This document shows positions 1 to 38,237 of a stretch of DNA of 38,237 bases, in pieces. Each line of letters starts with the position of its first letter. Within the stretch, counting starts at the first letter, position 1. The DNA comes from Candidatus Omnitrophota bacterium (GTDB lineage: Bacteria > Omnitrophota > Gorgyraeia > 2-01-FULL-45-10). The DNA lies in assembly GCA_026387165.1 (NCBI GenBank), contig JAPLMG010000114.1:1-38237 (forward strand). The letters are read 5' to 3'. The notes under the pieces are model-generated. The model did not search any database. It saw only the letters and a list, made by a program, of their open reading frames with translations, and was not told the DNA's origin. The position numbers were made by a program, and so were the translations under genes.

Positions 1-152
1 GTCTTGCCGCGCAGCGCCGGCACCTTTTTTATCTGCCGCGTCGTGACTTCTTTGAAGCTCGCGGCCGTGTATAAAATATGCTCTATCTCCTCTTTAGATA
101 GATACTCAAGCCCGAGCAGGTCCTTCTTTGTCCAGATCATCTTGCTATTCAT
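1..152 (-). CDS. pyrB: aspartate carbamoyltransferase, N-terminal ~50 codons only (gene continues past the left edge)
   Basis: Truncated, so absent from the ORF track. Minus-strand translation from ATG 152..150 gives [51 protein letters not shown]. This matches the conserved ATCase N-terminus (LS.EEI..IL.TA..FKEV...IKKVP.LRGK). It lies downstream of pyrR, as in pyr operons. Confidence 0.8.
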
Positions 153-156
153 AGCC

Positions 157-442
157 TATTGAAATTTATTGAAACTTGTAGAAATTAAGAAATTGGTTGT
201 CTGCACCAACGATGAATTTCTCATACATGTCCAAATTAGCGTTTTACCTTCGACGGAAAAGGCATTTTGAGATTCGAAATCATATTTGTCATTCTGAGTG
301 GGATGAATGAAATGAATCCCGACGAAGAATCTATACATTCGGATCCTTCGCTTCGCTCAGGATGACGTAATTTAGACAGCGGTGGAATTTCTATCAATTT
401 CTATCATACCTATACCTTGTTGATAATTTCTACAAATTTCAA
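157..442. repeat. AT-rich GAAATT/AATTTC palindromic intergenic element between pyrR and pyrB
   Basis: Arms ttgaaacttgtagaaatt (169-186) and aatttctacaaatttcaa (425-442) are reverse complements with 1 mismatch in 18. The 19-mer tagaaattaagaaattggt (179-197) recurs exactly at 2526-2544. The interior carries the family-2 hairpin at 288-366. Confidence 0.6.
288..366. repeat. family-2 palindromic repeat (gtcattctgag ... ctcaggatgac), copy 1
   Basis: The termini gtcattctgag (288-298) and ctcaggatgac (356-366) are inverted repeats. The internal cgaagaatc / gatccttcg pair is also inverted. A second copy with the same termini and internal pair lies at 13827-13893. Confidence 0.75.
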
Positions 443-988
443 TTAAGTTTTCTCGCATATCACAACCTCATCTTTACCGTCGGATTCTGACAGCCGGACC
501 TCTACCGACTCTTTAATGGCCGTAGGCACATTCTTACCCACATAGTCGGCCCTTATCGGAAGCTCCCTGTGCCCCCTGTCAACCAAGACCGCGAGCTGTA
601 TCTGCCTGGGCCTGCCAAAGTCTATCAACGCGTCAAGCGCGCATCGTATGGTCCTGCCGGTGAAGAGGACATCGTCCACGAGCACTATCCTTTTGTTCTC
701 AATATCGAAGGTTATCTCTGTGGCGTGGACCACAGGCTGCTCGGACACCTGAGTAAGGTCGTCTCTATATAGAGTGATGTCGAGAGCTCCCACGGGAGGA
801 CGGTGCCCTGAGATCGCCCTTATATGATCCGCGAGCCTTTCGGCTATATAGGCGCCTCTGTTTTTTATGCCGACCAATACCGTATCGTCCGTCGTCTTGG
901 TATGCTCCAGGATCTCATGGGCCATACGCTTGAGGGCTTTATCTATCGAGCCTTCGTCTAATATCTTTGACTTCTCTTTTAAGGCCAT
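443..988 (-). CDS. pyrR: bifunctional pyrimidine operon regulator / uracil phosphoribosyltransferase PyrR
   Basis: 181 aa. It has the PRTase PRPP-binding motif [12 protein letters not shown] and PyrR-typical blocks [44 protein letters not shown]. It sits upstream of pyrB. Confidence 0.9.
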
Positions 989-993
989 ATTTT

Positions 994-1007
994 ACCTCTT
1001 TGGACTC
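994..1007 (-). promoter_or_regulatory. candidate PyrR-binding box overlapping the pyrR Shine-Dalgarno
   Basis: The minus strand reads GAGTCCAAAGAGGTaaaatATG. This resembles the PyrR binding-loop consensus ARUCCAGAGAGGYU with one change. It is preceded by an 11-bp stem, cccgcaaaaca / tgttttgcggg. The box includes the AGAGG that serves as RBS. Confidence 0.4.
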
Positions 1008-1117
1008 CCCGCAAAACATTCTTTTATAGTAAACTGAATTTTTTTAAATGTGTTTTGCGGGATTAATTCGGCATTACAACTTACGTTGCCTTTGGCTCCA
1101 TAAGTTGTGGCCTCATT

Positions 1118-1159
1118 AAAATAAAAAGTCCCACGGCTTATACAATGCTGATGCGTGGG
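1118..1159 (-). terminator. intrinsic-terminator-like hairpin inside the pyrR leader (candidate attenuator)
   Basis: The minus strand has cccacg (N22) cgtggg followed by actttttatttt. It lies about 130 nt upstream of the pyrR ATG and downstream of the predicted promoter. The large loop lowers confidence. Confidence 0.4.
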
Positions 1160-1198
1160 TTCTCTTTGCTTCCATTTTTATTCCTTTCCCGGACTCTC

Positions 1199-1216
1199 TG
1201 TTCCGGTTTTAAAAGG
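1199..1216 (-). promoter_or_regulatory. second PyrR-box-like hairpin in the pyrR leader
   Basis: The minus strand has ccgga ACAGAGAG tccgg, a 5-bp stem presenting a CAGAGAG loop similar to the core of the PyrR box. It is located 5' of the terminator-like hairpin. Confidence 0.3.
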
Positions 1217-1256
1217 TGCAACCCTGAGCTTGTCGAAGGGTTAATGTTATAGTGAG

Positions 1257-1285
1257 ATGATACCATAAGGCATCCTTTTTGTCAA
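1257..1285 (-). promoter_or_regulatory. sigma70-type promoter for pyrR (TTGACA-N17-TGgTATCAT)
   Basis: The minus strand reads cTTGACAaaaaggatgccttaTGgTATCATctc. The -35 is at 1285..1280, the -10 at 1262..1257, and there is an extended -10 TG. This would give a leader of roughly 260 nt. Confidence 0.6.
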
Positions 1286-1317
1286 GAAAAAAGGGCGGAA
1301 TATCCGACTTCCGCTCT
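1284..1317 (-). terminator. rho-independent terminator after the pseudopilin gene
   Basis: Stem agggcggaa / ttccgctct (9 bp, 1 mismatch) with loop tatccgac. On the minus strand it is followed by ttttttct. It lies 26 nt downstream of the stop at 1343. Confidence 0.6.
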
Positions 1318-1342
1318 TTTTGATACGTGTAAATGACAAACT

Positions 1343-1744
1343 TTAGTTACCAGTCATGCTTCCGTCCTGATCCATGTTAACGGCGCCGCCGCCTGACCCG
1401 CCGCCCTTAGCCCTTGCGATGAACGTATTGGGAAGTATGCAGACAACACTATAAGCGTTTTCATTATAGTATTTGCCATTCAGATCGCCATGGCCTATGT
1501 ATTGATTAAGCGCACCGCCTGTTGCCCATTCAGTATATAGCACAGGAGCATAATTACCCGAGTGCTCTAAAGCATAGAGCCTTTCTGCGGTCCTTATTGT
1601 ACCAAGAGCTGTCACGGCCTCTGACTTTTTAGCCCTTGCAACCATTGCGGTCATCGTAGGAGTCCCTATCGCCGCAAGGACACCGATTACTATAATAACT
1701 ACTATAAGTTCTACCAGCGTAAAGCCTTTGCTGTTCCGTCTCAT
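1343..1744 (-). CDS. prepilin-type N-terminal cleavage/methylation domain protein (type IV pilin / T2SS pseudopilin-like)
   Basis: 133 aa. The N-terminus MRRNSKGFTLVELIVVIIVIGVLAAIG carries the canonical G/FTLVEL prepilin peptidase site plus a hydrophobic helix. A G-rich RBS (gggggggg) lies upstream. Confidence 0.85.
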   Translation of the reverse strand: MRRNSKGFTLVELIVVIIVIGVLAAIGTPTMTAMVARAKKSEAVTALGTIRTAERLYALEHSGNYAPVLYTEWATGGALNQYIGHGDLNGKYYNENAYSVVCILPNTFIARAKGGGSGGGAVNMDQDGSMTGN

Positions 1745-1774
1745 GCCCCCCCCAACTCTTCATTTAGTGTGAAA

Positions 1775-1802
1775 ATTATAGCATGCAATGTAAAAAAATC
1801 AA
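1775..1802 (-). promoter_or_regulatory. sigma70-type promoter for the pseudopilin gene (TTGATT-N16-TGcTATAAT)
   Basis: The minus strand reads aTTGATTtttttacattgcaTGcTATAATtttcac. The -35 is at 1802..1797 and the -10 at 1780..1775, about 30 nt upstream of the ATG at 1744. Confidence 0.55.
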
Positions 1803-1836
1803 TAGCCAATTCCGGGGCCGGGGCCCGGAATTGGCT
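1790..1836 (-). terminator. terminator-like hairpin after rsmI
   Basis: 13-bp perfect stem agccaattccggg / cccggaattggct (1804-1836) overlapping the rsmI stop codon. On the minus strand a 5-nt spacer and then ttttttt follow it. Confidence 0.5.
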
Positions 1837-2512
1837 AAATTATGATTACGAATTCGCCCTTGGGCTTATGCGCCTTAAAGTGCTCTATAGATACGCTTAC
1901 CTTCTCGCGCCTCATCTCTTCAAATTTTTTCGTAACTTCCCTTGCCACAACGACTTCCGTATCACCGCATACCTCTAAAATATCGCTCAAAAGCTTCTCT
2001 ATCCTATGCACGGACTCGTACAGGATGATAGTCCTTTTCTCGTCATGTAATTTCTTAAGCTGGTTCTTTCTTTTTATCGGTTTTGGGGATAGAAACCCCG
2101 CGAATGTGAACTCGTTTGTAGGCTTACCGGAAACGGTAAGAGCCGCGATTATCCCCGATGGTCCCGGGATGGGCACTACGGGTATGTTATTCTCTATGCA
2201 GAGCCTTATTATGTTGTAACCGGGATCGGATATGCCCGGCGTGCCCGCATCCGATACAAGGGCCACCGCTTTGCCCTCATCCAAAAGCTTGAGCAGGTAG
2301 TCCCCTTTCTGCAGCTTATTGTATTCAAAGTAGCTTGTCATGCGGGTCTTGATGCCGTATTTTTCCAGGAGAATATTGGTGTGGCTGGTGTCTTCGGCAG
2401 CGATCAGGTCAACGGTCTTAAGCGTCTCTATCGCACGAAGCGTGATATCGGCGAGATTGCCGATCGGCGTAGCTACTACATATAAGGTTCCGGGCATAAT
2501 AACTCTTAACAA
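1835..2512 (-). CDS. rsmI: 16S rRNA (cytidine1402-2'-O)-methyltransferase RsmI
   Basis: 225 aa. It has the tetrapyrrole-methylase-fold N-terminus GTLYVVATPIGNLADITLRAIETLK, plus DLIAAEDTSHT and VALVSDAGTPGISDPG, all typical of RsmI. Confidence 0.9.
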   Translation of the reverse strand: MLRVIMPGTLYVVATPIGNLADITLRAIETLKTVDLIAAEDTSHTNILLEKYGIKTRMTSYFEYNKLQKGDYLLKLLDEGKAVALVSDAGTPGISDPGYNIIRLCIENNIPVVPIPGPSGIIAALTVSGKPTNEFTFAGFLSPKPIKRKNQLKKLHDEKRTIILYESVHRIEKLLSDILEVCGDTEVVVAREVTKKFEEMRREKVSVSIEHFKAHKPKGEFVIII

Positions 2513-2514
2513 CT

Positions 2515-2612
2515 ATCGAAATATATAGAAATTAAGAAATTGGTAGAAATTTATTGTCTATAGCTTCTACGATTAATTTCAAAAATTTCAATTTATTTCT
2601 GCTAATTTCGAT
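2515..2612. repeat. AT-rich GAAATT/AATTTC palindromic intergenic element, second copy (rsmI-glmS spacer)
   Basis: The outer arms atcgaaat (2515-2522) and atttcgat (2605-2612) are inverted. The left half carries gaaatt three times and the right half aatttc repeats. It shares an exact 19-mer (2526-2544) with 179-197. Confidence 0.6.
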
Positions 2613-2619
2613 GGTCTAT

Positions 2620-4479
2620 TTACTCTACGGTTACCGACTTCGCCAGATTGCGCGGCTGGTCGATATCGTAACCGAACGCGCGCGCGACGTAATACGCCAA
2701 TAATTGCAGAGGTATCGCCACCAGAAGCGGCGAGAAGAGCTCCTCGGCTTTGGGTATCTCCACCAGATAGTTGATATTGTGGTGCAATATCTCTTTGTCG
2801 CCTTCTGTCGCGATCGCGATCACAATACCGCTACGCGCCTTTATCTCCTGGATGTTCGATACCATCTTATCGTAGGTCCTGCTCTTAACCGCTATGCAGA
2901 CCACCCAGGGGTTCTCGTCGATCAAAGCTATCGGCCCGTGCTTCATCTCTCCGGCGGGATACCCCTCGGCGCTGATATACGCTATCTCCTTTAGCTTAAG
3001 GGCGCCTTCGAGGGCATTGGGATAATTTATATTTCTCGCCAGATAGAGGAAGAAGGTCTTGTTGTGCTTTTCGTGGTAATATTTCTTGAACCCCTCGGCG
3101 TACGCCGCAAGCAGATTATATTCCGGCCTATATTCTTCCAGGAGCTCCCCCATAAGCGCCGGGATGCGCTTCAACTCTTTTAAGAGAGCGCCGAGCTTCG
3201 CGGGCGCGGCCGTCTTCCTTAATTTCGCAAGATAGAGAGTTAATAGATAGAATATCGCCAACTGCGCGGTATATGCCTTCGTCGAAGCAACCGCTATCTC
3301 CGGGCCCGCATGCGTGTAGATGACACCGTCGGACTCTCTCGCGATGGAACTGCCCAGCACATTGCAGATGGCCAAGACCTTCGCGCCGTGCCTCTTCGCT
3401 TCTCTGAGCGCGGCGAGAGTATCGGCCGTCTCGCCCGACTGAGAGACCACTATCATGAGAGTCTCTTTGTCGACGAGAGGATCGCGGTACCTGAACTCGC
3501 TCGAGACGTCCACCCAGCAGGGGACCTTAGCGTACTCCTCAAGCATATACTTTCCGGTGAGCCCCGCATGGTAAGCGGTGCCGCAGGCGACTATAGCTAT
3601 TCTTTTGATCTTTTCGAGCTCGCTGTCGCTTATCTCAAGCTCATGGAAGGATATCGAGCCCTTTTTGCACCGCTCATCGAGTATATTATTTATTATGTGG
3701 GCCTGCTCGTATATCTCCTTTAACATGAAATGTTTGTAGCCGCCTTTTTCCGCCTGGCTTATGTCCCAATTTATCTTTGAAGGCTTCCTCTCTATTCTGC
3801 GGCCCTCAAAATCTTTGATCGTAATGTGCTCCTTGGTAAGCACGACGAGCTCATGATTTTCGAGATATATCACTTCCTTGGTGTGGTCCAGGACGGCCGG
3901 GACATCGCTGGCGAGGAAATTTTCACCGCACCCGATGCCGACTATCAACGGCGAATCACATCGGGCGCCGACCAGTTTTAAGGGCTCGTCCCTGTGGATA
4001 ACGGCTATCGCGTAAGAGCCGCGCAGGACCTTTACGGCCCTACGGACGGCTTCGGCTATGTCGCCCGAGTAAAACTTCTCGATCAGGTGAGGAATGACTT
4101 CAGTGTCTGTTTCGGAGATGAATTTGTGGCCCTCTTTTTGCAGCTTCTCTTTTAATTCGAGATAATTTTCTATGATGCCGTTGTGGGCTACCGCTATTTT
4201 GCCTTTGCAGTCAAGGTGCGGGTGGGCATTTGTATCGCTGGGCACGCCGTGGGTTGACCAGCGGGTGTGTCCTATGCCAGTTGAACCCTCGAGAGGGTTC
4301 GCCTTGAGATCCGCAACGAGCACACTGAGCTTGCCCTTCTTCTTAGCAAGACGCATCTTCTTGCCTTTAATTATGGCAAGGCCGGCAGAGTCATAGCCTC
4401 TGTACTCTAACCTTGAAAGGCTCTTCATCAATATGTTTTGAGCTTCTCTATCGCCTATATATCCTACTATCCCGCACAT
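2620..4479 (-). CDS. glmS: glutamine--fructose-6-phosphate aminotransferase (isomerizing)
   Basis: 619 aa. It has the N-terminal nucleophile MCGIVGY, the glutaminase block GHTRWSTHG, two SIS-domain regions (SQSGETADT), and the C-terminal LAKSVTVE typical of GlmS. Confidence 0.95.
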   Translation of the reverse strand: MCGIVGYIGDREAQNILMKSLSRLEYRGYDSAGLAIIKGKKMRLAKKKGKLSVLVADLKANPLEGSTGIGHTRWSTHGVPSDTNAHPHLDCKGKIAVAHNGIIENYLELKEKLQKEGHKFISETDTEVIPHLIEKFYSGDIAEAVRRAVKVLRGSYAIAVIHRDEPLKLVGARCDSPLIVGIGCGENFLASDVPAVLDHTKEVIYLENHELVVLTKEHITIKDFEGRRIERKPSKINWDISQAEKGGYKHFMLKEIYEQAHIINNILDERCKKGSISFHELEISDSELEKIKRIAIVACGTAYHAGLTGKYMLEEYAKVPCWVDVSSEFRYRDPLVDKETLMIVVSQSGETADTLAALREAKRHGAKVLAICNVLGSSIARESDGVIYTHAGPEIAVASTKAYTAQLAIFYLLTLYLAKLRKTAAPAKLGALLKELKRIPALMGELLEEYRPEYNLLAAYAEGFKKYYHEKHNKTFFLYLARNINYPNALEGALKLKEIAYISAEGYPAGEMKHGPIALIDENPWVVCIAVKSRTYDKMVSNIQEIKARSGIVIAIATEGDKEILHHNINYLVEIPKAEELFSPLLVAIPLQLLAYYVARAFGYDIDQPRNLAKSVTVE

Positions 4480-4521
4480 CGTCGCCTCGCTAACAATACA
4501 TCGTTTATTGTGTTTATTGCG

Positions 4522-4899
4522 TTAGTTGTGTTTATTGTGTTTCAATAAATAGGTTAGAAAATTAGAGACTAATCGCGCCACCTTATCTGCCTGTTGATAC
4601 ACCATATTAAACTTCTCTTTGTTAAGATATCCCTGGTCTAGCGCAACATATAAATGACTTTGCGTTTCCGCAATTGAAGCTTTTGCAATAAACAGAAATT
4701 GTATAAATTCTTTATTTGAACGACGCGAGAACCCTTCGCTAATATTGGCCATTACAGATACGGCTGCGGCTGTTATTTGGTCTTTAAATCTATAATCCTT
4801 ACCAAGGCTTGTGCTATTTTTAGCGTTATCATAGACCATCTTTACTAATACTCTGGCTTCCTGCCAGGCCTGTATGTCTTCAAATCTTTCGATTTTCAT
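4522..4899 (-). CDS. four-helix-bundle protein ('23S rRNA intervening sequence protein' family)
   Basis: 125 aa. It has FEDIQAWQEARVLVKMVY at the N-terminus, SVMANISEGFSR, and AKASIAETQSHLYVA. This is the characteristic pattern of the TIGR02436/PF05635-type family. Confidence 0.8.
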   Translation of the reverse strand: MKIERFEDIQAWQEARVLVKMVYDNAKNSTSLGKDYRFKDQITAAAVSVMANISEGFSRRSNKEFIQFLFIAKASIAETQSHLYVALDQGYLNKEKFNMVYQQADKVARLVSNFLTYLLKHNKHN

Positions 4900-4930
4900 A
4901 ACACAATCAACTCAATAAACGCTACAAACA

Positions 4931-6133
4931 CTATAAACTTTTACGATAAGCTATTTTACCACGAATGATCGTCGTTTTGACATTGAATTCTTTATCAAAT
5001 ATGACTATGTCGGCATCCTTGCCGGCGGCTATCGAGCCCTTATTATCTTCGACCCCTAAAAGCTTCGCAGGGTTTATCGTGATCGTATTCAGCGCCTCCT
5101 CTAATGGAAGGTCGGCGCTCTTTACGGCATTCTTTAAAGCGCCTATCATCGTAAGCGACGAGCCCGCAAGCCTTCCATCTTCAAAACGATACGCCCCTCC
5201 CGTCATCGCGAAAAACGGGGACTGGAAAAATGGGGACTGTCCCCGAAGGGGACTGTCCCCATTTTTTCCAAGATAATCTAAAGCTGCGAGCGAATCCGTA
5301 ACCACTATAACTTTGTCGCTCTTCTTCAATTTTAATAAAAGCCCGAATAACGCCCTGTGGACATGGATGAGATCCAGTATAACTTCGGCGGCAACCCTGT
5401 CGTCCGTAAGGACCGCGCCGACTACTCCCGGCTCACGCCTATCGAGATGGCTCATAGCGTTAAACGTGTGGGTGGAATGGATTATTCCTGCATCAATTCC
5501 CTCGACCGCCGACTCATAAGTCGCGTCCGAATGGCCTACCGAAGCGATAATATTACGCTGCCGCAATAACTTTATAAGAGGCTTAGCGCCGCTCAGTTCA
5601 GGCGCTATTGTCATTATCTTTAAAAGCCCCAGGCAGTGCCTTATTATAGAAGAAAGCTCTTTCGCGTCCGGGGATCTTATAAACTTCGGGTCCTGTGCCC
5701 CGGCCTTACTTTTACTGATATACGGCCCTTCGAGGCGCAGGCCAAGCACATTAGGCCCGAAAGGGTGCGTCCCGATAAATTCTTTTATTCCTTCGGCCCT
5801 CTTGTAAATATGATCTAACGGCGCGCAGGACTCGGCTATCACAAATGCCGTCGTGCCGTGCCTCGCCTCATTGGAGAATATATTTTTGGGTTCTCCGTGT
5901 ATATGACAATCAATAAACCCGGGCGAAACGAAGCACCCCTTGGCATCCATAATCACAACTTCGTCATTGCGAGGAGGATGGCTACTTATTTTTGTCCGAC
6001 GAAGCAATCTCTTTTCTAACTGCGAATTCTTCCCTATAGACACTATCTTCGAGCCGGCTATTTCGACCGTCGCTCCGTCCACGATCCGGTCCTTCAGTAT
6101 CACGCGGCCGTTCTTAATCAATATGCGTCGCAT
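4931..6133 (-). CDS. nagA: N-acetylglucosamine-6-phosphate deacetylase, carrying two in-frame repeat-derived insertions
   Basis: 400 aa. The amidohydrolase motifs are present in order: FIDCHIHG, RLEGPYIS, VGHSDATY, HSTHTFNAM, VVTDSLAA, LAGSSLTM. Extra segments KRLLRRTKISSHPPRNDE and KNGDSPLRGQSPFFQSPFF coincide with repeats at 5962-6011 and 5208-5269. Confidence 0.85.
   Translation of the reverse strand: MRRILIKNGRVILKDRIVDGATVEIAGSKIVSIGKNSQLEKRLLRRTKISSHPPRNDEVVIMDAKGCFVSPGFIDCHIHGEPKNIFSNEARHGTTAFVIAESCAPLDHIYKRAEGIKEFIGTHPFGPNVLGLRLEGPYISKSKAGAQDPKFIRSPDAKELSSIIRHCLGLLKIMTIAPELSGAKPLIKLLRQRNIIASVGHSDATYESAVEGIDAGIIHSTHTFNAMSHLDRREPGVVGAVLTDDRVAAEVILDLIHVHRALFGLLLKLKKSDKVIVVTDSLAALDYLGKNGDSPLRGQSPFFQSPFFAMTGGAYRFEDGRLAGSSLTMIGALKNAVKSADLPLEEALNTITINPAKLLGVEDNKGSIAAGKDADIVIFDKEFNVKTTIIRGKIAYRKSL
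5208..5269. repeat. family-3 palindromic repeat (ggggactgtcccc modules) inside nagA
   Basis: ggaaaaatggggactgtcccc gaa ggggactgtccccattttttcc (5224-5269) is a near-perfect palindrome. ggggactgtcccc occurs at 5232-5244 and 5248-5260. The 15-mers gaaaaacggggactg (5210-5224) and gaaaaatggggactg (5225-5239) are direct repeats. A degenerate relative, ggggacgggtccctgaaaatgttccc, lies at about 27124-27149. Confidence 0.7.
5962..6011 (-). repeat. family-1 repeat (gagattgcttcg ... cctcgcaatgacg), copy inside nagA
   Basis: The plus strand shows cgtcattgcgagg (5962-5974) and cgaagcaatctc (6000-6011). These are the reverse complements of the family-1 termini seen at 13525-13563 and 23619-23698. Confidence 0.7.
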
Positions 6134-6140
6134 AGCCCAT

Positions 6141-6170
6141 AATATACCACGCCAAGCGCGGATCCTTCAA
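6141..6170 (-). promoter_or_regulatory. possible promoter for nagA (TTGAAG-N18-TGgTATATT), -10 only 7 nt from the ATG
   Basis: The minus strand reads cTTGAAGgatccgcgcttggcgTGgTATATTatgggctATG. No Shine-Dalgarno lies between the -10 and the ATG, so the transcript would be leaderless or nearly so. Confidence 0.3.
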
Positions 6171-6240
6171 GTATCAAAAATGGGCCGGATCTCTTTTTAC
6201 TATTCGTCTAATGGAGGAGCCTGCTGGAAACGCATTGGGT

Positions 6241-6303
6241 GACGAAGCCCCTCGACTTCGCTCGGGACTTCGTACTGAGTTTATCGAAGTACGAAGCAAT
6301 CTC
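6241..6303 (-). repeat. family-1-related repeat abutting the stop codon of the 2316-aa ORF
   Basis: It ends with acgaagcaatctc (6291-6303), directly next to the stop at 6304-6306. It contains the hairpin cttcgtac / gtacgaag. It lacks the gcaatgac terminus, so it is a variant or partial copy. Confidence 0.5.
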
Positions 6304-9300
6304 TTATGCCTTTGTGTCGATTTCGCTTATCTGCAGTCTATTAATGCGGGCCGATTCGGAGATATCGTATGGCTTGATCGGCGTAAAGACAAAGCCGCTG
6401 ACCTTTCCCTCGGCATTCTTAATGGTAGCGATCTCAATATATTCCTGATTCAACTCGGCGGGCAACTTGCCCGAACTGAGTTTGAGGGCCAGTAAACACA
6501 TCTCCAGCAATCTCGTTCCCGATGTGTCCTTAAGCTCTTTGGGATCCACGCCTATCAAAAGCGCCCTATCCTCTTTTTCTTTTAATTTGCTGAATTCGTT
6601 TGAATTGTCTTCTTTTACAATTGATTGCCCGCCCAAAACGATAATATTCGAGAACTTCGCGCCCCTATCACTCCTTTCCTTGGCCAGAATGGACGCCAGC
6701 TCATTGCCATTGCCCGATCTAAATATAAAATTGGTGAAGCCTATCCGTTTTAATTTTTCGACGAGCCGCGTTTCGAGTTCTAATTCATTTATAATTTCCT
6801 GTACACCGCCGAGATTCTTGATCCAGCCCTTCTCGAGCCCGAATATAAGCGCCTCGTCCTTCGGGAGAGCGGAGACCTTCATCATAAGCTCGTCCCAGAA
6901 GTCTCCCGCAATCTGCTTTTCGCGCTCAAGATCAGCTGCTGTCGTTTCTGCGGACGGCTCGCCGGCTGAAACTACGATATCCGGCGTTACTTCTTCGCGC
7001 GCATGAGCCGGAATACCGGAATTCTCAAACAGTCTTCTCAAAGCCGGACACTTAGATATGGAAGCTGGCGATACGTATTCGACAATACTGTGCGCGATGT
7101 ACCTGTCATAACGGCCCGTTCTCACCTTGTCCAGACAGCTGTATACATTCTTGTTGCGGTCCGTCATCGTGACACTTGTTAAGACGCCCGCGGCTTTTAA
7201 CCCGTTCACGAGCGCCGTTTCAGCCGCCGCCGCCCCGATAACATCTTTGTTCTTTACGTATGCCCTGATCAGGTCCCTGACATAAACCTCCAGCGCCGTA
7301 TGATGGATCCATGCCTGCAGCGCGGCGTCGCGATGCGCCTTGTCGACAACCAATTTCCCTCTTTCCAATTTTGTGATCATTCCTTCGCCGACTATATTGA
7401 GGAACATCCTGAGTCCAAGATATATGCCCCACCTGCCTCCGTGGTCATACTGGTCTCCCCCGGACAGGTCCATGTTTATGCCGAATTCCTGGCCATCGAT
7501 AAGCGCGATGCGCCGCAGGATGATTTCCATCCTTCTCCGGACTTCCGGCATCCTGTTGTAATCATTAAGCACGCCCCGGACAGCTTTTCCGACAAGTGCT
7601 TTATATTTTATGCTGTTAACGGCGCCGTCGAGTATTTGCGTAAGCTCTTGTTCCTGTTCTACCTTTACAAAACCCGGATTTATTGGAAGACTGCCGTGTA
7701 TATAAGCAAATCTTCCCTCTCTGTATGCCTCGACCACAAAACTATTTACCGCGGGGTGATCGTACCCTTCCCCCGCGTTGGCGGAGACCACGATCTCCGG
7801 CCTTGCGCGCGCGGTGGCTAATATTTGTTCATCGATGGCGCGCTTCTGGCCATCGAGGTCTTGGGCCCGCTTGTCTAACCGCTTGCGTATCTTTATAAGA
7901 TGTTCACGCGCTTCGCTCTCCATATTCTTTTCGATGAGATCCGTCGCCGGCGCGATATCCTTTGCCGAGAAATATTTTTCATCGACTATTCCGGCCTCAA
8001 GCCATGATCTTATTTCACCGAGGCCCTTCAGGACCATGTGGCGGTCTCTTTCCGAAAGTTTCTTTCGGCCTATGCGCATGGCGCCTGTTATTCTTTCTAT
8101 ATAATATCCGATAAGTGAACGTATCCGGCAGGTTTCCACATACTGTAGCGGGATTTTTTTGATAGTTTCTATCTTCGAAGCCAATACATCGCTCGTCTCG
8201 ATACCCTGCCAGACCTTGTGGCGCTCATCCGCGACGAGCTCCGTCAATCTGGCAAAACTTTGTAAAATTCCATCCAAACCCGCGGGTGGACTCTGCCCTA
8301 AAGAGACTTCTCTTATCCAGCCGGTTATGCCGTCTATGGTATCGCGGACATCCCTATACATGGGCTGCATCTGATATGCCCTGCCCGAATAAATATCGCG
8401 CAGCCCGAACATAATATCCCGCGCCTCATCGTATCTTTTGGCCTTTACCGCTTTCCTCGCCGCGTCAAGCCGCGACCCGGACTTGATCCATACGCCCTTA
8501 CGATATACCTCTTTTTGGCCTTCCGCGCGTTCTTTCAACAGGCGCACCTCGATGTCATAATCAGCGACTTTAAATACATATACGCGTTCGCCCTCTTCCG
8601 TCACGGTAAGATAGCGCCTTTTCTTGCCGATCACGCTTAGCCGCGCGGACCTTGCCGCAAGCTCCTCTTTAAGCCTCTGGCACGAATATATCGCGCCGTT
8701 CAATGTCTTACATACGGCGTTGCGTATCATCTTGGGCTCGGTAAGGCGCGATCTGCCCTTAGCTAATAAAATGGCCGCGAGAAGCTGATATTTCAGCCTT
8801 CTGCGGTTTGCGGTTATCAATTCCTTGTTCAACCCGAAGAGCGCTTTCCTGTCATTCCTGTCAAATGCTCTGTTTATCTTTCTGTATAATGCGTAGAGCT
8901 CCGTGTCTAACTTCGCCAGCTCCCGCTTGTAATAATCATATGGATAATAGCGCCCTGCCGGAATGGCGAGATCTATCGAACGGTAGGCCGCCTCGACTTG
9001 CCCCAGGCCCGCGACCCACTCAGCCTTAAGCGCGGACTTCTTTTCCTGATCTTCGATCCTGTTAGCTTCTTTCGCCACCCTCTCCATATTGCTATGTATG
9101 TCTATCAGCTCCCCAAGCATTCTGTTTGCCGAGGCATAATCCGCGCCCGGATCTTCTCTCGTCCTCCTATCTGACAATATATAAGGCCTTTCGTCGGCCT
9201 TCCCGCCCCGCAGCTCTCCCGGAATACTGCCGTCCGCAAACCTTAATCCTCGAGCATTGATTCCCGGCGCTCCCAGCGCGGGATCTTTTGCGCCCAGGTT

Positions 9301-12300
9301 GCCGATGGGGTTATCGTCTTCTACCCTGGCTGAATTACCGCGATCGGCGGGTTGCGGCGCGTCAGAGGCCGCGGCGAACATGTCTACCGGAAATTGCAGC
9401 ACAGGCACATGATCGCCTTTGAAGCTTTGCGCCCAACCCGATAATCTCGATAAGATATCATATTTTTCATGGAATTTTGTTGCCCCTGCCGCCAATAAAC
9501 TCTGGGCAAGCTCTTTATTCGCTATCTCCGCAATAAAAGTTCTACAGCCTAACGGCCTGGCAACGCCACAAAGTTTAGTGAATAGCTGAAGCGCTACAAG
9601 AGACCCTCTGTATTCGGGAAGGATTATCATCCTCGAAACAAGCCATTTGTCAAAACTCCCGTCGTCATTATCAATAACCAGCGGATCCCACATCGTCTGC
9701 TCCGGGATTGGCATCGCCATAACATAACCCACCAGATTATTCTGTTCGTCAAACGCCCCTATAATTGCGCGCTTCGAATAGATCCCAAGATTATTCAATA
9801 AGCTAGGTACGCTTATCCTTGCGTCTTGAGGCATGTGCTCTTCGAGCTTATGCAAGTCAGCGGCATAATTCCAAAGTTCTTCTAACGTAATCTCCCAAAC
9901 CCGCGCAAAGCGCTTCTGCGGCGCGCCTTCCCCATCTGAGTGGTAGCGCGCCGACGCATCTCCAAGCCGCGGGCGCATGCCCGGGAGCGTACTTAGCGGG
10001 CCGCCGATGTCATCTCCTTGCATATCCGCGCCGGCCATGCGGCTGGGTGACTCCCGGTGTCCGCGGCCCGCCCCTGCGATGCCTGCCGCGCTTTTCGGCG
10101 CCGGCGATGGAGATGGAGATGCGGGCGCGGGTAGGCATAGCCTGAGTTTTACGCCGGGCTCGGCCACATCGGCCGTCCTGACATCCGCGATAAAATCATA
10201 GATTGGTTTTTGCGCCCGCGGAACAAGCCTGTCTATATCCGTAGCTTCGCTGCCTAAGCCTATACTACATCCATACTGCTTGAGCGTTTTTTTAACCCAT
10301 CCAAAGTCAAAGGCCCTTAAGCTGCTTAAGGAAAAAGCCATGTCCGTGCCCCAAAATCTGTTACCTTCAAACATATTCCCGGGAATCCGGATTTTTTCAC
10401 CGTTGGCGAAACTAAAATCAAGTTGTGTTTTATCGCCGTTCGGCTTTAAAGTAATGTCGATGTTTAACGGCTGTATATCGGCGCGGGCCATTTTATCGAG
10501 CTGTCCCTGTTTCCATAAATCGTGCTCTCGCGCTGATAAAAACATATGACAGAAATAACCCATTATGGACTCTATGTCTATCTTTCGGACGCGGAATATA
10601 ACGGGTCTTGAGAGTCTATTTTTAAACGTGAAACGAGTCTTCAGTTTCCGCGCCGGCACATTCATCACTGCCGTTATATTTTGCAGGGCGGGCGCCAGGT
10701 CGATATCTTCAAGATCGCCCTTGCCGCTTAAAACTTCTTCTATCCTGGCCTTGTACCGTTCGGCTTTAGTTTGCTGCGATAGGTGGAGACGCGCCAGTAG
10801 ACGATATTGAAGCAGGGACAGATATAGATCCCGGCTGCGTATATAGTCTCGCGCAGCCATCGCGAGCTTATACTCTCTAAGCATGTCGTCGTATTTCGTA
10901 TCGATTAAGAGGTCTTTAAATAAGTGCTCCTGCCCCTTGTCCAGACCACAAGACTGGTAATGATGGTCCTGAATCTCAACAAGCCTTTTATCTATTTCGG
11001 AAGGCTTTGGCATTTCTGTAAAGGCACGGGATGGGTCTCCGGGGTCTTCTATTTTCTGCAGGCCTATATAAATCCGCAGGTCATCGGTATCGGTAAGCTC
11101 GACTCTTAGATTCGATCTTGCCTGAATAAGTTGCAAAAATTCCTCTCTCATTTTTCCTTTGTCGCGTTTACCCGCGAATAAACTGATAAAGAACCTGCCG
11201 CCTGTAAAAAACGCGTCATTGCTAAGGAAATCAAAAAAGTTTTCCCTGCCCGCCGCGTCGAAGTCCTGAATAACGTCAATTGCGACAGCCTTGTTGAACC
11301 GTGTTTGGAAATGCTTGCCGTCCCACCCGCTGCCGCATTCTAAGGAATTGCGGCATAGTTTTTGCGTGAGACTGTCCAAAGTTATTTTATCGGAGAGATC
11401 CTTCTGCCAAACCCTTAATCCATTATTGCGGGCTGTTTTGACCATGACATCGGAAATATCATACCCCCAGAAATGGAATGGCGCGACAGTCCAGGAGTTC
11501 GGCTGAAGACGCGATCCGAAATACCCCAGGCACCTGCCCATGCCGCATCCTAGATCAACACAGCTATCGTCTTCGTTTAACTTTAGAAAATCTATAGCCC
11601 TGTCAAAAACGGCAAAGGGCGTTTTATTGACATCATAAGGGCTTGTTATCCCGGTTCCTTTGGCTATTACAAACTCCGGGGAATAGCGTCTTATAAAATC
11701 CAGCTTTGGGAGAATGATCCCTAAAGCTTTTTCTGAAAGGTGATTTAAAGGAGTGGTTGCTATATAAAAACCCATCATGGCGCCATCCCATCCTACAGAG
11801 GTAAGTTTTCCGTCATCTGCCAGGCCAAAATATTGATCGCTGGAATGGAAAAACTGGTCGACCATCTCCTTCAAAAGGCTCCTGAACTCCACCGCCGCTT
11901 CTATACCATAAGATCTCAGCCTGTTGTTTTCGTCATCGATCAGAGCAAGCGCCTCCGCGTAGGCGATCGTATTAAGAACTCCTGCTACGTCTGTGTATTC
12001 ACCGCCCTTTTCGATGGTAAGGCCCGCGTTTCTCAGCACATTCTTAAGTCTTGTAAAAAATTCACCAAGGCATACAGGATCCCCGTCTTTCAGAAGATCC
12101 GCCAGCGCTGCGCTTAACGGCTCCCAAAATGCTTTATCCGCACGTCTCGTATAGCCCGCCCGCGACCAATGCCCAATACCGCCTGCGGCCAGCGTACCAA
12201 TATCACGCTGATGATAAAAACTTGTGATATGCGCCCTATAACCATGCTTATCGTTCTTAAATCCGCCCTTTATAAATTTAATGAGTTTTTCAACTTGAGC

Positions 12301-13254
12301 GGTAATCTTCGTTTTGTCTCCCTGCCTTTCTTGCCTAGTCTTTGCGGCATTGGCGCTTCTTCCCTGATTCACCGCGCATTCTATCTTCTCTGAAAATAAA
12401 GGATTAAAATCATAATCGTCGTAATTAACCCTGACAGATCCGTCTTTTTTTAATGTAGCTATAACGCCTCGTAAGCGATCGTCTTCGTAGCGCCGGGACG
12501 CATGGAGATAAATATTTTTACGGGCAACGCCTTGTTTTTCAATATATGAGGCCAGATCGGATAAATATATTTCCTGAAAATACCCTCCCCCCGGATTATG
12601 CGTGTCTTCCGGCCCCCTTATAATAAGAAATTGATTTCCTGGTTTTATATATTTTTTAATTTTCGTCAAGTCGGCCCAGCAGAATTGACCGGTATTAAGA
12701 TGAGAAAAGCTGAGAGGGCTGCCTTCCTTATCGAATATTATCAGCGCAGCGCAGGTTGCAAGCAGTGCATAATATTCATGTCCCGGACTGACTTTATATG
12801 AGCTGCCGCCATGAACGGCATCGCCTTCACGCCAGCCGATAGTTTTTTTGAGACTGCTGACGCGGAATTTATTTTCCGGCGCGCCGCGCCCTGGTTTGGA
12901 TTCGTCTTTTTTCGGGTCCTCGAGGATGGCGTAGCGGCCGTCGCCCCTCGACAGGCTCGGGACTTCGCCGGTCGGGATGCGTGTTTCGAAAATTCCGCTG
13001 ACACCGTCTATCTTATCTACTTCCTTCAGCGAATTCGGCCTTTGCCCGGGCAGATAATAGTCCAGGATCTGTTCTTCGCCTGAATCTTTTCGCGTGTACG
13101 GCAGGCAGACGGCATTGCCGTCCCAGCGCATCTTTTCGAAATGGAACCTTTCGAAATTTATATGGGGCAATTGTGTTTTGATGGCGTCGATCAATTTTTC
13201 GAGCTGCTCTTTTTTAAATAGTTCTAATTCTTCCTCTAATTTGTTATCGCTCAC
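6304..13254 (-). CDS. giant multidomain protein (2316 aa) with embedded class I SAM-methyltransferase and GNAT acetyltransferase domains
   Basis: This is a single uninterrupted 6.95-kb ORF. The called start is GTG with no obvious SD. The frame stays open upstream to the TAA of the preceding ORF, so the start is uncertain. A Pro/Ser/Ala/Gly-rich low-complexity linker (PAPASPSPSPAPKSAAGIAGAGRG) and long helical regions are present. Confidence 0.75.
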   Translation of the reverse strand: MSDNKLEEELELFKKEQLEKLIDAIKTQLPHINFERFHFEKMRWDGNAVCLPYTRKDSGEEQILDYYLPGQRPNSLKEVDKIDGVSGIFETRIPTGEVPSLSRGDGRYAILEDPKKDESKPGRGAPENKFRVSSLKKTIGWREGDAVHGGSSYKVSPGHEYYALLATCAALIIFDKEGSPLSFSHLNTGQFCWADLTKIKKYIKPGNQFLIIRGPEDTHNPGGGYFQEIYLSDLASYIEKQGVARKNIYLHASRRYEDDRLRGVIATLKKDGSVRVNYDDYDFNPLFSEKIECAVNQGRSANAAKTRQERQGDKTKITAQVEKLIKFIKGGFKNDKHGYRAHITSFYHQRDIGTLAAGGIGHWSRAGYTRRADKAFWEPLSAALADLLKDGDPVCLGEFFTRLKNVLRNAGLTIEKGGEYTDVAGVLNTIAYAEALALIDDENNRLRSYGIEAAVEFRSLLKEMVDQFFHSSDQYFGLADDGKLTSVGWDGAMMGFYIATTPLNHLSEKALGIILPKLDFIRRYSPEFVIAKGTGITSPYDVNKTPFAVFDRAIDFLKLNEDDSCVDLGCGMGRCLGYFGSRLQPNSWTVAPFHFWGYDISDVMVKTARNNGLRVWQKDLSDKITLDSLTQKLCRNSLECGSGWDGKHFQTRFNKAVAIDVIQDFDAAGRENFFDFLSNDAFFTGGRFFISLFAGKRDKGKMREEFLQLIQARSNLRVELTDTDDLRIYIGLQKIEDPGDPSRAFTEMPKPSEIDKRLVEIQDHHYQSCGLDKGQEHLFKDLLIDTKYDDMLREYKLAMAARDYIRSRDLYLSLLQYRLLARLHLSQQTKAERYKARIEEVLSGKGDLEDIDLAPALQNITAVMNVPARKLKTRFTFKNRLSRPVIFRVRKIDIESIMGYFCHMFLSAREHDLWKQGQLDKMARADIQPLNIDITLKPNGDKTQLDFSFANGEKIRIPGNMFEGNRFWGTDMAFSLSSLRAFDFGWVKKTLKQYGCSIGLGSEATDIDRLVPRAQKPIYDFIADVRTADVAEPGVKLRLCLPAPASPSPSPAPKSAAGIAGAGRGHRESPSRMAGADMQGDDIGGPLSTLPGMRPRLGDASARYHSDGEGAPQKRFARVWEITLEELWNYAADLHKLEEHMPQDARISVPSLLNNLGIYSKRAIIGAFDEQNNLVGYVMAMPIPEQTMWDPLVIDNDDGSFDKWLVSRMIILPEYRGSLVALQLFTKLCGVARPLGCRTFIAEIANKELAQSLLAAGATKFHEKYDILSRLSGWAQSFKGDHVPVLQFPVDMFAAASDAPQPADRGNSARVEDDNPIGNLGAKDPALGAPGINARGLRFADGSIPGELRGGKADERPYILSDRRTREDPGADYASANRMLGELIDIHSNMERVAKEANRIEDQEKKSALKAEWVAGLGQVEAAYRSIDLAIPAGRYYPYDYYKRELAKLDTELYALYRKINRAFDRNDRKALFGLNKELITANRRRLKYQLLAAILLAKGRSRLTEPKMIRNAVCKTLNGAIYSCQRLKEELAARSARLSVIGKKRRYLTVTEEGERVYVFKVADYDIEVRLLKERAEGQKEVYRKGVWIKSGSRLDAARKAVKAKRYDEARDIMFGLRDIYSGRAYQMQPMYRDVRDTIDGITGWIREVSLGQSPPAGLDGILQSFARLTELVADERHKVWQGIETSDVLASKIETIKKIPLQYVETCRIRSLIGYYIERITGAMRIGRKKLSERDRHMVLKGLGEIRSWLEAGIVDEKYFSAKDIAPATDLIEKNMESEAREHLIKIRKRLDKRAQDLDGQKRAIDEQILATARARPEIVVSANAGEGYDHPAVNSFVVEAYREGRFAYIHGSLPINPGFVKVEQEQELTQILDGAVNSIKYKALVGKAVRGVLNDYNRMPEVRRRMEIILRRIALIDGQEFGINMDLSGGDQYDHGGRWGIYLGLRMFLNIVGEGMITKLERGKLVVDKAHRDAALQAWIHHTALEVYVRDLIRAYVKNKDVIGAAAAETALVNGLKAAGVLTSVTMTDRNKNVYSCLDKVRTGRYDRYIAHSIVEYVSPASISKCPALRRLFENSGIPAHAREEVTPDIVVSAGEPSAETTAADLEREKQIAGDFWDELMMKVSALPKDEALIFGLEKGWIKNLGGVQEIINELELETRLVEKLKRIGFTNFIFRSGNGNELASILAKERSDRGAKFSNIIVLGGQSIVKEDNSNEFSKLKEKEDRALLIGVDPKELKDTSGTRLLEMCLLALKLSSGKLPAELNQEYIEIATIKNAEGKVSGFVFTPIKPYDISESARINRLQISEIDTKA
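9380..9900 (-). other. GNAT N-acetyltransferase-like domain within the 2316-aa ORF (approximate bounds)
   Basis: The segment AIIGAFDEQNNLVGYVMAMP...WLVSRMIILPEYRGSLVALQLFTKLCGVARPLGCRTFIAEIANKELAQSLLAAGATKF shows the beta4-alpha3 acetyl-CoA-binding pattern of GNATs (V..EYRG.G.A..L), in degenerate form. Confidence 0.55.
11100..11660 (-). other. class I SAM-dependent methyltransferase domain within the 2316-aa ORF (approximate bounds)
   Basis: Motif I is VDLGCGMGR (11533-11559). It is followed by the acidic post-I residue in WGYDIS, AIDVIQDF, and GGRFFISL (11167-11202), in the order expected for a Rossmann-fold MTase. Confidence 0.65.
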
Positions 13255-13326
13255 GTCGAGTCTTTTCAGCTCGGCCAGTCTGGCTCCAAATTTCTCAATA
13301 CGCAGCTCCAGATATTTATTAGCAAA

Positions 13327-13707
13327 TTAGCTGGCTAGCAAATTCAGGCACACGAACGCGTCATCTTCCGGTAGGTTCTCGGGCCCTTTTCCAAAAATTG
13401 AATCTTTTTTTGGAATTTCATGAATAACGTATCGACCGTTTTTCACTTCGAGCCAGACTATGGGTTTGAGCGGCGAGGTTGGGGCGAGGGTGGAGATTGC
13501 GGAGCCTGTTGCGAGCCCGTCTTTGAGATTGCTTCGGCTGACTTCGTCAGCCTCGCAATGACGGGCGAAGCAAGCGGCTTTCGGCCTCCTCGCAATGATG
13601 GAGGCGTCGAGCGCGAAGGCGAGGTCGCTATATACCATTAGGCACACGAGTGCCAATGATATAATCCTGGACAATATGTTGTGTCTCTCTTTGTATTGGT
13701 TTAACAT
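13327..13707 (-). CDS. hypothetical small protein with N-terminal hydrophobic segment, carrying a family-1 repeat in frame
   Basis: 126 aa with an ATG start. The segment ILSRIISLALVCLMVYSDLAFA looks like a signal or anchor. A strong promoter lies just upstream. The central 25 or so residues (ARRPKAACFARHCEADEVSRSNL) are encoded by the repeat at 13525-13600. The ORF is in the same frame as the 2316-aa ORF. Confidence 0.4.
   Translation of the reverse strand: MLNQYKERHNILSRIISLALVCLMVYSDLAFALDASIIARRPKAACFARHCEADEVSRSNLKDGLATGSAISTLAPTSPLKPIVWLEVKNGRYVIHEIPKKDSIFGKGPENLPEDDAFVCLNLLAS
13525..13600 (+). repeat. family-1 repeat, copy inside the 126-aa ORF
   Basis: The sequence is gagattgcttcggctgacttcgtcagcctcgcaatgacgg, followed by a second partial cctcctcgcaatgatgg. 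It has the internal hairpin ctgac ttc gtcag. Confidence 0.7.
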
Positions 13708-13724
13708 ATGAACAATGTATGGAG

Positions 13725-13752
13725 ATTATACCATATTGTCTTGCTAAATCAA
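13725..13752 (-). promoter_or_regulatory. sigma70-type promoter (TTGATT-N16-TGgTATAAT) upstream of the 126-aa ORF and the 2316-aa ORF
   Basis: The minus strand reads TTGATTtagcaagacaataTGgTATAATctcc. The -35 is at 13752..13747 and the -10 at 13730..13725. It has the same architecture as the pseudopilin promoter. The ATG at 13707 follows 17 nt after the -10. Confidence 0.55.
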
Positions 13753-13826
13753 CAAAAAGATAGTACCTTTTTTCATTCCTAACAAATGAATCGGATCGTA
13801 ATAGATCAGCGTTAAACTACTCCTCT

Positions 13827-13893
13827 GTCATTCTGAGGGCGAAGCCCGAAGAATCTAATGAATAGATCCTTCGCCCTTCGGGCTCAGGATGAC
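13827..13893. repeat. family-2 palindromic repeat, copy 2 (downstream of the 3758-aa ORF)
   Basis: The sequence is gtcattctgagggcgaagcccgaagaatctaatgaatagatccttcgcccttcgggctcaggatgac. It shares termini and the internal inverted pair with 288-366. It lies 57 nt past the stop at 13950 and has no T-run. Confidence 0.75.
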
Positions 13894-13949
13894 AGGAGCG
13901 GATGATCTTCTTTACGCTGATCCATCACATCGGGTCATATTGGCGGGTC

Positions 13950-16900
13950 TTACAGCGCTGTGGCGACGGCTTCCCATGCTCTGCGCTGGTCATCTACTGT
14001 CTGCCAGTCGATGCGGCGGATCCTGAGGACTGTTTTAAAGAGTTCATTTATAATAGCGCGCGGGTCTATGTTATTATCGGCATCGACCATCGCCGCGATA
14101 AGATTTAAGAGCTCCTGGGACGGTTGGGTCTTTTCATCCTTTTCCATACTGCGCACATATTCCAGGATCTCGAACCCGAGCCCGAACTGCGTCACAAGGT
14201 CCGGATTGGCTCCCTGCTCGATCTTCTGTATCTTTATCGACGCGTCAGGCGCATCGATATTAATACCATTGGCCCTGAAATAATCCTTCGCCATATCGAA
14301 ATATTTATGCAGGTCTTCCGGCAAGAGTACCAGCGCCCTGGGCTCCTTATTTGCCGGATCTCTTACAGATTTTATTATGCGGTCGATGAATTCTTTCAGT
14401 TCTTCCCAACTGTTAATGCCTTCTCCGATAATCGATTGCGCATATAATTTATATGGATATTGCTCCAGCCTGCCCCTGATTTCCTGTATCGGCCGGCGCG
14501 CTCCGTTCGATTCGCCGGCGCCGGCTATCTGTACGACTATATTCACATGCTCTGTCTTGTCGATAGTGCCTAATCCGTCGACCATCACAGCGGTCCTGAG
14601 CGCCATCTCGAGCTCGTTTCTCATCGGCTGTTCAAGGGCCCGGATATCGGAAAGGATAGCGTGTATGGCATCGGGGCCCTTTGATACTTCGTCAGGCTCA
14701 GTATCAACCCTGAGCTTTTGCCGAAGGGTTGATTTGTCATCGCCGACAAGAGCCGCCATCTTTTCCTTCATCTCCTTCACAAGCGCCGCGCGGTCGATCG
14801 CGGGCTCCTCTGTTAACGGAACCGGCTCATCTATCACCGGTTTAATTGAAAATTCGCTGACCTTGGGGTATACAAATGAAGTTTTCGGGCGCGGCCTATG
14901 CAGCTCTTCGACATATCTGTAGATCCTGCGAAAGATCTGCGCGGCCGCTTCGGCTTCGGACTTTCTTTTGACCGCTTCGGACATCTCTAAATTATCCTTT
15001 ACGCTGACAGGCAGCCTGGATGTGGCGTTCGTAAGCGTCCCTTTGAAAGAATTGCTGGAGCTCTCCCATCCGAAATCCCCTATCATTATAAGCTTCTGCT
15101 GCGCTCTTGAGAGCGCGACAACGAGACGGTTCATGTTCGCGAGAAAACCTATGTCATTACTGCCATTACTCACCACGAACGGATATATTACTACCTTGTT
15201 CTCTCCTCCCTGGAACGAATCTATCGTCTTTATATCAAGAAGGTCGTCCTCTTCGTCGAATGTTCGAAGTTCCTCAAGCGCTTTTTGCGGAAGTTCGTGG
15301 CTGTCTATAAGCTCTTGTATGAAGCCCTTTAATGCCGACTCTACTCTGGCTCTCATCTCTTTGTACGGAGTGACTACTGTAATATCCTTTACGCTGTAAA
15401 GTCTGCCTTTATCATTTCTGATGGCAAGCATCTTTCCGAACCATGCTACTACCATGTCGATTTCGTACTCATTGTAACGCGACCTGCCCTGTTCTTCTTT
15501 TCTTTCAATGGCGCCTTTTTTCCCGTGCGTATCGTAGATCACGACGGTATCACGCGATAATTTTTTGTTCGGTTTGCCCGGCACGAGCTGACCATCGTAA
15601 AATATGTTGAGCATGTTGACTATGGCCCAGTGAGAACGCCTGTTTATGTCGAGAAAGTGCTTATCTATATTCTCCCTGTATAGGTCCCTCCGCCATAGTT
15701 TTTCAAACGGAGAAACGCCGTAATCATGCACCCTGACAGGGTGAAACACATCGTTAAGCCTTGCTCTTGCTTTTGCCCGCTCCGGCTCTGTAGGTTTTGT
15801 ATCGGCGAGCTCTCTTTTACACTCGCTTATCTTTGCATTAGTAACGCCGTGAGGCCTCAGCTGCTTATGGTCCCCGACCAGGACTATCTTTACGTTTTTA
15901 CCCGCGTCGAGATACTTGAGAGCTGCCAAGACCTGCGGCAATGTGGCTCTCGCCGCTTCATCTATCACTATCACGTCATACTTCAGGAAAAATCTGTCAT
16001 CTTTACTCAGGCTCCTGATGTCATTATCTATCATAAATCCTTCGAGCGTGCCGAGCACCAGATAGCCGGTTCCTTTTTCCCGGTAATCATCCTGAAATTT
16101 TCTAAGTATATTGCGCTTATCTTCCCATATCTTCATTATGTCATCCGCTATCTTTTCATCTCTGCTCGCTACTCTCGCGAATGTCACGCCCGCCGCGGCA
16201 AGCCTGCGGCCTATGGCATCCACCGCGGGATGAGACGGAGATAGATTGAGCACCCTCATGCCTTTGCCCGTCTCGTCCTTTACCGCGTCGAGAAGGAGCT
16301 GCCTGTCGCATTCGACGATACAGGTTGTCTTCCCTGTGCCCGGAGGCCCCTGGCACAGCGTAAGCGGGGCGCTTAAGTCCACGGCGTTATATATGAATCT
16401 TCTCTGTTTTTCGGCTTTAGGGTCGGAGAAACTCCTGTAAAGGAGAGGCAGCTCGCGGCCTCCGAGAGAGACTGACGGCCTTAAACCAAGTATCATATCG
16501 CATTCTCTTGACAGCGTAAGCGGATCGTCGCCGATTTTGGATGTCATGTTATCCGATATACTGAGTTTTAACCTGTTTAATGTGTCGGAGACCGCCTCGA
16601 ATTGAAGCCTAAGAGGTATGTTGGGAAGAAGCCTCATCGTCCCGGATTTGGGCAACTGGCTCAATATAGTCGCGATCCTGTCCCTTTGCCGCTCGATGAT
16701 CCGGAACCTCACGGAGCCGCCGTCGTTTTCATTTAATTCAACCACCTCAAACTGTATATTGTCTTTCTGCCCGGAGCTGTCGAGCATGACAAAAGTATCT
16801 CCCGGCGAGAATATATCCCGTATGCGCATTCCGGCCATGTTCTTTATGTTTGACCTTCTCAAAGAAAATCCCATATTAGATTCGGTTATAGTAATCCCTT

Positions 16901-19900
16901 CAAAGCTGACATCCTTCCTATGCTCCTGCTTGTTCTTTTCTACGTCATAAAGAGCGCTGAGTATCTGAAGCTGCGCGGACAATTCGAGATATACTCTTGC
17001 CAGGTGAACATTTGTGTCTATCTCTTCGCGGGAGGGCAGGTCGAGTTTCTCGCGATAACAATGATCCATTATGTCTTCCAGCCCGGAAAATATTCCGAGG
17101 GCAGCATAGTAATAGGCCTTCGCGTCAGGGTAATTCGCCCCCCTCTCCTTATCCTGCCAAGCGCCTTTAAGCCTTAAGCCCTCGGTGTAAGCTCTTAAAA
17201 ATACCCCCGTCAGCATGGTCTTCACTTCCGCGCCGCCGCGGACCGCTTCATACTTCGAAATGGCCTCCTTCATGGGAGCCATCGCGGTTTCGATATCTGA
17301 GACCGCGGCCCTCACGACATCTTTCTTAGAAGCGCTGTTTTTCAGCGCGTTTAGCCATTCGTCTAAGGAGCTGCGGGTTTCGGATAGCTTCTTGACCACC
17401 CACTGCATCGCGTCGCGGCATTCGGTTTCAATCCCGGCGGCGATCTTATCGCCCGGGAACATCTTCCGAACCTCTCCTGCAAGGCCGATAGCGCCGTTGA
17501 ATTGCCCGGAGGCGGCAAGGCCCTCTGCCTTCCTTACGGTATCTATTCTTTTTGTGAAAGCGCTTCTTTTACGTTCGTTATTACTGCCCGCTATATGAGC
17601 CAACGCGCCATCAAAGTCTCTGCTGCAATATAATTCCTCCGCTTTACAATAGATATCCAGCTCCGACATAAGGTCGTCCGATGGTTTAAGGGGGTAGCCC
17701 ATTCCGATTAATTTATCGCGGTGATCCCGGGCCTTGCTGAATTTTTTATCATTAAAAGCCGCCGTAGCCGACCTGATAAGGTCCTCTGCCCTGGTGATAC
17801 TCTCCGCCATATCCGTTAACTGCTTCTTCAGGTTCTTAATATCTCCGTTGCCATCAGGTTTAAGAAAGGCGCGGCGCTTGAGGCATTCGAGGCCTTCATC
17901 GATCTCGCTTTTCGCTTTTGCCGGATCTCCCTCGGCAAAATGCGAGCCCGCGCTCGCAATATGCCTATTTATAACGTCGGCCCACGAGTCTCCCTGCAGG
18001 CGCTCGTCTTCGACCGACTCTATCGCTTTACTTATCGCTTTTTCAAGCTCACTGTCTCTTACTATTTCTCTAAACTCTCTTAAGAATGGCGCTTCCTCAC
18101 CGCCGCCAAGATTTTTCAGGACCGGCAATGCGAGCATGAGCGATCTTTTGTGTTCGGTGAAGAATTGCGGGTCGTTAAAATTCGCTCTGATCATCTCCGT
18201 GATCCTATCGGCCGCCGCCCTGCTCTTAAGGCGCGTAACAAAATCGGCCGCGATCTCTGCCGAGCCATCCTTCCCATCGGCGGAAATTATGATCCCGCCG
18301 GCGACCTTCTCGACATCTTCCCTGTTTAACACATTATTAACATGATATATGAGGCATCGCGCTATGTCCGTGCGCATCGCCTCCAGCAATAGCTCTCCGG
18401 CCTTTTGCGTATCACCCGCCTTGCAGGCAAACAGGGCTTGCAGGTAAAGGATCGACGTAGTGGGAGCGATGCCCTCGGAGTGCCGCATAAACGCCTCCGC
18501 TTCCGCCGCGAACCCTTCTTTCATATTGGGGAAGCGCTCTGCCTGGCACGCTTTGGATTGAGCCAATCTGCCGGCGGCTTCCGCGAGGATCGCGCGGTCC
18601 TTCGTGGTGTCCATTAATTCTTGGGCTAAAGCGTCTCCTCTTCTAAACATTTCGAGCGCTCTTTGCGTATTGCCGGACATGTGTTCGCGCACCGCTTGCC
18701 TTGTACACATATTCACGACGGTCAGTTTTTGACCCTCGCTGACTATGGGCAGGATCGCGTCCATAATGGCCCATACTTTATTGTATTCATTCGTCATGAA
18801 GCAAGCGGAGGCCGCCATAGACAGGACGCTGATCTCGCTGGGCGATAGCGAATCGAGCTCCGGTATCGAGCCGATATCATAAGGTAGAAGCGCGATGGCC
18901 TCCTCCACACACCTCTTTGCGTCCGCGAAAGAGGGGCCCTCGTCAGAAGGCTCCCTGTCATAGACCGCCAAATAATAATGCCTGCTCAGCGCCATTAAAA
19001 AATTCATTCTCGTATCCGCCGTCATTTTATCAAAATTTTCCCCGAGTTTTTTTCGCACTTCTTCAAGCTTCTCTCTCGCGGCCCGATGCGACCTGTACTT
19101 TCCGATAATTTCCGCCGATGTAACCGCGAAGTCGGCGATGCGATCATTATCGAACAGCTCCGTATTGCTCTGCAGTATAGCAAGAGCGGTATCTCTCTGT
19201 TTTAGCGCGCCCTCATCATCGCCCATATTTATAAGGCACATGGCTAAACCGTAATACGCATGAAATAGCAGCTCCGGATCGACGTCCTTGCGGCGCGTCC
19301 AGTCTAACATGCCGTATAAACCGATCGCTTTTTTAAAGTGCCCTGACGCCTCCTGCCATTTTGAGTGATTGATCAAGCTCGTTCCTTTAAATGTGTGGGA
19401 CGCGACAACGAATGGCTTCAAGGTCTTGCCGTAAGAGTTGTTATCGGAGACCTCAACCATCGCGTCTGTCACCAGATCGGCCAATCTGGTAATATTAAAA
19501 GAGCCGCTTCCCGAACTTAATAGCGGCCCATCGACATACTGGCCCTGTATTTGTAAACATACATCCCAGTCCCCCGCTTTAAAAGCCCTGCGGTACTCTT
19601 GCGCTATGGAGAGCCTCCGCTCTTCCGCTATTCCCGTTACCTCGTCTATAAAAGATTTTATTTCGGGATTTGAATAATACTCTCCGTTTTTCTTCATATC
19701 TAACAGCGCGTCCTCGGCCTTATCGGGATATACGCCGAAGAAGTATCTCAAAACATTAAATGCCCTTTCGAACTTGCTGTCATCGGCGTTATGAACGCCT
19801 GCCTTCAGGATATCAATGGCGGCCTTAAGCGCCTTATCAGGAGATACGTTGATGAGAAACGTGGCCATATTTGTCAATGTTTCCTTATCAAGGGACTCTT

Positions 19901-22900
19901 CATTAAGGACAAGAGAGATATGCAGGTTTTCGACTTTCTCCCGATTATAAAAATTCAACTGATGGCACCGCAGCGCATCCCCCATGCCGCTCAGTGTATT
20001 TACGCCCCTGAAAGCCTCTATTAGCCGCCTTGTATCACCATCGGATGGGGCGGACTTTTCTGAAATAATGGAAGCTAAAACGTAATAAGTGAATGCCGCT
20101 GCATCTAAAGACGCCTCGGGCAGTATGCTCAGGGCGGATTCCCGGTCTCCTTTATATAAAAATATCTGCGATCTCGCTATGTCACAGGTCTTTCTGCCGG
20201 AACTTCCGGGCTGGGTATGGGCCGCGACCGTTTCGAGCAAGGCTTCGGCATCCGCGTATGCTTTTGCCGCCTCGTCGGGCCTGTTATTTCTCGCGTAATA
20301 TAACCCGAGATTGGTCAGCGCATAGACCAGGCCGACCCGTCTTCTCTGGCCGACATTGCTCAAGATGTCGCTTTTCATCAGATATCTGATTTCATCTTCC
20401 AGGCCCTCAAATTCTCCGCATAATTCGCATGCCTCGGCATGTTGAATATGCGCCTGCAAGCTGTCCGGATTGGACCTCAGGTAATGCCCGACAAGAATTA
20501 AAAGCGACTGCCATGATCTTGTGGATATAAACAACTCGCGCTGGATGTTGTATAATATTTCCTTTGCCTCATCATAAAACGGATCGCCCTTTATAAGTTC
20601 GATCTCTTCCGGTAATTTCAAGATAATAGGACTTACCCCGCCATAATCATTCACGGACAACATCCTGGATATCAGGTCCAACGTGGCCCTTATGTAGTAT
20701 GTGTCTTTTTCCCGGGATATCTTCTGCCTGAATTCTCCAAGAGAAGTGATATACAGCCTGATCCACTCCTTTGGGCGGTTCTCTTTTATGCAATCCCATA
20801 AACCGTCAAAGGCCTCCAGCCCGATTTTTTTGGCTTCCTGCCTGGCGGCTCCATTTGATAAAGCAAGAAACCTGCTAATATCGGGAATTTCTGTGTTGTA
20901 GTGTACGGCTGCCGCTATAATAGTTATTTTTTTTGCTTCTCCTTCAAGCGCTTCGCCTTCCTTTTTAAGCAGCGTCGCATAAGCTATATGGGCTCCCATG
21001 AGCGTTGATGCCCCGGCATTTAAAAGCCCGGCCCGCTCGCTGTCTGAGGCAATAATGGCCTCGCACATCTTGTGGCCTGCCGCTATTTCATCCGCCGTTA
21101 AAGGGCCGTCCTTTCTTGCAAAATAGCGTATTATGTCTAAGTAGCGCCTGACCTCGCTTTTCCACGCCTCGTTGTCTATCAAAATATTTTTCAGAACGGC
21201 CGCCGGGTCTGCCGGCACTGTCGCGAGAAGCGTTTTGCACTCTTCCGCGGATACGGGCCCGTTTAAACTAGCCGGTGTCATATTTCTACTCAGCGCAAAC
21301 CTGTTCATCAGGTGGTGGAGGCTCGCGTTTATCGCGAAGAATATGGCTGAAGAGGGCAGGACGGATAGATTGAATTGGGATATCGCTATTGCTGTAATAA
21401 TTGATATGGCTGTTACTGCCAGAGGGGTTGCAAGCGTGTTAAGTAGGACCTCGGTTTCCGGGGGGGAGCGGCCTTCGTTATCAAGCCGGTGGTCTTCAAT
21501 GTATTTTGCTCTGTTAAACGGATAGTGCAATATTACGAATACCAGGTTAAATATGTTGAGTATATATCCTCCCAGATACAGGCTTAAGCCGTAGAACCCC
21601 GCCCTGGCGGCTTCTTCTATGGGTGGAGCCAGATAGAGGGCGGGATTTCTGCCGGTGCCGATGAGCGAAGCCGGCGCCGTGCCCTGCGGCTGCGCTGTCG
21701 GCGCTGATGGTCCTTCATGAGCATAATCTTGCTCAGGAACCGGCAATCCTCCATCTATTCTTTCTTGCCTTCTTTGCTGATCCTGCGCTATGTGTTCTCG
21801 AAGTCTGTCTGCAAGTTCTTTGTATCGGCCTTCGTCCAGCCTGAGTCGTCCCTGGGATACTTCTGTTGTGGATGCCTCATCTTCTAATGTTTCGTCAAAA
21901 ACAAGAAGATGGCCCCCCTCCGCCTCAACTGCTGTTTGTATTAACGCCTTCAGCGCTTTTAACGATTCTCCAAACGCACGCAGTTTTGCTCTTAAGATTT
22001 CCACTGCCTCCGGCTTGATCTGCCCATTACGAAGCTTACTGCCAAGGTCTATCGCCTGGTTTACGGCTTCTTCCATTTCAACTTCCGCTCTTTCTTGTAA
22101 TTCCCATAATTGGAACTTTACATGATATCTTACCTTTTCTATTTTTTTTGCTAATTCTGATGGAACAGGAATAAATTCTATTTTAGCCGGAATCTCGTCA
22201 CCATTTTCATCTTCAAGGGTTAGGGCTTTTAAAAGTTCTGCGAGTCCGGGTACAGAATTAAGCGTTGGTTTTTTTGAAGGATCCAATGCCCACTTGAGGA
22301 GGTGCCTGTCCATTTCCTCTTCAAGAGTAGCATTCACTGTCCTGAGTTGTTCCAATAATTGCATTATTTGACTTCTTAAGTCACTGAATCTGGCCGCGTA
22401 TTGCGCCATCATCCTTACGCCTACATCCGCAAGCCTTTCGCCTGTTACACTTGCCTCATAGTTAAGCATGGGCGTCGGGCCATTCAATGCGTTAGCGAGG
22501 ATAATATGTTCCACCATCCTGGCTAATCCGTGCGCGTCTTCGCCGTTAATCCTTTCAAGGCCGGGGGTAGCATTATGTGATTCAACATATCCGGCCATAT
22601 ATTCATGCGCCAACTTAAGAAGCGTCTCTGTATCTCCGGCTTCTATGAGTTTCCAGTCACTTTCTCTTATAACAATTATTTCCTGCTCGGGAAGGGGAAG
22701 AGGCCGATATCCCACTGCCGGCTCCCTAACTCTTACCGGTCCATTGATTCCTTTCATAGCTTCGTGAGAATCGGGAAGAATATAAATCCTCGGAGCAAGA
22801 TAACGCCTTATGCCATCCTTCCCAAACTCTGGGCCAATGACTTCCTCTACGGCTTGTTTCACCGCTCGGCCTTGTAATGACACATTCTCTATATCATAAT

Positions 22901-25226
22901 TAGCTTGCGCAAAGCTTCTTGCCTCGTCTGCGATACGCTGTGCCTGAGCACCGGTAATGCCGCCCTGCCAGCCGTGATCGTCAACCGCCTTCGGCGTTGA
23001 CTTTGCGCTTGTGGCGATGGCTGCGTTCTCAACCTTTTTGTGCCGTAATTTTTCAATTTGTTCTTGTAACCATTTTTCAATTTTTTCGGTTATCTCTCTC
23101 TCTCGTCTGTCGTCACTTCCTATCGTATCCTCGTCCGGCCCCTTTCCTTGAGAGGCGGCTACCTGTTGATTCTTGCCACCGCCTCCACCGCCTGGTGGTG
23201 GCGGGCCACTTCCACCGCCTCCCGGGGGTTCTTCGGTCGGTTCCTCTGTGTCTTTTTGGGATGATGGCGGTCGCTGCGCCGGCAGACGCTGCGACATTGA
23301 CTTCGCGGCCGGCGCTGATGGCCCGACAGGGACTGATATTTGTGATCGTGAAGCAAGCCAGCCGTCCCTCTTTATTGCCTCTCTCATTTCAATATTCAGT
23401 TGATCCGGTATCGCGAGGGCTTTGTTAAGGACAGACGGCAGCGCCTCTCTTATGTCGCGGTATTTTTCACCCGACAGTATCTTAAAATAAGGGGACTCAT
23501 AGTTATCGGGATTCTTAAAGTTAGGCATGATAGAGACATAGGATATGTTATTCTTCTTAAAGAGTTCGGCGAGATTTTCGGTGTGAAAGCCGCCGGTGAT
23601 GAGTATCGCGGCATTTCTGAGATTGCTTCGGCCCTTCCGCCTTCGCCAAAGAGCTTTTGCCTTTGGCTTCGGCGGACAGGTCGGGCCTCGCAATGACGAC
23701 ACGGCAAACCTGATATTCTTTAAGAAAATATCATCCCTCTTAAACGAATATTCATAAAATCTGGATATCTCCTCGCGGTAGTGGTCGAGGTCGGTAATGT
23801 TATCGTCAAGCCGGGCGGTGATCTTATAGAGAGGGGCTTCTCTGTTTATGAACGATATGTAGTTGGCCGCGGAAAAGGATGCTTCATTATCGATATAATA
23901 TCTGTGATCGTCTTTTGTCAGCGTTATGCCGAATAAATTCTTTAATATCGCCAGATTCTTGGATAGTTTATTAAGCTCTCTCTGCTTGTCGCTCTTGGAC
24001 ATCTCCTCTTTTATGCTATCCTCCAGCTTTTCCAATTCATCCATTGTCTTCGTCTTGTCTATGGCGTCATATATTGAAACATATCTGATGTATTTGCGCA
24101 GTTCCGGCAAATCATTCAGACCCACATCTTTTTGCTTTGCCCTGCCCAAGATATAAGCGTAAAAGTCTTTCTGCGATATCTTTTCCACCCTGAACTCGAC
24201 CGTCTTTAACGCAAGCTCTTCCAGGTCTTTTTTGGAGAGTTTTTTCTGCAATCTTTCTATAAGCTCGTCTCTCTGTCTATTTGCCGACTTAAAGTCTATC
24301 CCGGGCTCTTCTTCAAGCGCCTGATTTAAGAGATAAATATTACTAAACGACCTGATATCTATCGCCTTCTCTTTTGCGGATTGGATGATATACGCCAGAT
24401 AGTCTTTAAACGTGATAGCTTCTGATTTATATTGGGAATACTTGCCATCGAGCCCTAAAAGCTCCCGCGAATAGATCCTGGTTTTTAGATTACTTAAAAT
24501 ATAGGTGAGTGCTTTCAGGTGCCTGTCAACTTCGTCTTTATGCTTAAGGGAATCTCTATAGACTTTGAGATTATCAAGATACAGGTTAGTATCTTCTATG
24601 CCCCAGAGAGTCGCTTTATCGGGATTGTTTATCGCGAAATATTCGGCGCCGTTGACGAGGCCTTCTTTTACAAAGCGATCGGATGCCTTATTGCGGATGG
24701 ATTTATCAGGAATGTCTGTAAATACGGAGAGATCGTAATCCCTGGCCCCGCCCTCAAGGTTTATGGCATCTATACCATATTGCTTATTCAGGTATTCGAT
24801 GATCTCGGCGATCTTGCGCTGAGCCGCGTAATTACAGTGGGCGTCCTGAATATGAATCACGACCGGAGGGAGTGATTCATATTCACCCTGAGCAAGGCCC
24901 TCGTTTGACAGTTTGCCGCGTCGAAAGGTGGATGTCGAACTCCACGAATCTTTAATATGCCCGAGGTATTCGGGCAGGCTAAAAGTATCTACATGGAATT
25001 CTTTAATCTTGTCCTCCGAAGCCTTAGCGAAGGAGGAAAGACCCGGGCCGCCGGCTCTATTAGAACCAACGGCAGTAGGCTCTATAGTGTTTCCTGCGGC
25101 CCAGGCTAAATCGTATGAGAACGTATTAAACAAGAAGGACCATAAGGTAACTAAACACACTAGCACCTTAAATGGTCCTTTTTTGAATATGGCTACACAC
25201 CTACTAGATCTGCCGTTTGAAATCAT
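13950..25226 (-). CDS. giant multidomain protein (3758 aa): signal-anchor, N-terminal module, G/P-rich linker, CPBP-like TM module, TPR-like repeats, Upf1/DNA2-like SF1 helicase, C-terminal domain
   Basis: This is an uninterrupted 11.3-kb ORF with an ATG start. GGAG lies 7 nt upstream. The N-terminus has the hydrophobic stretch FKVLVCLVTLWSFLFNTF. The linker is EEPPGGGGSGPPPPGGGGGG. The sub-features carry the domain evidence. Confidence 0.8.
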   Translation of the reverse strand: MISNGRSSRCVAIFKKGPFKVLVCLVTLWSFLFNTFSYDLAWAAGNTIEPTAVGSNRAGGPGLSSFAKASEDKIKEFHVDTFSLPEYLGHIKDSWSSTSTFRRGKLSNEGLAQGEYESLPPVVIHIQDAHCNYAAQRKIAEIIEYLNKQYGIDAINLEGGARDYDLSVFTDIPDKSIRNKASDRFVKEGLVNGAEYFAINNPDKATLWGIEDTNLYLDNLKVYRDSLKHKDEVDRHLKALTYILSNLKTRIYSRELLGLDGKYSQYKSEAITFKDYLAYIIQSAKEKAIDIRSFSNIYLLNQALEEEPGIDFKSANRQRDELIERLQKKLSKKDLEELALKTVEFRVEKISQKDFYAYILGRAKQKDVGLNDLPELRKYIRYVSIYDAIDKTKTMDELEKLEDSIKEEMSKSDKQRELNKLSKNLAILKNLFGITLTKDDHRYYIDNEASFSAANYISFINREAPLYKITARLDDNITDLDHYREEISRFYEYSFKRDDIFLKNIRFAVSSLRGPTCPPKPKAKALWRRRKGRSNLRNAAILITGGFHTENLAELFKKNNISYVSIMPNFKNPDNYESPYFKILSGEKYRDIREALPSVLNKALAIPDQLNIEMREAIKRDGWLASRSQISVPVGPSAPAAKSMSQRLPAQRPPSSQKDTEEPTEEPPGGGGSGPPPPGGGGGGKNQQVAASQGKGPDEDTIGSDDRREREITEKIEKWLQEQIEKLRHKKVENAAIATSAKSTPKAVDDHGWQGGITGAQAQRIADEARSFAQANYDIENVSLQGRAVKQAVEEVIGPEFGKDGIRRYLAPRIYILPDSHEAMKGINGPVRVREPAVGYRPLPLPEQEIIVIRESDWKLIEAGDTETLLKLAHEYMAGYVESHNATPGLERINGEDAHGLARMVEHIILANALNGPTPMLNYEASVTGERLADVGVRMMAQYAARFSDLRSQIMQLLEQLRTVNATLEEEMDRHLLKWALDPSKKPTLNSVPGLAELLKALTLEDENGDEIPAKIEFIPVPSELAKKIEKVRYHVKFQLWELQERAEVEMEEAVNQAIDLGSKLRNGQIKPEAVEILRAKLRAFGESLKALKALIQTAVEAEGGHLLVFDETLEDEASTTEVSQGRLRLDEGRYKELADRLREHIAQDQQRRQERIDGGLPVPEQDYAHEGPSAPTAQPQGTAPASLIGTGRNPALYLAPPIEEAARAGFYGLSLYLGGYILNIFNLVFVILHYPFNRAKYIEDHRLDNEGRSPPETEVLLNTLATPLAVTAISIITAIAISQFNLSVLPSSAIFFAINASLHHLMNRFALSRNMTPASLNGPVSAEECKTLLATVPADPAAVLKNILIDNEAWKSEVRRYLDIIRYFARKDGPLTADEIAAGHKMCEAIIASDSERAGLLNAGASTLMGAHIAYATLLKKEGEALEGEAKKITIIAAAVHYNTEIPDISRFLALSNGAARQEAKKIGLEAFDGLWDCIKENRPKEWIRLYITSLGEFRQKISREKDTYYIRATLDLISRMLSVNDYGGVSPIILKLPEEIELIKGDPFYDEAKEILYNIQRELFISTRSWQSLLILVGHYLRSNPDSLQAHIQHAEACELCGEFEGLEDEIRYLMKSDILSNVGQRRRVGLVYALTNLGLYYARNNRPDEAAKAYADAEALLETVAAHTQPGSSGRKTCDIARSQIFLYKGDRESALSILPEASLDAAAFTYYVLASIISEKSAPSDGDTRRLIEAFRGVNTLSGMGDALRCHQLNFYNREKVENLHISLVLNEESLDKETLTNMATFLINVSPDKALKAAIDILKAGVHNADDSKFERAFNVLRYFFGVYPDKAEDALLDMKKNGEYYSNPEIKSFIDEVTGIAEERRLSIAQEYRRAFKAGDWDVCLQIQGQYVDGPLLSSGSGSFNITRLADLVTDAMVEVSDNNSYGKTLKPFVVASHTFKGTSLINHSKWQEASGHFKKAIGLYGMLDWTRRKDVDPELLFHAYYGLAMCLINMGDDEGALKQRDTALAILQSNTELFDNDRIADFAVTSAEIIGKYRSHRAAREKLEEVRKKLGENFDKMTADTRMNFLMALSRHYYLAVYDREPSDEGPSFADAKRCVEEAIALLPYDIGSIPELDSLSPSEISVLSMAASACFMTNEYNKVWAIMDAILPIVSEGQKLTVVNMCTRQAVREHMSGNTQRALEMFRRGDALAQELMDTTKDRAILAEAAGRLAQSKACQAERFPNMKEGFAAEAEAFMRHSEGIAPTTSILYLQALFACKAGDTQKAGELLLEAMRTDIARCLIYHVNNVLNREDVEKVAGGIIISADGKDGSAEIAADFVTRLKSRAAADRITEMIRANFNDPQFFTEHKRSLMLALPVLKNLGGGEEAPFLREFREIVRDSELEKAISKAIESVEDERLQGDSWADVINRHIASAGSHFAEGDPAKAKSEIDEGLECLKRRAFLKPDGNGDIKNLKKQLTDMAESITRAEDLIRSATAAFNDKKFSKARDHRDKLIGMGYPLKPSDDLMSELDIYCKAEELYCSRDFDGALAHIAGSNNERKRSAFTKRIDTVRKAEGLAASGQFNGAIGLAGEVRKMFPGDKIAAGIETECRDAMQWVVKKLSETRSSLDEWLNALKNSASKKDVVRAAVSDIETAMAPMKEAISKYEAVRGGAEVKTMLTGVFLRAYTEGLRLKGAWQDKERGANYPDAKAYYYAALGIFSGLEDIMDHCYREKLDLPSREEIDTNVHLARVYLELSAQLQILSALYDVEKNKQEHRKDVSFEGITITESNMGFSLRRSNIKNMAGMRIRDIFSPGDTFVMLDSSGQKDNIQFEVVELNENDGGSVRFRIIERQRDRIATILSQLPKSGTMRLLPNIPLRLQFEAVSDTLNRLKLSISDNMTSKIGDDPLTLSRECDMILGLRPSVSLGGRELPLLYRSFSDPKAEKQRRFIYNAVDLSAPLTLCQGPPGTGKTTCIVECDRQLLLDAVKDETGKGMRVLNLSPSHPAVDAIGRRLAAAGVTFARVASRDEKIADDIMKIWEDKRNILRKFQDDYREKGTGYLVLGTLEGFMIDNDIRSLSKDDRFFLKYDVIVIDEAARATLPQVLAALKYLDAGKNVKIVLVGDHKQLRPHGVTNAKISECKRELADTKPTEPERAKARARLNDVFHPVRVHDYGVSPFEKLWRRDLYRENIDKHFLDINRRSHWAIVNMLNIFYDGQLVPGKPNKKLSRDTVVIYDTHGKKGAIERKEEQGRSRYNEYEIDMVVAWFGKMLAIRNDKGRLYSVKDITVVTPYKEMRARVESALKGFIQELIDSHELPQKALEELRTFDEEDDLLDIKTIDSFQGGENKVVIYPFVVSNGSNDIGFLANMNRLVVALSRAQQKLIMIGDFGWESSSNSFKGTLTNATSRLPVSVKDNLEMSEAVKRKSEAEAAAQIFRRIYRYVEELHRPRPKTSFVYPKVSEFSIKPVIDEPVPLTEEPAIDRAALVKEMKEKMAALVGDDKSTLRQKLRVDTEPDEVSKGPDAIHAILSDIRALEQPMRNELEMALRTAVMVDGLGTIDKTEHVNIVVQIAGAGESNGARRPIQEIRGRLEQYPYKLYAQSIIGEGINSWEELKEFIDRIIKSVRDPANKEPRALVLLPEDLHKYFDMAKDYFRANGINIDAPDASIKIQKIEQGANPDLVTQFGLGFEILEYVRSMEKDEKTQPSQELLNLIAAMVDADNNIDPRAIINELFKTVLRIRRIDWQTVDDQRRAWEAVATAL
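15050..16420 (-). other. superfamily 1 (Upf1/DNA2/NAM7-like) helicase core inside the 3758-aa ORF
   Basis: All motifs are in order: Walker A LCQGPPGTGKTT (16323-16350), Walker B VIVIDEAARAT (about 15942-15975), motif III VLVGDHKQLRP, INRRSHWAIVNM, TIDSFQGGENKVVIYPFVVSN, and motif VI GFLANMNRLVVALSRAQQKLIMIGD (15075-15149). Confidence 0.8.
17100..21200 (-). other. TPR-like / helical-repeat region of the 3758-aa ORF (approximate bounds)
   Basis: The region has repeated 34-residue-like A/L/Y-rich helix pairs. Examples are LGLYYARNNRPDEAAKAYADAEALL, AYYGLAMCLINMGDDEGALKQRDTALAIL and AKAYYYAALGIFSGL. Bounds were estimated by eye. Confidence 0.5.
21290..21640 (-). other. CPBP (CAAX/Abi-type intramembrane protease)-like transmembrane module in the 3758-aa ORF
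   Basis: There are three or four hydrophobic helices carrying, in canonical order, IEEAARAGF (compare EExxxR, here with R one position early), FVILH (FxxxH) and HHLMN (HxxxN). The first motif is degenerate, so the call is tentative. Confidence 0.4.
23619..23698 (+). repeat. family-1 repeat, copy inside the 3758-aa ORF
   Basis: The sequence runs gagattgcttcgg ... gggcctcgcaatgacg, with the internal hairpin gccaaagag cttt tgcctttggc. It is translated in frame as SSLRGPTCPPKPKAKALWRRRKGRSNL, immediately before the conserved-looking AAILITGGFH. Confidence 0.7.
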
Positions 25227-25332
25227 CTAATAGCTCCGTTTTGTACTTTTTAATCTTCTAAATAAATAGGTGAAAAATATACTTGTCTGCTATCGCTCAG
25301 ACAAGTGATTTGATCTGCCGTTACATATTGTA

Positions 25333-25360
25333 ACTATACCATAGGATTTTATATATACAA
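25333..25360 (-). promoter_or_regulatory. possible promoter for the 3758-aa ORF (TTGTAT-N16-TGgTATAGT)
   Basis: The minus strand reads aTTGTATatataaaatcctaTGgTATAGTtac. It would give a 5' UTR of about 100 nt containing the 9-bp hairpin acttgtctg / cagacaagt (25281-25306). Confidence 0.35.
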
Positions 25361-25548
25361 TGCTAAATAACTTAGTTTTTTCTTCCTTAACCAACTTATT
25401 CCAAGAAAGCAAAAATTAAATTAAAAAAATTAACCAAAAAGTTACAGGAAATAGAAGATCTCTGATCCTAAAATACATTTGAACAGAATCTCCATTTTTG
25501 TTTTCACTCCATCTTAACGGCCACCTCTTCCCGTTTTTTTAAAAAACG

Positions 25549-25708
25549 CTTTATCCCCAAGCACTTACGCTAAACCCCATGCGGTTACTTTCGCCCAATT
25601 CTAACAAACCTTCTGGCGAAGGTAACCGCATGGCTTTAGGGAGAAAAAATCACTTGAACACTCTTTAAGCCGAAAGAAGAGAGCCTCACCAAAACGAAAG
25701 GTGAAAAA
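25549..25708 (+). repeat. left 160-bp inverted repeat (IR-L) bounding the accessory island
   Basis: By hand alignment, the reverse complement of 37893-38052 matches 25549-25708 with 9 mismatches and no indels. It contains a 19-bp-stem hairpin at 25577-25633. Confidence 0.9.
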
Positions 25709-25757
25709 CAGCCTATGCAAACGATTGGGACTGTTTCGATAGGAGTTGTATAACGAA

Positions 25758-26135
25758 TTACGAGGTGGCTAACTTCGAGAGGTAACTAACGTCTATCGTT
25801 TCTATCTCCACTGCTTCTATTTTTGATTTTGGCAGGGCGCGATTAGCGGCAACCGTTCTAAACATCTCGGTAACGTTGTCGCTTGCGTTGATAAAATTGA
25901 TCTCTTTTTTCTTAAAAAAGCTCTTATTAAGCTTCTCTTTCAATACCAATAGTTCGTGCGCAGCTGATCGGGAGACAAACTCCACCGCTGAAAAGTCTAA
26001 GTTAATAGCTTTCGCATGCGCTTTTTCTATGGTCGTCTTTAGACTAGACGCTACGTCACGAGAGCCAACTATGGGCGCCAAGTTCTTAGCAACATCTATA
26101 TTAATTGTTTTTGTCTTTTTAACCATTTTTATCAC
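25758..26135 (-). CDS. STAS-like domain protein (DUF4325-like)
   Basis: 125 aa. The segment INLDFSAVEFVSRSAAHELLVL resembles the STAS/DUF4325 core (LDF.gV..isSsf.dE). It lies 28 nt downstream of the GHKL ATPase gene, the usual pairing for this family. Confidence 0.5.
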   Translation of the reverse strand: MIKMVKKTKTINIDVAKNLAPIVGSRDVASSLKTTIEKAHAKAINLDFSAVEFVSRSAAHELLVLKEKLNKSFFKKKEINFINASDNVTEMFRTVAANRALPKSKIEAVEIETIDVSYLSKLATS

Positions 26136-26163
26136 CTAACTAAGTATACCACAGCGACCGGCA

Positions 26164-27015
26164 TTATTCAATATAAGGTATTATGTTAATGGAGTGTGTT
26201 GGTTTTGGTATCCGATAGGCAATAATTACGCCTTGCCAGTAAAATCCCGGTAAATTCACTATGCTCTTCTTATTGTCAAACGATAGAAACGCTGCGTTGC
26301 CGGATAATAGCACAAACCCGCCGCCCAATGCCTCGCAGACAACCCTTGTAGATGTGCGTATCCCATACCCGCGCTCCTTATCCCGCTTGGTCGAATACCC
26401 TTCCAGTGCCTGCTTGATAGCATCTACGTCTGACAGTTCTACCTTATTTTCTTCTTTGTAGGCGTTCGCCAACCCCCTGCCATTGTCTACTATACACATA
26501 TCCAAGAAATTCTTGCTCTGATACAATTGCCCGAATACAAAACCCTCATCTTTTTTGCTGTGGTCAAATATGTTGGATATAAATTCAGCCACGGGATAAT
26601 AGATAGCGTTCTCGGTTCCCTTTGTATTGCCAAGTATCTTATAAATCATCTCCAGAAATAACGTTTCAAGGCGCTCTCTTTGTTCTCTGGCATCCTTTTT
26701 CAGAATACTGATCGGTACGAAGTTCTTGCCCTTGTGAAGCTGTTGCTCAAAGGCAGTGACCGAATCTACGCCGTGGGGGAAATTTATTGTTTCAAGATAA
26801 GATTTTAAAGACGAATTTCCAATGGTAAATGTACTGCCGGTACTGTAAATGTAAGAAGTAAGCGGCAGAACAATTAGAGGATATGCCCAGCTCATATCTT
26901 CCAGGTTGAAATTAACTTTCTCACCTTTCTTTATATTTTTAAAGGAATTATAGAGCGCCAACACCTGCTGTAATAGCGCATCGGACTTATAGTTTGGGAC
27001 TTTAACTTCTCTCAT
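26164..27015 (-). CDS. GHKL (histidine kinase-like / anti-sigma-factor-kinase-like) ATPase with an uncharacterised N-terminal domain
   Basis: 283 aa. The C-terminal half has an N-box-like EFISNIFDHS, a G1 box VDNGRGL and a G2-like ERGYGIRT. The N-terminal ~130 aa has no motif I recognise. Confidence 0.65.
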   Translation of the reverse strand: MREVKVPNYKSDALLQQVLALYNSFKNIKKGEKVNFNLEDMSWAYPLIVLPLTSYIYSTGSTFTIGNSSLKSYLETINFPHGVDSVTAFEQQLHKGKNFVPISILKKDAREQRERLETLFLEMIYKILGNTKGTENAIYYPVAEFISNIFDHSKKDEGFVFGQLYQSKNFLDMCIVDNGRGLANAYKEENKVELSDVDAIKQALEGYSTKRDKERGYGIRTSTRVVCEALGGGFVLLSGNAAFLSFDNKKSIVNLPGFYWQGVIIAYRIPKPTHSINIIPYIE

Positions 27016-27035
27016 AGCGCCCTTTCTTTGACGGT

Positions 27036-27044
27036 ATTATATCA
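27036..27044 (-). promoter_or_regulatory. extended -10 promoter element (TGaTATAAT) upstream of the GHKL/STAS pair
   Basis: The minus strand reads gagTGaTATAATaccgtcaaagaaagggcgctATG. The -10 lies about 21 nt from the ATG, with AAGGG as a possible SD. There is no good -35. Confidence 0.4.
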
Positions 27045-27205
27045 CTCGGCTTTCGTACAGCATACATAATATGCTTCGCTTCTATTGCTCAACCTTGACT
27101 CTTGCCTTAAAGTAGTTTAAGAGGTTTTGGGGACGGGTCCCTGAAAATGTTCCCTTTTCGATCAAATATGCGAGCTTTTTTAATTTTCAGTCGTAATACA
27201 TATAT

Positions 27206-28693
27206 CTACTCGCACAACTTTCTTAATTCATCTAATATTTCTATCATGCCCTTTGTATCCAAATCACAATACTTTTCAAGAGCGGCTCGGATGCGCTGGC
27301 GCTCCTTTTCGCAAACGTCTTTCCCGAAGGTTACCCGATAATACTCCCTGCTAGCCATCCCGCCATCCGCTATTTCCATATCATCGTAGCTTGATTTTGT
27401 CATCACTGGAAGGACGCTCTTGAGCGAGGCGCTACCTGCCTGGCCCGGATGGTAGTAGGAGAACCCTCGAAAAGGAACGAGCAGATCAACTATACGCTCC
27501 TCCAATCCGGCTACCCAGTCCTGATATTCAGTATATGCCTCACTTGCATGCCGAAGGGCTGTCTTTTCAAATATGGCGTTATACGCAATTATCGATCCTG
27601 AATTACCCAATAGCGCTTTCAGCTGTTTTAAAATCTCAGGCCGAGGATCATTACCGTCCGGCGCAAGATACGCGTGACGTTTGTGCTTTGCGTTCTTATC
27701 TTTGATTCTATATAAGGAATATTGAAAAGGAATGGCCTCAAACGGTCTTGAGTTGTCATAAGCCGGTATCGCGGGGTTTATCGTTTCAAAATCGAGGAAA
27801 TAAAGAGGGTATTTCAATTCTTTAATGAATTCCTCTATTGCCTTCTTGTCAATGTGCGGCTTGCCGGACCTGTGGGATATAACCTGAATATTTTGCCTAT
27901 GGCTTAAGCTTACATCTTCTTTTATATCAGTAATACGCAGTATGCCGCGCTCCATCAACTCATAGGCCTTCTTTGTTCCGGAATATAAACAAAAGATATC
28001 GTCCTTATTCGGCAGGAAACTCCAGCAGATATCCTCAAGAGGGCAAGGATATAGCTTATCACAGTGAGGGCCGACGATTACGTGCGGGGCAGCCTTCTTC
28101 CCGATCACTTCAAGCATATCGGATATATCCTCTTCAATCTCCGGAATGAGCTCATCGCATTGCTTTGTAACGTCTTCTGTGGCAAACAGCTTTTTTGGCT
28201 CTATCTTTCCTTTGCGCACATATTGGTTATTGATATACATGAGGTAACACTTGCGGATCTTCAGGCCTGAGCCTTCATATACATACTTTTGGAAGGCGAT
28301 GTCATTATAATGCTCGTCCTTTACGCTGCTGGAGCTTTTCACTTCAATGAGATCCCAGGCGTCTTTCTCAACTGGGTTAAGGATATCAGCTAAGGCATAG
28401 CCTTGTTTATACACATAACCGGCCTCAAAAAGAGGCTTTCGAAGCTTGGCGGCCTCCGAAGACTTTGTTGCCTGTTTGGTCGGATCGTAGTCTCTCTGGA
28501 GAACGATACCACCGGAAAATAGAGTATGCGCCAATTCGCCTACAATACGGCCTTGATCCATAATGAATTGTGTAGCGGCATCTATTTCCGGAAGCTCTTC
28601 CTTGCGGTTATACTCATACCATAGAAGCTTATGGCATCTAAGCCCTTCGAGGTATTTGGTTTTGGATAGAAATGGAGATGGCCTATTTTTCAT
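27206..28693 (-). CDS. DUF2779-type protein: Cas4/RecB-like PD-(D/E)xK nuclease fused to a DEDD-like 3'-5' exonuclease domain
   Basis: 495 aa. The N-terminus LSKTKYLEGLRCHKLLW is typical of DUF2779. It has ADIL...LIEVKSSS (D...ExK) and the Cys cluster HCDKLYPCPLEDIC. The C-terminal half has FLDFET (DxE), AYNAIFEKTAL and YCDLD, consistent with a DnaQ-like fold. Confidence 0.6.
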   Translation of the reverse strand: MKNRPSPFLSKTKYLEGLRCHKLLWYEYNRKEELPEIDAATQFIMDQGRIVGELAHTLFSGGIVLQRDYDPTKQATKSSEAAKLRKPLFEAGYVYKQGYALADILNPVEKDAWDLIEVKSSSSVKDEHYNDIAFQKYVYEGSGLKIRKCYLMYINNQYVRKGKIEPKKLFATEDVTKQCDELIPEIEEDISDMLEVIGKKAAPHVIVGPHCDKLYPCPLEDICWSFLPNKDDIFCLYSGTKKAYELMERGILRITDIKEDVSLSHRQNIQVISHRSGKPHIDKKAIEEFIKELKYPLYFLDFETINPAIPAYDNSRPFEAIPFQYSLYRIKDKNAKHKRHAYLAPDGNDPRPEILKQLKALLGNSGSIIAYNAIFEKTALRHASEAYTEYQDWVAGLEERIVDLLVPFRGFSYYHPGQAGSASLKSVLPVMTKSSYDDMEIADGGMASREYYRVTFGKDVCEKERQRIRAALEKYCDLDTKGMIEILDELRKLCE

Positions 28694-28813
28694 ATTTAAA
28701 TTCTAGCTTTCCATAAAAATGGGTATCAATTCTTTTATTTTTTAAACTATCTAAGATTGCCTTTATTTTGTTTACCCTACTACCCGATCATAGCAAACAA
28801 GTGCTTTTTATAT

Positions 28814-31042
28814 CTATTGATTTCGTTCCTCTTTGACAGTTTTACTCAATAACTCCCAAGCACCAATTGGATCTAATTTTGAAGAAGCATAGTCGGCTGA
28901 TAAAAGTTCTTCAGTAAGAAACAAATCATATTTTTCCTTGGCTTTGTTTTGGATGGTTGAAGCAAGTTTCAAGGGATCAACGGGGACTTCTTTCACAATC
29001 TCCTGCAAGCTCTTTTCAAGCTCTATTTCACTTATTTTTGATACAAGGATTGCAATTTTCTCATTTTCCGCTTTAAGGCCGCGGGATCGAAGCTGTGCGG
29101 CAATCGTGTTCATAATTTTGTCTCCGGCCCAGCAAAAAAATATGGCATCATTTCCATGACCAATAATCCGCTGCTTGAGCAAACCCAAGCGATTGAAAGT
29201 CTCACGCCCTTCCATGAGAAGGTCAACGGCTCTTGGATTTAAAAATTTCGGAACTTCTTCTGAGGTATAAATTGCAAGCATTTCCCGGCGCACAAAATCA
29301 TGAACCCAACCTGTATCACCGAAAAATTTCGGCGGTTTGCCTCCTGATGCAGCCGCTAGCTCTATGACTTTTTTATGAGAATCCACTATAATGACGGACC
29401 ATCGCTTACCACCAAAAATCAGGAGTGACCCCTCGCTAATGGGGCGATCTATAGGCAAGGTTCCCAGGGTGCGAGATCCTGAAATAAGACGATATTCTTC
29501 ATAGGTTGTAAACGCTGTATAGAACGAATAGTGATTGACTATTTTTTCCCCCTGTTTTCCATGAAGCAAAAGTCCATCACCGCCCTGGCAGATGAGCTCA
29601 TGTTTTCCCATACTTCTCAACAAATTTGTATACATTGCTTGATCAACTGCAGAAAACGTAGCGTGGTGGCATAAGATTTTCCATGCCTGTTCAGCAGTTA
29701 CTCCGCCATATTGAGCAATCACTGACATAACCTGTTGAACCAATGTTGAAAGATGAAGCCCATTAATCGTCGGTGGCTCATACCATTTGGCAATTAATAG
29801 CTTGACCATTGCGATAGTCTGCACAAGATCGGCTCGTAATGCGTCAATCGGATGAGTATTTTTTGTGATTTCTTCTTCCTCGATATAAACTCGCAAAACG
29901 GCTGATGTTCCTGCTCTTCGTCCCGAACGGCCCAAGCGTTGGCGCATACTGGCAACAGAAGGCGGGACCCCGATCTGCACGATACTGTCCACAGCTCCAA
30001 TATCAATTCCCATCTCCAGGGTTGAAGTACAAATAATGCTGACCGGCTGGGATTTGTCTTTAATCGCCTTTTCCGCGTCTTCCCGAAGTTCCTTTGATAA
30101 GCTTCCATGATGCGGCCAGAAAGCATTGGGGACTTTTTTCTCTTCGCACAATCGTCTTAAAAGATCCGCGTATTTTTCCACATTTGACCGGCTATTGGCA
30201 AAAACAAGATTATTGCTTCCTCGTAAAGTTTTGAAAAGAGAATTCCGTATCGCTAAAACGCTCTCGTCATCTTCCTGTGCAGAATTAGCAGATTCTTTTT
30301 CTACTTCTATGGACGTAATATTTGGTTCCCGATGCAGATATCCTTTTAAGAGGAGGCGCAATTCCTGACCACTTGATTTTGAGACAATCAACACCACGTC
30401 GTTTCCATGTCCAGGACGCAAAAACTCTGCGGCAAGGGACATATCCCCCAACGTTGCACTAAGCCCAATCCTTGGGATTTTACGTTTAATTGAAAACTCC
30501 AGACGATGGAGTAACGATTGCAACTGACATCCCCTCTCAGTTCCGATAAAAGAGTGGAGCTCATCAATCACAATATAAGCAAGATTTTTAAAAAGAGACT
30601 GAACACTATGGCCTTGATTGACAAAAATTGCTTCGGTCGATTCCGGCGTTATTAGCAAAACGCCTTGAGGATGTTTAAGGAACTTCTTTTTCTTTGAAGA
30701 TGAAATATCTCCATGCCAAGGATGGACTTGAATATCAAGATTTTGACACAATTTCTCCATGCGCGAAAACTGGTCGTTAATAAGGGCTTTTAATGGACTA
30801 ATGTAAAGAACGGAGGCAGTTGGATTCTTTAATAAATTTGAGCAAATAGGCAGGAAAGCGGCTTCCGTCTTACCGCTTGCGGTGGCAGCAGCAATAATGA
30901 TATCCTTTTCTCCCTCCAAAATAGGAGTCGCTGCAGATTCCTGAGCATCACGGAGTTCTGTCCACCCCTGTTCCCAAATCCACTTTTGAATTCTTTCATC
31001 AAAAGAGGAAAAAACGGCAGACTGCGGGGTTAAGGATTTCAT
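28814..31042 (-). CDS. sngC: Shango-like SngC: Lhr-like DExH-box helicase
   Basis: 742 aa. Motifs are: motif I AATASGKTEAA, motif II IVIDELHSF, motif III LSATLG, HHGSLSKELRE, motif V TSTLEMGIDIG and motif VI QRLGRSGRR. It lies 7 nt downstream of the ATPase gene. Confidence 0.7.
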   Translation of the reverse strand: MKSLTPQSAVFSSFDERIQKWIWEQGWTELRDAQESAATPILEGEKDIIIAAATASGKTEAAFLPICSNLLKNPTASVLYISPLKALINDQFSRMEKLCQNLDIQVHPWHGDISSSKKKKFLKHPQGVLLITPESTEAIFVNQGHSVQSLFKNLAYIVIDELHSFIGTERGCQLQSLLHRLEFSIKRKIPRIGLSATLGDMSLAAEFLRPGHGNDVVLIVSKSSGQELRLLLKGYLHREPNITSIEVEKESANSAQEDDESVLAIRNSLFKTLRGSNNLVFANSRSNVEKYADLLRRLCEEKKVPNAFWPHHGSLSKELREDAEKAIKDKSQPVSIICTSTLEMGIDIGAVDSIVQIGVPPSVASMRQRLGRSGRRAGTSAVLRVYIEEEEITKNTHPIDALRADLVQTIAMVKLLIAKWYEPPTINGLHLSTLVQQVMSVIAQYGGVTAEQAWKILCHHATFSAVDQAMYTNLLRSMGKHELICQGGDGLLLHGKQGEKIVNHYSFYTAFTTYEEYRLISGSRTLGTLPIDRPISEGSLLIFGGKRWSVIIVDSHKKVIELAAASGGKPPKFFGDTGWVHDFVRREMLAIYTSEEVPKFLNPRAVDLLMEGRETFNRLGLLKQRIIGHGNDAIFFCWAGDKIMNTIAAQLRSRGLKAENEKIAILVSKISEIELEKSLQEIVKEVPVDPLKLASTIQNKAKEKYDLFLTEELLSADYASSKLDPIGAWELLSKTVKEERNQ

Positions 31043-31049
31043 AAAATTC

Positions 31050-32363
31050 TCAGAGTTGAAAAGAGGCTAAATTCTCTGTATCACCTTTTTCTGCTGGTTC
31101 TTCTGCCAAAGGTTCCAAGTCGGGGTTAGATTCTTTTTTAATTTCGACCGTGCCGATCAAATCCTGCCAGTTAACATTTTTATTCTGTTCGAGTACCGAT
31201 AACAAATTAACGAATGCCGTAATCGTCGTCCTGGGAGTCCTAAAATAGGCATCTCCAATTCTTTTTGAACAATGTTCCATAAAAGCCTTCAATCCGTCAT
31301 CAGGAAGAAGATAAGCTGCCGAATCTCCATAAGCAAAAACGTGTCGAATATTGCCGATTAAAATATAAAAATCTTCCGGGCTTAAGTTGCCTAACCGCAA
31401 TACTGGCCCCGTAAGATCAACCAATCCGTTAACGGCAAAAACATTTTCTACCAGACGCGATTGAAGAGCCGGATAACTATAGAGGCCGCGACGTGTATCC
31501 ATCAAAAATTCAGGAGTCCCTCCCATCAGAATACCTAGCCCTGAAGCAATCCCCTGAAGACTGTCGTTCAAGATGCGAAGAATTTGTTCATAATTAGAAT
31601 TCCGCGCTTGTGTATTTGAAAGCTTATAAATATTCACAAGTTCATCCAAACATATTAAAAATCCATCATATCCTGCCAATTTTATGAACAGTGCCATGAG
31701 TTTTAAATGATCGTAAAAAGAGGCGTCATCAATGATGACACGAACCCCCAAAGCTGTCCTGGCTTCTGTTTTGGTGGAGAATTCACCCCGCAACCACCGT
31801 ATAGCGTCCGATTTAAGTTGTTCGTTGCCGGTATCATGACCTTTCCAGTATGCAGCAATGACATTTGCGAAATCATAGCCGCCCACCATCTCTGAAAGTT
31901 TTGCTAAACGCTCATGAATTAAGGTTTCCGGATTGGTATTTCGCGCACATGCTTCTTTGAGAATTTCGGAAATAAAACGCTCTACGATACTGGTAAGAGC
32001 GCCACCATCCGGCTTGGTTCGTGTGGAAATATTTCGCATAAGTTCCGCGTACAAGGAGCGAGCCTGGCCGCCTGTAGCATGAAGTCTTCTGTCAGGTGCC
32101 AAATCGGCATTTGCTGTAACTAGCCTCTTTTCCATGGCAATCGCACGAATCAGGTTCAAAAAAAATGTTTTTCCTGAACCGTACTCTCCAATTATGAATC
32201 GTATTGTCGAACCAGAATCCGCAATACGCTCAATGTCCTTAATTAGAGCTTCTACTTCCTTAACCCTTCCTACTTGAATAAGATGCTGGCCGGTTCTTGG
32301 AACAACCCCTGCTCGAAGCGATTGTATAACCGCGTCACGGTCTTTAGGACGAATGGTTGTCAT
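31050..32363 (-). CDS. sngB: Shango-like SngB: P-loop ATPase (DUF2791-type)
   Basis: 437 aa. Walker A is IGEYGSGKTFF and Walker B is FLICLDELVN. Its start overlaps the stop of the TerB gene by 4 nt (ATGA), implying translational coupling. Confidence 0.7.
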   Translation of the reverse strand: MTTIRPKDRDAVIQSLRAGVVPRTGQHLIQVGRVKEVEALIKDIERIADSGSTIRFIIGEYGSGKTFFLNLIRAIAMEKRLVTANADLAPDRRLHATGGQARSLYAELMRNISTRTKPDGGALTSIVERFISEILKEACARNTNPETLIHERLAKLSEMVGGYDFANVIAAYWKGHDTGNEQLKSDAIRWLRGEFSTKTEARTALGVRVIIDDASFYDHLKLMALFIKLAGYDGFLICLDELVNIYKLSNTQARNSNYEQILRILNDSLQGIASGLGILMGGTPEFLMDTRRGLYSYPALQSRLVENVFAVNGLVDLTGPVLRLGNLSPEDFYILIGNIRHVFAYGDSAAYLLPDDGLKAFMEHCSKRIGDAYFRTPRTTITAFVNLLSVLEQNKNVNWQDLIGTVEIKKESNPDLEPLAEEPAEKGDTENLASFQL

Positions 32364-34681
32364 GTTTGAAGCTCCTTTAAAACATTAGGATTAATTTCAA
32401 TCGGGTCATCGCCTTCAAAAAAAGGCTGATCAAAAGCCGTAAATGCGGCATCATTTATTGAATCGAGCACACCATCCAAAAGTAAATCGTTTTTAGCGGC
32501 AAGAGCTTCGATTTCCTCTCTTGCCCAAGATAACTTCTGGGAAAGTTCTTTGATGAATCCATGATATTCGGATTCAAAATGCTTGAAATTTCCCGCCACT
32601 TCGATTATAGTTTTTTCGACAATAGGAGATAGTGTTTTCTCTTCGTTAAAAATATTGCTAAGCATCGCTGTCACTGCGGCGGTTTCGGCAAGTTTCACAT
32701 CAACCTTATTCATGTCGAGTTCAACACTCACGAACTTCTTCCTGTGAGCAGGCTTCGGTACAGCATAGGATGGCCCTTGCGTTTCCGCGTCCTCGATCTT
32801 AACCGGCTCTGTTGCCGCAATGTGAACATGGCTATAAAGCTCTTTGGAGTCAAGGCCAATAAGTCCGTAAATTTTATTCAATATTTTAACTTCGGAAGAA
32901 TCAATATAACCGTCCACTTGGGCAACTGAGACTAAAAACCTTCCGAGAGTTTGACGCTGCGTTTGATTAAAAGATTCCAAACGCTTTTTAACCCCTGAAA
33001 AATTTAAGGAACTGGAAAATATCCATCGCGTATGAGCACGCAGCCTTACTCTTTCATCTGAACTAAGCTGGAACCGGTTTTTTAATTGCTCCTCCAAAAG
33101 CCTCTCTTCTTCTTCAGATACTTTTCCATCTGATCCTGCAACCGCTGCTGCTAAGTGAAGGATAGTGGTGGCCGAAGCGTATTCCGGCGTAGGGGAATTA
33201 GCCGACTCCGTTGGCGATCTAAACAACACTACGGGTCCCGATTCCGGTAAAGAACCGTCAAACCGGACATCCGGCTCTATTCCAACGCCTATTTTGGCCA
33301 ATAACTGGCACAAAGCCATGAAATCACGCTTATTGAAACTTTCCGGTTTTAACAAAGGAAAATGTCGAACAATACTTTGAATATCAGTCACAAACATCTG
33401 ATCCGATACTATATTCTTGCTAAGCCATTGCTTCAAGGCTTGCAGTTCGTCATCTTGATAATCTTTCAATAGCGGAGCGGGAAATAACGCCAATTTAGCA
33501 AGTGGTGAAGGATCATTACCACTCCTTCCCAGATATCGACTATAAGGGTCAAGTTCTGAAACGCATGCTTCCGCAATTTTTAACATCTGGTTAATTGGCC
33601 CACGATATGCCGCAACATCCAACAATCCTTCCTCAACCCACTCAACGGCTCCTCCAAAAGAAGCACTTGCAGGACGATAACTACCTCTGAGCTTGGATCC
33701 CTTTTGGAGAAGCATTAAACCTTCTCCAAATTTTTCTCTGTAACGAACGTGAAATAATTTTCGGAATTCCTCTTTGCATCGGTATGCGGGCGTGCGTAGT
33801 CTGCTCTCTGGGTCATTTTCCACCCAAGCAAGAGCCCAATCAGGCGGTAGCGGTATGCCATCAGCGGCTAACTGAGCTAATCCTTTCTTCAAACCAAAAG
33901 GCAGCTCATATCCTTTTCCCTCAAATGATGGTGAATTTTTATACAACTTGTCTTTTGTTCTTCTCGATTCAACGGCACTTATAAAACCCGCTGTATAATT
34001 TAAAAAGGATGACGTATTGTAAATAGTTCTTAACCGTTTAATTTCGGTAAGAATTACCTCCAACTCTTCTTTTGCAGCAGATGAATTTTCTGCATCAGAG
34101 AGAGCTCGCCGCTCAAGACCATAAAAATAAAGAAAAACATAGCTAATATTAATACTGGGATCCTTGCAACCGTCCGCCAGCCACTGCAAATAAGCGTTTC
34201 TTGAAGCGGGATGAATCTGACTATACGATGGCCAATAGGACATGTGCATGCCATCCTTATCAAATGAATCTTTCTCCACAGGCAAAGAGGGGTCAATCAA
34301 TGCTGGTTCGATATCCCATCCAATGCCCCGTCCTCGTGCATAATATAAGCCATGACCAACGTAAAGCAATCCGCCCGAAATTGTATAGCCAGCAACTGTA
34401 ACAGGTTTTCCTTTGGGAATCCAAACATAATCAGGAAAAATAGAAGATTTTTGGCGGGAAGAATAATCTGAAGTAGAAATAGGTGCCCTATCGATTATAG
34501 GCTCTATATCTGTTGTCTTGTATATATATCCTCGTATATCTTGCTCTTGAATTGTTATCGTCGATGTGTCCAAACCATCCTCATGGCTTAATTTTTTCCC
34601 TGCGCCGTCTTGACGCTTTTTTTGTTGCGCCAAAGAAAAAATGAACATAAACACAATTATTAGTATGATGACTATCCCCAT
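32360..34681 (-). CDS. sngA: Shango-like SngA: membrane-anchored TerB-N / TerB / TerB-C domain protein
   Basis: The ORF track starts at a TTG (34711). I prefer ATG 34681, with AAGGGA 8 nt upstream, because a TATAAT box lies inside the TTG extension. It has an N-terminal TM (GIVIILIIVFMFIFSLA) and a TerB-N-like WIPKGKPVTVAGYTISGGLLYVG. TerB-like DG motifs are AVAGSDGKVSEEEE and VAQVDGYIDSSE. The TerB-C-like segment is VELDMNKVDVKLAETAAVTAMLSNIF. Confidence 0.7.
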   Translation of the reverse strand: MGIVIILIIVFMFIFSLAQQKKRQDGAGKKLSHEDGLDTSTITIQEQDIRGYIYKTTDIEPIIDRAPISTSDYSSRQKSSIFPDYVWIPKGKPVTVAGYTISGGLLYVGHGLYYARGRGIGWDIEPALIDPSLPVEKDSFDKDGMHMSYWPSYSQIHPASRNAYLQWLADGCKDPSINISYVFLYFYGLERRALSDAENSSAAKEELEVILTEIKRLRTIYNTSSFLNYTAGFISAVESRRTKDKLYKNSPSFEGKGYELPFGLKKGLAQLAADGIPLPPDWALAWVENDPESRLRTPAYRCKEEFRKLFHVRYREKFGEGLMLLQKGSKLRGSYRPASASFGGAVEWVEEGLLDVAAYRGPINQMLKIAEACVSELDPYSRYLGRSGNDPSPLAKLALFPAPLLKDYQDDELQALKQWLSKNIVSDQMFVTDIQSIVRHFPLLKPESFNKRDFMALCQLLAKIGVGIEPDVRFDGSLPESGPVVLFRSPTESANSPTPEYASATTILHLAAAVAGSDGKVSEEEERLLEEQLKNRFQLSSDERVRLRAHTRWIFSSSLNFSGVKKRLESFNQTQRQTLGRFLVSVAQVDGYIDSSEVKILNKIYGLIGLDSKELYSHVHIAATEPVKIEDAETQGPSYAVPKPAHRKKFVSVELDMNKVDVKLAETAAVTAMLSNIFNEEKTLSPIVEKTIIEVAGNFKHFESEYHGFIKELSQKLSWAREEIEALAAKNDLLLDGVLDSINDAAFTAFDQPFFEGDDPIEINPNVLKELQT

Positions 34682-34700
34682 CGCATCTATCCCTTGAATT

Positions 34701-34729
34701 ATTATAGACAAGACCTCTCAATATGACAC
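34701..34729 (-). promoter_or_regulatory. candidate promoter of the Shango-like operon (GTGTCA-N17-TATAAT), with the -35 inside a motif shared with the XRE gene
   Basis: The minus strand reads caGTGTCAtattgagaggtcttgtcTATAATaattcaagggatagatgcgATG. The -10 is a perfect hexamer at 34706..34701. The -35 at 34729..34724 overlaps the 11-mer AGTGTCATATT. Confidence 0.45.
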
Positions 34730-34876
34730 TGCTGAATCTTATTCGTTTTTGTCTTGCCGTTGAGTCCCCTAGCTCACAGTTAAAGAACTGAAGTCAATTA
34801 CCTATCTTTTGTACAAAGTCTTATTTACAAAAAGCGTACAAATGCTATCTTCTTTACACGTCTATTGTTCTTTAAA

Positions 34877-35053
34877 TCATTTACCGCCATTCAATAATTT
34901 CTTTATATGATACTGTTGTATTTTTCTCGGCTTATACTTACCATTCAGCCAGCGGTTAACAGTAGCGAATGCAACGCCTAATTCTTTCGCGAGCTGTTCC
35001 TGGGTAATTTTATTCTCAAGGCGATATTGTTCAAGTTCCTGTATGAGGGTCAT
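34877..35053 (-). CDS. XRE-family helix-turn-helix transcriptional regulator (58 aa; below the ORF-track cutoff)
   Basis: Hand translation gives [78 protein letters not shown] is a canonical HTH_3 motif. No SD is present, and a -10-like TATAAA lies 10 nt upstream of the ATG. Confidence 0.7.
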
Positions 35054-35184
35054 AATATGACACTTTATAACACTATTTGGGGCAAGTCAAGCGGAATATG
35101 GGGAGAGGTCCGTGCGGCTATCTATCTTTGTGATCATAATGGTATTGCAGGACGAAAAGGAAGAGGTGTCAATGAAAAAAAAGG

Positions 35185-35829
35185 TTACTTATTAGATTTA
35201 GGTTGCGATGGCCCCCTATAATCGCGAGGATCTATACAGGTATCATAAGTCTGCCTATCGATTTTAATCCATTCTGTTTTATTGATACCTCTTGAATTCG
35301 TATAAGTTGGGCTTACGGGGAAGGCAGATGCTATTCTTATCCAACGTTTTTGCTCAATCGATATTACCCTAATCTCATCGGCTACTTCGCTTAAATCTTG
35401 ATCCTGGCTAAAAACTAGTGCTACATCATATACTTTTTGATGGGCAAGACGAATAATGTCGAGAGCTATGCGAATATCTATGCCTTTTTCTCGCCCCACA
35501 AGGAAAGTGTGAACATTGCCATTCGGAAGTGTTATTTTTTCATTATTATAACGTAGAGACCTTGAATATACTTCAATTCCTACCTGGCCCATAGAGGCTA
35601 ATTTATTATTCCAAAAAGTATTCCAAAAAATATTATCTTGAACATCAGGCACGCCAGTATAGAAACATATCTTGGCTAAATCCCATCCCTTAGAAGAACA
35701 TATTTTCTCTGACAGTTTTTTAATATCATAGTTAGGGTAAATATAGCCAAAGGCGTCTTTAGCGCCTCTATATAAGCACTGGCCATCAACAAAAACTACT
35801 GCCTTTTTTATAGTGGGTTCTTTTGCCAT
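35185..35829 (-). CDS. NYN (LabA/DUF88-like) domain protein, putative RNase
   Basis: 214 aa. Acidic NYN signature blocks are in order: VVFVDGQCLY, GREKGIDIRIALDIIRLA, and VALVFSQDQDLSEVA. Confidence 0.7.
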   Translation of the reverse strand: MAKEPTIKKAVVFVDGQCLYRGAKDAFGYIYPNYDIKKLSEKICSSKGWDLAKICFYTGVPDVQDNIFWNTFWNNKLASMGQVGIEVYSRSLRYNNEKITLPNGNVHTFLVGREKGIDIRIALDIIRLAHQKVYDVALVFSQDQDLSEVADEIRVISIEQKRWIRIASAFPVSPTYTNSRGINKTEWIKIDRQTYDTCIDPRDYRGPSQPKSNK

Positions 35830-35928
35830 TTTCGACTCCTATAACGAATAACCCCGCCCGAACCTTTGCAGGAATCAAGCGGGGATCAAGTAAACTTATA
35901 TAGTATCTATCATTTCTGAAGCAAAGTA

Positions 35929-35956
35929 ATTATACCATGAAAAACATCTTTGTCAA
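35929..35956 (-). promoter_or_regulatory. consensus sigma70 promoter (TTGACA-N16-TGgTATAAT) upstream of the NYN gene
   Basis: The minus strand reads cTTGACAaagatgtttttcaTGgTATAATtac. The -35 is at 35956..35951 and the -10 at 35934..35929, about 100 nt upstream of the ATG at 35829. Confidence 0.55.
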
Positions 35957-35992
35957 GCCTTCCTTTAACAAAAAATACTTCCTTTTTTCTGC

Positions 35993-36181
35993 CTAACTTA
36001 CCGACCAGACTAATGAAACTACCCAGCCCAAAACAGTCCATCCCAAAAGAAGGTTTAACAAAAATATAGCGAGCTTATTTTTATGCTGCTTTAAAAAGGC
36101 TACGAGAGTCGGCAGAAAATAAAACGCGAATATTAAAACGATCGCCAGCAGCTCAACTAACGATAATTCCTGCATCTGCAT
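35993..36181 (-). CDS. superinfection immunity (Imm_superinfect family) small membrane protein
   Basis: 62 aa with two TM helices. The segment FYFLPTLVAFLKQHKNKLAIFLLNLLLGWTVLGWVVSLVW matches the family signature (FLP...A..R.H.N..aI...NlllGWT.lGW..aLvW). Confidence 0.7.
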   Translation of the reverse strand: MQMQELSLVELLAIVLIFAFYFLPTLVAFLKQHKNKLAIFLLNLLLGWTVLGWVVSLVWSVS

Positions 36182-36184
36182 GGG

Positions 36185-37114
36185 TTAATACTCTCTTTCA
36201 AAAGCTATTGCACTTCCTGTTTTCTTGCTCATCATTAAGGCTAAATCTAGCAATGCCCAAATCCCAAAAACTATGGCTGATAATCCTAAAGCAATTACCA
36301 GAAATAGCCGGCCTTCTTTCAGTATAAAGCCATGCCAAAAGCTCCAGAGGATTACCTGCCAACCTTCATTGCTAAAGGCCAAGATCGGTTCATGATACCC
36401 AATCCTCGCGAACCAGTAACTGAATACCCAATACAGGTAATACATCCATAGAAAGAAGCTCCTTGTGGCTAAGGCAATAAATAAAACCCCTATTCCTACC
36501 AAGCCTAATACGTCATAGGGAGTGAGATTTTCTTTGAATATGTTACCCATCGCCTTGGATAAAAGCACCGTTTCGGAATACACCCAGGAGTATCTCTCTT
36601 CCAGTCTTGCAAGGAAAAGATAGGGCTTTAATCTTTCCATATCACCTGTCCTGCCGGTTTTCTTAAGAAAGTCATTAAAATCACTTACCGAAAGGCTTCC
36701 TAAGTTTCGGTCCGGATTTTTAAGATCATGGCAGATAGCCCGGGAGCAGCTGCCGGTTAAAGTAAAGGCCTTCTTAAGACCATAGCTAGTGCCGGAAGGC
36801 GCAAAATCAAACTTCCATGATCCGGGAATCCCAAAATAGCCTGTTCTCATAAAATAGGCTGATTCCCGGTTATCTCTAGTGACATCTCGTGGCGGCACAA
36901 CCATCATAAGGGCGCTGGCACCAGATATATCCTCTAAAGAAGAGCCTAAAAGGCCGGTCTTCACTACCACGGGGATATCAGGATAAGGCCCAAAGAAGGC
37001 GGCCTTCCTTGCGTAATTTAGGCCAACATACCACCCGAAGCCTACATAAACAATCGGAAGCAGTAATAGCACCCTTATGAAAAACTTTTTTACGCAAAGA
37101 TATCTATTTATCAT
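36185..37114 (-). CDS. hypothetical polytopic membrane protein
   Basis: 309 aa. It has an N-terminal TM (VLLLLPIVYVGFGWYVGL), a soluble segment of about 170 aa, and three C-terminal hydrophobic helices. It overlaps the upstream gene by 11 nt and ends 3 nt before the Imm-like gene. I recognise no motif. Confidence 0.6.
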   Translation of the reverse strand: MINRYLCVKKFFIRVLLLLPIVYVGFGWYVGLNYARKAAFFGPYPDIPVVVKTGLLGSSLEDISGASALMMVVPPRDVTRDNRESAYFMRTGYFGIPGSWKFDFAPSGTSYGLKKAFTLTGSCSRAICHDLKNPDRNLGSLSVSDFNDFLKKTGRTGDMERLKPYLFLARLEERYSWVYSETVLLSKAMGNIFKENLTPYDVLGLVGIGVLFIALATRSFFLWMYYLYWVFSYWFARIGYHEPILAFSNEGWQVILWSFWHGFILKEGRLFLVIALGLSAIVFGIWALLDLALMMSKKTGSAIAFEREY

Positions 37115-37889
37115 GGCTCTTATCCACTCTATCGTATATTAACCTCAAAGCCTCTTTTATCGTCATATATTCATCCTGATAAAAACACATACCTATATCA
37201 AGTGAAAGTAAGTCAGCCACTATAAACGCTCTCTTAGAAAACTCAGGTTTTATATAAAAGAGCCTATTTTTAATGCCGTCGAAATTAGAGCTTGAGGAGG
37301 CTGCTATCAAGACAACATCGTATCTTGAGTGTTCGGGCATGGCATAGGATATTTCGCGGCTATAACCATATACCACAACCTCCCAGGCACTCTTTTTCTT
37401 ATACCAGGTCTCAACCTCTAAGGCTATTTTTACACCGGGAGATGTTACTATAACACCATCCGGGATCTTGCTTCTTGTCTTGCGGTCTTTTCTTATGACC
37501 CACTCGGGTATCCATTCTTTTATCTCCAGCTGCTTATAGATAGAAAAATAGCTCTCAATAACGGCTTTTTGATGCTCAAGGGTATTAAGGCCGGCGTTCT
37601 TGTGATTGAAGCGGTAATAGCCGCTAAATGGCTCATATTTAGAGATACATTCCTTACCTCTTTGGGTTAAATAGTAAACCTTAAGGCTTAAGGCTGGCTC
37701 ACGGTAGGCAGCGATAAGGCCCCGCTTAACAGAGTAGTCTATTAACCAGCGCTGGTATGATAGCCCAAGCCTGTCTTGGCCAAACTTAAAGAGCTGTTCT
37801 CTTGTGGCATATCTGAAGATAAATATAAACCTAAGCAGCATCCCGATCCTATACGCTTGCTCTTCCTTGGTTATCCTACCTTTTCCCAT
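37104..37889 (-). CDS. replication-relaxation (Replic_Relax)-like protein: N-terminal winged-HTH plus PD-(D/E)xK-like C-terminal region
   Basis: 261 aa. RFIFIFRYATREQLFKFG...RWLIDYSVKRGLIAAY...VYYLTQRGKECI resembles the wHTH of the family. Later come LEHQKAV, then IPDGVIV...IALEVETWYKKK. The start codon lies 3 nt inside the inner end of IR-R, which provides the AAGGTG SD. Confidence 0.5.
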   Translation of the reverse strand: MGKGRITKEEQAYRIGMLLRFIFIFRYATREQLFKFGQDRLGLSYQRWLIDYSVKRGLIAAYREPALSLKVYYLTQRGKECISKYEPFSGYYRFNHKNAGLNTLEHQKAVIESYFSIYKQLEIKEWIPEWVIRKDRKTRSKIPDGVIVTSPGVKIALEVETWYKKKSAWEVVVYGYSREISYAMPEHSRYDVVLIAASSSSNFDGIKNRLFYIKPEFSKRAFIVADLLSLDIGMCFYQDEYMTIKEALRLIYDRVDKSHDK

Positions 37890-37892
37890 CTA

Positions 37893-38052
37893 TTTTTCAC
37901 CTTTCGTTTTGGTGAGGTTCTCTTCTCTTGGCTTAAAGAGTGTTTAAGTGATTTTTTCTCCCTAAAGCCATGCGGTTACCTTCGCCAGAAGTCTTGTCGG
38001 AATTGGGCGAAGGTAACCGCATGGGGTTTAGCGTAAGTGCTTGGGGATAAAG
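37893..38052 (-). repeat. right 160-bp inverted repeat (IR-R) bounding the accessory island
   Basis: This is the reverse complement of IR-L (9 mismatches, no indels by hand alignment). It contains a perfect 19-bp-stem hairpin at 37968-38024. ORF-track entries 37776..38036(+) and 37933..38154(-) run through it and are probably spurious. Confidence 0.9.
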
Positions 38053-38237
38053 AACATCTTTAAAAAATAATTCACAAATTAATGCACTATAAATTACGCG
38101 GCTAATGCATACCTCAAAGTGAATTCCTTGAGAATTAAAATGCGAATTAATCATGCCCTAAAGGTGATGGTCCGACTGCTTTCTTATGGTCATATACTCT
38201 TACAGTTCGTTTCATATAGCCCCTTCGATTGTAGGTC

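Follow-up and report, generated by a model that had tools for sequence, protein, structure and literature searches.

Inverted copies of a family-wide non-coding element around a defence-gene island in Omnitrophota

Two transfer origins on one replicon have been described for conjugative IncX plasmids, in which both oriTs are situated in long inverted repeats (PMC3402527, PMC5587640). The MOBC relaxases, to which TraX of pAD1 and MobC of CloDF13 belong, are represented by the Pfam family PF13814 (PMC5357655, PMC12857230, PMC6736028), and an oriT-specific recombinase activity was reported for the MOBC relaxase TraX (PMC5714925). Here we describe a genomic island of a Candidatus Omnitrophota bacterium that is enclosed by two inverted arms, for which the two inverted oriTs of the IncX plasmids represent the closest precedent. 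The window analysed is a complete contig of 38,237 nt. We consider it probable that the island is a reduced or decayed integrative conjugative or mobilisable element with phage-defence cargo, and that its arms are duplicated, inverted oriT-like sites. The element family is Omnitrophota-specific.

The inverted arms and the enclosed genes

The repeat search revealed a single long inverted repeat in the window, with arms of 178 nt (IR-L and IR-R, Table 1) that are 91% complementary and separated by 12,178 nt, whereas the second-longest inverted pair reaches only 32 nt and 72%. Hence, the inverted repeat proposed in the sequence-only reading is real and without a second repeat of such length, and its 160-nt core (25549-25708 / 37893-38052) falls within the longer arms. 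A covariance model applied with filters off likewise detected two arm copies only. In the pairwise alignment IR-L and IR-R differ by 13 mismatches and one 2-nt gap; the gap and three of the mismatches are found at the outer edge, four in the loop of a hairpin and five in the 3' tail, while the remaining one is a C/T difference in the 5' stem arm of the hairpin, which keeps a G-U pair. In the IR-L hairpin one stem position is a U-G on the plus strand. Both hairpins were absent from the earlier description. The inner end of IR-R abuts the ATG of the relaxase-like gene and, as stated there, supplies its AAGGTG Shine-Dalgarno sequence, which is borne out by sequence and alignment. IR-L points towards the cargo operon from its 3' side and is followed only by a 12-codon ORF; this topology, in which arm and operon end converge, recurs in many relatives.

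Table 1. Coordinates of the features in the 38,237-nt window.
Feature	Position	Strand	Remarks
Chromosomal giant gene	13950-25226	-	
Junction zone, island / chromosomal giant gene	25227-25533	.	
IR-L, distal orphan arm	25534-25711	+	inverted copy; covariance model 92.6 bits
Hairpin in IR-L	25577-25633	+	perfect 19-bp stem, 19-nt loop; folding z -5.3
GHKL ATPase + STAS-like cassette	25758-27015	-	last operon before distal arm
STAS-like protein	25758-26135	-	weak STAS match
GHKL ATPase	26164-27015	-	weak HATPase_c match
DUF2779 / Cas4-like nuclease, cargo	27206-28693	-	PF11074, 6e-36; Cas4 models
Shango defence system sngA/sngB/sngC	28814-34711	-	
sngC	28814-31042	-	PADLOC SngC 1e-281; DEAD/Helicase_C
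sngB	31050-32363	-	PADLOC SngB 1e-184; BrxC_BrxD
sngA	32360-34711	-	PADLOC SngA 7e-85; TerB_N/TerB/TerB_C
XRE-type HTH protein, 58 aa	34877-35053	-	HTH_3, 4e-11
NYN-domain gene, cargo	35185-35829	-	PF01936, 1e-9; HEC-09, 2e-11
Imm_superinfect membrane peptide, 62 aa	35993-36181	-	PF14373, 4e-20
Membrane protein, 309 aa	36185-37114	-	equivalent of N-terminal transmembrane domain of type IV coupling protein
wHTH + PD-(D/E)xK protein, 261 aa	37104-37889	-	replication-relaxation / MobC (MOBC relaxase-like) family
IR-R, proximal arm	37890-38067	-	upstream element of relaxase-like gene; covariance model 97 bits
Hairpin in IR-R	37968-38024	-	perfect 19-bp stem, 19-nt loop; folding z -6.1
Conserved region upstream of IR-R	38068-38237	-	outside repeat

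Gene calls and family searches confirmed 11 co-oriented accessory genes between the arms and the families that had been named for them, the STAS-like and GHKL matches being weak. None of the 11 gene products contains a recombinase or transposase domain, and the earlier statement that a recognisable transposase or integrase is lacking holds for the window. Shango and the other defence genes account for 10 kb of cargo. The G+C content inside the island (0.38-0.45) is below that over positions 1-23000 (0.47-0.53).

A relaxase-like gene in a conjugative context

The protein encoded directly behind IR-R combines a wHTH with a PD-(D/E)xK domain. Its homologues carry PF13814 above the threshold of the model, whereas the window's own protein gave no match to PF13814 at E 0.01; it aligns with NF041423 at E 4.8e-6 and 26 bits, compared to a curated NCBIfam cutoff of 200 bits. 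A tblastn search against 72,556 plasmids gave no match. The family has a conserved core D...ExE..K plus an invariant Tyr: P143-D144, T161 and Y163 are invariant, and E158, E160 and K164 nearly so. The AF2 model (pLDDT 89.6) resembles restriction endonucleases, Can2 and winged-helix proteins most closely. The probable MOBC membership of this protein rests on remote homology and context. The sequence-only reading named it as the only candidate for an enzyme processing the ends, in case the repeats are termini of a mobile element; a homologue of MobC-type relaxases is the better interpretation, in preference to a transposase that processes ends.

The neighbouring genes point to the same kind of system. 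The 309-aa membrane protein shares 55% identity over 274 aa with the N-terminus of a 746-aa coupling protein of the relative L034, which contains the domains TraG-D_C, TrwB_AAD_bind and T4SS-DNA_transf; the ATPase domain is missing from the window's protein. The order of arm, relaxase-like gene, type IV coupling protein and small Imm protein is that of the family. Some relatives possess a complete F-like type IV secretion operon further downstream; in L024, L019 and L027 the operon goes on with pilin, TraL, TraE, TraK-like, TraB, TraV and TraC/VirB4, and a TraG_N protein is encoded immediately upstream of the arm. In full-length relatives the Imm_superinfect homologue lies within the tra operon between TraL and TraE, and an entry-exclusion role may be assumed for this peptide. 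Judged from these comparisons, the gene context of the arm is a conjugative DNA-processing module. Since the arm heads an operon of relaxase, coupling protein and, in part, type IV secretion genes, it is found where an oriT overlapping the promoter-leader of the relaxase gene would be expected. In the window, secretion genes, an integrase and att repeats were not detected; together with the missing ATPase domain this means that the arm copies may be relics.

The arm as a family-wide element

The arm represents a non-coding element of approximately 150-180 nt, which occurs in more than 150 Omnitrophota loci, including copies without a gene. It was aligned from 24 loci upstream of homologous relaxase-like genes, nhmmer found it in 152 of 155 loci, and a DNA pattern scan detected it in at least 120 metagenomic stretches. 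Its layout consists of a 5' CCAAGCACTTA box, a hairpin of approximately 19 bp, whose 3' arm is nearly invariant, and a tail to the ribosome-binding site; gene homologues down to 38% amino-acid identity have the upstream 5' box, the hairpin and a AAAATCAC tail in common. The element stops right at the start codon, except in the L071 type, where it extends to ATG+17. It precedes one gene family and is not a common leader of many unrelated genes. Orphan copies without a downstream gene have sharp common ends and are among the best-scoring copies. Such retention without a gene fits a cis-required site rather than a 5' untranslated region. However, the arm evolves no slower than adjoining coding DNA when close relatives are compared (91.8% identity vs 95.3% for coding DNA with L164; 90.5-91.6% vs 88.6% with L001).

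In the alignment of the 24 loci, the 3' stem arm of the hairpin, CGAAGGTAACCGCA, is nearly invariant, and the loop contains a TTCnnACAA-like motif that is conserved family-wide. The 5' stem arm is variable, yet it still pairs with the fixed 3' arm: 84.5% of the cells are paired across the family, compared to approximately 40% in slid controls, and eight pairs are altered on both sides. These features would also suit a mainly structured RNA, i.e. a 5' leader that regulates how the relaxase-like gene is translated, in which a small 3' hairpin contains the ribosome-binding site, and whose inverted copy leads to RNA-RNA repression of module and cargo, either by an antisense transcript into the operon or by the leader complement in the mRNA 3' end. 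We regard this as possible, though on the unlikely side. Both folds are far more stable than those of shuffled sequences, the arm begins near the likely transcription start and stops at the start codon or 17 nt inside, and every orphan copy points towards the 3' end of an operon convergent with it. Moreover, on the sense strand G-U pairs exceed A-C mismatches 2.5-fold (142 vs 57), and on this count an RNA leader fits about equally well as a transferred DNA strand. Nevertheless, many orphans end before the ribosome-binding site and have no downstream ORF but are well conserved regardless, and in L115 and L099 the two arms come from different subfamilies (approximately 65% identity), so that long-range complementarity is not needed. 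Furthermore, neither arm of the window has a detectable sigma-70-type promoter or intrinsic terminator, the arm matches no Rfam family, and the box region upstream of IR-R is absent at IR-L. Among the earlier hypotheses, a duplicated regulatory leader came nearest, inasmuch as the arm is a family-wide upstream element and its inverted second copy is recurrent.

[quoted passage not shown] Binding and nicking by the relaxase-like protein would take place in the hairpin region of either copy, so that strand transfer could start at two points, one on each strand, as is the case for IncX plasmids. In addition, the arms would double as preferred crossover points for relaxase-mediated or homologous recombination, by which the enclosed segment would be inverted or modules would be swapped between related elements. 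The nicking, the oriT function, the direction of transfer and any present-day activity are inferred.

Island boundaries, second copies and recombination

Comparison with near-identical relatives places the insertion of the island between tRNA-Glu on one side and the chromosomal giant gene on the other. L151 and L056 are 92-93% identical to the right end of the window and show the order gyrB - gyrA - tRNA-Glu - wHTH - arm. In L156, gyrA and tRNA-Glu are followed after 280 nt by the giant-gene orthologue without an island. Approximately 100 nt adjoining the giant gene in the window are homologous to the giant-gene upstream region of L156 (79-nt match, E 6e-5), and next to this gene the island has its distal end, at IR-L. 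Other members of the family are located at tRNA-Phe, tRNA-Ser, tRNA-Glu and tRNA-Asp, and in L034 the distal arm is found approximately 70 nt from chromosomal genes. IR-R, by contrast, is internal to the element, since homology runs on past its outer edge, to 38182 with L001 and to 38237 with L151 at 92%. This outer region contains short direct repeats, GTGCATTAATTT / GTGAATTATTTT, plus a ATTAATTCGCATTTTAATTC box, and equivalent boxes are found in distant relatives; its role may be that of a promoter or of a binding region for proteins.

These boundaries bear on the proposal of terminal inverted repeats, be it of a mobile element or of an integrated plasmid-like element. The second half is correct, the flanked genes being the relaxase-like gene and the coupling-protein fragment of a conjugative family. 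The first half, in which the PD-(D/E)xK protein would mobilise a transposon-like unit, is largely refuted and in our view hardly credible. It would agree with a nuclease gene and cargo enclosed by long inverted ends and with the sharp ends of the arms, and PD-(D/E)xK enzymes such as TnsA and Rpn participate in some transposition systems. But the conservation among relatives crosses IR-R into the box region, the wHTH gene and the tRNA, the arm flanks (...TCTTCCCG vs TAATTCAC...) show no target-site duplication, just two arm copies exist in the window, the enclosed genes include conjugation genes, and no unrelated site was seen to contain the bounded block.

A second inverted copy is present in about one quarter of the well-covered relatives, while about three quarters are without any within reach. 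Of 30 relaxase-linked arms for which 3.5 kb or more of downstream sequence is available, 7 are followed by such a copy, while 4 of 23 have one upstream. Its usual site is after the operon of relaxase, coupling protein and Imm protein; in L047, L053, L070, L071, L112, L115, L124, L131 and L034 a convergent pair 1.5-3.7 kb apart directly follows this operon. Inverted pairs prevail over direct ones by 14 to 1, the direct pair being confined to a single locus; we propose that only inverted duplicates persist because direct duplicates delete the intervening DNA.

In distinct lineages the nearest relative of an arm is its own partner (94-100% identity). In the window, IR-L is equally distant from IR-R (91.5%) and from the arm of L001 (91.6%), and in the loop allele and at other sites it agrees with L001 and not with IR-R. 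Hence, the idea that two elements were joined head to head and one was then largely deleted has some support. IR-L could accordingly be the scar of a second related element or part of one, which once occupied the same tRNA-Glu hot spot in the reverse orientation and was lost by recombination or deletion except for its arm, so that the pair would have no joint function. The solo arm with a wHTH gene at the same tRNA-Glu site in L151 and the mixed subfamilies in L115 and L099 are consistent with this, and so is the distal arm of L164, which is followed by a 45-nt extension of the type found after the L151 solo arm and not by relaxase codons. Such a scar nevertheless appears doubtful, because the inverted pair recurs, with the same post-operon position and nearly identical arms, in lineages with no more than 38-65% identity between their relaxase-like proteins, because the orientation bias is strong, and because a neutral remnant would be expected to decay or vanish.

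The outer and inner flanks of the arms occur in all four combinations, which identifies the arms as recombination points: the TraG_N side is combined with the relaxase 53 times and the small-gene side with cargo 29 times, while small-gene side with relaxase (7) and TraG_N side with cargo (2) are the minority. Moreover, among L070, L071 and L112 a distal arm has its nearest relative in the proximal arm of another element. Inversion of the whole block, as had been suggested, is conceivable. If the arms were crossover sites of an invertible segment, a flip would uncouple the relaxase operon and cargo from the promoter/box region, in the manner of an on/off switch. The layout, with the box region outside and the leader inside the repeat, would allow this, the minority classes are those expected of the flipped state, and TraX has been reported to recombine oriT copies (PMC5714925). 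We consider a switch improbable: the approximately ten compact cassettes all have one orientation, with the relaxase gene on the wHTH / tRNA side as in the window, the minority junctions may represent stable alternative gene orders, and no single sample was seen with both states of one element.

Parts of the cargo also have counterparts elsewhere. A homologue of the small HTH protein is encoded in L053 (194-415, 63% identity) outside the distal arm. The junction from the STAS-like gene to the arm is common to L164 at 95% identity, and the pair of GHKL ATPase and STAS-like protein is widespread in Patescibacteria and others.

The paired arms and their conserved hairpin

A repeat search found a single long inverted repeat in the window, the 178-nt arms of which (IR-L, distal, and IR-R, proximal, directly before a relaxase-like gene) are 91% complementary and 12,178 nt apart; the remaining repeats all measure 42 nt or less, and an unfiltered covariance model likewise counted two arm copies. 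Pairwise alignment of the arms shows 13 substitutions and a single 2-nt gap; of the substitutions, four fall in the loop of a hairpin and one in its stem, where a G-U pair is kept. These results bear out the long inverted repeat described in the sequence-only reading, and the 11 genes that it placed between the arms are indeed all on the minus strand and belong to the families it had named (DUF2779, NYN, HTH_3 and Imm_superinfect by Pfam, Shango SngA, SngB and SngC by PADLOC). The Shango trio is carried as cargo in one operon, with PADLOC values of 7e-85 for SngA (TerB), 1e-184 for SngB (ATPase) and 1e-281 for SngC (helicase), and the Pfam domains are concordant. The comparison of composition that had also been proposed gave a G+C of ~0.42 in the island and ~0.49 to its left, where 25 kb carry housekeeping genes (GlmS, NagA-like, phosphoribosyltransferase) and two giant ORFs. 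The names of the protein homologues point to Omnitrophota as host. Rfam 15 gave no match in the window at gathering score, the tRNA search of the window found none, and neither a sigma-70-type promoter nor a terminator was detected at either arm.

Positions of features in the window and in related contigs (L-numbers)
Feature	Contig	Position	Strand	Description
IR-L (distal arm)	window	25534-25711	+	178 nt
IR-R (proximal arm)	window	37890-38067	-	178 nt
IR-L hairpin	window	25577-25633		perfect 19-bp stem, 19-nt loop; RNA folding z -5.3 vs shuffled
IR-R hairpin	window	37968-38024		perfect 19-bp stem, 19-nt loop; RNA folding z -6.1 vs shuffled
Relaxase-like gene	window	37104-37889	-	261 aa
GHKL ATPase and STAS-like pair	window	25758-27015	-	compact cassette, also in L159-L165
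Giant gene	window	13950-25226	-	3758 aa
Second giant ORF	window	6304-13254	-	2316 aa
Terminator-like hairpin	window	25280-25307		10-bp stem, scored bidirectional; overlaps promoter-like match TTGTCT-17-TATATT (minus strand)
Short repeats with TAGAAATTAAGAAATTGGT-like motifs	window	156-197; 2503-2554; inverted pair 162-187 / 424-449		intergenic
Homology with L001	window	38182 to 35998		crosses IR-R, stops at end of Imm
Homology with L151, L056	window	37887-38237		92-93% identity
Solo-arm locus	L151	1246-2460		tRNA-Glu, wHTH, box region and arm; then short unrelated ORF and hydrogenase/NuoB-like genes
tRNA-Leu duplication	L001	8515-8580 / 8697-8762		5' two-thirds, ~180 nt upstream of intact gene
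Type IV secretion operon	L024	8361-20738		F-like, full
ThiF/JAB trio	L120	2414-4756		ends at orphan arm
ThiF/JAB trio	L130	4669-7219		ends at orphan arm
Orphan arm	L013	3284-3492		stops exactly at ATG position

The arm is a conserved element that precedes one gene family, represented in the window by the relaxase-like gene. The related contig L001 encodes a protein 85% identical to the 261-aa product, preceded by 177 nt that match each arm at 91% identity. A common upstream plan, made up of a CCAAGCACTTA box, the hairpin, a AAAATCAC tail and a ribosome-binding site, extends to homologues with as little as 38% identity. The 3' arm of the family hairpin, CGAAGGYWACCGCA, is nearly invariant, the 5' arm varies with pairing preserved, and the loop carries a TTCnnCAACAA-like motif. 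Other copies of the repeat, the search for which had been proposed from the sequence, were abundant: a pattern scan matched at least 120 metagenomic stretches, and an nhmmer profile placed the element in 152 of 155 loci. A scan of a viral collection for the hairpin found nothing.

The element is non-coding, adjoins the relaxase-like gene, contains an inverted repeat and is conserved along with the relaxase family, as is required of an oriT. A role of the arm at the RNA level is the main rival explanation, and it could coexist with a role at the DNA level. Both hairpins of the window fold far better than shuffled sequences, and in a covariance-model alignment of 94 distinct sequences pairing was found in 84.5% of cells, compared with ~40% when the partners were slid. 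Eight pairs were changed on both sides in this alignment, and on the sense strand of the arm there are 142 G-U pairs vs 57 A-C mismatches. On the DNA side stands the behaviour of the arm copies that occur apart from the relaxase-like gene, as described below. Two analogies were rejected in addition. The loops of the two arms are by inspection not reverse complements of each other, which speaks against a parvovirus-like flip-flop loop, and the comparison with integron attC sites fails because arrays and a tyrosine integrase are absent and the primary sequence is conserved.

A putative MOBC-like relaxase in a conjugation context

A database search found no entry identical to the 261-aa protein, which has more than 120 homologues, nearly all in Omnitrophota and many with precomputed PF13814, the MOBC relaxase family of TraX (pAD1) and MobC (CloDF13) (PMC5357655, PMC3424549, PMC12857230, PMC6736028). 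It consists of an N-terminal winged helix followed by a PD-(D/E)xK core with acidic metal ligands and a conserved Tyr, which is the MOBC architecture. An alignment of 40 sequences shows no variation at P143, D144, T161 and Y163 and very little at E158, E160 and K164. With the confident AF2 model (pLDDT 89.6), Foldseek matched the C-terminal part best to EcoO109I, Can2, Cas4-like proteins and R.BspD6I, and the N-terminal part to MarR/MecI/F93 winged helices. The window protein itself has no Pfam match at E<=0.01 and reaches NF041423 with E 4.8e-6 and 26 bits vs a cutoff of 200; homologues at 48-50% identity narrowly clear the PF13814 gathering score (26.4 and 27.8 vs 25.3 bits), and a tblastn search of a plasmid collection with the relaxase-like protein gave no match. 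The profile signal is hence weak for the window protein, marginal for its homologues and absent against plasmids, and the putative MOBC assignment is carried by the gene context.

This context is that of conjugation. The gene following the relaxase-like gene has a longer version of ~750 aa, whose TraG-D_C, TrwB_AAD_bind and T4SS-DNA_transf domains identify it as a type IV coupling protein (T4CP); the 309-aa protein of the window corresponds to the N-terminal membrane domain of this protein (274 aa aligned at 55% identity). The genetic linkage known for MOBC relaxases is thus found with a T4CP in the related element L034, or with its N-terminal domain in the window. In the contigs L024, L019 and L027 a full F-like type IV secretion operon lies downstream, in the order MobC-like relaxase, T4CP, VirB2-like pilin, TraL, Imm-like peptide, TraE, CagX/TraK-like, TrbI/TraB, TraV and TraC/VirB4 (845 aa), and a gene for a TraG_N protein directly precedes the arm. 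These three appear to be conjugative elements without earlier description. Given such neighbours, the arm occupies the customary place of an oriT that overlaps the promoter-leader of the relaxase gene. Judged by sequence comparison, the module in the window is a reduced version of the relaxase-T4CP-secretion operon of the L024 type.

Island limits, second copies and mixed flanks

The sequence-only reading had described an island bounded by the repeats, which applies to IR-L at the distal end beside the giant gene and not to IR-R. Homology with L001 crosses IR-R and continues outwards, and the contigs L151 and L056 match the same end and themselves show the order gyrB, gyrA, tRNA-Glu, wHTH (159 aa), box region (the conserved stretch upstream of IR-R) and arm. 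In L156, which holds the best orthologue of the giant gene, gyrA and tRNA-Glu are followed by 280 nt and then the giant gene; in the window, the giant gene is preceded by ~100 nt with homology to the corresponding upstream stretch of L156. The L156 comparison is one of synteny at 59% protein identity, not of a same-species allele, and the tRNA lies beyond the end of the window, which comprises its entire contig. A complete element is seen in L034, where tRNA-Phe, wHTH, arm, relaxase gene, coupling protein, a 145-aa gene and an inverted arm follow each other with ordinary chromosomal genes on both sides. From the homology beyond IR-R and the comparisons with L156 and L034 it follows that IR-R is internal to the element. 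Site-specific insertion, as in integrative conjugative or mobilisable elements (ICEs, IMEs), is indicated by tRNA-Glu followed by wHTH and arm in L151 and L056 and by tRNA-Glu followed by the giant gene in L156; other relatives adjoin tRNA-Phe, tRNA-Ser or tRNA-Asp. The search for a same-species empty site found none, the best giant-gene orthologues being ~60% identical and the neighbourhood in contig L157 being different.

The integrase and att repeats that belong to such elements were not found in the window: a domain search of the island genes gave no recombinase or integrase, and comparison of the region near IR-L with the tRNA-Glu 3' end and the tRNA-proximal island end gave only 10-nt matches at chance level. 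Att direct repeats were not found in L034 either. Serine recombinases occur in the relatives L004, L013, L046, L088 and L127. Downstream of an orphan arm in L013 come a near-consensus promoter (TTGACT-17-TATAAT) and a gene for a 563-aa serine recombinase, so that the arm lies directly upstream of the recombinase transcription unit. The 57-bp palindrome was considered as an att/hix site of a serine recombinase and set aside, since both half-sites are intact in all copies and many arm-bearing elements have no recombinase; the recombinase of L013, with its own promoter downstream of the arm, weakens this reading further. Two further insertion-site observations concern L151 and L001. In L151, no relaxase gene follows the arm, which is therefore a solo arm at the same tRNA-Glu site, and the ~45 nt after it recur after the distal arm of L164. 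The tRNA-Leu duplication in L001 immediately precedes tRNA-Glu and the beginning of the element, and could be left over from a previous integration or excision.

That the arms are terminal inverted repeats of a transposon, as the sequence-only reading had considered, is largely refuted, because homology with relatives extends past IR-R, the flanks of the arms differ and the island genes contain no transposase domain. A MITE was rejected as well, with two copies in 38 kb and every copy found tied to this element family.

Convergent arm pairs 1.5-3.7 kb apart are present in nine further loci (L034, L047, L053, L070, L071, L112, L115, L124, L131). In most of these, nothing but the genes for the relaxase-like protein, the coupling protein (entire or N-terminal domain) and Imm lies between the arms, and the distal copy begins at the stop codon of the last gene. 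An inverted copy upstream was found instead in four loci (L004, L013, L017, L099) and a direct pair in L046 only. Among 30 relaxase-linked arms with at least 3.5 kb downstream, seven have an inverted partner. The arms of the window are separated by 12.2 kb, with the NYN, HTH, Shango, DUF2779 and GHKL/STAS genes between Imm and the distal arm; the junction from STAS to arm is common to the window and its close relative L164. L071, L112 and L124 carry co-oriented cargo beyond their distal arm. In L001 the cargo is of another kind (PLD-SNF2, MmeI-type methylase), and no further arm occurs over 9 kb. In distinct lineages the arms of one element are 94-100% identical, compared with 60-90% between lineages. 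The partner arms of L115 and L099 come from different subfamilies, and within the trio of close relatives L070, L071 and L112 a distal arm has its nearest match in the proximal arm of a different element. The view that IR-L is the scar of a second element keeps minor support.

The relaxase-like gene follows in 80 of 166 arm matches. Many high-scoring orphan arms lie just past the stop codon of a convergent operon, e.g. an unknown/ThiF/JAB trio or a SpoVG-like gene, with ends that coincide within ~2 nt and fall short of the ribosome-binding site; on their other side is a divergent 72-aa gene, followed by DUF6876, an excisionase-like HTH and, in some loci, a serine recombinase. The arms are thus kept without the relaxase gene and with sharp, common boundaries, which gives indirect support to a cis-required site, the candidate oriT. 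Clustering of the flanks gave 53 arms with TraG_N or box side outside and the relaxase-like gene inside, 29 with the small-gene side and cargo, seven with the small-gene side and the relaxase-like gene, and two with the TraG_N or box side and cargo. The occurrence of all four combinations marks the arms as points of past exchange or inversion of neighbouring modules. As sites of an inversion switch the arms have minor support, the compact cassettes being of one orientation throughout. Differences between paired arms are concentrated in the hairpin loop (L070, L071, L112, L047), and two loop versions, TTCTTCCAACAAGTC and TTCAGCCAATAATTC/A, each occur in the proximal or the distal arm depending on the element.

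In the best-supported account, the arms would represent the oriT-like promoter-leader site of a MobC-type relaxase, present twice in inverted orientation within a reduced integrative conjugative or mobilisable element with defence cargo. OriT-specific recombination, as by the MOBC relaxase TraX (PMC5714925), would be a possible mechanism for the mixed flanks. Since the window has no T4CP ATPase domain, secretion genes or integrase, its element may have lost activity. Ordinary in appearance and probably decayed, the island is an integrative element and no transposon of a new class. We consider it rather unlikely that the arms are true recombination sites of the PD-(D/E)xK MobC-like enzyme, which by cutting and rejoining would invert the segment and splice in foreign operons and thus give the conjugative elements of Omnitrophota an integrase-independent platform for capturing and shuffling defence cassettes. 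Such an activity would account for unrelated cargo joined at almost the same nucleotide of the arm, for the four flank combinations and for arm-bearing islands without integrase, such as L034 and the window.

Relation to known systems and further loci

ICEs and IMEs with a MOBC-type relaxase are already known, as are dual oriTs. With the MOBC systems (TraX/oriT2 of Enterococcus pAD1, MobC/MobB of CloDF13) the element shares a relaxase of winged helix and PD-(D/E)xK core (PMC12857230, PMC6736028), the coupling-protein gene beside it, and an inverted repeat within the cis site that adjoins the relaxase gene (PMC5587640). The TraX binding repeats of pAD1 lie 70-120 bp from nic (PMC12857230), and here, too, short direct repeats are found tens of nt from the hairpin. 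However, the window protein is only remotely similar, below Pfam and NCBIfam thresholds and without plasmid match; the host is an omnitrophote, the island is chromosomal and tRNA-linked, the coupling protein is the membrane domain alone, and the cis site is a candidate oriT. No study of MOBC relaxases has detected a covalent DNA intermediate, and the one binding site that has been studied for them is distant from nic (PMC12857230, PMC6736028).

The closest parallel to this arrangement is offered by the IncX plasmids (R6K, pOLA52, R485), where oriTs in long inverted repeats form two inverted copies, one beside the relaxase gene and the other distant (PMC3402527, PMC5587640). These are, however, plasmids with a MOBP-type TaxC relaxase and a second copy near the replication gene, whereas the pair described here is chromosomal, putative in its oriT role, and brackets the relaxase operon, in the window together with defence cargo. 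IMEs and decayed ICEs at tRNA genes resemble the island in their position at a tRNA 3' side, a G+C below that of the surrounding chromosome, the module of relaxase and coupling protein, the serine recombinases in some relatives, and a defence cargo that varies among relatives: Shango in the window, PLD-SNF2 and MmeI-type methylase in L001, DUF4917 in L071 and the E1/JAB trio in L120. In contrast, the window lacks an integrase, the search for att repeats gave none, and a duplicated inverted oriT-like site is unusual for IMEs. Hin/Gin-type switches and shufflons also have a gene block bracketed by an inverted repeat with the promoter region outside, but the arms are 150-180 nt vs ~26-34 bp, an invertase gene is absent and a two-state population was not observed.

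In the literature searched, we found no description of this element family, of its conserved cis element or of a recurrent inverted pair bracketing DNA transfer and replication genes plus cargo. The phylum Omnitrophota, whose members are very small and in part host-dependent, has received little study. If our reading is true, these bacteria harbour a conjugative or mobilisable family that joins a MOBC-like, restriction-endonuclease-type relaxase with a coupling protein and, in some, with an F-like secretion system. Moreover, the ~150-nt cis element with its conserved hairpin and >150 natural variants would be a testable substrate for the poorly understood MOBC relaxases. The oriT-like site would recur as an inverted pair around DNA-processing genes and, in the window, around a defence block containing Shango, a layout so far seen as a peculiarity of IncX (PMC3402527), and the pair would offer a route to move, invert or exchange defence cargo.

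Some further loci deserve mention. The three-gene operon that ends exactly at an orphan arm encodes an unknown protein of ~195-255 aa, a ThiF/E1-like protein and a prokaryotic JAB protein; it is found in L120, L130, L139, L048, L083 and L036 and resembles a cargo-borne defence cassette for ubiquitin-like conjugation/deconjugation. The terminator-like hairpin of the window is located in the upstream region of the giant gene. The short repeats with TAGAAATTAAGAAATTGGT-like motifs, which lie near the phosphoribosyltransferase and tetrapyrrole-methylase genes, may represent a shared regulatory motif. Concerning the giant ORFs, the N-terminal ~630 aa of the 3758-aa product form a family present in many Omnitrophota proteins of ~900-1000 aa, and the translated C-terminal part shows the P-loop helicase motifs GPPGTGKT and DEAARA; the 2316-aa ORF has only weak GNAT and methyltransferase matches. 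Homologues of the GHKL/STAS pair with 45-60% identity are found in Patescibacteria (Parcubacteria, Paceibacteria, Magasanikbacteria) and in a Thermococcus, and the GHKL protein matches the N-terminal region of DrmA (PADLOC, E 8e-11).

Follow-up and report, generated by a model that had tools for sequence, protein, structure and literature searches.

A mobile two-gene cassette encoding a GHKL kinase-like protein and a STAS protein, distantly related by sequence to CapK/CapS and VapK/VapS

Background

What can a GHKL kinase of the partner-switching type and its STAS-domain partner be doing where no sigma factor accompanies them? The question is raised by two adjacent genes, here called K and S, in a 38,237-nucleotide stretch of DNA from a Candidatus Omnitrophota bacterium (contig JAPLMG010000114.1 of assembly GCA_026387165.1; hereafter the window). 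A first-pass annotation, made from the letters of the DNA and their open reading frames, had proposed an uncharacterised sensor or switch module. That remains the best reading of the pair, and we consider that K and S are probably a kinase and its substrate, of the CapK/CapS-VapK/VapS type, which form an autonomous cassette and move together by horizontal transfer.

CapKS and VapKSC are homologous kinase-STAS systems with ssDNA-activated kinases (Chambers et al., EMBO J 2026, PMC13373217). CapS is a STAS-wHTH repressor, and the CapK/CapS pair precedes CBASS, Bub and Thoeris operons, in a 'sandwich' consisting of an upstream defence system, the kinase-STAS pair and a downstream operon. VapKSC comprises a kinase (VapK), a STAS antitoxin (VapS) and a PIN toxin bound by it (VapC), the kinase being the sensor and not the toxin; the figure given for the association of VapKSC with defence systems is 36%. 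The ssDNA signal thus leads either to induction of an immune operon or to release of a toxin. Ser54 of CapS is an experimentally shown phosphosite with S48 as its VapS equivalent, and CapK W68, CapK Lys239 and VapK F54 are predicted ssDNA contacts (PMC13373217).

Results and discussion

The two genes and their products

Both open reading frames are present on the minus strand, as first described, and their features are listed in Table 1. The approximately 130 homologues of K are all 280-286 aa long. In K, the N-box is E144xxxN148xxxH152 (the FDHS box quoted earlier is its end, F150-D-H-S153), the G1 box D177-N-G-R-G-L182 (D177xGxG181) and the G2 box G216-Y-G-I-R-T221 (G216xG218). The corresponding motifs ExxxNxxxH, DxGxG and GxG, and with them the DHS, DNGRGL and GYGIRT boxes on which the GHKL assignment was originally based, are invariant in the family alignment of 108 sequences. 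The AlphaFold2 (AF2) model of K (pLDDT 89, pTM 0.89) retrieves Bergerat-fold ATPases including Hsp90, GyrB and WalK in Foldseek searches.

The N-terminal domain of K had been left unassigned, but a counterpart can be proposed. From its topology and one alignment, in which it pairs with the N-domain of VapK, we presume it to be a STAS-like sensor domain equivalent to that of VapK and CapK; the label is a presumption because comparison of this domain with the S family by hhalign was not significant (probability <1%). Residues F36, W43 and P46 are conserved in this domain, W43 being kept in at least 90% of family sequences.

Table 1. Features of the K-S locus and its neighbours, in window coordinates
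Feature	Position	Strand	Description
S gene	25758..26126	-	STAS protein of 122 aa and one domain, ending in a conserved helix; ATG start at 26126
Ser54 codon of S	25965..25967	-	Predicted phospho-acceptor; invariant; in the CapS S54 column
K gene	26164..27015	-	283-aa two-domain GHKL serine-kinase-like ORF; relative of CapK/VapK, member of PHROG 3364
K residues 129-283	26167..26631	-	GHKL (Bergerat-fold) ATP-binding/kinase domain, from invariant columns and Foldseek
K residues 1-128	26632..27015	-	N-terminal domain; beta-alpha-beta-alpha-beta from AF2 secondary structure
Extended -10-like element	27036..27044	-	TG-n-TATAAT, 20 nt upstream of the K ATG; consensus match
DUF2779/Cas4-like gene	27206-28693		Adjoins the K-S pair
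Shango system	28814-34711		Full system: SngC 1e-281, SngB 1e-184, SngA 7e-85

S was initially read as a 125-aa protein (25758-26135) with a GTG start 28 nt after K. This start requires correction: the GTG sits within a Shine-Dalgarno sequence, AGGTGA, 5 nt ahead of an ATG at 26126, and homologues are about 120-122 aa long (full range 118-123 aa), so that the ATG is the true start, the protein has 122 residues and 37 nt separate the gene from K. Modelled by AF2 with a pLDDT of 86, S consists of a STAS domain plus one helix, with no wHTH, and matches TM1442, SpoIIAA, RsbS, MlaB and SLC26 STAS domains in structure searches; the SpoIIAA matches include structures determined in complex with SpoIIAB (1til, 1tid, 1thn). 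The motif S52-R53-S54 is invariant among 89 aligned S sequences. The segment FVSRSAAHELL, aligned earlier with the phosphorylatable DSSG region of SpoIIAA-type anti-anti-sigma factors, holds Ser54, the predicted acceptor, which by alignment corresponds to the experimentally proven Ser54 of CapS.

Standard databases say little about either protein. The Pfam matches of the pair are all below threshold (HATPase_c 1.7e-3, STAS 3e-3, DUF4325 0.084), and the domain calls made here consequently rest on structure prediction and family alignments. The DUF4325 label given to S fits it poorly (13 bits, E 0.084, against a Pfam gathering threshold of 23 bits) but is better suited to relatives such as gp42 of Bacteroides phage BF1-TP2 and the partner of the distant relative L063 (47 bits, E 2e-12). 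Searches of K and S against Pfam, NCBIfam and PADLOC returned sub-threshold or generic matches only. A PADLOC match to DrmA (7.7e-11) was set aside, as it covers the GHKL region alone of one long model and was not reproduced with a 1747-aa HATPase protein from locus L066. Neither family profile found anything significant among 177,635 PDB sequences (best GHKL chain E 0.32).

Kinship with CapKS and VapKSC

Named relatives of the pair do exist, although it had not been recognised as a named anti-phage system: CapK/CapS and VapK/VapS/VapC (PMC13373217), and phage homologues grouped in PHROG 3364. The K family profile matches VapK with 34 bits (E 8e-13) and CapK with E 5e-8 (both per sequence), and K of the window matches VapK by BLASTP at 7e-7 (26% identity over 140 aa). 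The likeness of S to VapS and CapS is weak (E about 1e-3 to 3e-2 per sequence), which counts against the reading favoured here. At the level of individual residues, Ser54 of S falls in the same alignment column as Ser54 of CapS, N148 of K is aligned with the catalytic N218 of CapK in 15/15 sequences, and Lys168 of K shares a column with Lys239 of CapK. Trp43 of K falls in the VapK Phe54 column of a MAFFT alignment, aromatic in 14/15 sequences, while CapK Trp68 falls outside that column. Taken at sequence level, K and S are distant relatives of CapK/CapS and VapK/VapS, arranged as a two-gene cassette without an effector gene.

The resemblance to VapKSC extends to general architecture. VapK is a protein of about 300 aa with a STAS-like plus GHKL plan, presumably shared by K; the order of the genes is kinase then STAS in both; and S, like VapS, is a STAS domain some 120 aa long that is followed by a short helix at the C-terminus and has a conserved Ser where helix 2 begins. 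The differences are that K-S has no VapC or any other third gene, and that its distribution centres not on Proteobacteria but on CPR bacteria, Omnitrophota, archaea and phages. PIN is absent from the neighbour families seen in at least two K-S loci, and the sole PIN gene near a K-S pair, in Thermococcus, has its own VapB-like partner. With CapKS, the pair shares a homologous GHKL kinase and the exactly aligned serine, but K starts directly with its alpha/beta domain, lacking the N-terminal HTH of CapK, and S lacks the wHTH DNA-binding domain of CapS and so cannot repress in the manner of CapS. Moreover, K-S pairs are not consistently upstream of immune operons, their downstream genes being heterogeneous and mostly housekeeping. 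True CapS-like partners (183 aa, with a wHTH) are found solely with the distant relatives L057-L064.

Linkage, distribution and mobility

Wherever both genes are intact (143 loci), K and S lie side by side, co-directional and typically separated by 20-50 nt, the order being inverted in Thermococcus. An exhaustive search places the size of the family at 286 clusters at 50% identity with E<1e-30, and at about 1200 with E<1e-10; profile hits total 4188. Its hosts are CPR bacteria, Omnitrophota, archaea (Thermococcus, Methanothermobacter and a Halobaculum plasmid) and phages. When all ORFs within 10 kb on either side of 56 genome loci were clustered, no conserved third gene emerged, and none came to light in the whole sample of about 200 loci; other gene clusters recur in at most 7 of about 60 loci, and the context of the pair differs in nearly every genome. 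In a relative, P0299, a DEAD-box helicase is fused to K and followed by an S gene, providing a link to nucleic acids. What looked like a partner swap, an S 91% identical to that of the window lying behind an ATPase_2/DUF234 gene, turned out to be a replacement of K that left an 18-codon remnant.

K matches the phrog_3364 profile with E 3.2e-36 (residues 18-273 against positions 21-292 of 304), and the gene pairs gp43/gp42 of phage BF1-TP2 and ORFB/ORFC of the Methanothermobacter prophage psiM100 (MTH315/MTH316) truly belong to the family and have their two genes arranged alike (respectively, E 2e-57 and 3e-37 with the K profile, and 2e-17 and 2e-18 with the S profile). In psiM100, the inserted fragment IFa (2.8 kb) consists mostly of the K-S pair. 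These members are annotated merely as hypothetical, ATP-binding or DUF4325 proteins, and bear on distribution and mobility, not on function.

In the window, the pair lies within a low-GC variable island whose core flanks carry different cargo in a related genome, and the full Shango system nearby agrees with the defence-island setting first ascribed to it. Elsewhere this setting does not generally hold, and the pair is not mainly a defence-island gene: in most genomes it is surrounded by housekeeping genes, and defence or toxin-antitoxin genes (AbiE, SoFic, RM, RT) make up the smaller part of its neighbours, so that a defence role is at most tentative.

Proposed mechanism and alternatives

In the mechanism that we propose, K would have two parts, a sensor domain that is a degenerate relative of STAS and a GHKL serine kinase domain resembling anti-sigma factors, and S would be its dedicated single-domain STAS substrate. 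A cue, most likely ssDNA from DNA damage or infection by analogy with CapK and VapK, would bind near Trp43 and Lys168, in the groove that separates the two domains of K, and turn the kinase on. K would then phosphorylate S at Ser54, and this would flip the binding state of S, a partner being released or captured via the face that bears Ser54 and the conserved helix at the C-terminus. As S, unlike CapS, lacks a DNA-binding domain and the pair, unlike VapKSC, is not accompanied by a toxin gene, this partner would be either K itself or a protein encoded elsewhere.

The case in which K itself is the effector deserves separate attention. K could be growth-arresting, either through promiscuous kinase activity or by inhibiting, in an anti-sigma-like manner, some essential protein of the host or a phage, with S as its antagonist or decoy substrate; a trigger would activate K, S would be phosphorylated and let go, and K would be free to act. 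Such a self-contained toxin-antitoxin or abortive-infection pair seems to us rather unlikely, but several observations point towards it. Exactly two genes move together, without a conserved third, AbiE, Fic and VapBC modules are frequent among their neighbours, and a census of gene integrity found K truncated, frameshifted or replaced beside an intact S in about 20 independent loci (in L066 and L067 an ATPase_2/DUF234 gene has taken its place, with just 18 K codons left), and no locus with an intact K and a missing or broken S. This asymmetry is suggestive but statistically weak, because K is 2.3 times longer than S and searches seeded with S favour loci where S is intact; in the K-seeded sets alone the count is 6 versus 0 (p about 0.1). 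A toxin encoded elsewhere and neutralised by S would give the same asymmetry, and in the related VapKSC, according to PMC13373217, it is not the kinase that is toxic. We are similarly doubtful that the bare pair is a complete immune or addiction module, a 'partner-switching toxin-antitoxin' in which nucleic-acid-activated K arrests growth and S serves as antidote or decoy. If it were, toxin-antitoxin pairs of this type would have a wide distribution among ultra-small CPR bacteria, Omnitrophota and archaea, whose viruses would carry them too.

An anti-sigma kinase and anti-anti-sigma factor controlling a sigma factor encoded elsewhere would be the classical interpretation, and JGI annotators have named some homologues accordingly ('anti-sigma regulatory factor', 'anti-anti-sigma factor'). 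The ExxxNxxxH form of the N-box is typical of SpoIIAB and RsbW, the fold of S matches SpoIIAA, and K-S resembles SpoIIAB-SpoIIAA and RsbW-RsbV in pairing a GHKL serine kinase with a single-domain STAS substrate whose Ser lies at the N-terminus of helix 2. Nevertheless, we find this interpretation highly improbable. The first-pass annotation had remarked on the absence of a sigma factor, and this is borne out across the family: no sigma-factor or PP2C phosphatase family recurs among 256 neighbours, where possible sigma factors number at most 1/122 upstream and 1/134 downstream. The pair also occurs in phages and in archaea (Thermococcus, Methanothermobacter, Halobaculum), which have no sigma factors, and this argues strongly against an anti-sigma role. 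K further differs in its extra 128-aa domain, presumably a sensor, which RsbW and SpoIIAB do not have; it has no Pfam HATPase_c_2 match, and its profile detected no anti-sigma kinase in the PDB (no SpoIIAB, RsbW or histidine-kinase chain at E<0.3 in the whole database).

The remaining alternatives look to the genes beside the pair in the window. The adjoining DUF2779/Cas4-like nuclease had been suggested as an effector under K-S control, which would make a three-gene system parallel to VapKSC. DUF2779 genes and K-S are indeed no more than two genes apart in 3 of about 130 loci, which exceeds what random placement would produce (besides the window, directly upstream with a 1-nt gap in L044 and two genes downstream in L069), but in L069 the gene is placed and oriented differently with respect to K-S, and some 127 of the 130 loci have no DUF2779. 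Conversely, the DUF2779 genes 93%, 82% and 79% identical to that of the window have no K-S beside them, their neighbours being integrase, RT, RM system or PLD/SNF2 genes, and homologues of DUF2779 run to thousands, outnumbering K-S by far in Omnitrophota. The effector proposal is thus largely refuted by context, and we judge it very unlikely. The pair might also act as a CapKS-like local transcription switch for the gene that lies 530 nt downstream, a giant ORF of 3758 aa with a helicase region. The order Shango, K-S, downstream operon recalls the CapKS 'sandwich' (PMC13373217), and in its helicase region the giant ORF is similar to Mokosh MkoA. Such a switch is scarcely probable, however, given that S carries no wHTH or other DNA-binding domain and that the genes downstream of K-S are unrelated between loci, often on the opposite strand and mostly housekeeping. 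Giant ORFs were also considered as partners and rejected: the 3758-aa and 2316-aa proteins of the window are dissimilar to a 3086-aa protein next to K-S in L041 and to the 1747-aa protein of L066.

The autonomous sensor-switch cassette that we favour would be of interest on several counts. The family is large and keeps the sensor-switch core of CapKS and VapKSC without either of their known outputs, so that finding the binding partner of S, or showing K to be the effector, would reveal how a minimal switch of this kind works, and might uncover a means of defence or addiction that fits very small genomes. The family is concentrated where defence and stress signalling are almost unstudied (CPR/Patescibacteria, Omnitrophota and archaea) and is phage-borne as well. 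Its presence in archaea also makes a clear case against 'anti-sigma factor' as a name for such pairs.

Signals around the locus and annotation of relatives

An Rfam scan of positions 25100-27300 found nothing. The pair had been credited with its own extended -10 promoter; the TG-n-TATAAT element is there (read on the minus strand, 27044-27036), but as a consensus match only, since a promoter scan gave sites no more numerous than in shuffled sequence. Among the viral homologues, gp42 of BF1-TP2 already carries the DUF4325 annotation.

Genes, folds and conserved residues

K (a 283-aa GHKL serine-kinase-like protein) and S (its small STAS-domain partner, encoded 3' of K) form a two-gene branch that had not been described before; the family it belongs to had its first members characterised only in 2026. 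The pair keeps the sensor-switch core of the CapK and VapK immune systems without their output. The minus strand encodes every gene of this part of the window (Table). The first-pass annotation had read S as a 125-aa ORF (25758-26135) separated from K by 28 nt; the ORF is present, but as S homologues are 118-123 aa long and the GTG at 26135 sits inside the Shine-Dalgarno sequence AGGTGA, which precedes the ATG at 26126 by 5 nt, the protein is 122 aa long from that ATG, leaving a gap of 37 nt. A TG-n-TATAAT element does exist where an own extended -10 promoter had been proposed, but in a promoter scan of the K-S region the number of sites was not above that of shuffled sequence. The families suggested at first pass (HATPase_c, STAS and DUF4325) do turn up in Pfam, yet all four matches are sub-threshold (HATPase_c E 1.7e-3, STAS 3e-3, STAS_2 0.014, DUF4325 0.084), so neither protein is identified by library profiles alone.

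Table. Coordinates of features in the window
Feature	Position	Strand	Remarks
23S rRNA intervening-sequence protein gene	4522-4899	-	PF05635, 5e-32; between amidohydrolase and GlmS genes
Giant ORF 2	6304-13254	-	2316 aa; no Pfam or PADLOC match
Giant ORF 1	13950-25226	-	3758 aa; Upf1-like SF1 helicase (AAA_11/AAA_12), residues 2939-3384
Inverted repeat	25577-25633		19 nt, 95% complementary, 19-nt loop
S gene	25758-26126	-	122 aa, start ATG 26126
K gene	26164-27015	-	283-aa ORF
TG-n-TATAAT element	27044-27036	-	20 nt before K start; consensus match only
DUF2779 gene	27206-28693		Cas4-like nuclease
Shango system, complete	28814-34711	-	SngC 1e-281, SngB 1e-184, SngA 7e-85
NYN-domain protein	35185-35829	-	PADLOC HEC-09 match; after Shango
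MobC-like protein	37104-37889	-	after Shango

The AlphaFold2 model of K (pLDDT 89, pTM 0.89) has two domains, a beta-alpha-beta-alpha-beta domain (residues 1-128) and a Bergerat fold (residues 129-283) matched by Foldseek to Hsp90/Grp94, GyrB and WalK. Its approximately 130 close homologues (all 280-286 aa, 45-96% identity) gave a 108-sequence alignment whose invariant columns include E144, N148, H152 and S153 of the N-box, D177, G179 and G181 of G1 and R215, G216 and G218 of G2, with W43 and K168 conserved in at least 90%; the ATP site is intact and of the ExxxNxxxH type. The PADLOC 'DrmA' model PDLC02567, at its positions 101-252, also matches the GHKL region of K (E 7.7e-11).

S (some 115 homologues) is modelled as a STAS fold with a helix at the C-terminus (pLDDT 86), and its top PDB structural matches in Foldseek, though only at E of about 1e-2, form a consistent list: TM1442, SpoIIAA in its SpoIIAB complex, RsbS, MlaB and SLC26 STAS domains. 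The family alignment shows S22, F45, S52, R53, S54, A55, H57, L60, F78 and M88 to be invariant; further conserved features are the motif VAANRAxPK and, at the C-terminus, the helix D-I-x-S-L. The 530 nt separating S from the giant ORF contain an inverted repeat with no Rfam match; it lacks a following T-run on the minus strand and is therefore no canonical terminator.

Relationship to CapK/CapS and VapKSC

According to Chambers et al. (EMBO J 2026, PMC13373217), CapK (HTH-STAS-GHKL) is activated by ssDNA and phosphorylates Ser54 of CapS (STAS-wHTH), which then leaves DNA and thereby de-represses CBASS, Bub or Thoeris operons; in the sister system VapKSC, which protects E. coli against a phage, VapK (STAS-GHKL) and VapS (STAS plus a short C-terminal region) release the PIN toxin VapC. 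Comparison with the VapK, VapS, CapK and CapS sequences in the source data of that paper shows that K is homologous to both characterised kinases. In per-sequence terms the K profile matches VapK at E 8e-13 (34 bits) and CapK at E 5e-8, and also CapK-like genes of two other loci (L057, 6.5e-15; L061, 1e-10), the L063 kinase (7.5e-20), whose partner is a true DUF4325 protein, gp43 of Bacteroides phage BF1-TP2 (2e-57) and ORFB of prophage psiM100 (3e-37). By BLASTP, window K and VapK are 26% identical over 140 aa (E 7e-7), in an alignment that passes the generic HATPase core and reaches the C-terminal FYWQGVII / FYFEGTIL strand, while a PDB search with the K profile returned no anti-sigma kinase or histidine kinase at E<0.3.

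A MAFFT alignment of 15 kinases has an invariant catalytic Asn column (CapK N218), K168 of K in one column with CapK K239, and W43 in the column of VapK F54 (aromatic in 14/15 sequences), CapK W68 falling in another. Among the STAS partners, S shows marginal sequence similarity to VapS and CapS (E ~1e-3 to 3e-2 per sequence). In the STAS alignment an invariant serine of S, S54, occupies what is predicted to be the phospho-acceptor position, in the column of CapS S54, with VapS S48 and SpoIIAA S58 one column off; a C-terminal acidic-hydrophobic-S-L helix is common to S and its phage homologues. The distant relatives L057-L064 look like genuine CapK/CapS pairs, since their 183-aa partners carry a C-terminal wHTH. 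Window S, unlike CapS, has no DNA-binding domain, and K-S, unlike VapKSC, has no VapC.

Linkage and neighbours

Three locus sets were used: 65 loci of species-representative genomes (K-seeded), 80 metagenome loci (S-seeded) and 54 viral contigs (K-seeded). The linkage of K and S is obligate: wherever a locus of the genome set has room for it, S lies downstream of K and on its strand. When all three sets were read stop to stop, both genes were intact in 143 loci, intact S stood beside a truncated, frameshifted or absent K in 29 (about 5 of them in UGA-recoding genomes), and intact K with a missing or broken S was found in none. This asymmetry is statistically weak, because K is 2.3 times as long as S, S-seeded searches favour intact S and the K-seeded sets alone give 6 against 0. 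At two loci (L066 392-2689, L067 3105-5397) a 442-aa ATPase_2/DUF234 gene stands in the place of K beside an S 91% identical to that of the window; K survives only as its first 18 codons, upstream of the new gene, a whole gene having replaced the kinase with S kept intact.

A co-travelling effector is absent: when all ORFs within 10 kb on either side of the genome loci were clustered, no other family occurred in more than 7 loci. The 256 neighbours within three genes of the pair only partly bear out the association with defence genes proposed at first pass, as a minority are defence or toxin-antitoxin genes (AbiEii/AbiEi, SoFic, type I/II/IIG RM, reverse transcriptase, DUF3800) but most are housekeeping genes (ribosomal L10/L12, IF3, SecDF, PGK, RNA and DNA polymerase subunits).

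Island context and alternative explanations

The placement of the pair in a variable island holds. GC drops from ~0.5 to ~0.4 at 25 kb, and this drop, with the Shango, NYN and MobC-like genes, suggests an integrated mobile or defence island. A related genome shares the core flank (amidohydrolase, GlmS, TP_methylase) and a DUF2779 gene with 93% identity to that of the window, and between them has integrase and HTH genes in place of K-S and the giant ORFs; K-S is thus cargo. In the related locus L210 the amidohydrolase and GlmS genes are adjacent, whereas in the window the intervening-sequence gene separates them.

The adjacent DUF2779 nuclease, suggested at first pass as effector, does occur with K-S at three loci: the window, L044 (with a gap of 1 nt) and L069. 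It is nevertheless very improbable in that role: genes 93%, 82% and 79% identical to it have other neighbours and no K-S, and DUF2779 is far more abundant than the pair. DUF2779 may be the marker of a hot spot for insertions or a resident of the island in its own right; the cargo beside Omnitrophota DUF2779 genes varies (RT, integrase, RM, PLD/SNF2, Shango). Such genes (L209/L210 7001-8485, compared with 27206-28693 of the window) are highly conserved in Omnitrophota, with 75-93% identity in many contigs.

Both giant ORFs lie directly downstream of S, the helicase of the first also matching Mokosh MkoA (9e-56), and giant genes without homology to them occur near K-S relatives (3086 aa in L041; 1747 and 4765 aa in L066). 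CapKS-like control of the downstream giant ORF is unlikely, given that S lacks a DNA-binding domain and that the genes following the pair are not conserved. A classical anti-sigma switch is excluded as a general explanation, since K-S also occurs in archaea and viruses and has no recurrent sigma or PP2C neighbours: as the first-pass reading of a pair without sigma factor would have it, among the 256 neighbours neither family appeared more than once.

Proposed switching mechanism and possible outputs

By analogy with CapK and VapK, a nucleic-acid cue, probably ssDNA, would bind between the two domains of K, which would then phosphorylate S on Ser54, and phospho-S would change partners. This core is probably not surprising in its mechanism; the points that stand out are that no effector accompanies the pair, that it is concentrated in CPR bacteria, Omnitrophota, archaea and phages, and that its logic may be TA-like. 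As S has no DNA-binding domain and VapC is lacking, two outputs remain: K itself could be freed to act, which would make the two genes a partner-switching toxin-antitoxin pair, or S could control a protein encoded elsewhere via its conserved C-terminal helix. The decay asymmetry fits both.

Distribution and mobility

Most carriers in the genome set are CPR/Patescibacteria, and the closest relatives of the window pair are from Omnitrophota. An exhaustive profile search with K, covering 1.84 billion representatives, gave 286 clusters at E<1e-30, 1196 at <1e-10 and 4188 at <1e-3, nearly all of 280-310 aa. The order is inverted (S-K) in Thermococcus. A Halobaculum plasmid also carries the pair, with S left out of the annotation: on Halobaculum marinum NZ_CP119990.1 a 98-codon ORF downstream of the K homologue (L213 4802-5095; motif VEFVSRSVADEL, E 9e-7) is an S homologue absent from the plasmid gene table.

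K-S is mobile. The 54 viral contigs carrying it all belong to one closely related group; in BF1-TP2, gp43 ('ATP-binding') is K and gp42 ('DUF4325') is S, and PHROG 3364, a family of unknown function, is matched by almost the whole of window K (E 3e-36). In the Methanothermobacter prophage psiM100, ORFB (K) and ORFC (S), with chromosomal homologues MTH315/MTH316, account for the greater part of the 2.8-kb 'inserted fragment IFa' that sets it apart from phage psiM2; movement of the whole cassette in one piece is thus documented. IFa (L206 4640-7432; NC_002628.3 6786-9578) is essentially made up of ORFB, ORFC and the start of ORFD, beside 125-nt tandem repeats. A further arrangement is seen in the 1266-aa protein P0299 (L207 1-4171), which joins a DEAD/ResIII helicase to a complete C-terminal K module, with a 117-aa S homologue (E 1.4e-12) encoded 16 nt downstream.
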